Origin: Promethearchaeota archaeon | GTDB lineage: Archaea; Asgardarchaeota; Hermodarchaeia; Hermodarchaeales; Hermodarchaeaceae | Direction: 5' to 3' | Assembly (NCBI GenBank): GCA_048939245.1 | Contig: JBHLPR010000023.1 | Location: 1-35,266 of the forward strand | DNA length: 35,266 bases | In this document: positions 1 through 35,266 of the stretch, piece after piece | Numbering within the stretch: position 1 is the stretch's first letter | How the letters are laid out: each line of letters opens with the position of its first letter | The notes under the pieces: generated by a model | Seen by the model: only the letters and a program-made list of their open reading frames with translations | Told to the model about the DNA's origin: nothing | Database searches by the model: none | Translations under genes and position numbers: made by a program

Positions 1-872
1 CCTCCTCCTGTTAGCACGATATCATTTGATAGTTCTCGCCGTATTGTAAAATCTGTTTGTTCGATGGAGTCAATTACCGCATCAATTAAACCTTTGTCCC
101 CGATTCCTATTAGCGAAGGGTCGAAAAGAACTTCAGGGGCTCTCCACGGTACTGTTCCCAAGGAGACGTTAATACCCTTACGTCGGTATTGCCATTCTCG
201 GGGAGTTTTTTTGTCTTTAGGATTAGGTCGCACTTGGCAGTAGTTCCGTTTGATGTATTCGATAGCTATAGGGTCAGTTGCAATTTTTGCATAATCTGAA
301 TACCGTGCTGAATTATTTGCAGTTTCTTCATATAACCGTCGTAGTGCAGCGGTGACGTAGAGACTTCCCGTGGCCGTATCTACAACATGTTCTCGAAGTA
401 AAAAGCCCTGATAAATCGGAGTGATCATTGAAAGCGTATGACCGATATCGACAACCATTCCGGTATGTTTTCCTAGAAAAAGGAGAGTGAGCACTTGCTG
501 ATAAGCTGCAAGGAGCTTTCGGCAGCCCAACTGATCTCGGAGTTCATCACATACATCATAAACACGATTTTGATTAACGGTTGAAAAAATAAGGAGCTGA
601 AGTTCGGTAGCAACTCGTTGAAAACCCCCGATAGCCATCTTATCAAAGACACCAAGAATTAGCGGTTTTAAGACCGAAGCATCAGGAAGATTTCCATTTT
701 CCATCGGAAAGAATTTTCCAATTCGAGTTGGATCCAAAGTGTTAAGGTAAGAATCTCCTGCCTTTTTTCCTTGGCTTTTCACATAAGCAGGGATTATTTT
801 AGGTCTTGTCTTGTCGGGGTAGCCATATTTGAGAAACCCGGTGCCTAAATCAATAATCAGGGGATTTTGCAT
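1..872 (-). CDS. Actin-related protein (eukaryotic actin/Arp family, Asgard-type), 3' end beyond the window edge
   Basis: Manual translation from ATG at 872 (GAGGAG SD just upstream) is open to base 1: MQNPLIIDLGTGFLKYG...FPMENG...YQQVLTLLFLGKHTGMVVDIGHTLSMITPIYQGF...IEYIKRNYCQV...SLGTVPWRAPEVLFDPSLIG...DSIEQTDFTIRRELSNDIVLTGG. These blocks are colinear with actin DNGSGMCKAG, YPIEHG, QAVLSLYASGRTTGIVxDSG..VPIYEGY, DIKEKLCYV, IGNERFRCPE.LFQPSFxG and IRKDLYANxVLSGG. Confidence 0.93.
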   Translation of the reverse strand, partial: MQNPLIIDLGTGFLKYGYPDKTRPKIIPAYVKSQGKKAGDSYLNTLDPTRIGKFFPMENGNLPDASVLKPLILGVFDKMAIGGFQRVATELQLLIFSTVNQNRVYDVCDELRDQLGCRKLLAAYQQVLTLLFLGKHTGMVVDIGHTLSMITPIYQGFLLREHVVDTATGSLYVTAALRRLYEETANNSARYSDYAKIATDPIAIEYIKRNYCQVRPNPKDKKTPREWQYRRKGINVSLGTVPWRAPEVLFDPSLIGIGDKGLIDAVIDSIEQTDFTIRRELSNDIVLTGG

Positions 873-906
873 GGATTCTCCTCAGATCTTCAACAGAAGA
901 AAGTGA

Positions 907-1722
907 TTATGGTTGAGTGAGTAGTGTGGAATAAGGTAATGTTGGCTCAATGAAATTAAATGTAACTTTGGGGAGTTCGACACGTAGAATTTGGGTTAAT
1001 CGGCTCATTCCTGGGATTTCAGTAGTTGTTTGAGGAAGTGCAACCAATTTAATTTTCAATTGATTAGCCTGGATTGCAAGCTCATGAGTTAGATGCCCTG
1101 TAAGATATGTATCATAACCCAGTTCCCAAGCGAGATGGAGCCACTCAGGAGTTATACCTTTCCCTGTAACCATTACGAGTTGTTCAACCTCGTCTTCTGC
1201 GTTCCCTACATAGTTAATGGATGGAATGTTCAGTCGTTTTGAGACATATTGGATGAACATCTTGAGGTTCGTCTCTTTTGGCACTTCACACACCCGGCCT
1301 AAGGGATGTAACTCACCGTGAAGAGGAACTTTGAAAACGTCATTAACTTTGAAGCCTAAGGCGTGAGCTAACACATCGTTCATTCCTCCGTCCACCATTG
1401 CCCAGTTGTAATGGGTAATATAGACTGTGATGTTGCGTTTTAACAGCTGTTGAAGAAGAAGCTGAGGCAAGCCAGTGAAAGTTTTGGCGGATGGCAGAAA
1501 TGGGGAGCGATGGGCTATGAGGAGTGTAGCTTTATGTTCGTCAGCTTGCACTATTACAGGGAGCGTGATATCGACACAAACGTCTACAGTAGAAATTCGA
1601 ACTCGCCGCAGTTTCGATTCATCACCGACGCCAAGAATTATTCCATCAACATCATTTTGAGGCACATATAAAGCAGGAGCCAATTTTCGTAAATTTAAAA
1701 TTACCTCCCATAATGTTGTCAT
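907..1722 (-). CDS. Nif3/YbgI-like (GTP cyclohydrolase I type 2 family) protein with degenerate metal-binding motifs
   Basis: LAP..NDVDGIILG, LLIAHR, VYITHYN..GGMNDVLAHALG, PLGRV, YLTG and TEIPGM follow the Nif3 motif order; 271 aa. Confidence 0.85.
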   Translation of the reverse strand: MTTLWEVILNLRKLAPALYVPQNDVDGIILGVGDESKLRRVRISTVDVCVDITLPVIVQADEHKATLLIAHRSPFLPSAKTFTGLPQLLLQQLLKRNITVYITHYNWAMVDGGMNDVLAHALGFKVNDVFKVPLHGELHPLGRVCEVPKETNLKMFIQYVSKRLNIPSINYVGNAEDEVEQLVMVTGKGITPEWLHLAWELGYDTYLTGHLTHELAIQANQLKIKLVALPQTTTEIPGMSRLTQILRVELPKVTFNFIEPTLPYSTLLTQP

Positions 1723-1806
1723 CGAAATTCAACCTATCGAGCGATTGTAACCACGAGTTGTTATCTAGATTTTTAGTCTTTTGTGGGGGTACCGATACCA
1801 TAATTT

Positions 1807-1821
1807 GAAAGGCTTTATAAT
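1807..1821 (+). promoter_or_regulatory. Putative BRE/TATA promoter of rsmB
   Basis: GAAAGGC-TTTATAA. It implies a transcription start near 1845, which argues against the ATG at 1828 as the real start. Confidence 0.5.
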
Positions 1822-1878
1822 TCAGCTATGCTAGGCAACTCGAGGAGAAGCAGGAAAGTGCCCCGAGAGAATTCCCAA

Positions 1879-3237
1879 ATGAACATCAGTCGTGAAGAAG
1901 CTGCTGCTGAGGTGCTTTCCCTTTGGGAAGAGCAATCACAGTCACTTCGTGGCGCCATGAGACAATTAGCTGATGACTGGGAAATTCAGGATTGGCGAAT
2001 CCGAACTGCAATCCATAGTCTTGTGTTCGAAACCGCTCGGAGATTAAACACAATCGATTTCTTTCTCAACCATGTGCTTAGAAAAAGTCAAGTTACTGAC
2101 TTGGATCCTTTGACAAGGAACACTCTAAGAGTTGCCTCATATCTGATTCATTACACGGATACTGCTGCGGCGCTCGCAACAAATGAGGCTGTTTCAATAA
2201 TCAAGCGACAAAAAACGAAACGATTAGCAGGTCTAGTAAATGCGGTCCTACGCAAGGTCCAAAAGATAAACCGTGATAAACTTATCAAATCGTATCAAGA
2301 AAAAGACTGGCAGGAGCTCGAATATTCCGTTCCCCGATGGTTCTTCAAATACCTTAACCGTCTTCTAGGACCAGAAGAAGCGGAAGCCTTCTTATTTTCA
2401 AGTCTCCAAAACCCCTCAGTGTACATCCGCGTTAATACTCTTAATCAGAAGGCTAGTAAAACACTAAAACAGCTTGAAGGGGATCAATTTCTTTGCATCC
2501 CAACCTCAGAAGTCCCAGAGGCATTTAAAATCCAACGAGGTACGAGCCCAATAACCCAAACCGAAGCGTATGCTCAAAGCTCCATATACCTTCAGAGTCT
2601 GGCTAGTATGCTAGTTTCCCGAATATTGAGTCCAAACCCAACTGAGATTGTTATAGATTTATGTGCGGCACCTGGTAGCAAAACGTCACATCTTGCACAA
2701 TTAATGGGGAACAGGGGAAGTATTCTTACTCTCGATAATATACCAAGCCGTGTCCAAGAGATGTGTCGTAACCTTCATCGATTAGGCGTGCGTAACACTC
2801 ATGTGATTCTAGCCAATAGCTTCGAAGTTCCCTTCCGGGAGGGTTTCCAAGCGAAGTATCTACTCGTTGATCCGCCTTGCAGCAATACAGGTGTAATTCA
2901 GACCCGACCCGAAGTCAAATGGACGATGACCCCGAGTAAGATCCGTGTTCTAAGCAGGGTACAATCAAGCCTGCTCAATGAAGGGAGCAGGTATGTTTCG
3001 CCAGGCGGGTTTATAGTTTATTCCACGTGTTCGGTAACCTTAGATGAAAACGAGCATTTGATTCGCGATTTTCTAGATAGCAATCCCAGTTTTGAGTTAG
3101 TGCCAACGAACCCCCATCTTGGCTCAAGAGGTTTTGAAGGATTTGCACATTGCCAACGATTGTTCCCCCATCGAAATGACACGGAGGGATTCTTCATTGC
3201 AAAAATGCAACGGGTACAACGAGCGTCTAAAGGTTAG
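1879..3237 (+). CDS. rsmB: RsmB/Fmu-type RNA (cytosine-5) methyltransferase with N-terminal NusB-like domain
   Basis: NusB-like NEAVSIIK..AGLVNAVLRK; SAM motif DLCAAPGSKT; LVDPPCS and YSTCS cysteines; FPHRNDTEGFF. Start could also be GTG 1858 (ORF track gives 1828). Confidence 0.9.
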   Translation: MNISREEAAAEVLSLWEEQSQSLRGAMRQLADDWEIQDWRIRTAIHSLVFETARRLNTIDFFLNHVLRKSQVTDLDPLTRNTLRVASYLIHYTDTAAALATNEAVSIIKRQKTKRLAGLVNAVLRKVQKINRDKLIKSYQEKDWQELEYSVPRWFFKYLNRLLGPEEAEAFLFSSLQNPSVYIRVNTLNQKASKTLKQLEGDQFLCIPTSEVPEAFKIQRGTSPITQTEAYAQSSIYLQSLASMLVSRILSPNPTEIVIDLCAAPGSKTSHLAQLMGNRGSILTLDNIPSRVQEMCRNLHRLGVRNTHVILANSFEVPFREGFQAKYLLVDPPCSNTGVIQTRPEVKWTMTPSKIRVLSRVQSSLLNEGSRYVSPGGFIVYSTCSVTLDENEHLIRDFLDSNPSFELVPTNPHLGSRGFEGFAHCQRLFPHRNDTEGFFIAKMQRVQRASKG

Positions 3238-3249
3238 AGCCATTAGCGG

Positions 3250-4671
3250 TTAGATGAAAATAGGCCACATGGAAATATTCTTTGGTAGTGATAATTGTCG
3301 GAAAGGTTTGTCCTTGCTGGCTTCGATGATGAGTTGGACTAAAGTAATTACAGTCATGGACTCGGTATATCCCTGTTTCTTTGTGGACTTTTCTCGAATT
3401 GTGACTGGAAATTCGTCGGCTTCGATTTCCTTATCTCCAATCACCGCAGTAAAAGGAATCCATTGCTTACCAGCAGTTCTGACTTTCCATCCAACGGTTT
3501 TTCCACGATCATCTAATACTGCTCGTATATTTTTTGAGCGTAGCTCATCGACGATTTTACTAGCCTGCTCCTTATGTCGATCAGCAACTGGGATGACTAG
3601 GACCTGCACAGGTGAGAGCCAAATCGGCAACATGGGCAACTGTCCTTTTTGTTGGCGTTTAGCAGCACTTTCCAAGAGCCCATAAATTAAGCGTTCAAGG
3701 CTGCCAATACTGGTGTGGACAATAATACATCCAACATCTTCCCCTGCCTCATTGACATAGGTGATGCCATAGCGTTCAGCATCACTTACATCGAGTTGAA
3801 CCGTGCTTAATTGTCCTGAGCCTTCAGCGGCATCCACGAATTGGAATTCATTTTTCACGTTCCAATAGTGGCTCATCTCAGGTAATAATTCAACAAGTAT
3901 AGGGCGCGTCAAATCTCGAGCGAGATCGACCAGCAAATCTTTGGTCTGCTCATAATATTCTTCAACAAGACGAAAGATAAGCAAGTACTCGATGCCTAGG
4001 CCGTGAATGAGATGATCATATTGCTTCGTAATCATCGCGAATTCCTGTTTGCCTTGTTCATAGTCTGCACAGAAGCAATGAATATCAGGCATGGTGAATG
4101 CACGAAGGCGTCGGAGCCCAACGCATTCTCCACGCTTTTCTAACCGAAATGAAGGCGATAATTCAAAAACCCGGATGGGTAGTTGTCGATAAGACATTTG
4201 TACGTTTTTCATTGTGGAAAACAGGCCGAAATCTCCTGCAAACCGGAGCAGCAGTTCTTTATCTTTACTCAGTTTAATACGATAGTCTTTTTCAAGGAAC
4301 TTTTCAGCTTGCTCTGCGATATCTTTCTGGCTAATCCGATACATCAGTGGAGTTTCGATTCGCATGGCACCAATCAGGTCTACAGCAATCATGTGAACAT
4401 ATTCTTCCAACAGCTCTTTCAACAAGGATCCTTTGGGATAATACTTGAAATGTCCAACATCGGAGGCTGGTTCATAGTCAATAAGCTCTAATTGACGCAT
4501 CAGACGAATATGCGGTGGTTCTCCTTTTGCAGCACGACCAAGTTCTTCTGTCTCAATAAAGGTGCGAAGTTCACCTTTGATAGCTTCATAACTATCTAAA
4601 TCGTCCAAGTCTAGAGATTTTTCAACACCTTCTGCATCGATAAGTAAATACTTAGCCAAAGCTAGCGCCAT
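3250..4671 (-). CDS. thrS: Threonine--tRNA ligase, archaeal-type catalytic plus anticodon-binding domains, no N-terminal editing domain
   Basis: DYEPASDVGHFKYYPKG, IETPLMY, SFRLEKRGECVGLRRLRAFTMPDIH, HTSIGSLER, PIWLSPVQV, WIPFTAVIGDKE. ATG 4671 preferred over TTG 4680. Confidence 0.92.
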   Translation of the reverse strand: MALALAKYLLIDAEGVEKSLDLDDLDSYEAIKGELRTFIETEELGRAAKGEPPHIRLMRQLELIDYEPASDVGHFKYYPKGSLLKELLEEYVHMIAVDLIGAMRIETPLMYRISQKDIAEQAEKFLEKDYRIKLSKDKELLLRFAGDFGLFSTMKNVQMSYRQLPIRVFELSPSFRLEKRGECVGLRRLRAFTMPDIHCFCADYEQGKQEFAMITKQYDHLIHGLGIEYLLIFRLVEEYYEQTKDLLVDLARDLTRPILVELLPEMSHYWNVKNEFQFVDAAEGSGQLSTVQLDVSDAERYGITYVNEAGEDVGCIIVHTSIGSLERLIYGLLESAAKRQQKGQLPMLPIWLSPVQVLVIPVADRHKEQASKIVDELRSKNIRAVLDDRGKTVGWKVRTAGKQWIPFTAVIGDKEIEADEFPVTIREKSTKKQGYTESMTVITLVQLIIEASKDKPFRQLSLPKNISMWPIFI

Positions 4672-4762
4672 CCCATACAATTTCAGTTATACTCGGAAAA
4701 TCTCGTTTCAATAGGGATAAAAGTTTCCATAAGCAACGAGAGATTCAAAAGGTGATAGCTCC

Positions 4763-5947
4763 ATGAAGTTAAGCCTCATTCAAGAAAAAAGTCAACAAGC
4801 CAGTAAATTATGTAAAGAATTAGATTTTGATGCCTGGATGATTTGGGTCCGAGAAACTAAACAGATGGCTGACCCTGTATTATCCTTGATTTTAGGAAGT
4901 GATGTCGTATGGCAATCGGCATTTATTTTTACAAAAGCCGGGAAACGAATTGCAATTGTTGGTAATTTTGATGCTGCGGGGATTAGTCCGATAGGAGTAT
5001 TTGATGAAGTCATCCCGTACACAAAGAGTATCCGTGAGAAACTTCGAGAAGAACTTGAGAAACTAAATCCAACTAAAATTGGTCTAAATTTCAGCCGTGA
5101 TGATGTGGCCGCGGATGGACTCACACATGGTATGTATAACCTTCTTACCGAATACCTTGAGGGAACTCCCTATCCTAGTCGTTTTGTGAGCGCTGAACCG
5201 GTGCTAACAAAGCTCCGAAGTAGAAAAACTCCCACAGAGATTCAGCGCATTCAGAAAGCCGTAGAAATCACAGAACAAATTTATGCAGAAGCGACCAAGT
5301 TCGTCAATGTTGGGCAAAGTGAATTAGAAATCTATCATTTCTTCCACGAGCGCATGAAGGAGCATGGCGTTACTTTTGCTTGGGGTGCAGATCATAATCC
5401 CGCAGTCGATGCAGGCCCCAACAAGGAATTTGGTCATGCGGGACCTACCGAGAACCAAACCAAAGCGGGACATCTGTTACATTTTGACTTTGGTGTGCGT
5501 TACCAGGGTTATTGTTCAGACTTGCAACGCATGTTTTTCTTTGGTAAACCTTCAGAAATTCCTGAAGAAGTACAGACCGCATTCAATACAGTTCGCGACG
5601 CGATTCAACTAGCAGCTGCGTTTATCAAACCGGGTATTCGGGGATTTGAAGCCGATAGTATTGCACGAGAATTTGTTCAGACGCAAGGTTACCAAGAATA
5701 CCAACACGCTCTAGGTCACCAAGTGGGTCAAGAGGCGCATGATGGGGGAACACTCCTTGGACCATTATGGGACAGATATGGTTCTAGCCCTAAAGGAATT
5801 ATTGAAGCAGGTAATATATTCACCTTAGAACTTTATGTGACCACAAAAGACTATGGGCAAGTTAGCCTAGAAGAAGATGTTCTAGTAACGAAAAAGGGAT
5901 GTAAATTTTTATCTAGACCACAGACAGAGCTCATATGTATCGAATAA
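4763..5947 (+). CDS. Xaa-Pro peptidase family protein (M24B), active site intact
   Basis: Metal ligands present: HFDFG, YCSDLQR, HALGHQVGQEAHD, FTLE, SLEED; GGTGA SD upstream. Confidence 0.92.
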   Translation: MKLSLIQEKSQQASKLCKELDFDAWMIWVRETKQMADPVLSLILGSDVVWQSAFIFTKAGKRIAIVGNFDAAGISPIGVFDEVIPYTKSIREKLREELEKLNPTKIGLNFSRDDVAADGLTHGMYNLLTEYLEGTPYPSRFVSAEPVLTKLRSRKTPTEIQRIQKAVEITEQIYAEATKFVNVGQSELEIYHFFHERMKEHGVTFAWGADHNPAVDAGPNKEFGHAGPTENQTKAGHLLHFDFGVRYQGYCSDLQRMFFFGKPSEIPEEVQTAFNTVRDAIQLAAAFIKPGIRGFEADSIAREFVQTQGYQEYQHALGHQVGQEAHDGGTLLGPLWDRYGSSPKGIIEAGNIFTLELYVTTKDYGQVSLEEDVLVTKKGCKFLSRPQTELICIE

Positions 5948-5951
5948 AAAA
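5946..5951 (-). terminator. Oligo-T terminator after tRNA-Arg(GCG)
   Basis: T6 run on the minus strand a few nt after the encoded CCA. Confidence 0.4.
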
Positions 5952-5957
5952 GGACTA

Positions 5958-6034
5958 TGGCGGGCCCGCAGGGATTTGAACCCCGGATCTCCGGATCCGC
6001 AATCCGGCGCCATATCCTACTAGGCCACGGGCCC
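5958..6034 (-). tRNA. tRNA-Arg(GCG), intronless, CCA encoded
   Basis: GGGCCCG..CGGGCCC acceptor stem plus GCCA; D-arm TGGCCTAGTAGGATATGGC; anticodon arm CCGGA-TTGCGGA-TCCGG; T-loop TTCAAAT. Confidence 0.97.
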
Positions 6035-6069
6035 TTCTGTATTGTAACTCTTGTAGGGTAGATGAATAA

Positions 6070-6083
6070 CTTTTAAAGGCTTC
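6070..6083 (-). promoter_or_regulatory. BRE/TATA of tRNA-Arg(GCG)
   Basis: GAAGCC-TTTAAAAG about 36-49 nt upstream of the mature tRNA 5' end. Confidence 0.5.
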
Positions 6084-6121
6084 TCCCAAAAAAAGCAAGG
6101 TTCTTTTTACAATTAAGAATT

Positions 6122-6625
6122 TTAAGTTCCTGCCAGGATCTTGCGCCATTCGTCAATATCTTCGAGTAGGCTCTCGCGGTGTTTGGGACTTAAATCTTGA
6201 TTGATTTTATATTCTTCAAGAGTTCGTATCCAGCGTGCCCATGGGCCCATTAACCGGGGATCGTGTCCCACTAAGCGATGTGAAAGTTCCCGTCGTTTAC
6301 GCATAGCCATTAAAATGTCAACCGCACGAGAAAATCGCTCAATTTCCCGTTTCATTGCATCCACTTCATCTAAGACTGGATTTGTGCCATATTGATCCGA
6401 ATTTTCTGAGAACCGGTCTAGAATGGATTCTACTTCTTTAGGTGTCAGGTTTGCAGCTCGGAGAGCTTCATCAGCGACCATCATTGCTTTCTCAAGAATT
6501 GATGCGAGTACAATGACATCGTTTTGCGCGATAACGTTTGGTGACAGTTCCTTTGTCTTATTACAGTTCTGAAGAAGTTTTTCAATGGTTTTCCGATGGG
6601 CACGAACATCTTTTTCGTAAGACAT
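6122..6625 (-). CDS. Hypothetical alpha-helical protein (167 aa)
   Basis: ATG start, amphipathic helical composition, fills the gap between the tRNA and the M24 paralogue; no family recognised. Confidence 0.75.
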   Translation of the reverse strand: MSYEKDVRAHRKTIEKLLQNCNKTKELSPNVIAQNDVIVLASILEKAMMVADEALRAANLTPKEVESILDRFSENSDQYGTNPVLDEVDAMKREIERFSRAVDILMAMRKRRELSHRLVGHDPRLMGPWARWIRTLEEYKINQDLSPKHRESLLEDIDEWRKILAGT

Positions 6626-6758
6626 GTATTTCGACCTTATTGGAGGGAAATAGAGGATGTCTGGGCGTCTACAAGAATATTAAGTAGAGGTGATATAACA
6701 TTTTCTTGTTCAAACAAGAGTTATCTGTGATTTTTAAGTGAAAATTAGATAGATAAAT

Positions 6759-7862
6759 TCAAACGGTTTCAAGAGGTATTTGGTTTAAGGTTTCAAATTC
6801 CCCTTCTTTTTTACAAATGATAGTATCGCCAACACGAACACTTTCAGCCTTGGGCATAGTGAGACCCGCTTCTATTGTGAAAACCATTCCCGGTATTATA
6901 GGGGTCTCTTCTATTGGAGAGATATGTGGAGGTTCCAGGGGTTGTAGTCCGACTCCACTTCCAAGTTGAGAATGGAGGTAGGGGAGATAACCACGATCGT
7001 CTGCAATACGTCGGATACATAACGCAATATCTCGGATTAAGGTTTCAGGGTTGAGCACGTTTTGGGCGGTTGTCACCGAATCTCGTGCACATTCGAAGAT
7101 TGCCCGTTGTTTCTTGGTGGGTTTTCCAGTCAATATTGAACGTGTTAAATTGGAGCAATAATCGTTATTTACTGCAGAAATTGAAATTACTACAAACTCG
7201 GCTTTACCTATCTCGCGACGACTTGCAGGAACGAAAGGACATCCTGCACGGGGTCCTGAAGCGATCACCGTGGGATAACCGGTCTGTGTAGCACCAGCTT
7301 TGCGGAGGGTTCTTTCAACTTCTGCTGCAACTTCGATTTCTGAGATTCCTGGACGAATGAATTCGATAGCAGCACGTAACCCATTTTCAGCGATTTGAAA
7401 AGCAGTTTTGATTTTTTCAAGTTCAGCCTCATCTTTAATCATTCGTAACTCAGTCATTGATGTGGAGATATTCTTGAATCCCGCATCAGGTAATAGACGC
7501 TTAATGTCTTCAAACTGACGTGCAGATATGAAATCCAGTTCGATTCCAATATCAACAGATCGGAGATCATGTTCCTCGATGGAGGTCTGGATGGATTTTA
7601 AAAGAGGAGAAGGGTTAATATCGCTAGTTTGGGGCTGATAGGGTTGGACATTACGAAACCAAGATTCTGCTTGGGCAAAATCACATTCTCCCTGAGGTAC
7701 AATCAGAAGAGGATCTTTGTCTCGGATGAGAACGGCAACAGAACTACCTAGTATCCCTGCGGGTTTGTAGCCTGTGAGATACCGGATATTGAACGGATCA
7801 AATAGGAGAATACTATTGATTTCTTCACGGGACATTATCAATTGAGCCCGATCCAAACGCAT
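6759..7862 (-). CDS. M24/aminopeptidase-P fold protein with metal ligands lost (probable pseudo-peptidase)
   Basis: Creatinase_N-type NIRYLTGY, LRMIKDEAEL, IRPGISEIEVA, VIASGP, YCSNLTR, GMVFTIE; active-site residues substituted (see findings). Confidence 0.88.
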   Translation of the reverse strand: MRLDRAQLIMSREEINSILLFDPFNIRYLTGYKPAGILGSSVAVLIRDKDPLLIVPQGECDFAQAESWFRNVQPYQPQTSDINPSPLLKSIQTSIEEHDLRSVDIGIELDFISARQFEDIKRLLPDAGFKNISTSMTELRMIKDEAELEKIKTAFQIAENGLRAAIEFIRPGISEIEVAAEVERTLRKAGATQTGYPTVIASGPRAGCPFVPASRREIGKAEFVVISISAVNNDYCSNLTRSILTGKPTKKQRAIFECARDSVTTAQNVLNPETLIRDIALCIRRIADDRGYLPYLHSQLGSGVGLQPLEPPHISPIEETPIIPGMVFTIEAGLTMPKAESVRVGDTIICKKEGEFETLNQIPLETV

Positions 7863-7942
7863 AGGTGGAACACCGCTGTATCATCCTATGAAGTGAGATT
7901 ATATCTCTATCCCTTGCCCCCTATTTTCTTTCAGAATATTCG

Positions 7943-7958
7943 GAAGCTTCTTTATATA
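7943..7958 (+). promoter_or_regulatory. BRE/TATA of tRNA-Arg(CCG)
   Basis: GAAGCTTC-TTTATATA about 34-49 nt upstream of the tRNA. Confidence 0.55.
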
Positions 7959-7991
7959 CTGAAACTGATTCTTGTGGAAGGATAAGCTCGT

Positions 7992-8069
7992 GGGCCCTTG
8001 GCCTAGTATGGATAGGGCGACAGGTTCCGGACCTGTAGATCCCGCGTTCAAATCGCGGAGGGCCCGCCA
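7992..8069 (+). tRNA. tRNA-Arg(CCG), intronless, CCA encoded
   Basis: GGGCCCT..AGGGCCC acceptor stem plus GCCA; anticodon arm ACAGG-TTCCGGA-CCTGT; T-arm CCGCG-TTCAAAT-CGCGG. Confidence 0.97.
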
Positions 8070-8165
8070 CTTCTATACCTATTTAGTATGTGGCTCCTGG
8101 CATATCTATAATCCTTAAAGGTCACTCCAGCAACACCTACGCACTGCCTTTGGAGGTATACACTG

Positions 8166-9089
8166 GTGCAAATGGCTTCACAATGCATTAGCTGCCTAAT
8201 TTCACGAGCATTTCAAGAAGTCCAATTAGCAACCACTGACCTCGATATTCAATTAGAAGCAATGAACGAGGTTGTGAATATTCTGCACCTCTCCCTTAAT
8301 CAGGGAGGGCGTCTGGAAAAAATCCCAGCATATGTTGGTACTCGTCGTGATCAGGCAATCCACCGTATCACAGGTTGTGCAGATCCATATGCGCAATTGA
8401 AACAGAAATCCAATGAATCGGCATTGAAGCTAATCCATCCTTTGGAAGATTTTGTTTGGAAAGCTAAAGATTCGCAACAATGTTTCCGGCGAGCCTGTAT
8501 TGCCGCCTCCCTTGGCAATGTCATCGAATACGGGGTCGCGGGACATGAAATTCCATGGGAAAATATGGCGTCACTAATCACGCAGGCTGAAACTGAGTTG
8601 GCTATCGATCAAATACCACAACTTTACAAGTTAGCTCAAAAAGCGAAGCGGACTCTTTATCTGACAGATAACGCAGGAGAGGTCGTGTTTGATAAACTAC
8701 TAATATCAGCACTTGCGAAACTGGGTTCTCGGGTCACTGTGGCGGTGAAAGGAGCCCCTGTGTTAAATGACGCGATGCTTGAAGATGCAAAAGTAGCGGG
8801 CTTAACAGAAATTGCAGAAATAATTACAACTGGTGGTGGTGCGGTCGGGGTCTTACCACAATGGTGTTCAGATGCATTTCTTGATACTTTTAAGGAGGTT
8901 GATTTGGTGATTGCTAAGGGGATGGGACACCATGAAAGTTTACCCGAATTTAATTTGCCTAAACCCACTGCACACCTACTCCGTACAAAATGTCAACCAA
9001 TAGCCCGGTCCCTAAATGTTCCGAAGGATCGAAATATTGTGAAGCTGCTAATTGATCACAAAGGACCACTAGGTCCGCTCCAAAAGTAG
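8166..9089 (+). CDS. DUF89/ARMT1-like damage-control phosphatase
   Basis: N-terminal CISC, DPYAQLK, GNVIE, DNAGEVVFD, LNDA, IAKGMG, TKC; GGAGGT SD before GTG. Confidence 0.9.
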   Translation: MQMASQCISCLISRAFQEVQLATTDLDIQLEAMNEVVNILHLSLNQGGRLEKIPAYVGTRRDQAIHRITGCADPYAQLKQKSNESALKLIHPLEDFVWKAKDSQQCFRRACIAASLGNVIEYGVAGHEIPWENMASLITQAETELAIDQIPQLYKLAQKAKRTLYLTDNAGEVVFDKLLISALAKLGSRVTVAVKGAPVLNDAMLEDAKVAGLTEIAEIITTGGGAVGVLPQWCSDAFLDTFKEVDLVIAKGMGHHESLPEFNLPKPTAHLLRTKCQPIARSLNVPKDRNIVKLLIDHKGPLGPLQK

Positions 9090-9099
9090 AGAATATCTG

Positions 9100-10899
9100 T
9101 TATACTTCATCAGTACTAATGTAGTAATATTCACCACGTTGTTTCTGTTCCCGATCTAATCGACTGTCTTCTTTATTGACCCGAGGTCGGCCTGTAGCAT
9201 GATCCCGCCGGAAGGTTACACCCATCTCTTTGAGAAAAATATTCATCCCTGTTCGGAGGTCAACAGGTGCGTGGCATAGCCCAGTAGTCCCTGGTTCTCC
9301 TGAAAAAACTGATATCGTATCAGCGAAGGCAGAAATCGTTACCATATCATGTTCGACTACAAAGGCAGCTTTCCCCTTATCATGGACAATAGAGCGAATG
9401 ACTTTGGCAGCAGCTAACCGTTGTTCAATATCTAAAAATGCAGAAGGTTCGTCGAAAAGGTAGAGATCAGCGCTTCGGGCTAGACACGCCGCAATAGCTA
9501 TACGTTGAAGTTCACCTCCACTCAGTTCGGTAATCAAGCGATCTTCTATTTTATCGAGTGATAATGGGCGAATAACTTCTGATCTGAATATACTGGTTAA
9601 AACCGAAGCACCACCGACCTCGTGCAGTGCCTCGATGACAGTCTTCTCACTTTCTGCACGGAGATACTGAGGTTTGTAGCTAACTTTGATATCAGTTTCT
9701 GGAATGGAGCCCTCATCAGGTTCCAAGTCCTGAGCAAGGAGGCGAACGAATGTCGTCTTCCCAATACCATTCGGACCGAGGACACCGATTACCTCACCCT
9801 GATGGACCTTACCAGGCATTACTTGAAGATTGAAATCCTCAAACCGTTTTACCATTGCATTATATTCGAAAAGGAGCTCAACAGTGGCCCAGAATTCTTC
9901 GGTAGGAGGTCGAGTTTCAAATCGAATTTCTTCGTTCCGAAAGCGCACATTACTATCAGGCAGAAACCCATTAAGGTAGATATTAATTCCCTCCCGAACC
10001 CCATGGGGATTCGAAACAATTCCATAGACCCCCGGTTCTCCATAAAAAATACAGACATAATCTGAAATGTAATCTGCAACGGCTAAGTCATGAACAACGC
10101 AAACGACCGTTTTGCCTTCCAAAGCCAGGGAACGTATAGCACGAGCTGTGCGAACCCGTTGATACACATCAAGATAAGAGGTGGGTTCGTCAATAAGGTA
10201 GACATCCACATCGCGAGCCATGACAGCACCAATTGCGACGCGTTGCAATTCGCCTCCACTCAGGACGGACACATCGCGATGAAGTATATTTTCGAGTTCA
10301 AGCTGTTTAGTTAGAGTAGATAGTGTTCCTCGCTCATCGGTTGACTCGAGGAGAGATTGAACCGATCCTTTGTACGCTTCGGGAATTGCGGTGACTATTT
10401 GGGGTTTATACGCAACGGTGAGTTCATTTTTAGCAGCTTTTTCAAAATAGGGTTGGAGACCAGACCCACGATAGTGGCGAATGATTTCCGACCAGTCAGG
10501 TGGTTCTTCAAAGTTTCCTAGGTTTGGCTGTAATTGGAGCGCTAGAATTTGTAACGCAGTTGATTTTCCAGTCCCATTAGCTCCAACGAGTCCAGTTACT
10601 GAGCCGGGGGCAGGAACAGGTAAGCGGAATAATTTGAAGCTATTGGGTCCGTATCGATGAGACGTATCAGTTTCCAGTTCATCGGCCAGATTAATGATGC
10701 TTAAGGCCCTAAAAGGACATTTTCGCGTACAAATTCCACAACCGGTACACAGGATTTCAACTATCCGAGGTTGGGCATCCTTTTTTTGTTCAAAGACGAT
10801 GACTTCATCACCCATTCGTTGAGGAGGACAGAATCGCTGACATTCTTTTGTGCACTTGGAAGGATTACAGGCACGGGGATCTAAGACAGCGATTCGCAT
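9100..10899 (-). CDS. abcE1: Ribosome recycling ATPase ABCE1/RLI1
   Basis: Two 4Fe-4S motifs (CNPSKCTKECQRFCP, CTGCGICTRKCP), HRYGPNSFKL, two ABC domains (GANGTGKS, GPNGIGKT, LSGGELQR twice), TFRRD..GRPRVNK. Confidence 0.97.
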   Translation of the reverse strand: MRIAVLDPRACNPSKCTKECQRFCPPQRMGDEVIVFEQKKDAQPRIVEILCTGCGICTRKCPFRALSIINLADELETDTSHRYGPNSFKLFRLPVPAPGSVTGLVGANGTGKSTALQILALQLQPNLGNFEEPPDWSEIIRHYRGSGLQPYFEKAAKNELTVAYKPQIVTAIPEAYKGSVQSLLESTDERGTLSTLTKQLELENILHRDVSVLSGGELQRVAIGAVMARDVDVYLIDEPTSYLDVYQRVRTARAIRSLALEGKTVVCVVHDLAVADYISDYVCIFYGEPGVYGIVSNPHGVREGINIYLNGFLPDSNVRFRNEEIRFETRPPTEEFWATVELLFEYNAMVKRFEDFNLQVMPGKVHQGEVIGVLGPNGIGKTTFVRLLAQDLEPDEGSIPETDIKVSYKPQYLRAESEKTVIEALHEVGGASVLTSIFRSEVIRPLSLDKIEDRLITELSGGELQRIAIAACLARSADLYLFDEPSAFLDIEQRLAAAKVIRSIVHDKGKAAFVVEHDMVTISAFADTISVFSGEPGTTGLCHAPVDLRTGMNIFLKEMGVTFRRDHATGRPRVNKEDSRLDREQKQRGEYYYISTDEV

Positions 10900-10975
10900 T
10901 AGGTATACACTCCTGATTCACCGACAACAATTCCAGTTTTTAGTGTTATGGGTATGCTAATAGATGACCTCCACC

Positions 10976-12355
10976 TTATTGTGAATCAAGCCATATTGCG
11001 CGGTGCCTGAGAAACTTCAGAGCATTTGCAGCTCGCTGTGGAGTGGCAAAATTTGGGATTCCAGCTGCGTTGAGAATTGGAATACCTGATTTCACAATAT
11101 CCTCTGCTAGCCAACAGGTAACAAGAGGCTTCTGTGGATTGGTTTTCTGAGCCCTGACAATGCCCTTTGATATTGCTTCAATATCGGAGAACGCTGTGGG
11201 AACACACAAAAGAAGAACCATATCGACAATCGGATCCTGAAGAAGGAGTTCTGTGGTTCGCTGATAGGTTGATGGTGACCCTTCTGGTCCCAGGTCAACG
11301 GGATTATTCATCGGAGAAACGGGTGGTAGGAAGGACTCAAATTCCTGGATTAATCGTGTCGGAAAAGGTATGACGTCGAGATTTGACCTTACACAGGCAT
11401 CAACAGCAAGAACCCCAGGACCACCACTATTCGTAATGATACCAACGCGCTTTCCATGAGCAAGTTTTGAAGTTGACAAAATGGAACAAGCATCAATGAA
11501 CTCGTCAAGTGAAGACACTTGGAGAATCCCTGCTTGGCGAAAAGCCCCTGCATATAAAGCTTGCACGCCTGCCATTGCACCTGTATGAGACTCAATTGCC
11601 TGAGTAGCTTCTTGCGTTTCTCCGGGCTTTAAAATTATAATGGGTTTTTTTGGTGTTACCGTTTGTGCTACTGAAAGAAAGTCCCGGGCATTTTTGATGC
11701 CTTCAAGATAGCAACCAATTAATTTGGTGGGGACGTGACCACTGAGATAACGAAGGATCTCTTCGGGCCCGATATCGGTAGCATTCCCATAACTTACAAA
11801 CATACTAAAGCCAAGACCGACAGCGCGAGCCATGGCAAGGATAACAGCACACATAGCGCCGCTCTGGGAGATGAATGCCAAAGGACCGGATTGTAGCCGA
11901 TTTTCAAAACTCGCATAGATCCGTTCCTTGGTGGCTGCAAATCCAGCACAATTGGGTCCCAGCATTCTCATACCATATTTTGTTACACGTTTCTCGAGCT
12001 CTTTCTCTGTAGTCACATCACCTAGTTCACTAAATCCAGAGCTCATTACAATGATATTTTTGACATCTTTACGTCCACATTCATCAACTGCATCAAGCAC
12101 ACGGTCTTTACGTAAGACGATGATTGCTAGATCAATCTCGGTTGGAACAGCTGATATTGAAGGATATACGGAGAGTTCTAAGAGAGTCTTGAATCGGGGG
12201 TTAATGGGATAAATTAAACCTTTGAATTTCCCCAAAAGCAAGCTTCTTACAACTTGGTAGCCAATCCGGCTAGGTTTATCAGTTGCACCTATCACAGCGA
12301 TGGACTTAGGTTGAAATAACGAACTTAGAGCTCTTTGTGACACAGAAGACACCAC
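10976..12355 (-). CDS. acdA: ADP-forming acyl/acetate--CoA ligase alpha subunit
   Basis: FQPKSIAVIGA, LGPNCAG, FISQSGA, SYGN, phospho-His SHTGAM, ITNSGGPGVLAVD, NPVDL; lacks the ATP-grasp (beta) part. Confidence 0.88.
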   Translation of the reverse strand: MVSSVSQRALSSLFQPKSIAVIGATDKPSRIGYQVVRSLLLGKFKGLIYPINPRFKTLLELSVYPSISAVPTEIDLAIIVLRKDRVLDAVDECGRKDVKNIIVMSSGFSELGDVTTEKELEKRVTKYGMRMLGPNCAGFAATKERIYASFENRLQSGPLAFISQSGAMCAVILAMARAVGLGFSMFVSYGNATDIGPEEILRYLSGHVPTKLIGCYLEGIKNARDFLSVAQTVTPKKPIIILKPGETQEATQAIESHTGAMAGVQALYAGAFRQAGILQVSSLDEFIDACSILSTSKLAHGKRVGIITNSGGPGVLAVDACVRSNLDVIPFPTRLIQEFESFLPPVSPMNNPVDLGPEGSPSTYQRTTELLLQDPIVDMVLLLCVPTAFSDIEAISKGIVRAQKTNPQKPLVTCWLAEDIVKSGIPILNAAGIPNFATPQRAANALKFLRHRAIWLDSQ

Positions 12356-12472
12356 AGTTTCAGGGTGTAATCAATATTCAGCTCGTGGACAGTTATGGAC
12401 AGGAATAGTCCTGAGTGTTAAAAGATTTGTTGGAAGCCAGCTAATTGATTGGATTGAACCTTTGAAGCCTTG

Positions 12473-13423
12473 CTAAACGAACTGAATAACCTTAGCAATC
12501 TCCCGTTGTCGAGAACGTAGGGTAACTTCGGTAATGCCTAAGGTTGTGGCAACCACTTGTTGTGAACGGGTTTCACCCAATTGCTTGGCAGCTAAGTAAA
12601 TGGCTGCAGCAACATAGCCCTTTGGATCTTTTCCAGAAAGTCGTAGCTTCTGTGATGTGATTCCTAGAATTTCAATTGCTCTCTGTTCAACAGAAGCTGA
12701 TAAGCCCAAAGCGTTGGCAAACCGGGGAACAATTGTAGCTAGATTTTGCTGTTTCGGTTTCAAAGCCAGCGTTTTGACTAATAGCACATAACACCGTTTA
12801 ATGACCCGGTCTTCTTCACCTGAAGTTTTCAAAACACTATCTAACGTTAGCGGAAAACCGCATGTCTTTGCGGCAGCAAACACACACGCGGCAACCATTG
12901 CTTTGATGCTATGCCCTCGCAGAAGATCATGTTTGTAGGCCTTTCGATAATAAATCGCAGCAGTTTCACGGATATGTCCAGGAACACTGAGTTTTTCTGC
13001 TATTCGACGAATTTCAGTAAAAGCAATAGTAAAGTTTCGTCGACGCCAAGTCGAACGAGAGTTCCATCGCATAATCCGTTCAAGTCGACTAGCACGAGCA
13101 GCGGAAATCCCATTTCCGTTTAACCGAGTCGAAACCTTCGTTGATAGACCAAAATCCGGAAGCATCTGAGAAAGAGGTAACCCATTAGTGCTCCGTTGAG
13201 CCTTCTCTTCCGGTGTGAACGCACGGACGCCAGCACGATGATCAATCAACGCCTCTGAGAGGACCATTCCGCATCCAGTGCAAATGAGTTCACCCCGTTG
13301 GGGGTCGTGTACAATATCCTGTGACCCACATTCTTGACAGCGGGTTACATCAGAATGCTTTGTAGTGACTGCTGCATTTTTTGAATACTCTACAGTCAAG
13401 AAGCCTTTAACCTCAAAATCCAA
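12473..13423 (-). CDS. tfb: Transcription initiation factor IIB (TFB), divergent paralogue
   Basis: Zn ribbon CQECGS..GELICTGCG, two cyclin repeats (AAIYYRKA..MVAACVF; GKDPKGYVAAAIYLA), HTH GITEVTLRSR. Confidence 0.93.
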   Translation of the reverse strand: MDFEVKGFLTVEYSKNAAVTTKHSDVTRCQECGSQDIVHDPQRGELICTGCGMVLSEALIDHRAGVRAFTPEEKAQRSTNGLPLSQMLPDFGLSTKVSTRLNGNGISAARASRLERIMRWNSRSTWRRRNFTIAFTEIRRIAEKLSVPGHIRETAAIYYRKAYKHDLLRGHSIKAMVAACVFAAAKTCGFPLTLDSVLKTSGEEDRVIKRCYVLLVKTLALKPKQQNLATIVPRFANALGLSASVEQRAIEILGITSQKLRLSGKDPKGYVAAAIYLAAKQLGETRSQQVVATTLGITEVTLRSRQREIAKVIQFV

Positions 13424-13572
13424 AAGGCGTAAGCGTCTTTTTATAACTCCGCAATAATAGCACCAAAAACATCAACTAACGCTTATAAATGTAGGACTTT
13501 TTGATGATTTTGAGATACCGATGAACTGCTTTTCAAGGAGAAAAATAACTCGTCGCTAATTCTTCTTTTTAA

Positions 13573-14472
13573 TTAGGTGCTTTCGAGTAGCTGTGATAGT
13601 AGCCCTTCTCTGATGCCAGGGAAATAGCTGTGATGTTTTGCTATCTGAACAGTGACGGTCGGAATATGTTCGTGTCGACGAGTGGTTCGAGAAATAGTAT
13701 CCACTTCTGTGAGAGTCTCTGCTGTAAGAAGGCTGACGATAATAGGCGCTTCCACCGAAATATAGGTCTCCCATAAAGAAAGGGAGAAGGTCTCTTGAAG
13801 CCACGAGATAATAGATGTATGATCGGTTGCTCGCTCATCCCATGTTAACCGCATTAAGAAAGGAATACTTCCTGCTGCTCCGAGTTCAATGAGTGCACTG
13901 AACTTAATTGCTTTCCCTTCCAGGATTTCATCGATTAGCTTCCGGACCCGACGAGCAGTTAATCCGGATTGATCGGCAATATCAACAATGGACATTCGGG
14001 GGTCATCTTTTAGTGTCTTCAATACGCGAAGATGGAGTTTCGAGAAGTCCATACTGTAGCCTGGTTGGCTTAACAGTTGGTGGGTCTCGATGGTATGAAC
14101 GCAGTCGAAGCTTCGAAGAAAAGCCCCAACTTCCCAGAGGTCTTGCGAATTGCGGAATTCAGCGATTAGGGCATAGTTTCCTCCGGTATAAGATGCGGCG
14201 GCGATGATTTTGTTGTTCCCGCCAAGTGTGTTAACGAACTCAGCTTCATCTTGTGAACCATCGGTTGTCAGCATGCCATACAAGAGGTTCACGCCGACCA
14301 TTCCAGATGAGACTTGGAGTCTATAACCTGTAATGATTCCCGTTTCCTCGAGTTTTTTTACTCGTTTTTTGATGGCACTAGAAGAGATGGTATATTTGGT
14401 AGCAAGTTCTCGATAGGTGATCCGACAATTTTCAACAAGATCATTAAGAATGCCTTTATCAATTGCATCCAA
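13573..14472 (-). CDS. Tandem Lrp/AsnC-family transcriptional regulator (two wHTH+RAM units)
   Basis: MDAIDKGILNDLVENCRITYRELA..IKKRVKKLEETGII and a second HTH LHLRVLKTLKDDPRMSIVDIADQSGLTARRVRKLI. Confidence 0.85.
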   Translation of the reverse strand: MDAIDKGILNDLVENCRITYRELATKYTISSSAIKKRVKKLEETGIITGYRLQVSSGMVGVNLLYGMLTTDGSQDEAEFVNTLGGNNKIIAAASYTGGNYALIAEFRNSQDLWEVGAFLRSFDCVHTIETHQLLSQPGYSMDFSKLHLRVLKTLKDDPRMSIVDIADQSGLTARRVRKLIDEILEGKAIKFSALIELGAAGSIPFLMRLTWDERATDHTSIISWLQETFSLSLWETYISVEAPIIVSLLTAETLTEVDTISRTTRRHEHIPTVTVQIAKHHSYFPGIREGLLSQLLEST

Positions 14473-14489
14473 CGTTTATCATCTCGGCT

Positions 14490-15839
14490 TCATGAGTCTT
14501 GATGAGAAATATGACCAATTTTCCATTTTGCCTGAGATAGCATATTGGTGGTATCAATCAACCGGTCTTCAATGATAAGAAGCTGAGATTTAGCTTTTTC
14601 ATAGGCTGAATGTTGGGCAATAAGTACAACACAATCAGCGTCCAACGCTTCATCAAAGGACACGGGTGTGAATCCTAACGTGGTAATTTCATTAGTAGTG
14701 AAATGGGGGTCGTGGGCTAAAACTGCTTTAGGGCTGAGTTCCTGGAGTAATTTGAGTATCCGGAGACTGGGAGCAAAACGAGTTTCCTTAACATCAGCTC
14801 TGAAGGAGATACCCAACAGGCTTATCTTTGATCCCTTAACTGATTTTTTGTGGGCGTTTAGACAGCGAATTATTAGGTCAACGGTGTGATAAGGCATACT
14901 ATCGTTGATATAGCGGGCTTGTCGGAGCAGGGCTGGGTTAACACCGGTCTCTTTAGCTTTGTTAATGAGGAACCAGGGATAGACAGGGATGCAATGGCCT
15001 CCGACACCAGCACTAGGACGATGGATCATACAATGTTCACGAGTCCCCTCATTAGCTGCAGCGATAACTTCCCAGACATCAACTCCTATGGATTCACAGA
15101 GCATGGCTAGAAAGTTTGCATACCCGATATTGAGATCCCGAAACGTGCCTTCTGCAACTTTTACCAGTTCAGCGGCAAGGAGTGAGGAGGTTTGAACTAC
15201 CTCACCAAAGACCGCATACACCCCAGCAGCTGCTTTGGTGCTTGCTGCATCAATGCCGCCGACGACTTTGGGGAATTTGTAAAGATTGCGAACGACACGA
15301 CCAACCATAAGTCGTTCCGGGCTATGAGCGAGGCCAAAATCCTTACCAGCAACTAAGCCACTGGTGACTTCCAGAATCGGTTTGATTACCTGTTCTGTAG
15401 CGCCTGGTGGCATTGTAGTGGAAGTTATCACCAGATCGCCTTTTTGTAAGCCTTTTCCTGCCACCTCTGTTGCCCTACGAATAATTGAATAATCTTCCTG
15501 GCCTGTTGAGTTGACCAAAAGGGGCACGAGAAGGATGATGACGTCCGATTCCTCAGCTGCAGCGGTGCCATCAGTGGTTGCACGGAATTTACCGGTTTTC
15601 ACCATTTTCTCAAGGAGTTCGGGAATCTTGGGTTCGCCAATAAGTGGGGATTTTCCTTGATTTATCTGTTCAACAAGTGTCTGATTCGTGCGCACGCCTA
15701 CAACGTTAGCCCCTTCATTTGCGAATGCAATAGCCACTGGGAGTCCCATATTCCCGATACCGACTAAATCTACGGTAACCTCACCTTTGCGGATTGCTCG
15801 TGTAACCGCCGCTGCTGATTTCCCATATACTTTAACCAT
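14490..15839 (-). CDS. Nucleotide-sugar 6-dehydrogenase (UDP-GlcNAc/ManNAc dehydrogenase, WbpA/WecC family)
   Basis: GIGNMGLP Rossmann motif, TTMPPG, HSPER, AELVKVAE, catalytic GVGGHCIP, GISFR..ETR; ATG 15839 preferred (ORF track 15869). Confidence 0.92.
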   Translation of the reverse strand: MVKVYGKSAAAVTRAIRKGEVTVDLVGIGNMGLPVAIAFANEGANVVGVRTNQTLVEQINQGKSPLIGEPKIPELLEKMVKTGKFRATTDGTAAAEESDVIILLVPLLVNSTGQEDYSIIRRATEVAGKGLQKGDLVITSTTMPPGATEQVIKPILEVTSGLVAGKDFGLAHSPERLMVGRVVRNLYKFPKVVGGIDAASTKAAAGVYAVFGEVVQTSSLLAAELVKVAEGTFRDLNIGYANFLAMLCESIGVDVWEVIAAANEGTREHCMIHRPSAGVGGHCIPVYPWFLINKAKETGVNPALLRQARYINDSMPYHTVDLIIRCLNAHKKSVKGSKISLLGISFRADVKETRFAPSLRILKLLQELSPKAVLAHDPHFTTNEITTLGFTPVSFDEALDADCVVLIAQHSAYEKAKSQLLIIEDRLIDTTNMLSQAKWKIGHISHQDS

Positions 15840-15928
15840 CCGGGCAACCTCGCGCACTATGCAAAGCAATCCCGCACTTAAGCATTATTGTTAACAAACT
15901 TTTCATGCGGGAGTAAAAAAGCAGGGTA

Positions 15929-16630
15929 TTAGGTTCTTTTTAGACTGAGCTTGTCAGTAAGAAATGCCATAATCATCGGTATGATGTGATTGAGACGTCG
16001 GGTCCAGAAATGATTCGCTCCTTTAATGATTCGAAGATATTTGTCTTGTATTTGCAGTAGGGCATAGATGGTCTCTGCTTCAACAATGTTGACAGCATCA
16101 TCATTTTGCCCGTGAAGCACGTAAGTGGGACAAGGGACGTATCGAATCGCGTCCTTGATGAGTTCGGATTCCAAATCTGTGATACGAAGTGGTGCACTGA
16201 TGGTGACCAATGCTGCAGGTGTTGCATCCATTGCTGCCGCTAGACTCATACTTCCTCCGAAGCTGTAGCCCAAAAGTGCAATACGCGAATCATCAGTATG
16301 TCTGTGGTTGCGAAGGTAATTTACTGCAGCGATTGTGTCTTGAATTTCACCGATTCCTTGTCCGAAGTAGCCTTGACTTTTTCCTACCCCCCGATAGTTA
16401 AATCGGAGTGTATTGAACCCTTTTGCGACTGCAGCTTCTTGAATTGCAATGATACGACTGTCGTCCATAGAACCTCCAAATAGAGGATGTGGGTGACAGA
16501 GCACTAATCCAGGCTGATTCGATCTTTTTGTTAATGTTAAAAGCCCTTCCAGAGAGAGTTGCGGAGTTGCGATGAAAATTTCTTGTTCTTTTGCTCTGAT
16601 AGATTTTTTGTCCTCCTGTGAACCGAACAC
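15929..16630 (-). CDS. Alpha/beta-fold hydrolase (COG2945-like)
   Basis: CHPHPLFGGSM, LRFNYRGVG, nucleophile GYSFGG, HGQNDD, GANHF. Confidence 0.9.
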   Translation of the reverse strand: MFGSQEDKKSIRAKEQEIFIATPQLSLEGLLTLTKRSNQPGLVLCHPHPLFGGSMDDSRIIAIQEAAVAKGFNTLRFNYRGVGKSQGYFGQGIGEIQDTIAAVNYLRNHRHTDDSRIALLGYSFGGSMSLAAAMDATPAALVTISAPLRITDLESELIKDAIRYVPCPTYVLHGQNDDAVNIVEAETIYALLQIQDKYLRIIKGANHFWTRRLNHIIPMIMAFLTDKLSLKRT

Positions 16631-16807
16631 TCTAAGGCACTTCTCCTGAAGTCATAGGCTGCCATGCATTCGGAGTTATCTCGCCCTTTTAAACCTGCGT
16701 GCCATGCGTCCTTACTTTGAATCAATTCTGAGGTGATTTTGAATACGCAACTGCGCCATATTATTAAGGTCTGATTCGCAGGAGCGCATGTCGGAGGAAA
16801 TTCTGGG

Positions 16808-17713
16808 TTGAAAAAATCAACACTTTACCATGAGCAGCTTGGGTTGAAAGTTATTGACAGCCATTCTCATTATCTCTCTTATGCAACCTTTCAGTCATGG
16901 CAAGTGAGCTCAAAGACGATTAAACGCCGCATCCGCACCCGTACTGATATGAAAGAAGTTGATCCCCCAAAAGTGGATGAAGATTTTGCTTTTCGGTGGA
17001 TTAATGAAATGGATCGATACGGAATTGCCCGAATCGGTATGATGGTGGGTCCTGAATCGTGGCAGGAATTCGCAGAGGCTCTCAGAAGGTTTCCTGATCG
17101 GTTTTACGGTTATGCTAATATCAACCCACTTTTACCAGATGCCGAGGAACAAGCACATTACGTCATTCGTGAACTTGGCTTCCATGGATACAAACTCTAC
17201 CCTGTCCTGCACAACTTTCATACCTATGACAAAGAAGCATACACAATTTACCAGATCGCTGACGAACATAATGTTCCAGTGCTTCATCACTTTGGAATTT
17301 CAATTGGGGCAGGAGTCAATCTGCGATACGGCAACCCGCTAGACTTGCAGCCAGCCGCTCGAGATTTTCCAAACGTTAACTTTGGCATTGCACACCTGGG
17401 TGCAGGAATGTTTCGAGAAACGTTATTGCTCTTCTATCAGCAAGACAACATTTACGTTGATACTTCAGGGTCGAATATCTGGATGCGGTATATTCCCTAT
17501 CCCTCAGATTTGAAAGGGGTTATGGAAAAAGTGCTTGAAGCTGGAGGACCAGAACGTATTATCTTTGGTACGGATAGCTCAATGTTCCCACGTGGATTTC
17601 GATACGATATCCTTGAAAAGCAATTACGTACTCTAAAGGGGCTCAAAGTGTCTGATGAGGATCTACGCAGGATTTTCTCCGAGAACATCCTCTCGATTAT
17701 GGGTGAGAAATGA
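16808..17713 (+). CDS. Amidohydrolase family 2 protein
   Basis: IDSHSH, GYKLYP, PVLHH, IAHLG, YVDTS, IFGTDS; GGAGG SD before TTG. Confidence 0.9.
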   Translation: MKKSTLYHEQLGLKVIDSHSHYLSYATFQSWQVSSKTIKRRIRTRTDMKEVDPPKVDEDFAFRWINEMDRYGIARIGMMVGPESWQEFAEALRRFPDRFYGYANINPLLPDAEEQAHYVIRELGFHGYKLYPVLHNFHTYDKEAYTIYQIADEHNVPVLHHFGISIGAGVNLRYGNPLDLQPAARDFPNVNFGIAHLGAGMFRETLLLFYQQDNIYVDTSGSNIWMRYIPYPSDLKGVMEKVLEAGGPERIIFGTDSSMFPRGFRYDILEKQLRTLKGLKVSDEDLRRIFSENILSIMGEK

Positions 17714-17715
17714 CA

Positions 17716-18186
17716 CTATTCATCATGTTCCTTTTCTGGGTGCTTTTCTTTTGGCTGTTGGCGTTTCAAGGGCTTCTTAGTATCGATGCTGTAGATTGCT
17801 TTTATGTAAAGAAGTCCATCACATCGTGGACAAGGACCGATTTCTCGGAAGATATGGTCACCTGATTCTAATGGTCCTTCAGTTTCAACGCCGCATTTAT
17901 CGCAGGCAACTAGGCGTCGAACTTCTGGGAATTCGAGTTTTGCTGGTGCCCGAGTTCGACGATAGATGAGAACTAGAAAAAGGGCAAGAAGAGCAATGCC
18001 TACCCCCCAAAGAATTAGATTGAACGGCGGACCGTATAGAAAACCCCAAACCAAAAAGACGAATATTAGTGTAATAAGGCAGGCCCACCAAAAGCGTTGG
18101 CCTGGACTTCCTACAGTTAATTCAGGGCCAGGTTCACCAGTATCCTGATTTTGTTTCATTTTGAGAGCACCCAAGGAGTATATCAT
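17716..18186 (-). CDS. Two-TM membrane protein with C-terminal Zn ribbon
   Basis: Hydrophobic FWWACLITLIFVFLVWGFLY and LILWGVGIALLALFLVLIY, then CDKC..GDHIF..CPRC..IKAIY. Start may be ATG 18159. Confidence 0.8.
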   Translation of the reverse strand: MIYSLGALKMKQNQDTGEPGPELTVGSPGQRFWWACLITLIFVFLVWGFLYGPPFNLILWGVGIALLALFLVLIYRRTRAPAKLEFPEVRRLVACDKCGVETEGPLESGDHIFREIGPCPRCDGLLYIKAIYSIDTKKPLKRQQPKEKHPEKEHDE

Positions 18187-18243
18187 GATTTCTGGTCTAA
18201 ATCCAGTTATTTTTATTTCGACGAATACCCTGAAACTTGGATT

Positions 18244-19593
18244 TTATTTTTTAGGTTTGCGCATGCGTTGTATGAAGGAGAGGGTCTCTTCGATTTCCCG
18301 TTCCCGCGCTTCGATAAGGGGCCACATGCTCAAACCGATGCTTTCGCCAGAAATTTCTGCGAATAAATCAATGAAAAGTCCCACCTGATATGCGTACATA
18401 TTTGAAACCGTTTGCGAGGGGCGTCCATGCTTGATGTGGAATTCGACTAATGCATAATCACTCCACCGACGGTAGACTTCGTTCTTCCATAGTGTCGCAG
18501 CATCAAGTGGAAAGTGCATTAAGGCATTCTTCTTGCCAACATTGGGGAAAAGAAATGGGGCTTGAAATGGATGTAAAACATTCCATTCAATATGCAGTAA
18601 ATCCTGGGTTTTGAGCGGATGTAACTTACATGGTAGCATCCAGTTATCTCGGCGAACTTCAGCTGTGGTAAGATCGTAGGAATGCCATTTTTTAGGCACG
18701 TGCAACGCGATTGGAGAATCAGCGCTTCGCAGATTATCTACATGACTAATCCGACGGTCGCTAGGAACTTCTTGATAATGATAGCTGCCTCCGAACGCCT
18801 TTGTCATATAATCTGCCATGGGGTTGAAGTCAGCAGGGGTGATCTGCAAACCTGAGCTATCCCAATTAATGAAAGAGCGGATGATGTGACCGGGGCGTTT
18901 ACCTTTGAGAATTGGTCGAGCCCCATAATCAGCATTGAATGTGATGAGGAGGGGCTCATAGTTTTTACCGTCCTTTCGGACAATAACATAGACCGGCTCG
19001 TAATCATACAGGTGGCGTGGAAGCAATTGAATCGGCCAATAAGCAAAATATTGGATGCAATGCACGTTCTTATCTGCCGGGTCCCGACTAACCCGATATT
19101 TAATTACACAAGTGGGTGTATCTTCGGTCGGAAAGATCGTCGCGAATAGGGATTGGAGATACTCTTTAAATTGCGTCGAATAATCGCTTCGAAGACGTTG
19201 ACGAATCTTGGCCAATACCCCGTACATTTCCCTATCCCATGGAACATCACTTTCGGGGAGTTCGACTCCTAAAATTGCGAGCTTTGCCCCATTTAGATTA
19301 TTTGGGAATTCACCGAGACAAAAAAGGAAAAGTGTATCTGCGATTCCTGCAAAGTCATCCCCTTGAACACGCCTCCTAAATGCCGCCAATCTTCCTCCAG
19401 GTGGCTTCAAACCGAGATTCTTTGCAATATCATTTTTTTCTTCTTCGATAATTCGTTTATCGGTAAATAGTTTAGGACAAAATTGTTGAGCGAGGCGGTG
19501 TTCTTCCGCGGTTGGCGTATTTAGAGCGGGTTTAAAACCAGCCAAGGGAAATGCCTTTTTCCAGCGGTTAAGTATTTCTTCGGATAATTTCAT
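18244..19593 (-). CDS. Hypothetical protein with Vps62/NPP1-like motif set
   Basis: LAQQFCPKLF, CIQYFAYWP..RHLYDYEPVYVIV, LHVPKKWHSY; ATG 19593 with GGAGA SD preferred (ORF track 19638). The CDS is confident; the family call is tentative. Confidence 0.7.
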   Translation of the reverse strand: MKLSEEILNRWKKAFPLAGFKPALNTPTAEEHRLAQQFCPKLFTDKRIIEEEKNDIAKNLGLKPPGGRLAAFRRRVQGDDFAGIADTLFLFCLGEFPNNLNGAKLAILGVELPESDVPWDREMYGVLAKIRQRLRSDYSTQFKEYLQSLFATIFPTEDTPTCVIKYRVSRDPADKNVHCIQYFAYWPIQLLPRHLYDYEPVYVIVRKDGKNYEPLLITFNADYGARPILKGKRPGHIIRSFINWDSSGLQITPADFNPMADYMTKAFGGSYHYQEVPSDRRISHVDNLRSADSPIALHVPKKWHSYDLTTAEVRRDNWMLPCKLHPLKTQDLLHIEWNVLHPFQAPFLFPNVGKKNALMHFPLDAATLWKNEVYRRWSDYALVEFHIKHGRPSQTVSNMYAYQVGLFIDLFAEISGESIGLSMWPLIEAREREIEETLSFIQRMRKPKK

Positions 19594-19725
19594 GATTGGA
19601 ATCTCCGAGATCTCCAGCCGTGAATAGCATGGAAACAAGTTATTATCTACTTTTGGGTCACCTTTAACCGATTCTTGACTGATATAGAGAAGATTTTATT
19701 TTAACTTATATCGATAACAGAATCT

Positions 19726-20664
19726 GTGAATGATATCACTATCGAACGGATAAATCCCAGCGCTGATGTTCCAGACCTTGTATCGCTTAACCGTAAAGAT
19801 ACAGAAACAAGTGAAATCATCAAACCCGATGAATGGCAGCACCTTTCACGCATGGAACGTTGGCAACAGGGAGGCCCATGGCTTGATAGGCAAACGCTAG
19901 TTTTGCATTTATCTGTAATGGAAGAAGCCGGAGGCATCGTTTTAATAGCACGAACCCCAAAGCTACTTGTTGGTGAACTGGAACTTCTTTTTGAAACCTC
20001 AGCTAGAAAGACGCGGCAAGCTTTTATTACATGGATGGTTGTTCACCCTGGATTTCGTCATCAGGGAATAGGAACTCAGCTGATTGACTTTGCAGCCCAA
20101 ATAACTAAAGAACAAGGCTGCAAACGGCTCTTTACAACAGCTGAAAATCCTAGCGCAGTACAATTTTTCGAAGCAAATGACTTCCAGATGGTTAACCAAG
20201 AGGCACAATTCCTCAAAACCTTGAAACCCTTTCGCAAACCGCCATCCACAGGAATTCAACAGATATCGTTGCAATGGAAAGACCGGAAACATACACCTAT
20301 GGGGTTTGTGCCCAGTATCGGAATTAACTATACTTCAGAATATATTTGGAGTTACCTGAGAGCCACTGATCATTTATACAACATGTTAGCAGTCGATGTT
20401 CCTCGACCACAATTATGGTTATTACGTCAAAAGGAGAAGGAAGCCTTAACCGTAGATTATCCATTTCTGCGGATATGGTTGGCTGAATCAAACGCTAAAG
20501 ACTTGGACTTCCTTAAATCTGTATTTGATATCACCGAGTATCTCAGTTGGAAAAATGGTGTCACCCAACTTTCTGTCTTTTCACACCAAAATCAGTACGA
20601 GTTCCTGAAAGAACAAGGATACCAGTTAAAACACGAACGCCCATTCCTATCCTTGTCATTATAA
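19726..20664 (+). CDS. GNAT family N-acetyltransferase
   Basis: Motif A VVHPGFRHQGIGTQL, motif B NPSAVQFFEANDF; degenerate second GNAT-like half. Confidence 0.88.
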   Translation: MNDITIERINPSADVPDLVSLNRKDTETSEIIKPDEWQHLSRMERWQQGGPWLDRQTLVLHLSVMEEAGGIVLIARTPKLLVGELELLFETSARKTRQAFITWMVVHPGFRHQGIGTQLIDFAAQITKEQGCKRLFTTAENPSAVQFFEANDFQMVNQEAQFLKTLKPFRKPPSTGIQQISLQWKDRKHTPMGFVPSIGINYTSEYIWSYLRATDHLYNMLAVDVPRPQLWLLRQKEKEALTVDYPFLRIWLAESNAKDLDFLKSVFDITEYLSWKNGVTQLSVFSHQNQYEFLKEQGYQLKHERPFLSLSL

Positions 20665-23031
20665 CTATTCAGAGTGAATGATACGCCCATTTGCCATGCG
20701 ATATTGATGTTCAGAAGCGGACAGTACAGCATTCTGATGGCTAACAACGATTATTTGTTGGAACGTTCGTGATAATTCGTCTTGTAGCAACCGAATAATG
20801 TTATCACGCCGTTGAATATCTGACCCTCCAAACGGTTCATCCAGCAAAAGAAACTGAGGCGCAGTACCTCGACCTTGGGGGAGGAGTGCAATCGCAAAGC
20901 CGAGACGTAACGCAAGGAGAAACTGATCTTCGGTTCCACCACTATACAAGTCTGCTTGGACATATTCGCCAGCCTCCGAAGAATATACTTTCAGGCTATA
21001 GTCTTCACTCAGCTTCGGAAACCGGTACTTACCATCCGTAATTGTGGCCAAAAGGCGCTCCATAACATTTACAACACGAGGGCGGACCTGTTCACGTCCC
21101 CGCTCTGCGACTTCACGAAGAAGGTCGATGATTAACTGACCGGTTTTGATATTCTCATTCAATGTGGCGATTTCACGTTCTTTTGCTGAATATTCTTCAA
21201 CCACACTTTCATTTTCTTTCAAAAGGGAAGCTAATTCCTCTAATCGCTCAGTTGTCGTTGTTCGATTTGCTTGTAAGCGAACCTTCTTTTCGCGCTTTTC
21301 CCTCACTTGTTGCTCAAGTTCCTCATATAACTCAGCTGAATATTTTCCCAGCGCCTCTGAAAGAGTAGGAAAGGTTAAGGTTGATAGTTTTTCGTTCAAT
21401 TCTGTAATTTCAGATTCAGTTTGTGCTAAATCCTCTTCTGATTCTGCCATTTCAGCTAGCTGTTCTTCTATCGACTCTAATTGCTCTATTAGTGAATTTG
21501 CGCCAGCCTTGAGCTCCATTAATTTCCGATCCACTTCCCTCACAGCGACTTGCAAAGCTTCGCTATCAGATGCACCCGGCATTTCAATGCCTTCGAGCAT
21601 AGAGGAAGAAACTTGATTTAACTGCGAATGGAGTTGTTGAGAAACACCGTCTATCTCTTCAGATAGGATAGATTTTCGTTGTATTTGATCTTGTAGTTGG
21701 CTTTGTTGTTCTTCTCTAACCCGATATTGGGCAACTTGTTCACCTAGCGATTCTTCACGTGTCATAAGTTGATCTAGTTCAGGAAGTGCTTTACTGTAAA
21801 TGAAATAGATCCTGGCCAGATAGAGTAAGAAGGGAATCGCGGCCACAACGAGAATTATCCCGAAAAGAGGATTAAAGAAAAGGATACTTAGTCCTGCGGC
21901 TAATAATCCAATGGAGGGAATGTAAAGCATCGGAGAGAAAATCTGTTTCTGACTAGCTTCGACCTTTTGGCGTTGAGCCTTAACATATTCAAATTCAGCA
22001 AGAATATCCTCCATTGGTTCTAATTCGTCCAGTTGCGCTTCCAGTCTGGTGATGTGTTCATCCACCATCTGTTGTTCATCAATTTTGGTTCGTAGTTGAT
22101 CTGAAGTGGTTCGTAAATTTTGGACCTTTTCAATCTCAATTGGTAAATATTCAAGTTGTTTTTGTTGCTTTTTAAGCCGTTTTTGTTGGGATTGGAGTTT
22201 GGAAGTACTTGCCAATTGTTTGGTTAGTCGATCCTTTGTTTCGATTTGGTGCTGTATTTCTCGTTGGAGTTCTTCTTGTCTATCTTGGATTTCCTTATAG
22301 GCCTTGACGGCCGTATAGTTTTTCTCAGTTTGAGCAAGAGATTGACTCACTTGTTTAAGTTGCTCTTCAAGCTGAGTAAGCACTTGTTGCTTGGCTTTGT
22401 GCTCCTCCGCATGTTTCAGAAAGTCTTCTTTACGATGTTTGAGCTGTTCTAGCGTTTTTTGTTCGGGTTCTATGGTCTTCTTTAATGGGCGGAGGTCTGA
22501 AAGAAGTTTATCATCAGCCCGTGTAAAGCACTCGCGTCCCATCATGGCATTGATAACATGCCGTCGTTCCATCTTTGGCATCTGGGCTAATCGATCTAGA
22601 TCTTTCTGAAGGACAATATTGCTTGCGAGCAGGTCGCTGAGTGCAATTCCATTCAGTAGACTACTGATTTCTTTGTCGACGTTTGTGACACCGGTAGCAA
22701 TTCGGGTGGATTGCCCCGATGCTCCAAGTTTATGTAATGACGCTTGGGTGGGGCGTTTCCGATTTATTCGTCGAGTGATTCGATAGTTGGTTCCATCAAT
22801 TTCAAAGTGGAGCTGTACTAGTGATTCATTGGCGTCATAATTGATGAGTCGGTCTTTTTGTCCCAGTGGAGCCTTGTGTGTACGCCCAAAGAACGCAAAG
22901 AGAATTGCTTCAAATATGCTGGATTTCCCGGATTCGTTGGGTCCACTGACTGCGAGAATGCCTTGGGGAAAGGTGATGTCCACATCAAGATGTTTGAAAT
23001 CCCGAGTCATTATTTGGCGAAGAACCACCAT
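20665..23031 (-). CDS. rad50: Rad50/SbcC-type SMC-like ATPase, hook-less, with predicted transmembrane hairpin at the coiled-coil apex
   Basis: Walker A GPNESGKS, Q-loop IVLQ, long heptad coiled coils, signature YSGG, Walker B LLLDEP, H-switch VVSH; directly downstream of mre11. ATG 23031 with GGAGG SD (ORF track TTG 23040). Confidence 0.9.
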   Translation of the reverse strand: MVVLRQIMTRDFKHLDVDITFPQGILAVSGPNESGKSSIFEAILFAFFGRTHKAPLGQKDRLINYDANESLVQLHFEIDGTNYRITRRINRKRPTQASLHKLGASGQSTRIATGVTNVDKEISSLLNGIALSDLLASNIVLQKDLDRLAQMPKMERRHVINAMMGRECFTRADDKLLSDLRPLKKTIEPEQKTLEQLKHRKEDFLKHAEEHKAKQQVLTQLEEQLKQVSQSLAQTEKNYTAVKAYKEIQDRQEELQREIQHQIETKDRLTKQLASTSKLQSQQKRLKKQQKQLEYLPIEIEKVQNLRTTSDQLRTKIDEQQMVDEHITRLEAQLDELEPMEDILAEFEYVKAQRQKVEASQKQIFSPMLYIPSIGLLAAGLSILFFNPLFGIILVVAAIPFLLYLARIYFIYSKALPELDQLMTREESLGEQVAQYRVREEQQSQLQDQIQRKSILSEEIDGVSQQLHSQLNQVSSSMLEGIEMPGASDSEALQVAVREVDRKLMELKAGANSLIEQLESIEEQLAEMAESEEDLAQTESEITELNEKLSTLTFPTLSEALGKYSAELYEELEQQVREKREKKVRLQANRTTTTERLEELASLLKENESVVEEYSAKEREIATLNENIKTGQLIIDLLREVAERGREQVRPRVVNVMERLLATITDGKYRFPKLSEDYSLKVYSSEAGEYVQADLYSGGTEDQFLLALRLGFAIALLPQGRGTAPQFLLLDEPFGGSDIQRRDNIIRLLQDELSRTFQQIIVVSHQNAVLSASEHQYRMANGRIIHSE

Positions 23032-23033
23032 CC

Positions 23034-24197
23034 TTACCAACCTCCGGATTCTTCAAGGAGTGCAAGTCCTTGCTCTAAGGCATTTTGAAGAAGTTTCTTC
23101 ATTTCAGGGTCTTTTTCCCGTTTAATCCGTTCCAGCACGTATTCGCGGTATTCGGTCGTCGGTGATTTCAAATCAGTATCAGTAGCGAGAAATTCAGGAT
23201 CTGGACTGATATATTCGAGCTCATCAATGATTTCTGTCGAAAAACATTTCGCGAATCCGTGACGCACGACTTCAGCCCGTCGATATTGTTCTGCGGATTT
23301 TATGGTCATAACGCCCTTCAATCGGAACCGCAGGATGAGTTGGGGGTTACGAAGACGGGTGATTTCCTTGATGAGCAGCTGATTGATGTTTGCATCCTTA
23401 GGTATTGTAACAGCAATAGTTTTCATAGCCCGGGTCTCTATGGGAATATGTTTGAGGATTTGAACGCCATCCGTGTCAACCTCTAACCAGACAAACCCTT
23501 TCTTTTGCCCCTCTTCAGTGAAGGTAACATGTTCAGTACTTCCTGGGGTACAGATGGTAGTGTTACCTGCCCTTTGTTTTTGGAATTCATGGTTATGACC
23601 TGCTGCAAGATAGGTAAGATTTTTCGGAACGGATTTGAGCAAAATATCCGGCTCATGGGGAAAGGTTCCCCGTAGCCCTTCCACATTATAGTGGGCGAGA
23701 AGTAGATTCACATCACCTTTCCCGGGGATTGATAATTGGTGAAGAGGATCTTCGGAGGGGAGAAGTGTGGGATTGAATGAAATTCCAGAGATTTCGATTT
23801 CCATGTTTTTAATAGCAAGAGATTGAGTTTGGATGCGTTCCCAATCCTGGAAGAAATTGACGAATCCGGCTCGTGCATATTCAAGTAAGGGAGCCACTCC
23901 GTGTCGACGTGCCCGAGGAACATCATGATTACCGCTTATGATATAGATTGGGATCTGTTTTTCATAGAGTTTGCGAAAAGCGTCCATCACATGTGCTCGG
24001 ACGGGGTTGCGGGGATTGAGTCCATCAAATAAATCGCCTGAATGGAGGAAAAGATCAGGTTTCTTTTCGAGGGCGTATTCAATCACTGTGTCAAAGGATT
24101 TGAGAAAATCTTTCTTGCGTTCATAGCGTCGTGCCTGGAATTTCACAGCGGGAATATCTAGGTGGGTGTCTGATGTGTGCAGAATCGTGATTGGCAC
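23034..24197 (-). CDS. mre11: Mre11/SbcD DNA repair nuclease
   Basis: Phosphoesterase motifs SDTHL, SGDLFD, SGNHD, LLAH, AGHNH, then PGSTE..EEGQKKGF and a capping domain. Confidence 0.94.
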   Translation of the reverse strand: MPITILHTSDTHLDIPAVKFQARRYERKKDFLKSFDTVIEYALEKKPDLFLHSGDLFDGLNPRNPVRAHVMDAFRKLYEKQIPIYIISGNHDVPRARRHGVAPLLEYARAGFVNFFQDWERIQTQSLAIKNMEIEISGISFNPTLLPSEDPLHQLSIPGKGDVNLLLAHYNVEGLRGTFPHEPDILLKSVPKNLTYLAAGHNHEFQKQRAGNTTICTPGSTEHVTFTEEGQKKGFVWLEVDTDGVQILKHIPIETRAMKTIAVTIPKDANINQLLIKEITRLRNPQLILRFRLKGVMTIKSAEQYRRAEVVRHGFAKCFSTEIIDELEYISPDPEFLATDTDLKSPTTEYREYVLERIKREKDPEMKKLLQNALEQGLALLEESGGW

Positions 24198-24203
24198 CGG
24201 TAA

Positions 24204-25835
24204 TCAAACCTCGGAGAAGGATCCTTTGAGTTTTGTTTCTTCTTTGCGGTCTTTCTTAAGCTTTTGATCTATTCCAACTGCTTTTCGTGCTTGTTTGAGT
24301 TTTGCCACCACGTCAATGTCAGCTCCGCCTTCTTTTGTGAGGCGTGAACGGACTTTGATCATCACAGGTGTTCGTGTGATATCGCCTACTACAACAGCTT
24401 CTCCAACGTTGAGACCAGGAAGGTCATTTATGAGGTCTTCACTTAGTCGTTCTGAGGATTGGGCAATGGCGTTCTGATCTCGGGGATTTGTAATTTTGAG
24501 GACAATTTGACTGTTGCACTGGCTAAGGCTATCAGGATGGATGCGCCCAGGTCGTTGGCTGATGAGGAGTAAGAAGACACCAAATTTTCGTCCTTCTTGG
24601 GCGATTCTTCGGATTATAGAGGCGGAATAGGTGAAGACTTCGGGTGGGACAAAATTATGGGCTTCTTCTACTACAACGAATACTGGATAGGCAAATTCAT
24701 CGGTTACGACCGCTTCGAAAACATCTCGAAGCAGCCGGCTGACGATATAGTCGGTGCTTCGGTTGCCGAGTCCTGAGAGGTCCATTACTGCAGCATGGTA
24801 GGGCCTTATGATTTTTGTCACAGGTACCCCACTTCTCGAGAACACGCGAAGGCGCCTTAGGCGATTGACATATTTGACTGCGTTTCGTGCACCAGCACGA
24901 GTATCTTTGCTTATCTGTTCATCTTCGGCAACTGTATTCAATTCCTTAACGATATCTTCCATGAGATAAACGATGTTCCGTTCTTTCAAACGATTCAATG
25001 CCGCTTCTAGTCCGGCCCGAATGATTGTAAAACTCTCCCCGATTCCACAAATGCCACAAAGTTCATCAAAATCTAAATCAGCTAATCGAACTGTATATTC
25101 TTCAACTTGGCCAATATCCTTTTTACTATAACGACCGGTGCTTTCAGGATTTTGAAAGACAGTAACATGTTCTGAGAAAGTATGGCTAGTCCCTTTTTCG
25201 GTTTGACTCAGAAATACATAGTCAGCGTGAGGGTCGATGACAATGACTGTGGCACCCCGTTTCATTAACTCTTCGATGAGCACTCCTGTAAGATAGCTTT
25301 TACCTGCCCCTGTTTGAGCTAGAATCGCTACATGCCGTCGGAATCCATTGATTCGGATGTTGACCGGGATTTGTGGTCGAGAGATAAGATTACCGATGTA
25401 AAGACTTGCATCATTGGGGTAGGCGTAAAATTGTGCGAGTAGATGATTTGGTGCGATGTATATGGGGTTTCCAGGCGTCACTGCGCGGCGGGGAAGTAGT
25501 ATACGTGGAGGATGCCCTTTCTTCGTTGGAGTAAGGTATCCTAGAACTCGTGCAACACCCCAAGTTTTTACATCATCGATGTGGGCTTCTTTGATTCGCG
25601 TGATTGCATCATAATCGAGATCGCGACGCAAAGCGAGGCTTTGAGAGGTGATGCGTTCAACCTGTGCAAGGACTTTAACGGGTTTGAGAACGCCATCGAC
25701 GAGTTCTTCGGATTGAACGGTAAGATATTCAAATTTGGGGGGATAGCGTTTCCGTTCACTCGCAAAGTAAAATTCGGTGGCTTTGGCTTCTTCGACGATG
25801 AAGCCTACGGGTTGATCTTCTTGGGTATTAGGCAC
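24204..25835 (-). CDS. herA: HerA DNA helicase/translocase
   Basis: N-terminal HAS barrel, RHVAILAQTGAGKS, IDPHADY, VVVEEAHNF, EGRKFG, SQRP, LPGLNVGEA; GTG 25835 with GGAGG SD overlaps the nurA stop (ORF track 25853). Confidence 0.94.
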   Translation of the reverse strand: MPNTQEDQPVGFIVEEAKATEFYFASERKRYPPKFEYLTVQSEELVDGVLKPVKVLAQVERITSQSLALRRDLDYDAITRIKEAHIDDVKTWGVARVLGYLTPTKKGHPPRILLPRRAVTPGNPIYIAPNHLLAQFYAYPNDASLYIGNLISRPQIPVNIRINGFRRHVAILAQTGAGKSYLTGVLIEELMKRGATVIVIDPHADYVFLSQTEKGTSHTFSEHVTVFQNPESTGRYSKKDIGQVEEYTVRLADLDFDELCGICGIGESFTIIRAGLEAALNRLKERNIVYLMEDIVKELNTVAEDEQISKDTRAGARNAVKYVNRLRRLRVFSRSGVPVTKIIRPYHAAVMDLSGLGNRSTDYIVSRLLRDVFEAVVTDEFAYPVFVVVEEAHNFVPPEVFTYSASIIRRIAQEGRKFGVFLLLISQRPGRIHPDSLSQCNSQIVLKITNPRDQNAIAQSSERLSEDLINDLPGLNVGEAVVVGDITRTPVMIKVRSRLTKEGGADIDVVAKLKQARKAVGIDQKLKKDRKEETKLKGSFSEV

Positions 25836-27165
25836 GACGGACCCTCCTTTCACGGCGTTTGGGTATTAATGGGATTTTCAATTCTTTTTCGATTAATGGT
25901 TCATATAATGTTCTCACATCCCTCGTGGGCAATCGGGCTTCTTGGTCAGCGTTCACCAGATAAGCATTATACAATTCTAATCCACCATATTCACCACGTA
26001 ATATCCTCAAAATCTCGATTACTCGAGCCGGGGGAGGGTCAAGCAAGCGCGAGGAAGATATTTGAGATATTCGTGTTGGGAGCCCCGCATTAAATGCAGG
26101 TAAATCGATACGCAGAGGGGTGTCATTGTAAGCGAATTTCGTACAGAATGTCACGAACGTGGGAATTTGGAAGACATTTTGCATAACCGGAACGGCCCAT
26201 TTTTCAAATTCGTCTTCATGATCATAGTCATTATACGCGTTCACAAAGCGTCGTCTTACGTATGCCGCGGGGTCTTTGGATTCGTATTTGAAGAGCGGAA
26301 CATCGGGGTACGGCTCAATTGGTGTAGTATATCCCGCAGTTTCTGTCCAGGCTTGAATAAGGGAAAAATCAGGGCGAGGTCGGCGAAGCTCATAAAGGAG
26401 GTCCCAGATTAACTCAGATTGCTTATTGCTGAGGGGGAGTGCTTTAAGGATGGATCTTGTAGAAATGGACTGCTTCTTCTCAATATTAAATAATTGAGCG
26501 AGTTGGTCTAACTCGTCTGGCTTGAGAGCGGGAGTAAGTTCCTGTAATATTTTATTCTTTACCGATTCCAATAAAATGCGGGTGAGATGCCGAGCAACAG
26601 AATCCTTGCTGATTCCAAGAATCAAAATTTTACGTTTCCGACATTCCTCGAGGAGCCGCATGAAGGTTTGCATATAGCGTAGATAGAGGTCTCTTTCCCC
26701 GGGGTAATTGAATGCGATTGGTACATGGGTTATACGACCATACAAGGAACCGTCCAATAGAATCAAATCTACATCCGAAGCTTCTTGTACTGCTTCCAGC
26801 GCTACTTGGTGTTCTATATGTTCGGATCGGATGCTCGCGAGGTCGATGAGTTGTTCTCGCGGAGAAGCAATCATGTGAGCATTTGAGGAGACTTTACGGT
26901 ATGTTGATCCCCACGAAGTGATGGCACTTGCTCGGCAAATATACATAAAGGAACCTGAGGCATACTCCCGAGTTGAACGACCACTGTCTACCGCAATCAC
27001 TTGTAGTTCGGGTTTTTTCTCAGAAGGAAGCTCGCGCCATTCTCTTTGAAAAGCCGTTTTTAAGAACCCATCGAGATCTGTAGATTCTTCACCGGTGAGT
27101 CGACGACGAAACGCGTCGCGTTTTTCTTGTAACTCGGAGAGGAATAGATCGAGAAAATGTGGCAT
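25828..27165 (-). CDS. nurA: NurA DNA double-strand-break repair nuclease
   Basis: IAVDSG, EHIEH, LILLDGSL, GISKDS, PLRID, C-terminal YNAYLVNADQEAR; adjacent to herA. Confidence 0.9.
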   Translation of the reverse strand: MPHFLDLFLSELQEKRDAFRRRLTGEESTDLDGFLKTAFQREWRELPSEKKPELQVIAVDSGRSTREYASGSFMYICRASAITSWGSTYRKVSSNAHMIASPREQLIDLASIRSEHIEHQVALEAVQEASDVDLILLDGSLYGRITHVPIAFNYPGERDLYLRYMQTFMRLLEECRKRKILILGISKDSVARHLTRILLESVKNKILQELTPALKPDELDQLAQLFNIEKKQSISTRSILKALPLSNKQSELIWDLLYELRRPRPDFSLIQAWTETAGYTTPIEPYPDVPLFKYESKDPAAYVRRRFVNAYNDYDHEDEFEKWAVPVMQNVFQIPTFVTFCTKFAYNDTPLRIDLPAFNAGLPTRISQISSSRLLDPPPARVIEILRILRGEYGGLELYNAYLVNADQEARLPTRDVRTLYEPLIEKELKIPLIPKRRERRVRRA

Positions 27166-27209
27166 GATACCTTCGCCCCACTATCTGAGTCACAGATGCC
27201 GGATTTGCG

Positions 27210-27222
27210 CCTTTAAACCTAA
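27210..27222 (-). promoter_or_regulatory. Putative TATA box of the nurA-herA-mre11-rad50 operon
   Basis: GGTTTAAAGG about 46 nt upstream of the nurA ATG. Confidence 0.4.
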
Positions 27223-27481
27223 CCCACAGGAGGTGATAAGTTAATAGAACCTAATTAGACCCTGCGATTGTTAAAGATGAACCCTAAAGTCATCCAAAAT
27301 TGCTTTGGAAGCAATCCCAGCTTTAAAGAGCAATAAAAAAATCCAAAATATGATCTAACTCTCAAAAAACAAGAAAAGATCGGGAATCAGCGTTTCCAGC
27401 TGAGTTCATACATTTCAACGAAACTATAAAGGGTAGTAATTGGTAACAGAATACAATCACTAAAACGGGTGATTCATTATA

Positions 27482-27901
27482 ATGCAGTTAGTAGAATTAA
27501 TTTTCTCCGCTATCGTCTTCATCATCGTTTGGCTATTTGGATCACTGATTCTCTGGTTAGCAGGAAAACTCGTTTCAGGTTATAACGCAAAATTCACTGA
27601 TGCTCTAGCGATTTCTCTACTCGGCGCAATCATTAACTGGGTAGTATCATGGGTTATGGATAACTTCGTGGCCTCACTCCTTGCTCCCTTAGGGTTGGTT
27701 GGCATGATTATCGGTTTAGTAGTTCCATTGCTTACCGTCTTGATAGTGTATATACTACTTATCATGCACTTCTTCGATACTGGGTTTCTTGGAGCCTTGG
27801 CTGTAGGAATACTCTACTTGATTTTCATGATCATCATTTTGATCGTTCTTGGTATTTTTGCAGTCATCATAATAGGCCTGCTATTATTGATATTTCCGTA
27901 A
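27482..27901 (+). CDS. Small four-TM membrane protein of unknown function
   Basis: 139 aa, almost entirely hydrophobic helices; GGTGAT SD; TATAAAG upstream at about 27425. Confidence 0.82.
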   Translation: MQLVELIFSAIVFIIVWLFGSLILWLAGKLVSGYNAKFTDALAISLLGAIINWVVSWVMDNFVASLLAPLGLVGMIIGLVVPLLTVLIVYILLIMHFFDTGFLGALAVGILYLIFMIIILIVLGIFAVIIIGLLLLIFP

Positions 27902-27907
27902 AACGGT

Positions 27908-27951
27908 GAAGGGAACGCAGTGATTGGCTTCCCTTCTTCTCTTCTTTTTTT
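27908..27951 (+). terminator. Hairpin plus pyrimidine/T-tract terminator
   Basis: GAAGGGAA (27908-27915) pairs with TTCCCTTC (27929-27936), followed by TTCTCTTCTTTTTTT, between convergent genes. Confidence 0.6.
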
Positions 27952-27982
27952 GAAATCCTAGTAGTTGTAGATTTTCTCAGGG

Positions 27983-28693
27983 TTATTTGGTGCCGAGAAT
28001 CCAAAAGATTGGAGTATAGATGAAATCAGGCAAGATCCAATCAATGCCTTTTCTTTTAAGCAAGGCAGCCTCTGAGACAATTTCTGCCTGCATTGATTCG
28101 GAATCAAAAGTCCAAGACATTATGCCAAATTGAATCTTATCAAAGTTCAATGTTTCGAGTTCACCCGAGAGATGACCTCCTGTATATGGATCAGCACCTA
28201 GTCGTGTTAAAACAGTTACAATGGGATAAGGTGGTTTAGATTGAATTCCTGAATTGCTTTCAAAGATTTCGATTCGTCCAGCATAATCCGGCTCAATACA
28301 AGCTAGACTTCCGTGGGTGAGAAGGACAGCATAGGTTTCTTTGAGTGCTTGTTTTCGGTTCGAAATCCACATTAGAGTGAAATGGCTGAAGGCAAAATCA
28401 GCGATAAGGGTGCGAAAGGGCAGCGCTGTGGCATCTGCGAGTAAAAAGTGGAGGACCTCATTTTGTTTATAGTGATTCACAGCGTGCGCAAGCAAATCCG
28501 GATTGATATCAAAGCCAATCACAGTGCTCCGAGCTACTAGGTGAGTCAGCTCGTTAGAGATCACTCCTGTTCCGCAGCCGATGTCGATGCATATAGGGGC
28601 GAGCGTCCAGTTGGTTTGTTGGTAGAAGAAGTGCCGTGTAGGGGCGGTTCGTTGAGCTTGATCACAGAGAAATCGCGACGTATAGGGTTGCAC
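27983..28693 (-). CDS. Class I SAM-dependent methyltransferase
   Basis: IDIGCGTG, VIGFDIN, ADATALPF, HFTLMWI; GGAGG SD before GTG. Confidence 0.88.
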   Translation of the reverse strand: MQPYTSRFLCDQAQRTAPTRHFFYQQTNWTLAPICIDIGCGTGVISNELTHLVARSTVIGFDINPDLLAHAVNHYKQNEVLHFLLADATALPFRTLIADFAFSHFTLMWISNRKQALKETYAVLLTHGSLACIEPDYAGRIEIFESNSGIQSKPPYPIVTVLTRLGADPYTGGHLSGELETLNFDKIQFGIMSWTFDSESMQAEIVSEAALLKRKGIDWILPDFIYTPIFWILGTK

Positions 28694-28745
28694 GGGTTTG
28701 TGCCTCCCGTTATCTGTCAGGGAACCAAGTATTTAGTGGAGATAA

Positions 28746-30074
28746 TTAACCACCGACATTGTGGTGGCAACAGACTTGCTTATATTCGGTGAAGAGCGGA
28801 CAGCCTCCACCACACTCTTTGAGGAGCTCGCAGGACAGGCATTCGTCTGCGAGTTTGGTATGCCCTCGAAGTGCGAGAGCTGTTGGATGAGTCCAGATTG
28901 TGTCCCAGGAATCAGTCAGAATATTTCCCAAAGGTTCGAAATAACTCTGGCAGGGAAGAACATCGCCGTTTGGCTCAATTGCTAAGCTAGAATAAGCTGC
29001 ACTACAGCGTCGGGGACCCAGCCCGTATTCGGTCGGATCGAAATGGCAGTACATTGTGGGACTGTACCAGATCAAGCGGATCTCATGTTCAGCAGCTTCC
29101 GCTAGAACGTCAGTGATGATTTCGTCAAGGTCTTCTTCAGGGATTGCTTGTTCATCTGCTACTTCTTTTCCGCTGCCGGAGTAAATGAGTCCATTCATGG
29201 CAAATTGCGTTTGCCCGAGCTTAGCAAGAAAAGCCACAGTTTCAGTGATGGTGGGACGATTAAGCTGAGTTAAGGTAGTATTAGTGATTGTATAGATGTC
29301 AGTATCAATGAATCGTTTAAGCCCGGCGAGAGTTTCTTTCCAGGCACCTTTGAATCCGACCATCTGGTCGTGAATTTCAGGAAGATGTGATTCGAAGGTG
29401 ATTTGTACATAATCTATACCTGCATTGACCAGAGCATCAACGAGGGGTTGGGTCAGTCGTCGGCCATTGGTTACAAGTCCTGCAATGATTCCGATGTCTT
29501 CAGCGTATTGCACTAATTCTACTAAGTCGTCTCGGAGGGTGGGTTCCCCACCAGTAAACGTTACATGGGGAATGGCTTGGTGCAATAGAGTGTCAAGGAC
29601 TTTCTTCCATTTCTGAGTTTCGAGTTCGTGGGTCGCATCCCATCCGCGTCGTTTCGGGGGAACGTAACAATGAGGACAGGTATTGTTGCACCGGTAGGTG
29701 AGAGCTAGATCCACTCGGTAGGGAGCTGGAGGTTCATGGGAAAATGGTTCTACTTCTCCAAAATCAAAGGTTTCTATCGGAGAGACGTCGGGTTGTGCAA
29801 CGAATGAGAGAATCTTGTCTTTTAATTCAGTGTAGTGTGTACGGATCGTGTCAGGTTTTACGCCCCGATACTTTGTACGGATGATTTCTATGATTTCGTC
29901 GACGGATTTTCCTTCTACGGCGGCAATTGCATAATCATAACCACTTTCATTAAGAAAGAGGAGACGAGAGGCATCAACGACAATAGTGCCACCCTTAGGA
30001 TCTTTTCGGAGATGAAACCGGTGCCCTTCAAGTTCACCTTTACCAAATAGAATTTTGCTGTTTTTTGTTTCCAT
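28746..30074 (-). CDS. Radical SAM/SPASM protein with N-terminal PqqD/RRE-like domain (PqqE/MftC-like architecture)
   Basis: CNNTCPHC, FTGGEP, VTNG, SPASM C-X12-G-X4-C..CX2CX5CX3C..C; N-terminal LFLNESG..EGKSVDEIIEIIRTKY..V. ATG 30074 with AGGAG SD preferred (ORF track 30110). Confidence 0.9.
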   Translation of the reverse strand: METKNSKILFGKGELEGHRFHLRKDPKGGTIVVDASRLLFLNESGYDYAIAAVEGKSVDEIIEIIRTKYRGVKPDTIRTHYTELKDKILSFVAQPDVSPIETFDFGEVEPFSHEPPAPYRVDLALTYRCNNTCPHCYVPPKRRGWDATHELETQKWKKVLDTLLHQAIPHVTFTGGEPTLRDDLVELVQYAEDIGIIAGLVTNGRRLTQPLVDALVNAGIDYVQITFESHLPEIHDQMVGFKGAWKETLAGLKRFIDTDIYTITNTTLTQLNRPTITETVAFLAKLGQTQFAMNGLIYSGSGKEVADEQAIPEEDLDEIITDVLAEAAEHEIRLIWYSPTMYCHFDPTEYGLGPRRCSAAYSSLAIEPNGDVLPCQSYFEPLGNILTDSWDTIWTHPTALALRGHTKLADECLSCELLKECGGGCPLFTEYKQVCCHHNVGG

Positions 30075-30245
30075 GGATACTGCTCCTGACGCATATAGTG
30101 TGTTCTTCATCAGACCATCAACAAAAGTCTATCGAAGAGAAAACGATTACCCTAAATTGAACCTGTTGAAGTGATTTATCTGCAGAGTCGGAAGGCTTTT
30201 CGGGGAAATAGATTAAACAGATTACGACGGAAGTCGTTGATAACG

Positions 30246-30839
30246 ATGTCAAAGATCAAAGAAATTGAGCAATTAGCCCGTATTTCTAATTTGGGGCCGA
30301 TTGCTCGACGCTACTTCGCTATGAACGCGTTTGATGGCACCCTTACTGTTTTAGGAATCATTTTAGCCTCACATTTTGCGATGCATTTCGATGCGCGAGC
30401 AATTATAGCGGCGGGGATCGGAGCCTGCTTGGCTATGATGTTTTCAGGGCTAGCAGGCACTTATCTTGCCGAAAAAGCAGAACGAGAACGAGAACTTCGA
30501 GAAATGGAAAACGCCATGCTCAGAAAACTCGACCAGACACTCTATAAACGAGCCTCACGGTTTGCCATCGTTATTTCATCTTTTGTCGACGGATTCGCTC
30601 CCTTCATCACCGGTCTCGCTTTGTTAATTCCCTTTTTCTTCGTAGAGTTTAACCCAGCATTATGGTATATTGGTGTGATCGTATCTGTGATAACGGGGTT
30701 TATTCTATTATTCCTGTTAGGGATTTTTCTTGGCCGAGTATCGGAGCAGAACCAATGGCTTTATGGTCTACAGACTCTAGCGTCAGGTCTTGGTACAGCG
30801 GCAGCAATCATTATCCTTGAACTCGTCTTAGCAATTTAA
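30246..30839 (+). CDS. VIT1/CCC1-like membrane protein (archaeal TIGR00267 type)
   Basis: ARRYFAMNAFDGTLTVLG, SGLAGTYLAEKAERERELREME.AML, several TM helices; ATG 30246 preferred. Confidence 0.85.
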   Translation: MSKIKEIEQLARISNLGPIARRYFAMNAFDGTLTVLGIILASHFAMHFDARAIIAAGIGACLAMMFSGLAGTYLAEKAERERELREMENAMLRKLDQTLYKRASRFAIVISSFVDGFAPFITGLALLIPFFFVEFNPALWYIGVIVSVITGFILLFLLGIFLGRVSEQNQWLYGLQTLASGLGTAAAIIILELVLAI

Positions 30840-30846
30840 AGAGATT

Positions 30847-31716
30847 TTAGATGGACATCGGGAGTGCTAACCCGTTTTGCCTCTTGAGAAATTCGTGAAA
30901 TTGTCTTACATATGGAATAGCATTTTCAAAATCCATTAGGCTGTGACTATCTGAACCAACAAAAAATTGAGCACCAGCTTGGACTAATTCTTCAATAAGA
31001 TCTTTTGAGGGATGCGTTCGTCTCCAGGGACGATTGAGTCCACTTAGATTGATTTCGATTAATATACCGTTCTTCTGACATTGTTTTCCAAGTTCAAGGG
31101 TTCGTTGGCGCCAAAGTTCGAGTAGTTTGATGTTTGGATGGAAAAGGGGGACAAAGCGCATTACGCCATCGATATGCGCAATTCCGTCGAATAGCTGGGA
31201 TTCAATTGCGCCACCAACTTCGTCAAAGTACCGGTGCACGCATTCTGATAGCCCAATCCGATTTATTAGCAGCTCTAGTTCTTCTTTAACTGTGACGGCT
31301 AGCCTATCGATGGTGTGAACGGTACCGATTAGATAATCGAAGTCTTTCCGATATCGATCACAGAATTCAGCAACAGCGGAAGATTGGTCAGAGTAGAAAT
31401 CGACTTCCAGCCCTAAGGATGTGTGGGGGTACCGTTTGTGGACTTGGTCAAAAGTTTCGAGCAAATCTGGTAAGTTATCATGATTGAGGAACCCTTGTCG
31501 GTGAAAAAAAGCTAGTTCGAGATGATCTAAAAATCCGATGTGAATAGATGAGTGTTCTGCTACTTGTGCGTAAGCATCTAAAGGTGTAGAAGAATCAGGG
31601 CTGAATTGAGTGTGAATATGCAAATCATAGACAGAGGGTTGTTCGGACACCAACTGAGCCACATTGTGTGAGTTTCTTGGGGGCAGAATATTGTTGGTCT
31701 TTGATTTAATAGTCAT
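30847..31716 (-). CDS. PHP-family phosphatase (histidinol-phosphatase HisJ-like)
   Basis: DLHIHTQFSPDS, LDH, GLEVD, IGTVH, AHID, IEIN, GSDSH. Confidence 0.88.
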   Translation of the reverse strand: MTIKSKTNNILPPRNSHNVAQLVSEQPSVYDLHIHTQFSPDSSTPLDAYAQVAEHSSIHIGFLDHLELAFFHRQGFLNHDNLPDLLETFDQVHKRYPHTSLGLEVDFYSDQSSAVAEFCDRYRKDFDYLIGTVHTIDRLAVTVKEELELLINRIGLSECVHRYFDEVGGAIESQLFDGIAHIDGVMRFVPLFHPNIKLLELWRQRTLELGKQCQKNGILIEINLSGLNRPWRRTHPSKDLIEELVQAGAQFFVGSDSHSLMDFENAIPYVRQFHEFLKRQNGLALPMSI

Positions 31717-31767
31717 ACCCTTTGTGTTCGTAGGTATGATTGATGACCACTTTCTTCCTCACTTTGA

Positions 31768-31780
31768 TAATTTATATATT
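31768..31780. promoter_or_regulatory. TATA element in the divergent PHP/SDR intergenic region
   Basis: TAATTTATATATT about 35-45 nt upstream of the TTG at 31814; TATA-like on both strands. Confidence 0.45.
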
Positions 31781-31813
31781 GGAGAAGGCGAGGAGAAGAG
31801 AGGTTATTCGCAC

Positions 31814-32818
31814 TTGACGTTGTCGCCTTCCACTAATGAACCGGTCTTAGTGACTGGGGGAACTGGTTTTATCGGATCACACTTGGCAAAACGGCTTGTC
31901 GGAGAAGGGTATAAGGTCATTCTATTCGATAAGACACCTAATTACGCTCGAATTAGAGGAATTAGGGACAAGGTAACCGTAGTAAAAGGTGATGTTGCTG
32001 ATTCGGGAAGCATCATCAGCGTGTTGAAAGAACATGACATTAAACATATCTTTCATACTGCTGCGGCGTTATCAGTGGAAGCTGAACAAGATTGTGATAA
32101 AGCGTATGCGTGTAATGTATCAGGCACATATAATATCCTTGAAGCAGGACGGGCACACCAGATTCAGCGGCTTGTGTTCCTGAGTAGTCTTGCCGTGTTT
32201 GGAGCCAATACACCCTTTCCCTTTCATGAAACAAGTTTCCGAGACCCCGGGAGTTTTTATGGAGTGAGTAAGGCCTTTGGGGAAATGCTGGGTAATTACT
32301 ATCATTTGCGACATGAGTTTGATTTTCGGGGAGTACGGTTTGCCGTAGTTATTGGCCCTGGTCGCCGAGGAGCTGGAGCTACGGTAACTTACTCTAGTTT
32401 TATTGAAAGTGTGGCACTCGGAAAACCAGGGATTATCGATATTCCTGAGAGTACTATACTCCCAATAATCTATGTAGAGGATGCAGCCGATTTTCTGATG
32501 GCGCTTTGGAAAGCTCCAAAACTATCACGCCGATTATTCATTGCCGGCGGTGTTCCGATTCCTATTAAGGACTTGATAGCAGCGGTGAAGACCCATATTC
32601 CTGAAGCCGAAGTCAGGTTTGAGCTTGATCCGGATGCCGAGCGTGTAGCTCAAACGTGGTCTTTTCTTACTACCCTCCTTGTGCAACAAGGCAAAGAAAC
32701 GCTGTATCGGGAAATTGAAGATATCGGGTGGAAGCTGCAATTTGACTCCGTGTCAGATATCGTTAAACATTTCATCAAATTTGTACAAGCGCATAAAGAA
32801 ATCTATTCAGAATTTTAG
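31814..32818 (+). CDS. Extended SDR / NAD-dependent epimerase-dehydratase, L-threonine 3-dehydrogenase-like
   Basis: VTGGTGFIG, HTAAALS.EAE, NVSGTYNILE, SSLAVFG, YGVSK..GNYYH..FDFRGVRF, GAT.Y; TTG 31814 with GAGGT SD preferred (ORF track start 31664 overlaps the PHP gene). Confidence 0.85.
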   Translation: MTLSPSTNEPVLVTGGTGFIGSHLAKRLVGEGYKVILFDKTPNYARIRGIRDKVTVVKGDVADSGSIISVLKEHDIKHIFHTAAALSVEAEQDCDKAYACNVSGTYNILEAGRAHQIQRLVFLSSLAVFGANTPFPFHETSFRDPGSFYGVSKAFGEMLGNYYHLRHEFDFRGVRFAVVIGPGRRGAGATVTYSSFIESVALGKPGIIDIPESTILPIIYVEDAADFLMALWKAPKLSRRLFIAGGVPIPIKDLIAAVKTHIPEAEVRFELDPDAERVAQTWSFLTTLLVQQGKETLYREIEDIGWKLQFDSVSDIVKHFIKFVQAHKEIYSEF

Positions 32819-32832
32819 TGGAGATGTAAAGA

Positions 32833-33789
32833 TTGACTAAAATCAAGCGAACAGCAGTGCTTGGTGCAGGCGCTATGGGTCATGGTATAGCTCAAGTCTT
32901 TGCCCAAGCGGGATGTGATGTGAGGCTGTATGATATTGATTCCGCAGTTTTGTGTCAAGCGAAGGAGCATGTTAACACAAATTTGCTTTTATTAGCTTCT
33001 TACCGGATTATCCCTCGCGAGTCAATTCCTTTCACTCTTGCACGCATTGACCCAGTATCAGATTTTGATGTTGCGGTCTCTAAAGCCGACTTGATTCTAG
33101 AAGCGGTGCCTGAGCGGCTAGATCTTAAACGTGATGTATTTGCTAAAGTAGAAGCAGCGTGCACTAAAAAGGCTATTCTGACATCGACTACCTCTGTAAT
33201 TCGTGTTGGTGAAATTGCTGAAGCACTCCAGAACCCGGAACGACTAGTTGGTACACATTGGATGAACCCCCCTTACATCCTCCCCTTAGTAGAAATCATT
33301 CGAGCGCCCAAAACTGCTGAAACCGCTTTAAACCAAGTGAAGGATTTCTTAGAGCAAGAATGTGGAAAACGTACGGTAACCTGCAATGATGCCCCAGGAT
33401 TTATTGTTAATCGGCTTGCAGGAGCAGTTTTAACCGAGGCAGCCCTTCTCATAGAAAAAGGCATTGCCACACATGAAGAAATTGATCAAGCCTGGAAAGA
33501 GCATTTAGGCCCTGTATTCTTACAGTACGGTCCTTTTGGAAACCTAGACTATATTGGGCTAGATGTCATCGTTCTTGCAGCGAAGTATTTGGCATGGGCC
33601 CTAAACGATACGCAATACGAGTTGCCTAAGTGGCTAGAGGATACAGTTCACCAAGGGCATTTGGGAATAAAGACAGGAAAAGGCATCTACGAATATCCAG
33701 ATCAATCCCCTGAAGAGCTTCGACAAAAACGGGCGGAGGACCTTCTTGTGTTACTCCAGAAGATTGGCTTACTATCAGAATCGATGTAG
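32833..33789 (+). CDS. 3-hydroxyacyl-CoA dehydrogenase family protein
   Basis: LGAGAMGHGIA, EAVPERLDLK, catalytic HWMNPP..LVE, PGFIVNR, GPF..LDYIGLD, GIKTGKGIY. Confidence 0.92.
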   Translation: MTKIKRTAVLGAGAMGHGIAQVFAQAGCDVRLYDIDSAVLCQAKEHVNTNLLLLASYRIIPRESIPFTLARIDPVSDFDVAVSKADLILEAVPERLDLKRDVFAKVEAACTKKAILTSTTSVIRVGEIAEALQNPERLVGTHWMNPPYILPLVEIIRAPKTAETALNQVKDFLEQECGKRTVTCNDAPGFIVNRLAGAVLTEAALLIEKGIATHEEIDQAWKEHLGPVFLQYGPFGNLDYIGLDVIVLAAKYLAWALNDTQYELPKWLEDTVHQGHLGIKTGKGIYEYPDQSPEELRQKRAEDLLVLLQKIGLLSESM

Positions 33790-33790
33790 A

Positions 33791-35266
33791 TTAGTAATCC
33801 CGCTTTGTTGTGAAGATTTGAGATAACATGGTCATGTACTTTCTTGAGACGCGAACATCTAACACATAGGGTTGACCGGATTCTGTGGCGCGTTTGAGTG
33901 CAGGTTGGATTTCAGCAGGTTTTGTGACGAGTTCGCCATTGGCTCCTAAACCTTTAGCCAGTTTATCTAATCGGGCCTGCTCATTGAGAAAGGTTCCACA
34001 GGATGCCTGCTCTTCTGAGCGCGTTTTGAGGAGTCGGGTATGATATACGAGCCCCCAGGCACAATCGTTGTTGACAATTGCAACAACCGGAATATTGTGA
34101 CGGACCGCGGTATCTAATTCACTGACATTGAATAAGAAGCTCCCATCGCCAGAGATAAGATAGACGGGGGTTTCAGGTCGAGCGAGCTTTGCAGCGAGGC
34201 TAATTGGTAATCCTGCGCCAAGATGACCGAGTGGTCCCTGTGACCCTATGATTTGACCGGGATAATTGGCGCGGAGATACAAGTAGGCCCATGCAGTTGT
34301 ATCGCCTCCATCTAAGACGAATAGACTATCTGGTGTAGCAAATTCACGGATTTCTCGCATGAGACGCTGTGGCTTGATTGGCGTTTCATCTGAATCTGCA
34401 TCTTTTTCAAGAACAGCAAACAGTTGTTCCCAAGCAGCCCGGGATTGTTTCGCGAAGCTTCCGGCAGCACGCTTTTTGGTTAATTCCCTTGCTGTGTGTA
34501 GCATCTGTTGTAATACTGCCTTTGCATCACCAAGTATCCCCACGGCAACAGGACGGTTTTTTCCGATAGCGTCGGCTACGATATCGACATGAATGAACTT
34601 TGCATCTTCTGAATAGAAAGAGGGGTCGCGTCCGAATCCTAAGAATTCGTCAAGCCGTGCCCCGATTGTGAGGATCACATCTGCTTGTCGTGTGAAAGGA
34701 TTAGCGATAGCATTGCCTATTGAGAGAGGATGATTTTGGGGGAAACAACCGGTTCCTAAATACTCGGCTGCTACGGGAGTTCCAAAGAACTCTGCGAATT
34801 TGACCAAGTCTTTACAGGCTTGAGACCAGTATACACCGCTTCCTGCAATGATCACTGGTCGTTCGGCTTTGGATAAAAGCGTAACCGCTTTCTTTACTAG
34901 ATTAGGGTCGCCAAGGAGGCGTCCAGTTGGGCGATATTGGGAGGGCTTTAATGGTGTTGCATCACTTGTTTTAGTAGGAGAAGCTATGATGTCCTTGGGA
35001 ATATCAAGGAGCACGGGAGCCATTCGTCCAGTAAGGGCGGCTTTAAACGCGGTTCGAAGATATTCAGCTATCCGATGTGGAAAAAGGCATCGTCGTGTCC
35101 ATTTGGTCACAGAAGAAACAAGAGCCTTCAAATCGAGGTCCTCAAAGGCATCCATATCTGCTAATTTGTGTGGGATACTTGAAGTGATGGCTACCACGGG
35201 GCTACCCATCTGATAGGCTTGTGCAAGGGCAGGAACAGCATTTACGATTCCTGGTCCCATTGGAAG
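33791..35266 (-). CDS. Thiamine-diphosphate-dependent enzyme (acetolactate synthase-like / 2-hydroxyacyl-CoA lyase-like), 5' end beyond the window
   Basis: GPGIVN, PVLLDIPKD, AERPVIIAGSG, IHVDI, LDGGD, GPLGHLGAGLP, ThDP motif GDGSF..VNN; frame open to the right edge. Confidence 0.9.
   Translation of the reverse strand, partial: LPMGPGIVNAVPALAQAYQMGSPVVAITSSIPHKLADMDAFEDLDLKALVSSVTKWTRRCLFPHRIAEYLRTAFKAALTGRMAPVLLDIPKDIIASPTKTSDATPLKPSQYRPTGRLLGDPNLVKKAVTLLSKAERPVIIAGSGVYWSQACKDLVKFAEFFGTPVAAEYLGTGCFPQNHPLSIGNAIANPFTRQADVILTIGARLDEFLGFGRDPSFYSEDAKFIHVDIVADAIGKNRPVAVGILGDAKAVLQQMLHTARELTKKRAAGSFAKQSRAAWEQLFAVLEKDADSDETPIKPQRLMREIREFATPDSLFVLDGGDTTAWAYLYLRANYPGQIIGSQGPLGHLGAGLPISLAAKLARPETPVYLISGDGSFLFNVSELDTAVRHNIPVVAIVNNDCAWGLVYHTRLLKTRSEEQASCGTFLNEQARLDKLAKGLGANGELVTKPAEIQPALKRATESGQPYVLDVRVSRKYMTMLSQIFTTKRDY

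Follow-up and report, generated by a model that had tools for sequence, protein, structure and literature searches.

A compact and very divergent actin-family protein with a tandem paralogue in one order of Asgard archaea

Results

The window analysed here is a stretch of 35,266 nucleotides from an 88%-complete Hermodarchaeota MAG. At its left end, positions 3-872 of the minus strand hold an open reading frame of 290 aa, which begins with an ATG at 872 and is open at the window end. It represents codons 1-290 of a gene of 337 codons, which we call ArpA, as judged from the reading frame, a Pfam Actin match, a contig overlap, orthologues and an AF2 model. The remaining 47 codons lie outside the window, on the plus strand of contig C88 (C88:78-219). 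Window positions 1-77 recur, reverse-complemented and without mismatch, as C88:1-77, a 77-mer contig overlap, and the ArpA frame continues past it for 47 codons to a stop at C88:219. Extending the contig leftwards, as the sequence-only reading of this DNA had proposed, thus completed ArpA to 337 aa. Full-length orthologues measure 335-343 aa, and the C-terminal 72 aa of ArpA are letter-identical to those of a 96%-identical full-length homologue (P0002). A 2111-nt Logan contig from the probable source samples spans window positions 1-1000 and extends beyond both ends, and it is not independent proof of the C88 join.

Upstream and co-oriented lies the gene of a NIF3/DUF34 protein of 271 aa (907-1722, minus strand; Pfam PF01784, E 2e-36), which ends 34 nt before the ArpA start and is retained as a neighbour in both genera of the order; an rRNA methyltransferase gene is also found near ArpA. 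Downstream by 120 nt, on the plus strand of C88 (C88:340-1359), a tandem paralogue of 339 aa, ArpB, is encoded. It is followed by small genes of helical proteins, with ArpB, s129 and s148 spaced by about 15 and 13 nt. The protein s148 has a polyproline N-terminus. The product of a convergent gene, m186, has a coiled coil and a disordered linker and closes with an invariant motif of a helix plus an LKK-like end, which bears some resemblance to the WH2 consensus. Against Pfam, nothing beyond coiled-coil noise below threshold was obtained with s129, s148 and m186; no family matched the N-terminus of s148, and none, WH2 included, matched the C-terminal 55 aa of m186 at E<=10. All ESM Atlas matches of s148 and m186 fell below 0.9 and were uninformative. 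Neither an m186 HMM nor the strict end motif WxExMxxKYGLK gave matches beyond the 19 genomes of the order, so that with these queries m186 showed no pan-Asgard distribution, unlike s148. The s148-type helical gene is present in no fewer than four further Asgard families without this Arp, with no actin gene adjoining it there, so the helical module does not depend on ArpA or ArpB. For the gene upstream of the helical pair in those families a Roadblock/LC7 identity had been guessed, and Pfam gave no support for it. The conserved block has no nucleic-acid-binding domain, chromatin-remodeller gene or Snf2/HSA gene. Within the genus the same gene order runs through all of the 17-kb region, and such close kinship explains in part why ArpA, ArpB and the helical genes adjoin. 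A scan for bacterial-type promoters and terminators was uninformative for this archaeal DNA.

The window fragment of ArpA matched Pfam Actin (PF00022) with an E value of 8.2e-26 and 91 bits over model positions 5-334 of 410, and ArpB matched it with 120 bits, the gathering cut-off being 27 bits. Pfam MreB (PF06723) did not match ArpA at all, and its sole signal was 13 bits to ArpB, below the 27-bit cut-off. The AF2 models of ArpA (pLDDT 91.9, pTM 0.90) and ArpB (pLDDT 91.8, pTM 0.90) are equally confident. With VIA the ArpA model scored Z 34.6 against actin (rmsd 3.2 A over 312 residues) and 28-32 against Arps and crenactin, of which Arp7 (31.7, rmsd 2.3 A), Arp4 (31.6), crenactin (31.2), Arp3 (30.6) and Arp8 lay at 30-32; lower scores were obtained with MreB (25.4), Hsp70 (21.6), Ta0583 (20.9) and ParM (about 20). 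The top Foldseek matches were all actin, with TM 0.81-0.84. In sequence, ArpA matched Arp2 with 78 bits, and neither this score nor the Z to Arp3 was better than those to actin or Arp1. ArpA is thus predicted to have the four-subdomain actin fold and, in its modelled structure, is nearer to actin and the Arps than to MreB, ParM or Hsp70. Together with a dN/dS of about 0.06 among ArpA orthologues (0.13 for ArpB), which indicates strong purifying selection, the confidence of the model shows that ArpA is no chance reading frame. The gene is genuine and strongly conserved, and its product is a shortened and very divergent member of the actin family. The sequence-only reading, which had recognised the actin blocks in their order and a relative of eukaryote-type actin rather than of MreB or ParM, was borne out by the profile search and the structure prediction that it had asked for, and by the alignment; the best match is not of the MreB/Hsp70 type.

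The motifs of ArpA were checked by translation and by alignment to the Lokiactin of the same genome, and all positions that follow are on the minus strand. The phosphate-1 loop DLGTGFLK (828-851), equivalent to actin D11-K18, is kept, with G12 and K15 invariant and D8 nearly invariant across the family. From D8 to G60 we recounted 53 residues, as against 64 in actin, and the D-loop accounts for 7 of the 11 missing residues (P28 to D40 is 11 aa, while P32 to D51 of actin is 18 aa). What is left of it, AYVKSQGKKAG (756-788), with 11 residues in place of 18, is polar and variable and forms the least confident part of the AF2 model (pLDDT 68, residues 31-40). FFPMENG (693-713) is the equivalent of the actin sensor loop YPIEHG, with P56 invariant, E58 nearly invariant and Asn in place of His73. 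TEAPLNP is replaced, with a 2-residue deletion, by FSTVNQN (567-587). The equivalent of the catalytic Gln137, Q125 (498-500), is invariant in the family. In the phosphate-2 loop, DIGHTLSM (426-449) replaces DSGDGVTH; the equivalents of D154 and G156 are retained, whereas D157 is changed to His, G158 to Thr and H161 to Met. The His161 equivalent is Met or Ile, and the counterparts of this loop read DVGYTSTF in ArpB and DIGYSVSI in the sister genus. On each of these points, from the shortened D-loop region and the absent TEAPLNP to the lost His161 and the kept Gln137, translation and alignment agreed with what the bare sequence had suggested, and the same holds for the short basic segment of subdomain 4 discussed below.

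The W-loop PIYQGFLL (396-419; PIYEGYAL in actin), which by conservation and alignment forms the front wall of the target-binding cleft, is the best conserved motif of the family. P152 and G156 are invariant and I153, Y154, F157, L158 and L159 nearly so, while P152, I153, G156, F157 and L159 are common to ArpA and the Lokiactin of the same genome. Conservation likewise assigns PEVLFDPSLIGIGDKGL (87-137) as the equivalent of the actin PEALFQP motif together with the hydrophobic-plug loop. This region matches actin in length, and its conservation is high across ArpA, ArpB and the sister genus, with E247, L249, F250 and P252 invariant and G256, D259 and G261 nearly so; no surfaces of the family are better conserved than its plug-equivalent loop and the W-loop. 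The invariant G289-G290 (3-8), which correspond to actin G301-G302 at the start of the adenosine-binding LTGGGS loop, mark the end of the window. Taken together, the equivalents of actin D11, G15, K18, Q137, D154, G156, G301 and G302 are invariant or nearly so, and the residues of the nucleotide-binding motifs DxGxG..K, DxG and the adenosine GG loop are conserved as D8, G10, G12, K15, D142, G144, G289 and G290. Nucleotide binding by ArpA is therefore plausible from its sequence, and it stays short of certain because G158 has become Thr, the K336 equivalent is lost and, in the alignment, the E214 equivalent is lost in ArpA.

Completion of the gene also revealed a feature that lay beyond the window end, and hence beyond the reach of the sequence-only reading. 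ArpA has no counterpart of the final ~25 residues of actin, the part that makes up the rear of the barbed-end cleft; the ArpA model ends at actin residue ~351, and both ArpA and ArpB stop directly after the equivalent of the W340 helix. ArpA is thus without both halves of the longitudinal lock of F-actin, namely the hydrophobic D-loop tip, of which it has only the 11-residue polar stretch of low pLDDT, and the C-terminal helices that complete the cleft. From sequence and model it is plausible that ArpA is unable to lock into filaments in the manner of actin and is non-polymerising as far as F-actin-type contacts are concerned. Bacterial and archaeal actins of its size (MreB, ParM, Ta0583) polymerise without a D-loop, so that a protein lacking the F-actin lock may still form filaments.

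The family was present in 19/19 genomes of the GTDB order and in 0/381 other Asgard genomes at a threshold of E<=1e-35, and is thus confined to one order of Asgard archaea (Hermodarchaeia). A search of 1.84 billion representatives gave, besides its own, just four clusters at 50% identity above 250 bits, the next match being at 142 bits. In the tree it formed one long-branch clade outside Lokiactin (SH-aLRT 100; stem ~2 substitutions per site) with no specific sister among reference rows that are representatives without protein names. The nearest non-family matches were mixed, comprising fungal centractin/actin fusion models, an Anaeramoeba actin-7-related protein, ACTL7A and a Baldrarchaeia actin. 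ArpA is 25% identical to the Lokiactin of its own genome; its separate clade, and a D-loop, TEAPLNP, DSGDGVTH and C-terminal helices that are altered or absent, set it apart from the conserved Lokiactins, as had been proposed. That Lokiactin (432 bits against Pfam Actin), a profilin and two gelsolins are encoded in the same genome, so the host is indeed Asgard, as had been read from ArpA, which is not, however, the main evidence for it. ARPC4 (PF05856), the only ARPC subunit searched for, was not found in the 88%-complete genome in a search that had no positive control. Our literature search found no paper describing the ArpA/ArpB family.

ArpA and ArpB are 40% identical. They stand in tandem in all 14 congeneric genomes, with a gap of 0.1-0.15 kb when a single contig carries both, apart from one 1.5-kb insertion and from two genomes in which ArpA and ArpB fall on separate contigs. 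The sister genus has a single copy only. The two proteins differ in the segment of subdomain 4 that in ArpA is the basic, aromatic loop RPNPKDKKTPREWQYRRKG (174-230, minus strand), modelled by AF2 as coil and, by alignment and translation, specific to ArpA. ArpA orthologues carry a charge of +2 to +7 in this segment, whereas ArpB carries -6 to -7 and the single-copy sister genus 0. As far as sequence goes, this pattern, with a basic loop in ArpA alone, suggests charge complementarity in protein-protein pairing in preference to nucleic-acid binding, and the earlier idea of a nucleic-acid association, which drew solely on the basic loop, is weakened for the same reason. Since a tandem 40%-identical paralogue exists, an ArpA-ArpB pair is at least as likely as monomeric ArpA. 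A heterodimer is not obligatory, because the sister genus manages with its single copy. A single complex prediction of ArpA with ArpB, made without control runs, gave ipSAE values of 0.00 and 0.02, below the mark, and weighs neither way.

Discussion

To our knowledge, divergent actin-related proteins occur beside Lokiactin in Asgard archaea and none of them has a known job. The ArpA family is compact (337 aa), universal in one order and confidently modelled; precisely the two elements by which F-actin subunits are locked end to end are missing from it, and a recent duplication has left its subdomain-4 loops oppositely charged. This makes it a tractable system in which to ask how the actin fold turns from a filament former into something else, the same question that surrounds the origin of eukaryotic Arps, although, being restricted to Hermodarchaeia, the family says little directly about eukaryogenesis.

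Several known systems invite comparison. Like MreB, ParM and Ta0583, ArpA belongs to the proteins of about 320-345 aa that have neither a long D-loop nor a C-terminal extension, yet its structural scores to these three are lower and it has no significant Pfam MreB match. Crenactin, of ~430 aa, is filament-forming. In the crenactin-arcadin ('arcade') cluster of Pyrobaculum (PDB 4bql), and in ParM/ParR, a gene for an actin-fold protein is clustered with small helical proteins much as it is here, but the helical genes of the present locus are older than the Arp and turn up in its absence in other Asgard families. The best structural match is to Lokiactin and eukaryotic actin (PF00022; PDB 4pl7, 9wc4), with which ArpA has in common the fold, the phosphate-1 loop, Gln137, D154/G156, the GG adenosine loop, the PE.LF.P motif and the W-loop. 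It departs from them in its polar D-loop, shorter by 7 residues, in the loss of TEAPLNP, His161, His73 and K336, in a charged coil where subdomain 4 has a helix, in the missing last ~25 residues and in its restriction to one order. 'Ca. L. ossiferum' likewise has three non-Lokiactin actin homologues (PMC9834061). Such divergent Asgard ARPs resemble ArpA as lineage-restricted paralogues beside a conserved Lokiactin, but ArpA is not orthologous to the Lokiarchaeial ones, since no member of its family was found in the 381 Asgard genomes outside the Hermodarchaeial order (E<=1e-35). The eukaryotic Arp pairs held on a helix (Arp7/Arp9-Rtt102-HSA and actin/Arp4-HSA; PDB 5tgc, 3qb0, 5nbl) are highly similar in fold, and ArpA and ArpB, too, are two divergent paralogues encoded together, beside genes of long helical proteins. 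There is no Snf2/HSA gene in the block and no specific sister in the tree, and we draw the parallel as one of analogy only.

With the identity, completeness, distribution, selection, fold and missing elements of ArpA established, the best explanation overall, which we hold tentatively and at somewhat under an even chance, is that ArpA is half of a Hermodarchaeia-specific minimal actin pair that acts as a nucleotide-dependent scaffold. ArpA and ArpB would descend by duplication from an offshoot of the eukaryote-type actin/Arp stock that is lineage-specific and has evolved fast, and their charge-complementary subdomain-4 loops would have arisen after the duplication. Having retained its actin fold, the majority of its nucleotide-contacting residues and the W-loop that fronts the target-binding cleft, ArpA would still bind ATP or ADP; without His161, its hydrolysis would be slow or different. 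It would not enter Lokiactin-type filaments and would serve instead as a scaffold subunit pairing with ArpB, possibly acting jointly with the helical proteins encoded directly downstream, as eukaryotic Arp pairs do on a long helix.

The same observations bear on other readings. Polymerisation is usual among prokaryotic actin-fold cytoskeletal proteins (PMC12050087), and it is conceivable, if rather unlikely, that ArpA, alone or alternating with ArpB, forms a non-canonical filament of its own, a second lineage-specific cytomotive system with contacts like those of MreB, ParM or crenactin that need no D-loop insertion, in which the helical neighbours would be regulators or adaptors like arcadins or ParR. 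A length of 337-339 aa is that of polymerising minimal actins, Z reaches ~25 for MreB and 31 for crenactin, the nucleotide site is kept, selection on the protein is strongly purifying, and the plug-equivalent loop and W-loop are the very surfaces conserved most. Set against this, ArpA stands nearest in structure to eukaryotic actin and to the Arps, which for the most part do not self-polymerise; neither a membrane-targeting helix nor a gene for a DNA adaptor was recognised; and ArpA has lost His161 and the phosphate-2 Gly. The conserved front of the cleft, which is common to Lokiactin, together with the loss of an own D-loop would also fit proteins that attach to Lokiactin filament ends, capping the pointed end or serving as a template for nucleation in analogy to Arp2/3 or Arp11, and that accept the D-loop of Lokiactin while offering none themselves. 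The genome does hold Lokiactin, profilin and gelsolins, and the polyproline N-terminus of s148 and the invariant helix-plus-LKK-like end of m186 point the same way. We regard this as improbable, as the rear of the cleft is missing with the C-terminal ~25 residues, m186 has no Pfam WH2 match and the search for ARPC4, which lacked a positive control, found no homologue. In addition, the co-immunoprecipitation of L. ossiferum Lokiactin enriched profilin and gelsolins, and the interactors listed for it include no ARP by name (PMC13716822).

Least probable of all, in our judgement, is the reading offered from the sequence at the outset, a monomeric Arp associated with nucleic acid or chromatin like the nuclear Arps, whose basic loop would contact DNA or RNA. 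The loop is basic and aromatic throughout the ArpA orthologues, Z is 30-32 to Arp4, Arp7 and Arp8, and an rRNA methyltransferase gene lies nearby; but the charges in ArpB and in the single-copy genus show that basicity is not an ancestral property of the family, the conserved block encodes no nucleic-acid-binding domain or chromatin remodeller, Z to the nuclear Arps is no better than to actin or crenactin, and anionic lipids are an equally possible partner of such a loop. Hardly more probable is that an ArpA-ArpB heterodimer is held on or recruited by its helical neighbours, among them s148 with its polyproline arm and m186 with its coiled coil, linker and helix-LKK end, and acts on Lokiactin as a nucleator or pointed-end cap. 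If true, this would represent an independently evolved archaeal Arp-plus-activator module, analogous to Arp2/3 with its nucleation-promoting factor.

The ArpA gene and its completion across a contig boundary

The actin-family protein ArpA starts with an ATG at position 872, and its open frame of 290 codons (window 3-872, minus strand) exits the left end of the window. The sequence-only reading had placed an unannotated actin-family ORF at 1-872, and this is borne out by a match of the window fragment to Pfam Actin (E 8.2e-26, 91 bits, model positions 5-334 of 410). The host MAG comprises 2.52 Mb in 122 contigs and is 88% complete; the window is its contig C97, and the reverse complement of window 1-77 is the exact start of contig C88, on which the frame runs for 47 more codons to a stop at C88:219, giving a protein of 337 aa. 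Terminal 77-mers are likewise common to other contig ends of the assembly. Across the join, the final 72 residues of ArpA agree letter for letter with the C-terminus of P0002, a full-length homologue (337 aa, 96% identical to ArpA), and an intact ArpA gene encoding 335-343 aa is present in 14 congeneric genomes. Since the exact 77-mer, the continuation of the frame, the identity with the P0002 C-terminus and the 14 intact congeneric genes agree, we treat the join, on sequence grounds, as sound. In the probable source sample there is a Logan contig, known by its extent only, that extends beyond the window end. Exact 77-mers are also common to the 3' ends of C88 and C47, and to the window right end (35190-35266) and the 3' end of C105; further scaffolding of the assembly from its graph could be possible.

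The same genome encodes a Lokiactin-type actin (432 bits) in which both TEAPLNP and DSGDGVTH are present, one profilin and two two-domain gelsolins. The assignment of the host to the Asgard archaea is therefore independent of the ArpA ORF, which had been taken as the main evidence for it.

A closed family under purifying constraint

Searching with P0002 (E<=1e-35) gave a match in every genome of the GTDB order of Hermodarchaeia (19/19) and in none elsewhere in the phylum (0/381). When 1.84 billion representatives were searched, no more than four further 50%-identity clusters exceeded 250 bits, the next match having 142 bits. The family of ArpA and its tandem paralogue ArpB is thus closed and lineage-specific. 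Its nearest outsiders are mixed, comprising actin and centractin gene models from eukaryotes and a Baldrarchaeia actin. Seven weak matches (P0061, P0067, P0070, P0107, P0110, P0143 and P0157) are proteins of 1400-1830 aa with the actin domain at the extreme C-terminus, and the shorter weak matches examined (608-767 aa) turned out to be gene models from eukaryotes, of which some are probably fusions. In a maximum likelihood tree of 104 rows, the 19 family rows grouped as a single clade (SH-aLRT 100), its stem ~2 substitutions per site long, and the other 85, including the genome's own Lokiactin, all fell outside it; ArpA is hence not placed inside the Lokiactins. Inside the family clade, the ArpB rows form a clade of their own (97) and the single-copy sister genus joins ArpA (93, not starred), a grouping which would suggest, not securely, that the duplication is older than the genus split and that ArpB was lost from the sister genus. 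For ArpA the dN/dS is ~0.06 and for ArpB it is 0.13, dS being close to saturation.

Divergent Asgard ARPs are a known class of which, to our knowledge, no member has been characterised, and our literature search found no paper on the ArpA/ArpB family. For the ARPs of L. ossiferum, phylogeny and lower transcript levels only were reported (PMC9834061); the 2026 Lokiactin co-immunoprecipitation from this organism enriched profilin, gelsolins and an ARF GTPase and named no ARP (PMC13716822), and the paper naming Hermodarchaeota leaves actin unmentioned (PMC8163825).

Actin fold, nucleotide site and loss of the longitudinal lock

AF2 models were of high confidence for ArpA, represented by P0002 (pLDDT 91.9, pTM 0.90), and for ArpB (pLDDT 91.8, pTM 0.90). 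The best Foldseek matches of the ArpA model were all actins (TM 0.81-0.84). Against 48,161 representatives, VIA-align gave Z 34.6 for actin, followed by Arp7 (31.7, rmsd 2.3 A), Arp4 (31.6), crenactin (31.2), Arp3 (30.6), Arp8 (30.2) and dynactin Arp (28.3), while MreB (25.4), Hsp70 (21.6) and ParM (~20) scored lower, confirming a relative of eukaryote-type actin rather than of MreB, ParM or Hsp70. By sequence, the best solved relatives were Arp1 (99 bits) and the HC1 Asgard actin (92 bits).

ArpA keeps the phosphate-1 loop (D8, G10, T11, G12, K15), Q125 (actin Gln137), D142 and G144 (actin D154 and G156), G289-G290 of the adenosine GG loop and, ahead of the subdomain-2 helix, the DSY motif. 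In the sensor loop P56 and E58 persist; the PE.LF.P motif is also present, and the plug loop has its normal length. No stretch is more conserved than the W-loop, PIYQGFLL. The alignment also upheld the retention of the Gln137 equivalent and the substitutions noticed earlier: TEAPLNP is replaced by FSTVNQN, 2 residues shorter, and DSGDGVTH by DIGHTLSM, in which D157 is H, G158 is T and H161 is M/I (DVGYTSTF in ArpB). The His73 equivalent is Asn, and the equivalents of K336 and, in ArpA, E214 are lost. The D-loop is indeed shortened, by 7 residues, with 11 between the conserved Pro and DSY versus 18 in actin, and is polar, variable and modelled with the lowest confidence (pLDDT 68). Both ArpA and ArpB stop directly after the helix starting at the W340 equivalent, and the ArpA model aligns with actin only as far as residue ~351; the entire family therefore lacks the C-terminal helices needed to complete the barbed-end cleft, a point new to this analysis. 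With the D-loop cut and these helices absent, neither partner of the longitudinal lock of F-actin remains. Taken together, these results show that ArpA is an actin-fold protein, conserved and under selection, whose nucleotide site is largely intact but which lacks that lock.

A tandem paralogue with an oppositely charged loop

ArpB (339 aa, C88:340-1359, plus strand, outside the window) lies 120 nt downstream of ArpA, to which it is 40% identical, and matches Pfam Actin with 120 bits. The ArpA segment QV-RPNPKDKKTPREWQYRRKG-INV is a coil in the AF2 model, at the place of the subdomain-4 helix of actin, and carries a net charge of +2 to +7 in 22/22 ArpA-type sequences, while its ArpB counterpart is an acidic loop (-6 to -7 in 7/7 sequences); the segment is at 0 in the single-copy genus and at -1 in Lokiactin. 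This distribution of charges argues that the basic loop is a post-duplication specialisation, mirrored by the acidic loop of the tandem partner. The charges hint at a contact between ArpA and ArpB, or at two opposite partners, over an ancestral nucleic-acid-binding surface, and the basic, aromatic ArpA loop could also bind anionic lipid.

We infer, tentatively but as the most likely reading, that ArpA would act as a nucleotide-binding scaffold subunit which pairs with ArpB and stays out of Lokiactin-type filaments. Minimal actins polymerise without D-loops, so the non-polymerising character ascribed to ArpA is not established; a rival reading is a separate, non-canonical filament of ArpA, which we regard as somewhat unlikely. 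That ArpA binds Lokiactin ends or nucleates Lokiactin appears rather improbable, and a nucleic-acid-associated monomer, as first proposed, still more so, to the point of being very unlikely.

Gene neighbourhood and helical genes

The two Arp genes stand in a block of one orientation, NIF3/DUF34, 34 nt, ArpA, 120 nt, ArpB, ~15 nt, s129, 13 nt, s148, on which a third small helical gene, m186, converges from the opposite strand. This synteny is kept in all relatives examined, the entire 17-kb region also being syntenic within the genus, and the sister genus has NIF3, a single Arp, s129, s148 and m186. ArpA and ArpB are separated in one related species by an inserted 288-aa gene (L038:9330-10196, plus strand) and therefore need not be co-transcribed. 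Divergent to and upstream of NIF3 is a NusB-RsmB/F-type rRNA methyltransferase gene (469 aa, window 1828-3237, plus strand), an ordinary neighbour conserved in both genera.

A Pfam search of s129, s148 and m186 assigned no family. In the ArpA/ArpB genus s148 (L004:1777-2223, plus strand, in the C88 locus) has a polyproline N-terminus (PPKPPTPPPPEQP), and its invariant motifs are LIPF.TQAF and QRRSSVTH. Distant full-length homologues of s148 (E 1e-15 to 5e-4) occur in four other Asgard families without the ArpA/ArpB family, with a similar small helical-gene arrangement at three loci (L070-L072) and with no actin or NIF3 gene adjoining them. The helical module is thus at least partly older than the Arp genes, which weakens the inference of an obligate complex of Arp and helical proteins. 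The convergent m186 (L004:2233-2793, minus strand, outside the window) combines a coiled coil with a variable linker rich in Pro/Thr/Ser/Lys and ends in an invariant motif, WREKMREKYGLKKKPG (W-R/K-E-K/R-M-R/K-x-K-Y-G-L-K), whose spacing recalls the helix-plus-LKK of WH2; Pfam WH2 gave no match to it. The m186 HMM together with the strict end motif is limited to the order, the motif being present in exactly one copy in each of the 19/19 order genomes and in 0/381 other Asgard genomes.

Follow-up and report, generated by a model that had tools for sequence, protein, structure and literature searches.

A nurA-herA-mre11-rad50 operon of an Asgard archaeon encodes a hookless Rad50 whose hydrophobic apical hairpin probably tethers DNA end processing to the cell membrane

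The window, meaning the whole 35,266-nucleotide (nt) stretch of DNA analyzed here from an archaeon of the Asgard family Hermodarchaeaceae (contig JBHLPR010000023.1), contained on its minus strand four open reading frames (ORFs) in the order nurA-herA-mre11-rad50 (positions 27165 to 20665), which were read from the sequence as translationally coupled. The first, nurA (25828..27165, minus strand; 445 amino acids [aa]), was annotated as encoding a 5'-3' nuclease that is the partner of HerA, and herA (24204..25835, minus strand; 543 aa from GTG 25835, with a longer start at GTG 25853 also possible) as encoding a hexameric DNA translocase. These were followed by mre11 (23034..24197, minus strand; 387 aa), annotated as coding for a Mn-dependent nuclease, and rad50 (20665..23031, minus strand; 788 aa), annotated as coding for an ABC-type ATPase with a coiled coil and without a zinc hook. 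The longest ORF for rad50 begins at TTG 23040 (791 aa); the start was placed at ATG 23031 because orthologs are 788 aa in length.

Junctions between the four ORFs were short. The nurA/herA junction reads GTGCCTAA, an 8-nt overlap in which the herA GTG (25835 to 25833) precedes the nurA TAA (25830 to 25828), and a putative ribosome-binding motif, GGAGG (25843..25847, minus strand), lies in the 3' end of nurA, 7 nt upstream of GTG 25835. The herA TGA (24206 to 24204) and the mre11 GTG at 24197 are separated by 6 nt, and the mre11 TAA (23036 to 23034) and the rad50 ATG at 23031 by 2 nt. Ribosome-binding motifs read from the sequence were found in the 3' end of herA for mre11 (GAGGT; 24208..24212, minus strand) and in the 3' end of mre11 for rad50 (GGAGG; 23041..23045, minus strand). 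The overlap, gaps, and embedded Shine-Dalgarno motifs described in an earlier note on this DNA were borne out to the base. The sequence TTTAAA occurs approximately 45 to 50 nt upstream of the nurA ATG. A search of sequencing runs for RNA evidence of cotranscription listed only DNA metagenomes from sediment, mangrove, and marsh, two of which may be the source of this DNA.

All four ORFs had matches to the expected protein families, with NCBIfam equivalog scores for Rad50, Mre11, HerA, and NurA that were all far below their cutoffs. NurA matched the Pfam NurA family (E = 2.8e-16), with matches below the cutoff to NCBIfam NurA_Pyro and NurA_Sulf, and its Asp60, Glu118, and Asp138 (gene numbering) were at least 95% conserved among NurA sequences (n = 19). 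HerA matched the Pfam DUF87/HerA central domain (E = 1.1e-37) and NCBIfam helicase_HerA (228 bits), and Mre11 matched Pfam Metallophos (E = 2.2e-17) and NCBIfam Mre11_Sulfo (101 bits), its nearest solved structures being Mre11 of M. jannaschii, T. maritima, and P. furiosus. Rad50 matched Pfam AAA_23, SMC_N, and SbcC_Walker_B and, below the cutoff, NCBIfam Rad50 PRK03918 (144 bits), and the nearest solved chains were archaeal Rad50 heads (E = 5e-23). The catalytic motifs, which had been called essentially intact, were indeed retained in all four proteins in family alignments. These included the HerA Walker A (GxGKS), Walker B (EE), and Arg finger and Mre11 phosphoesterase motifs I to V. The Rad50 head contains Walker A, Q-loop, SGG signature, Walker B/D-loop, and His switch motifs, with GPNESGKS, Q142, S697-G698-G699, D731-E732, D738, and H765 invariant or nearly so in alignments of 50 and 72 sequences. 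Among the features of the Rad50 family, a split ABC head, a long antiparallel coiled coil, and an adjacent Mre11 were found (mre11-rad50 adjacency was kept in every locus examined), and the CxxC zinc hook was not. The gene set fits the archaeal NurA-HerA-Mre11-Rad50 end-resection system, and resection activity is predicted from these sequences.

The whole of Rad50 was interrogated for CxxC, and none was found; the only Cys is at position 171 of the 791-aa ORF. The place of the zinc hook is occupied by an apical hydrophobic helical hairpin (residues 366 to 406; 21814..21936, minus strand), which in translation reads SPMLYIPSIGLLAAGLSILFFNPLFGIILVVAAIPFLLYLA. A pair of apolar helices of 19 residues each forms the apex; a tight Asn-Pro turn connects them, Lys/Arg residues lie on both flanks, and hydropathy exceeded 2 over approximately 45 residues in a simple Kyte-Doolittle window, which is not a dedicated topology predictor. 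In an alignment of 72 sequences (23 to 100% identity), columns 373 to 406 contained no K, R, D, or E, a run of 34 consecutive columns, and flank positions 362 to 363, 407, and 414 were 50 to 68% K/R. An AF2 model (mean pLDDT, 83.7) consisted of long helices, with coiled-coil helices spanning residues 167 to 364 and 388 to 664 with short breaks and an apex formed by a helix (367 to 383), a turn (384 to 387), and a second helix (388 to 472), where pLDDT was approximately 80 to 86. All 48 close orthologs (48 to 100% identity) lacked CxxC and had a hydrophobic apex. The hookless Rad50 that the earlier note had termed membrane type is real as a protein with no CxxC, a single Cys, and a hydrophobic two-helix apex.

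A hairpin of this kind could also be a soluble, metal-free dimerization module, in which two hairpins would form a four-helix bundle that buries their apolar faces, replacing the hook and leaving the location of the complex unchanged. Small conserved residues (G375, A378/A379, G380, G391, and A397/A398) are of the type used in tight helix packing, and among close orthologs the hairpin was better conserved than the arms (mean pairwise identity, 0.61 versus 0.41 to 0.43 for the coiled coil). The zinc hook itself is described as a swappable dimerization module (PMC6969161). However, between distant lineages the hairpin sequence has diverged and only its hydrophobic character is kept, and helices of approximately 19 residues with two-sided Lys/Arg collars and 34 charge-free columns across diverged sequences are the signature of a lipid-embedded segment and not of a soluble bundle. 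By analogy, the central domain of Bacillus subtilis SbcE, which is insoluble when expressed alone (PMC2811018), would also argue against a soluble module, and we regard this reading as distinctly unlikely.

Genomes were searched for a second, hook-bearing Rad50, a check that the earlier note had proposed. The genome containing the operon (88% complete) encodes RadA and only three SMC-type ATPases, namely, the operon Rad50, SMC, and a hinge-type SMC-like protein, and no match to Rad50_zn_hook above the cutoff was found in it. The hairpin Rad50 operon was present with conserved synteny in 19 of 19 genomes of the family, all metagenome-assembled and 72 to 91% complete, and queries with a hook-type Rad50 and a hook-partner Mre11 against these 19 genomes matched only this operon. 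A hook-type second copy was thus found neither in the operon's own genome nor in its 18 family relatives, and by the logic of the earlier note this absence favors membrane-located core repair over an accessory system. The case that this copy is a one-off among relatives with ordinary hook Rad50 is excluded by the hookless close orthologs and by the family-wide occurrence of the operon.

The same distribution bears on the suggestion that the operon is an antiplasmid or antivirus system that would destroy injected linear DNA at the membrane. Defense systems repeatedly include SMC-like ATPases and HerA, and in PADLOC Rad50 partially matched mad3 and LmuB, while HerA partially matched defense-type HerA models. 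These matches were generic to the head domain and to HerA, however, and HerA scored lower against the defense model than against the repair model (176 versus 228 bits). Mre11 and NurA matched no PADLOC defense model, and the full protein set of Lamassu, Wadjet, MADS, or HerA-linked defense systems was not found by PADLOC or in the gene context. Neighboring genes were housekeeping (TFIIB, ABCE1, and metabolic enzymes), with mobile-element and defense genes absent, and occurrence in every family genome in kept synteny, as the only Mre11-Rad50 there, differs from the patchiness of defense islands. Defense, an idea that the earlier note had raised, was rejected as the main reading on the basis of PADLOC and gene context and appears highly improbable.

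We favor the reading that the operon is a housekeeping system for processing double-strand break (DSB) ends in which the zinc-hook apex of Rad50 has been swapped for a two-helix hydrophobic hairpin that anchors it in the membrane, and we assign it a probability of roughly 0.65. As judged from the sequences, this repair machinery is probably held at the cell membrane. The hairpin would sit in the cytoplasmic membrane and leave both coiled-coil arms in the cytoplasm, so that the Mre11(2)-Rad50(2) head would hang below the membrane on arms of approximately 200 residues (a few tens of nanometers). Binding and clipping of DNA ends by the head would depend on ATP, and the clipped ends would pass to HerA-NurA, whose 5'-3' resection would leave 3' tails for RadA. 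The hook's job of holding the arm tips together may be taken over by packing of the hairpins or by their mere coconfinement in the plane of the membrane, which would also confine repair to the cell periphery. A membrane-fixed apex is hard to square with models that require free opening and closing of the Rad50 arms around DNA or bridging of two distant ends by them. A conserved fifth (membrane) partner gene was not found beside the operon in 22 loci. The membrane-tethered resection machine proposed in the earlier note fitted every test made, both in its anatomy and as an idea; insertion into the membrane is the component that we infer from sequence.

A related reading is that the operon is a specialized membrane-proximal processor of DNA entering or leaving the cell (transformation or exchange), preparing it for recombination instead of or besides repairing breaks. 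SbcE gathers at the poles of competent B. subtilis cells and affects transformation (PMC2811018), and in Thermoproteales the Ted DNA import genes adjoin rad50 and herA-like genes, with HerA-NurA proposed as the source of transferred single-stranded DNA (PMC9905601); by analogy, both may hint at such a role. HerA of the window also matched the model of CedD, a DNA-translocating ATPase, at 102 bits, below the cutoff. Five other Asgard genomes contained a hairpin-type operon alongside a CxxC Rad50 of approximately 700 aa, as a division of labor predicts, and in these genomes the hairpin copy therefore need not be the housekeeping one. In Hermodarchaeaceae, by contrast, the operon encodes the only Mre11-Rad50 found, which means that general repair also falls to it or proceeds without Mre11-Rad50, and no pilus, channel, or import genes were present in the window or conserved beside the operon in the 22 loci. 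We consider this reading unlikely. A bolder reading, which is speculative and also unlikely, is that in a sizable part of the archaea, entire Asgard families and cultured Thermofilaceae among them, the sole Mre11-Rad50 is an integral membrane machine, with end recognition and resection at the envelope, and that the hairpin, of single ancient origin shared with bacterial SbcE, goes beyond anchoring and couples repair to DNA crossing the membrane in exchange or uptake.

The operon was not restricted to this family or to Asgard archaea, contrary to the impression of specialness given by the earlier note. A search from a 12-sequence alignment retrieved at least 18 related loci. The same four-gene operon was present in other Asgard families (f14 and f6), Bathyarchaeia, and Ca. 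Caldarchaeum subterraneum, and the same gene order was found in Thermofilum pendens Hrk5, T. adornatum, and Infirmifilum spp. The Rad50 clade is very large and includes bacteria, with Thermobaculum and Blastocatellia among the bacterial members. Among the best 150 representative clusters matched by the window Rad50, 140 had a central hairpin and none had a central CxxC, and the 140 hairpin types preceded any hook type in the phmmer ranking. CxxC-bearing second SMC-like proteins of Thermofilaceae were considered as repair Rad50 proteins and rejected as arcadin-4-like.

In a heads-only Rad50 tree, a single branch (SH-aLRT, 91; quick search) set all hairpin types apart, and one change of the hairpin/hook label sufficed. 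The bacterial hairpin types were sister to the archaeal ones, beside SbcE/YhaN-like proteins, and the archaeal operon-linked set (n = 21) was starred (96). Their Mre11 partners formed a clade of 22 (92), and their HerA proteins formed a starred clade, with HerA of the window grouping with those of other nurA-herA-mre11-rad50 operons. Hairpin Rad50 is one head-domain clade with a coevolving Mre11, spanning Asgard archaea, Thermofilaceae, Caldarchaeum, and bacteria. Pfam AAA_27 (PF13514), which we take to be the YhaN-type N-terminal domain, scored 20.6 bits against the window Rad50 (cutoff, 22) and 21.5 to 63.6 bits against relatives, and no match to it was found in five hook types.

To our knowledge, Rad50 proteins from phage to human are regarded as universally having, and needing, a zinc hook. 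The clade described here is large and barely described; in a literature search with thin coverage of subscription journals, no account of a membrane-type Rad50 in archaea was found, the SbcE paper being the nearest. A large clade has exchanged the hook for an apparent membrane anchor, and this type is the only Rad50 of some lineages. Should the hairpin indeed be membrane embedded, models of Mre11-Rad50 with free arms and hook bridging would fail as stated for its carriers, DSB repair in these organisms would be tied to the cell periphery, and the poorly understood bacterial SbcE/SbcF would gain a broad evolutionary context. Cultured carriers (Thermofilum and Infirmifilum) and the genetically tractable B. 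subtilis SbcE put the membrane question within direct experimental reach.

The canonical NurA-HerA-Mre11-Rad50 clusters of Sulfolobus, Pyrococcus furiosus, and Methanocaldococcus jannaschii resemble the window operon in their four gene families, single operon, and intact catalytic motifs, and Mre11 and Rad50 heads of M. jannaschii and P. furiosus are the nearest solved structures. Their Rad50 is CxxC hooked, however, whereas that of the window has a charge-free two-helix apex, and the Rad50 head and Mre11 of the window fall in clades apart from the hook-type pairs of Asgard archaea and Thermoproteota. B. subtilis SbcE (YhaN) and SbcF (YhaO) offer a second comparison, which is drawn from one published description (PMC2811018) and AAA_27. 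They share with the window pair a hookless Rad50/SbcC-type ATPase, a hydrophobic center, and a partner nuclease. SbcE lacks CxxC and has a conserved hydrophobic central domain, not called transmembrane in that description, between long heptad-repeat arms, and it adjoins and binds SbcF, an Mre11/SbcD-type nuclease, with a role in DSB repair (PMC2811018). B. subtilis has SbcE alongside hook-type SbcC, whereas in the family of the window organism only the hairpin type was found, and the bacterial hairpin pairs found in this analysis (Sumerlaeota and Actinomycetota) differ in having no herA or nurA beside them. The closest counterparts in gene order and apex design among cultured archaea are the operons of T. 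pendens Hrk5 (ABL78969.1), T. adornatum, Infirmifilum lucidum, I. uzonense, and Ca. Caldarchaeum subterraneum (BAJ50840.1). Identities of their proteins to those of the window were 46 to 50% for HerA, 34 to 39% for Mre11, and 26 to 29% for full-length Rad50 (local matches of up to 37%), and their Rad50 proteins, labeled in databases only as "SMC family ATPase," "AAA family ATPase," or "exonuclease SbcCD, C subunit," fall with that of the window in the same starred head clade. Rad50 of Thermofilaceae has longer arms (837 to 845 aa, versus 788 aa in the window).

Four open reading frames (ORFs) follow one another on the minus strand at 20665-27165 of the window and were annotated as nurA (Pfam PF09376, NurA), herA (Pfam DUF87/HerA central domain; NCBIfam helicase_HerA, 228 bits), mre11 (Pfam Metallophos; NCBIfam Mre11_Sulfo, 101 bits), and rad50 (Pfam AAA_23, SMC_N, and SbcC_Walker_B; NCBIfam Rad50 PRK03918, 144 bits). 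The NCBIfam equivalog scores of all four proteins were well under the cut-offs, and the proteins were therefore considered diverged members. The nurA/herA junction reads GTGCCTAA; the nurA TAA codon (25830-25828) is overlapped by the herA GTG codon at 25835, with GGAGG 7 nt upstream. A gap of 6 nt separates herA from mre11, with GAGGT upstream, and a gap of 2 nt separates mre11 from rad50, with GGAGG 9 nt upstream of the rad50 ATG at 23031. This overlap, these gaps, and the SD motifs, re-read from the sequence, are exactly as an earlier note on this DNA had described them. That note had also called the catalytic motifs essentially intact, and they were intact in all four proteins: residues conserved at ≥95% in family alignments covered the Mre11 phosphoesterase motifs, the HerA Walker A and B motifs and Arg finger, the NurA Asp/Glu/Asp residues, and all Rad50 ATPase motifs. 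The 3' limit of the operon is the rad50 stop codon, which abuts a convergent GNAT gene.

Translated from its ATG, Rad50 is 788 amino acids (aa) long, as are its orthologs, and it contains a single cysteine and no CxxC. Residues from about 366 to 406 were strongly hydrophobic in the translation and in a simple hydropathy window calculation. Rad50s with such a hydrophobic two-helix apex in place of the CxxC zinc hook are referred to here as hairpin type, and ordinary CxxC Rad50s as hook type. In an apex alignment of 72 sequences (23 to 100% identity), Lys, Arg, Asp, and Glu were absent from columns 373 to 406, a polar Asn (54%) occupied the middle of the hydrophobic stretch, and Lys/Arg made up 50 to 68% at positions 362-363, 407, and 414. 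The charge-free columns, the central Asn, and the Lys/Arg flanks therefore point to two ~19-residue helices that meet at a tight turn at Asn387-Pro388 and are bordered by positive collars on both sides, a sequence pattern as expected for a membrane helical hairpin with both ends cytoplasmic. An AlphaFold2 model made with the 72-sequence alignment (mean pLDDT, 83.7) placed a helix at 367-383, a turn at 384-387, and a helix at 388-472 that continues directly as the C-terminal arm. Among close orthologs, mean pairwise identity was 0.61 in the hairpin versus 0.41 to 0.43 in the arms; in distant members, hairpin identity was 0.18 and only the hydrophobic character was kept.

The possibility that this Rad50 is a one-off, with hook types in close relatives, was ruled out. 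The protein collection contained 48 close relatives (638 to 791 aa; labeled by NCBI as Promethearchaeota, Thorarchaeota, and Hodarchaeota metagenome-assembled genomes [MAGs]), every one with the hairpin and none with CxxC. Within a sample of 201 Asgard genomes, each of the 18 further members of the window's family carried a hairpin-type Rad50 in herA-mre11-rad50 synteny. More distant hairpin-type operons (Rad50 identity, 26 to 31%) were found in Asgard families f14, f12, f6, f17, and f4, and ordinary CxxC Rad50s of about 700, 790, 864, and 906 to 965 aa adjoined mre11 in other Asgard families. Four genomes of family f6 (G145, G139, G130, and G181; loci L047 to L050) encoded "mini" Rad50-like ATPases of 433 to 444 aa, each straight after an mre11-like gene, with both head halves, a very short coiled coil, and neither CxxC nor a hydrophobic hairpin.

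Beyond the Asgard archaea, at least 23 of 301 Thermoproteota genomes had a hairpin type adjoining mre11 and herA. The loci listed in a scan of species-representative genomes included a complete nurA-herA-mre11-rad50(hairpin) operon in one Thermofilaceae MAG, one Bathyarchaeia member, and bacterial pairs of an mre11-like and a hairpin-type gene that lacked both herA and nurA. Exact look-ups identified hairpin-type Rad50s in Thermofilum pendens Hrk5 (ABL78969.1), T. adornatum (AGT36251.1), Infirmifilum lucidum (QOJ78662.1), I. uzonense (AKG38236.1), Infirmifilum sp. NZ, and "Candidatus Caldarchaeum subterraneum" (BAJ50840.1), all six annotated merely as SMC or AAA family ATPase or as SbcC. Where larger flanks were read, the four-gene order was identical in 16 of 20 loci, the remaining four being cut by a contig end or consisting of mre11-rad50 alone.

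The window Rad50 belongs to one large clade. When 1.84 billion representatives were searched exhaustively with this protein by phmmer, 225 clusters were returned at E ≤ 1e-30 and 2,252 at E ≤ 1e-10; a central hydrophobic hairpin was present in 140 of the best 150 clusters (the rest were mostly fragments) and a central CxxC in none. Named members included Thermobaculum terrenum, a Blastocatellia bacterium, and a second, 1,075-aa type in Promethearchaeota. Arm length varied about threefold across the clade with the central hairpin kept, long relatives being P0113 and P0227 (Promethearchaeota MAGs; 1,075 to 1,092 aa in Asgard) and the longest P0218 (1,695 aa) and P0148 (1,345 aa; Blastocatellia). 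The hairpin-type relatives tested matched Pfam AAA_27 (21.5 to 63.6 bits), the window Rad50 itself scored 20.6 bits, just below the cut-off of 22, and none of five hook types matched; Rad50_zn_hook matches were confined to hook types.

IQ-TREE was run as a quick search for every tree, with SH-aLRT as the sole measure of support; the Rad50 tree was built from the head halves, so that the apex supplied no columns. All 39 hairpin types fell on one side of one branch (support, 91), and the 21 archaeal operon-linked ones formed a clade (96) sister to the bacterial hairpin clade. Asgard and Thermoproteota sequences were interspersed within the archaeal clade, which implies either ancient paralogs or gene transfer among archaeal lineages. 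A single clade of 22 (92) comprised the Mre11 proteins that partner archaeal hairpin types. The HerA proteins of hairpin-type operons likewise grouped together, in a clade that also held HerA of one hook-type operon, in genome G194 (L059, G194:C21:124000-136000; nurA-herA-mre11-rad50 at 3915-10660, minus strand). This HerA is 46% identical to that of the window, and it is accompanied by an ordinary hook-type pair, Mre11 and a 906-aa Rad50 with CxxC at position 459 and a Rad50_zn_hook match. The position of this HerA in the tree suggests that the Mre11-Rad50 module was exchanged, apparently beside a constant NurA-HerA module. Three Thermoproteota loci (L138 to L140, in G305, G217, and G401) and protein P0122 represented a separate, long-branched hairpin-type subclade (768 to 819 aa). 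Its Mre11 proteins likewise formed a clade of their own, and neither herA nor nurA was detected in the flanking sequence that was read. In another genome (L065, G026:C1:395000-412000), two mre11-rad50(hook) pairs (719 and 720 aa) occupy one strand at a distance of ~5 kb, with Rad50 heads identical in the kept columns of the tree, which identifies the entire pair as recently duplicated in tandem.

The earlier note had proposed looking for a second, hook-bearing rad50, and none was found: the own assembly (88% complete) had no Rad50_zn_hook match up to the cut-off, and across the 19 family genomes (MAGs, 72 to 91% complete), a hook-type Asgard Rad50 query recovered only the hairpin-type gene plus one weak, unclassified 942-aa match, and a hook-partner Mre11 query recovered nothing beyond the mre11 of this operon. 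The hairpin type is the only Mre11-Rad50 detected in the window's family. The own assembly encoded RadA and three SMC-type ATPases, namely the operon Rad50, a canonical SMC (contig C26), and a 979-aa SMC-like protein (G000:C96, about 12250-15190, plus strand; AAA_23, 66.6 bits). The last is a different protein from the canonical SMC, with a globular, hinge-like central part and without CxxC; it may be Smc5/6-like or an archaea-specific SMC-related protein. Five Asgard genomes of other families carried a hairpin-type operon alongside a ~700-aa CxxC Rad50. In Thermofilaceae, a second SMC-like protein with CxxC was rejected as a repair Rad50, being arcadin-4-like. "Ca. Caldarchaeum subterraneum" (G228), which has a hairpin-type operon, also encoded a second Rad50-like gene (L145, C1:911556-915254; 760-aa frame; Rad50_Sulf, 218 bits), in which the 738 residues read lacked both CxxC and any hydrophobic segment.

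Neighbors of the operon encode TFIIB, ABCE1, an Lrp/AsnC-type regulator, sugar-nucleotide, coenzyme A, and TPP enzymes, and a radical-SAM protein, along with a few unassigned ORFs. Three flanking ORFs, at 17716-18186 (minus strand), 18244-19638 (minus strand), and 27482-27901 (plus strand), encode 156, 464, and 139 aa without a Pfam match at E ≤ 0.001; neither these ORFs nor any further gene was conserved next to the operon across lineages. Destruction of injected DNA had been among the roles first considered. A defense role is unlikely, as the PADLOC matches to Rad50 and HerA were all partial and generic, Mre11 and NurA had none, and no integrase, defense, or secretion genes were among the neighbors.

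The composition of the apex, and the insolubility of the equivalent domain of SbcE (YhaN), a Bacillus subtilis Rad50/SbcC-like ATPase (PMC2811018), lead us to infer that the hairpin is seated in the cytoplasmic membrane. The Mre11-Rad50 head would then be suspended below the membrane on arms of ~200 residues, where it would process DNA ends for resection by HerA-NurA and delivery to RadA. The hairpin would take over the task of the hook in holding the arm tips together; the zinc hook is described as a swappable dimerization module (PMC6969161). The location of SbcE at competence poles (PMC2811018) and the proximity of rad50 and herA to the genes of the Ted import system (PMC9905601) suggest a possible, less probable role in handling DNA that crosses the membrane, which would be compatible with a repair role. 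No description of a membrane-type Rad50 in archaea was found in the literature searched. The nearest described relative is SbcE, to which the window Rad50 is linked indirectly; its hydrophobic central domain was recorded in 2009 but was not read as transmembrane (PMC2811018). The operon represents a familiar machine in which a supposedly universal module has an unexpected, conserved replacement.

Follow-up and report, generated by a model that had tools for sequence, protein, structure and literature searches.

In the Rad50/SbcC family, dimers join their apices through a zinc hook. To our knowledge, this apex is the dimerisation point in all known relatives, and the hook is regarded as universal in Mre11-Rad50 complexes and as required for tethering and function. 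A Rad50-like ABC ATPase encoded in the genome of a Promethearchaeota archaeon (Hermodarchaeaceae) carries a hydrophobic hairpin at this place, raising the question of what such an apex does and where the repair complex built on it would act. The window analyzed here is a stretch of 35,266 nucleotides of contig JBHLPR010000023.1 (assembly GCA_048939245.1).

As shown in Table 1, the gene for the hairpin ATPase is the last of a nurA-herA-mre11-rad50 operon on the minus strand, with nurA as the first gene, as judged from Pfam matches and the ORF map, and the genes are joined by overlaps or by gaps of 2-6 nt. The ORF of the ATPase as listed spans positions 20665-23040 and encodes 791 aa from a TTG at 23040, but translation almost certainly begins at the ATG at 23031 instead, as this codon lies 2 nt past the mre11 stop and has a GGAGGT ahead. 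The resulting 788 aa are the length of an identical database protein (P0005). The frame is open throughout, which rules out a second start or a frameshift. herA probably begins at the GTG at 25835, which overlaps the nurA stop. In the Mre11 translation the phosphoesterase motifs DTH, GDLFD, GNHD and GHNH are readable, and its top NCBIfam match, Mre11_Sulfo, scores 101 bits, under the cut-off. HerA also stays under the cut-off with the NCBIfam helicase_HerA model (228 against 970 bits), and shows no transmembrane segment (Kyte-Doolittle maximum of 1.25).

Table 1. Features of the operon and of its hairpin ATPase; positions are those of the window, and residues of the ATPase follow the 788-aa numbering.
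Feature	Position	Strand	Details
nurA	25828..27165	-	445 aa; Pfam NurA PF09376, E 2.8e-16
herA	24204..25853	-	549 aa as listed; Pfam DUF87/HerA, E 1.1e-37
mre11	23034..24197	-	387 aa; Pfam Metallophos, E 2.2e-17
Rad50-like ABC ATPase	20665..23031	-	788 aa from ATG; Pfam AAA_23 and SMC_N
Walker A, G30-S37 GPNESGKS	22921..22944	-	G30, N32, E33, G35, K36 invariant in 72-sequence alignment
Outgoing coiled-coil arm, residues 167-363	21943..22533	-	AF2/DSSP helices 167-291, 296-336, 343-364; 38% charged
Hydrophobic helix 1, residues 364-386, IFSPMLYIPSIGLLAAGLSILFF	21874..21942	-	AF2 helix 367-384
Tight turn N387-P388	21868..21873	-	AF2 non-helical residues 385-387
Hydrophobic helix 2, residues 389-412, LFGIILVVAAIPFLLYLARIYFIY	21796..21867	-	AF2 helix from 388, unbroken into return arm to 472
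Returning coiled-coil arm, residues 413-647	21091..21795	-	AF2/DSSP helices 388-472, 490-549, 566-606, 610-647
Signature motif S697 G698, Walker B D731 E732, D-loop D738, H-loop H765	20737..20943	-	Invariant columns, 72-sequence alignment

The ATPase site of the protein appears intact, since its motifs, including the Q-loop residue Q142, are invariant in the 72-sequence alignment, and Pfam SbcC_Walker_B also matches. By sequence, the nearest solved structures are archaeal and Thermotoga Rad50 (5f3w/3aux, E 5e-23), and an AlphaFold2 (AF2) model with a mean pLDDT of 85.8 retrieved Rad50 chains (7zr1, 5dny, 3av0 and 3qf7) as top Foldseek matches. When compared with canonical archaeal Rad50 (Methanocaldococcus jannaschii, Pyrococcus furiosus and Sulfolobus; NF003034, NF041034), the protein shares the operon slot and partners, the ABC ATPase motifs, the antiparallel intramolecular coiled coil and the head fold, but differs in the hydrophobic hairpin found in place of the zinc hook and in falling into a clade that excludes the 10 sampled proteins of the hook type. 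Its top NCBIfam match, PRK03918, reaches 144 bits against a cut-off of 700, so that the name Rad50 given to it by a first, sequence-only reading denotes a similarity in fold and in operon position, and not membership under the NCBI Rad50 cut-off.

The same reading had described a protein with a single cysteine, and two uncharged stretches joined by an Asn-Pro turn at the point where the coiled coil folds back, and all of this was found to be right. The sole cysteine of the 791-aa ORF is C171, within GRECF, and no CxxC is present. At residues 367-415 of that ORF (364-412 in the 788-aa numbering; positions 21942-21796) the sequence is as quoted there, with two hydrophobic stretches of around 23 residues each linked by F-N-P, and basic residues on its flanks (R357, K359 and K365 on one side, R410 and K417 on the other, 791-aa numbering). 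Residues 366-409 in the same numbering form a run of 44 without any D, E, K or R at the midpoint of the protein. The coiled coil is around 37% charged, and a run like this would occur by chance with a probability of around 0.63^44, or 1e-9, per position. The best 19-residue Kyte-Doolittle (KD) mean is 2.49, against 0.7-1.25 in the three neighbouring proteins.

Both helices of the hairpin are hydrophobic on every face, that is, they are not amphipathic, with a mean KD of 1.88, a hydrophobic moment of 0.18 and 3 polar residues out of 23 in helix 1, and values of 2.22, 0.17 and 1 out of 24 in helix 2. Helix 1 contains two prolines, two glycines and three serines, which makes it a weaker transmembrane candidate than helix 2. 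AF2 draws a helix-turn-helix at the apex of an antiparallel coiled coil, although, as modelling proceeds without a membrane, a helical hairpin would be drawn in either case. A prediction with two copies of the apex (residues 300-480) gave scores of 0.17 and 0.24, below the mark of 0.42, and speaks neither for nor against pairing.

Far from being the peculiarity of a single gene, the trait is common to a large clade that extends over several archaeal and bacterial phyla. Among 1.84 billion representatives, a central hydrophobic segment was detected in 142 of the 150 best matches, and a central CxxC in none of these 150. Members of the hairpin type were found in Asgard archaea, Bathyarchaeia, Nitrososphaeria, Thermofilaceae, Chloroflexota and Dictyoglomota. 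In most of the related loci with a contig long enough, and in every archaeal one, the gene directly upstream encodes a Mre11 homologue. All orthologues carry the hairpin, which rules out an assembly artefact or an insertion as its origin. Over 156 relatives the uncharged core measures 34-60 aa, with a median of 43, and is centred at 0.488 of the protein length. The first charged residue flanking it is K or R in 153 of the 156 on the N side and in 151 on the C side, and the flanks, depleted in D and E, contain 3.6 and 3.1 K+R per 12 aa, where the arms have 2.05. In a head-domain tree the 60 hairpin rows form one clade (SH-aLRT 95) that includes the JGI "YhaN" proteins P0063, P0065 and P0066 and lies apart from the hook rows, in a quick search with a long-branch outgroup, rows picked by similarity to the query and a hook type represented by 10 rows. 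As a hallmark, the hairpin is common to a large clade of Rad50-like ATPases that has hardly been studied.

Of the described proteins, the nearest relative is B. subtilis SbcE/YhaN (partner SbcF/YhaO; COG4717, PF13514 AAA_27). Both have a Rad50/SbcC-like head, two long heptad-repeat arms without CxxC, a hydrophobic centre bearing a conserved proline and an adjacent gene for a Mre11-like nuclease. The Asgard protein differs in being archaeal, in its length of around 790 aa where B. subtilis SbcE has around 960, in its location within a nurA-herA-mre11-rad50 operon, and in a sequence closer to archaeal Rad50 models than to SbcC. Its PF13514 match scores 20.6 bits, just below the gathering cut-off of 22, and many close Asgard homologues carry a precomputed match to this family. 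The putative kinship with B. subtilis SbcE itself is indirect, being judged through JGI-labelled proteins, and a homologue search from one of them (P0065) retrieved only close relatives from Dormibacteraeota and Chloroflexota. SbcE was described as having no CxxC and two heptad-repeat arms, between which lies a central domain that is hydrophobic and contains a conserved proline (Krishnamurthy et al. 2009, PMC2811018). In that work the protein accumulated at the DNA-uptake machinery of the cell pole, and SbcE-YFP foci, described on nucleoids, were mobile and crossed the cell within a minute, a behaviour that its authors did not interpret as membrane localisation; the central domain is nowhere termed transmembrane (PMC2811018). 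More remote likenesses come from PADLOC, where Lamassu LmuB, PbeC and mad3 share the ABC/SMC-type head at 56-91 bits, lower than the scores against Rad50 models. A reading of the locus as a defence system was rejected, as PADLOC matched only the generic SMC head and HerA, with no match for Mre11 or NurA and no defence-system gene set present.

The distribution of hairpin and hook within Asgard archaea was also studied. The hairpin operon is present in all 19 sampled genomes of the own family, and a hook-type Rad50 was detected in one of them, that of a congener (G043) which carries both types and whose true hook-type Mre11-Rad50 pair includes a Rad50 scoring 309 bits on PRK03918. With this hook-type protein as the query, no hook-type Rad50 was found in the other 18; P0005 and the short PF04423 model (Rad50_zn_hook) are insensitive queries for this type, and with the latter nothing scored over the cut-off anywhere in the source genome, which is 88% complete. 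In two other Asgard genomes (G029 and G142) separate hairpin-type and hook-type operons coexist, showing that the two types are parallel modules and that archaea have two parallel versions of the nurA-herA-mre11-rad50 operon. HerA is 42-54% identical to HerA from hairpin-type operons of other phyla, whereas against HerA of hook-type operons the identity is only around 27-33%, over partial local matches; nurA orthologues with 28-86% identity hold the same slot in hairpin-type operons of other archaea.

What does the hairpin do? Our preferred reading, to which we give a probability of around 0.65, is that the protein is a hookless Rad50-like ABC ATPase of a membrane-hairpin clade, with its hairpin inserted in the cytoplasmic membrane in a tethering role; the hairpin is probably what fixes the repair complex to the cell membrane. 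The sequence-only reading had placed the apex in the membrane with arms and head in the cytoplasm; of this, the hydrophobic helical hairpin at the apex and the absence of a hook are now firm, and the membrane placement is favoured. Hydrophobicity, lack of amphipathicity, the K/R collar and the AF2 hairpin together favour such a topology, and the collar on both sides fits the positive-inside pattern expected if both arms are cytoplasmic. On the same side count the central domain of SbcE, insoluble when expressed alone, and the gathering of SbcE at the site of DNA uptake, whereas its mobile foci on nucleoids count against a membrane anchor (PMC2811018).

The zinc hook could also be replaced by protein alone, with the hairpins of two or more molecules forming a greasy helical bundle outside the membrane, which would agree with the general behaviour of the Rad50 apex as a dimerisation point. 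In close Asgard homologues, moreover, the hairpin is more conserved than the coils (entropy of 1.16 against 1.66-1.82), the turn Asn being kept in most, and fixed Pro, Gly, Asn and Tyr positions suggest specific helix-helix packing. The SbcE central domain expressed alone was completely insoluble (PMC2811018), as would fit any exposed hydrophobic surface. However, the outer faces of a soluble bundle would have to be polar, and these helices are apolar all round, in such a way that two or even four hairpins would still leave a large apolar surface in water; such a bundle also gives no role to a K/R collar present in 97-98% of the 156 members, and distant relatives keep hydrophobicity and length without a packing motif, the entropy of their hairpins (2.80) being about equal to that of the coils (2.95). 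We regard it as improbable. A monotopic wedge that re-enters the cytoplasmic leaflet without spanning it, of the reticulon type or as in lipid-droplet proteins, has little chance of being the right one: the turn of only 2-3 residues without an outside loop and the short, Pro/Gly-rich helix 1 of the model (18 residues) would suit it, and both ends would have to be cytoplasmic under either topology, but stretches of 23-24 residues each suffice to span the bilayer, and the median core of the family corresponds to two full spans plus a turn.

A different possibility accepts the anchor as real and sees the main job of the module not in chromosomal break repair but in processing DNA that passes through the membrane or is in contact with it, be it imported, conjugative or viral. 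HerA, a member of the FtsK/HerA translocase group, matches the CedD and anti-phage HerA models as well in an NCBIfam profile search, and the coexistence of both operon types in G029 and G142 would be expected if their jobs differ. Against this, the hairpin operon is the sole Mre11-Rad50 set found in 18 of the 19 genomes of the family and therefore probably covers general repair too, the PADLOC matches are generic, and the ORF map, in which the neighbours are unannotated, shows no uptake or defence genes beside the operon. We consider a main job of this kind unlikely.

If the hairpin is a membrane anchor, as we prefer, the chain would leave the ATPase head along a coiled-coil arm of around 200 residues, enter the hairpin, with its short Asn-Pro turn directed outward and both basic flanks inside, and come back through the second arm to the head, which would bind Mre11, the nuclease whose gene lies immediately upstream. 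From the ~200 coiled-coil residues an arm is estimated to be roughly 25-30 nm long, and both the Mre11/Rad50 head and the operon's own HerA-NurA resection motor would then act on DNA within about that distance of the membrane. The task of joining apices, otherwise that of the zinc hook, would fall to this anchoring in a two-dimensional membrane, to which lateral contacts between hairpins may add.

A complex held at the membrane would reach only those breaks in DNA within around 30 nm of it, a point that counts against the anchor and is awkward because the hairpin type seems to be the only Mre11-Rad50 of this family.

A literature search over a limited collection found no paper on the replacement of the hook by a hairpin or on two forms of the operon, the only related one being PMC2811018; neither the membrane nor the zinc hook comes up in a review of archaeal NurA from 2026 (PMC13748450). 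New here are the occurrence of the hairpin operon in every sampled genome of the family, with the hook type in one, and the separate parallel operons of two Asgard genomes. The value of this locus itself is that of one more, well-documented member of the clade, and its hairpin offers a testable reading for a feature of B. subtilis SbcE that has lacked an explanation since 2009, the "unique central domain".

A wider proposal, tentative and at present rather doubtful, is that the only Mre11-Rad50 and HerA-NurA machinery of this Hermod/Thor-like family would be an integral membrane complex in which DNA ends are recognized and resected at the membrane, with lateral association of hairpins replacing the bridging by hooks, and that hairpin and hook operons may represent two ancient and distinct modules, one membrane-bound and the other soluble. 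What is already clear is that a large clade carries a membrane-type hairpin in place of the supposedly universal zinc hook. If this hairpin is truly inserted in the membrane, the processing of double-strand breaks would be bound in space to the membrane, both in these archaea and in many bacteria. This would have consequences for how breaks are located, for the links between repair and DNA uptake or segregation, and for the question of what the hook itself adds.

The Rad50-like ATPase is encoded by the last gene of a tightly packed four-gene cluster, nurA-herA-mre11-rad50, in an archaeal MAG of 2.52 Mb that is 88% complete. An ATG at 23031, found 2 nt past the mre11 stop and with GGAGGT ahead, is also the start of the identical database protein P0005, supporting a product of 788 aa, so that the residue numbers of the sequence-only reading (791 aa) run three higher. 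The protein is 75% identical to a homologue in a 'Candidatus Hermodarchaeota' MAG, and further close matches carry the labels Promethearchaeota, Thorarchaeota and Odinarchaeota. Its ATPase motifs are complete and invariant across a 72-sequence alignment, the nearest solved proteins by sequence are the Rad50 of M. jannaschii, T. maritima and P. furiosus, and the best fold matches of its AF2 model (mean pLDDT 85.8) are Rad50 chains.

Genes of the cluster (window coordinates) and segments of the modelled Rad50-like ATPase (788 numbering)
Feature	Position	Strand	Source
nurA	25828-27165	minus	four-gene cluster
herA	24204-25853	minus	four-gene cluster
mre11	23034-24197	minus	four-gene cluster
Rad50-like ATPase (ORF as listed)	20665-23040	minus	four-gene cluster
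Outgoing arm (helices)	167-364		AF2 model
Brief break at S-P, between outgoing arm and hairpin helix 1			AF2 model
Hairpin helix 1	367-384		AF2 model
Turn of three residues, F-N-P	385-387		AF2 model
Hairpin helix 2, unbroken into return arm	388-472		AF2 model

The absence of the zinc hook, claimed from the sequence alone, was confirmed: C171, in GRECF, is the sole cysteine, and no CxxC is present. The uncharged apex was equally correct, as residues 366-409 hold no charged residue and nucleotides 21796-21942 correspond exactly to residues 367-415 (both in 791 numbering). Since 33-38% of the residues in the coiled-coil arms are charged, such a run is not attributable to chance. The best 19-residue Kyte-Doolittle mean was 2.49, against 0.7-1.25 in the three partner proteins. 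Both helices of the hydrophobic stretch are apolar on all faces, as shown by moments of 0.17-0.18 (hydrophobic moment) and few polar residues (3 of 23 and 1 of 24).

Homologues had been proposed as a check, with a transmembrane apex set against CxxC, and the result favoured a hydrophobic, putatively transmembrane apex. When 1.84 billion representatives were searched exhaustively with HMMER, 7,613 matches were obtained, and among the best 150, which were inspected, 142 had a central hydrophobic segment and none a central CxxC; the others were four short fragments and four full-length proteins without the segment. The predicted hairpin is thus a hallmark common to a large, little-studied clade. 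Its archaeal members belong to Hermod-, Thor- and Promethearchaeota, Bathyarchaeia, Nitrososphaeria/Thaumarchaeota, Thermofilaceae and Brockarchaeota, and its bacterial ones to Dictyoglomota, Chloroflexota, Armatimonadota, Nitrospira and Rubrobacter. The order nurA-herA-mre11-rad50 is kept in Asgard, Thermofilaceae, Brockarchaeota and some Bathyarchaeia, and in soil Bathyarchaeota and Chloroflexota with a detected partner, mre11 is the only adjoining partner gene. In an ML tree built quickly from head domains, with rows picked by similarity to the query, a long outgroup branch and only 10 hook-type rows, 60 hairpin-type rows and 2 without a clear segment formed one clade (SH-aLRT 95) apart from the hook-type rows, and this clade holds JGI-labelled YhaN proteins.

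Bacterial hairpin-type members have arms up to twice the archaeal length (P0214, 1,695 aa; a 1,705-aa ORF at locus L131; P0154 and P0162, 1,345-1,392 aa), and as the hairpin stays near the midpoint both arms must grow in step. In a Chloroflexota MAG (DATGKN010000147.1, L134:1381-6744), the stop-to-stop frame with a 1,392-aa hairpin-type protein reaches 1,788 aa and overlaps an Mre11-matching region (1397-2377), being either a fusion or a mere overlapping frame.

The flanks of the segment were analyzed in 156 relatives, taken from two homologue searches, whose uncharged core measures 30 aa or more. The core was 34-60 aa long (median 43) and centred at 0.488 of protein length, and the first charged residue beside it was Lys or Arg in 153 of 156 on the N side and 151 of 156 on the C side. 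Lys plus Arg reached 3.6 and 3.1 per 12-residue flank (2.05 in the arms), and Asp plus Glu 1.4 and 1.1 (2.4 in the arms). This pattern is positive-inside on both sides, as required by a putative hairpin with both ends cytoplasmic, and it serves no purpose in a soluble bundle. A hydrophobic bundle made of protein only, in place of membrane insertion, is therefore improbable, given this basic collar and the all-round hydrophobicity of both helices. A re-entrant wedge that does not span the membrane fits the same evidence as a spanning hairpin, but seems no likelier than the bundle. In distant relatives the hairpin (entropy 2.80; coils 2.95) keeps only hydrophobicity and length, as is typical of anchors. 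In close Asgard homologues its conservation exceeds that of the coils (1.16 versus 1.66-1.82), and Pro, Gly, Asn and Tyr positions are fixed, which leaves room for specific helix packing. Membrane insertion, as in the sequence-only reading, remains the best available explanation, and an unproven one.

The distribution of both types was studied in 151 genomes of the phylum, 19 of them from the window's own Hermod/Thor-like family. A close orthologue was present in all 19, and a zinc hook above the Pfam cut-off appeared in 48 of the 151, mostly outside the family, where G043, a genome of the window's genus, was the only one in which a real hook-type Mre11-Rad50 pair turned up. These data support that the hairpin operon is the resident Mre11-Rad50 system of the family. 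The G043 pair (L147:1581-5644, on 16-kb contig C43, besides the hairpin operon) consists of a 425-aa Mre11 and a 942-aa Rad50 with CPLC at 507 (PRK03918, 309 bits), and may represent an accessory module, a horizontally acquired one or contamination of the bin. In the window's genome, G000, tblastn detected no further gene for Mre11, NurA or a Rad50-like protein; its other AAA_23 ORFs are one SMC, on C26, and one hinge-type SMC-like protein of 979 aa (C96:12255-15191, plus strand), with an AAA_23 head, a middle that looks globular and hinge-like, and no CxxC or hydrophobic segment. Two more HerA-like genes (C26:12971-14338, plus strand; C90:24469-25398, minus strand) are about 30% identical to the operon HerA.

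Two genomes of other Asgard families, G029 and G142, each carry one nurA-herA-mre11-rad50 operon of the hairpin type and one or two herA-mre11-rad50 operons with a CPTC/CPKC hook. The window HerA is 42-54% identical to that of hairpin operons across phyla, whereas it gave only partial local matches (about 27-33% identity) with the hook-operon HerA of G029 and G142. This split and the coexistence suggest that the four genes travel as a unit and that the operon types are parallel modules. In other Asgard families (L043-L046, in G145, G139, G130 and G016), both halves of the Rad50-like head (residues about 3-258 and 612-777) are matched by ORFs of about 430-460 aa, which contain hardly any coiled coil and neither CxxC nor a hydrophobic segment, suggesting a Rad50-like family with short arms.

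The closest described system is SbcE/SbcF (YhaN/YhaO) of B. subtilis. SbcE is an SbcC-like SMC protein without CxxC that has a nuclease as partner and takes part in DSB repair and in transformation. Its "unique central domain", with many hydrophobic residues and a conserved proline, is wholly insoluble if expressed alone, and a transmembrane hairpin was never put forward for it (PMC2811018, 2009). No publication proposing one in such proteins was found in the literature searched, and a 2026 NurA review covering Asgard homologues (PMC13748450) does not mention it. The window's protein, in contrast to canonical Rad50, lacks the defining zinc hook; it scored 144 bits against the NCBI Rad50 cut-off of 700, and 20.6 against 22 for PF13514. 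By architecture and tree it falls with the putative SbcE/YhaN-like hairpin clade, the B. subtilis founder being compared by description, and it is predicted to work like Rad50.

We propose, with a probability of about 0.65, that the hairpin would be inserted in the membrane, holding the Mre11-Rad50 head and HerA-NurA no farther from it than about one arm length, roughly 25-30 nm as inferred from about 200 residues of coiled coil. That the system serves chiefly to process incoming DNA at the membrane, and not for chromosomal repair, is suggested by the SbcE data and by the coexistence of both operon types, but we find it rather doubtful, as the hairpin operon is the only set in the family (bar G043) and PADLOC matches were merely generic. 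Beyond putting the positive-inside evidence into numbers, what is new here is that both operon types stand side by side in other Asgard genomes, and that in this Asgard lineage the hook type is replaced by the hairpin type at the family level.
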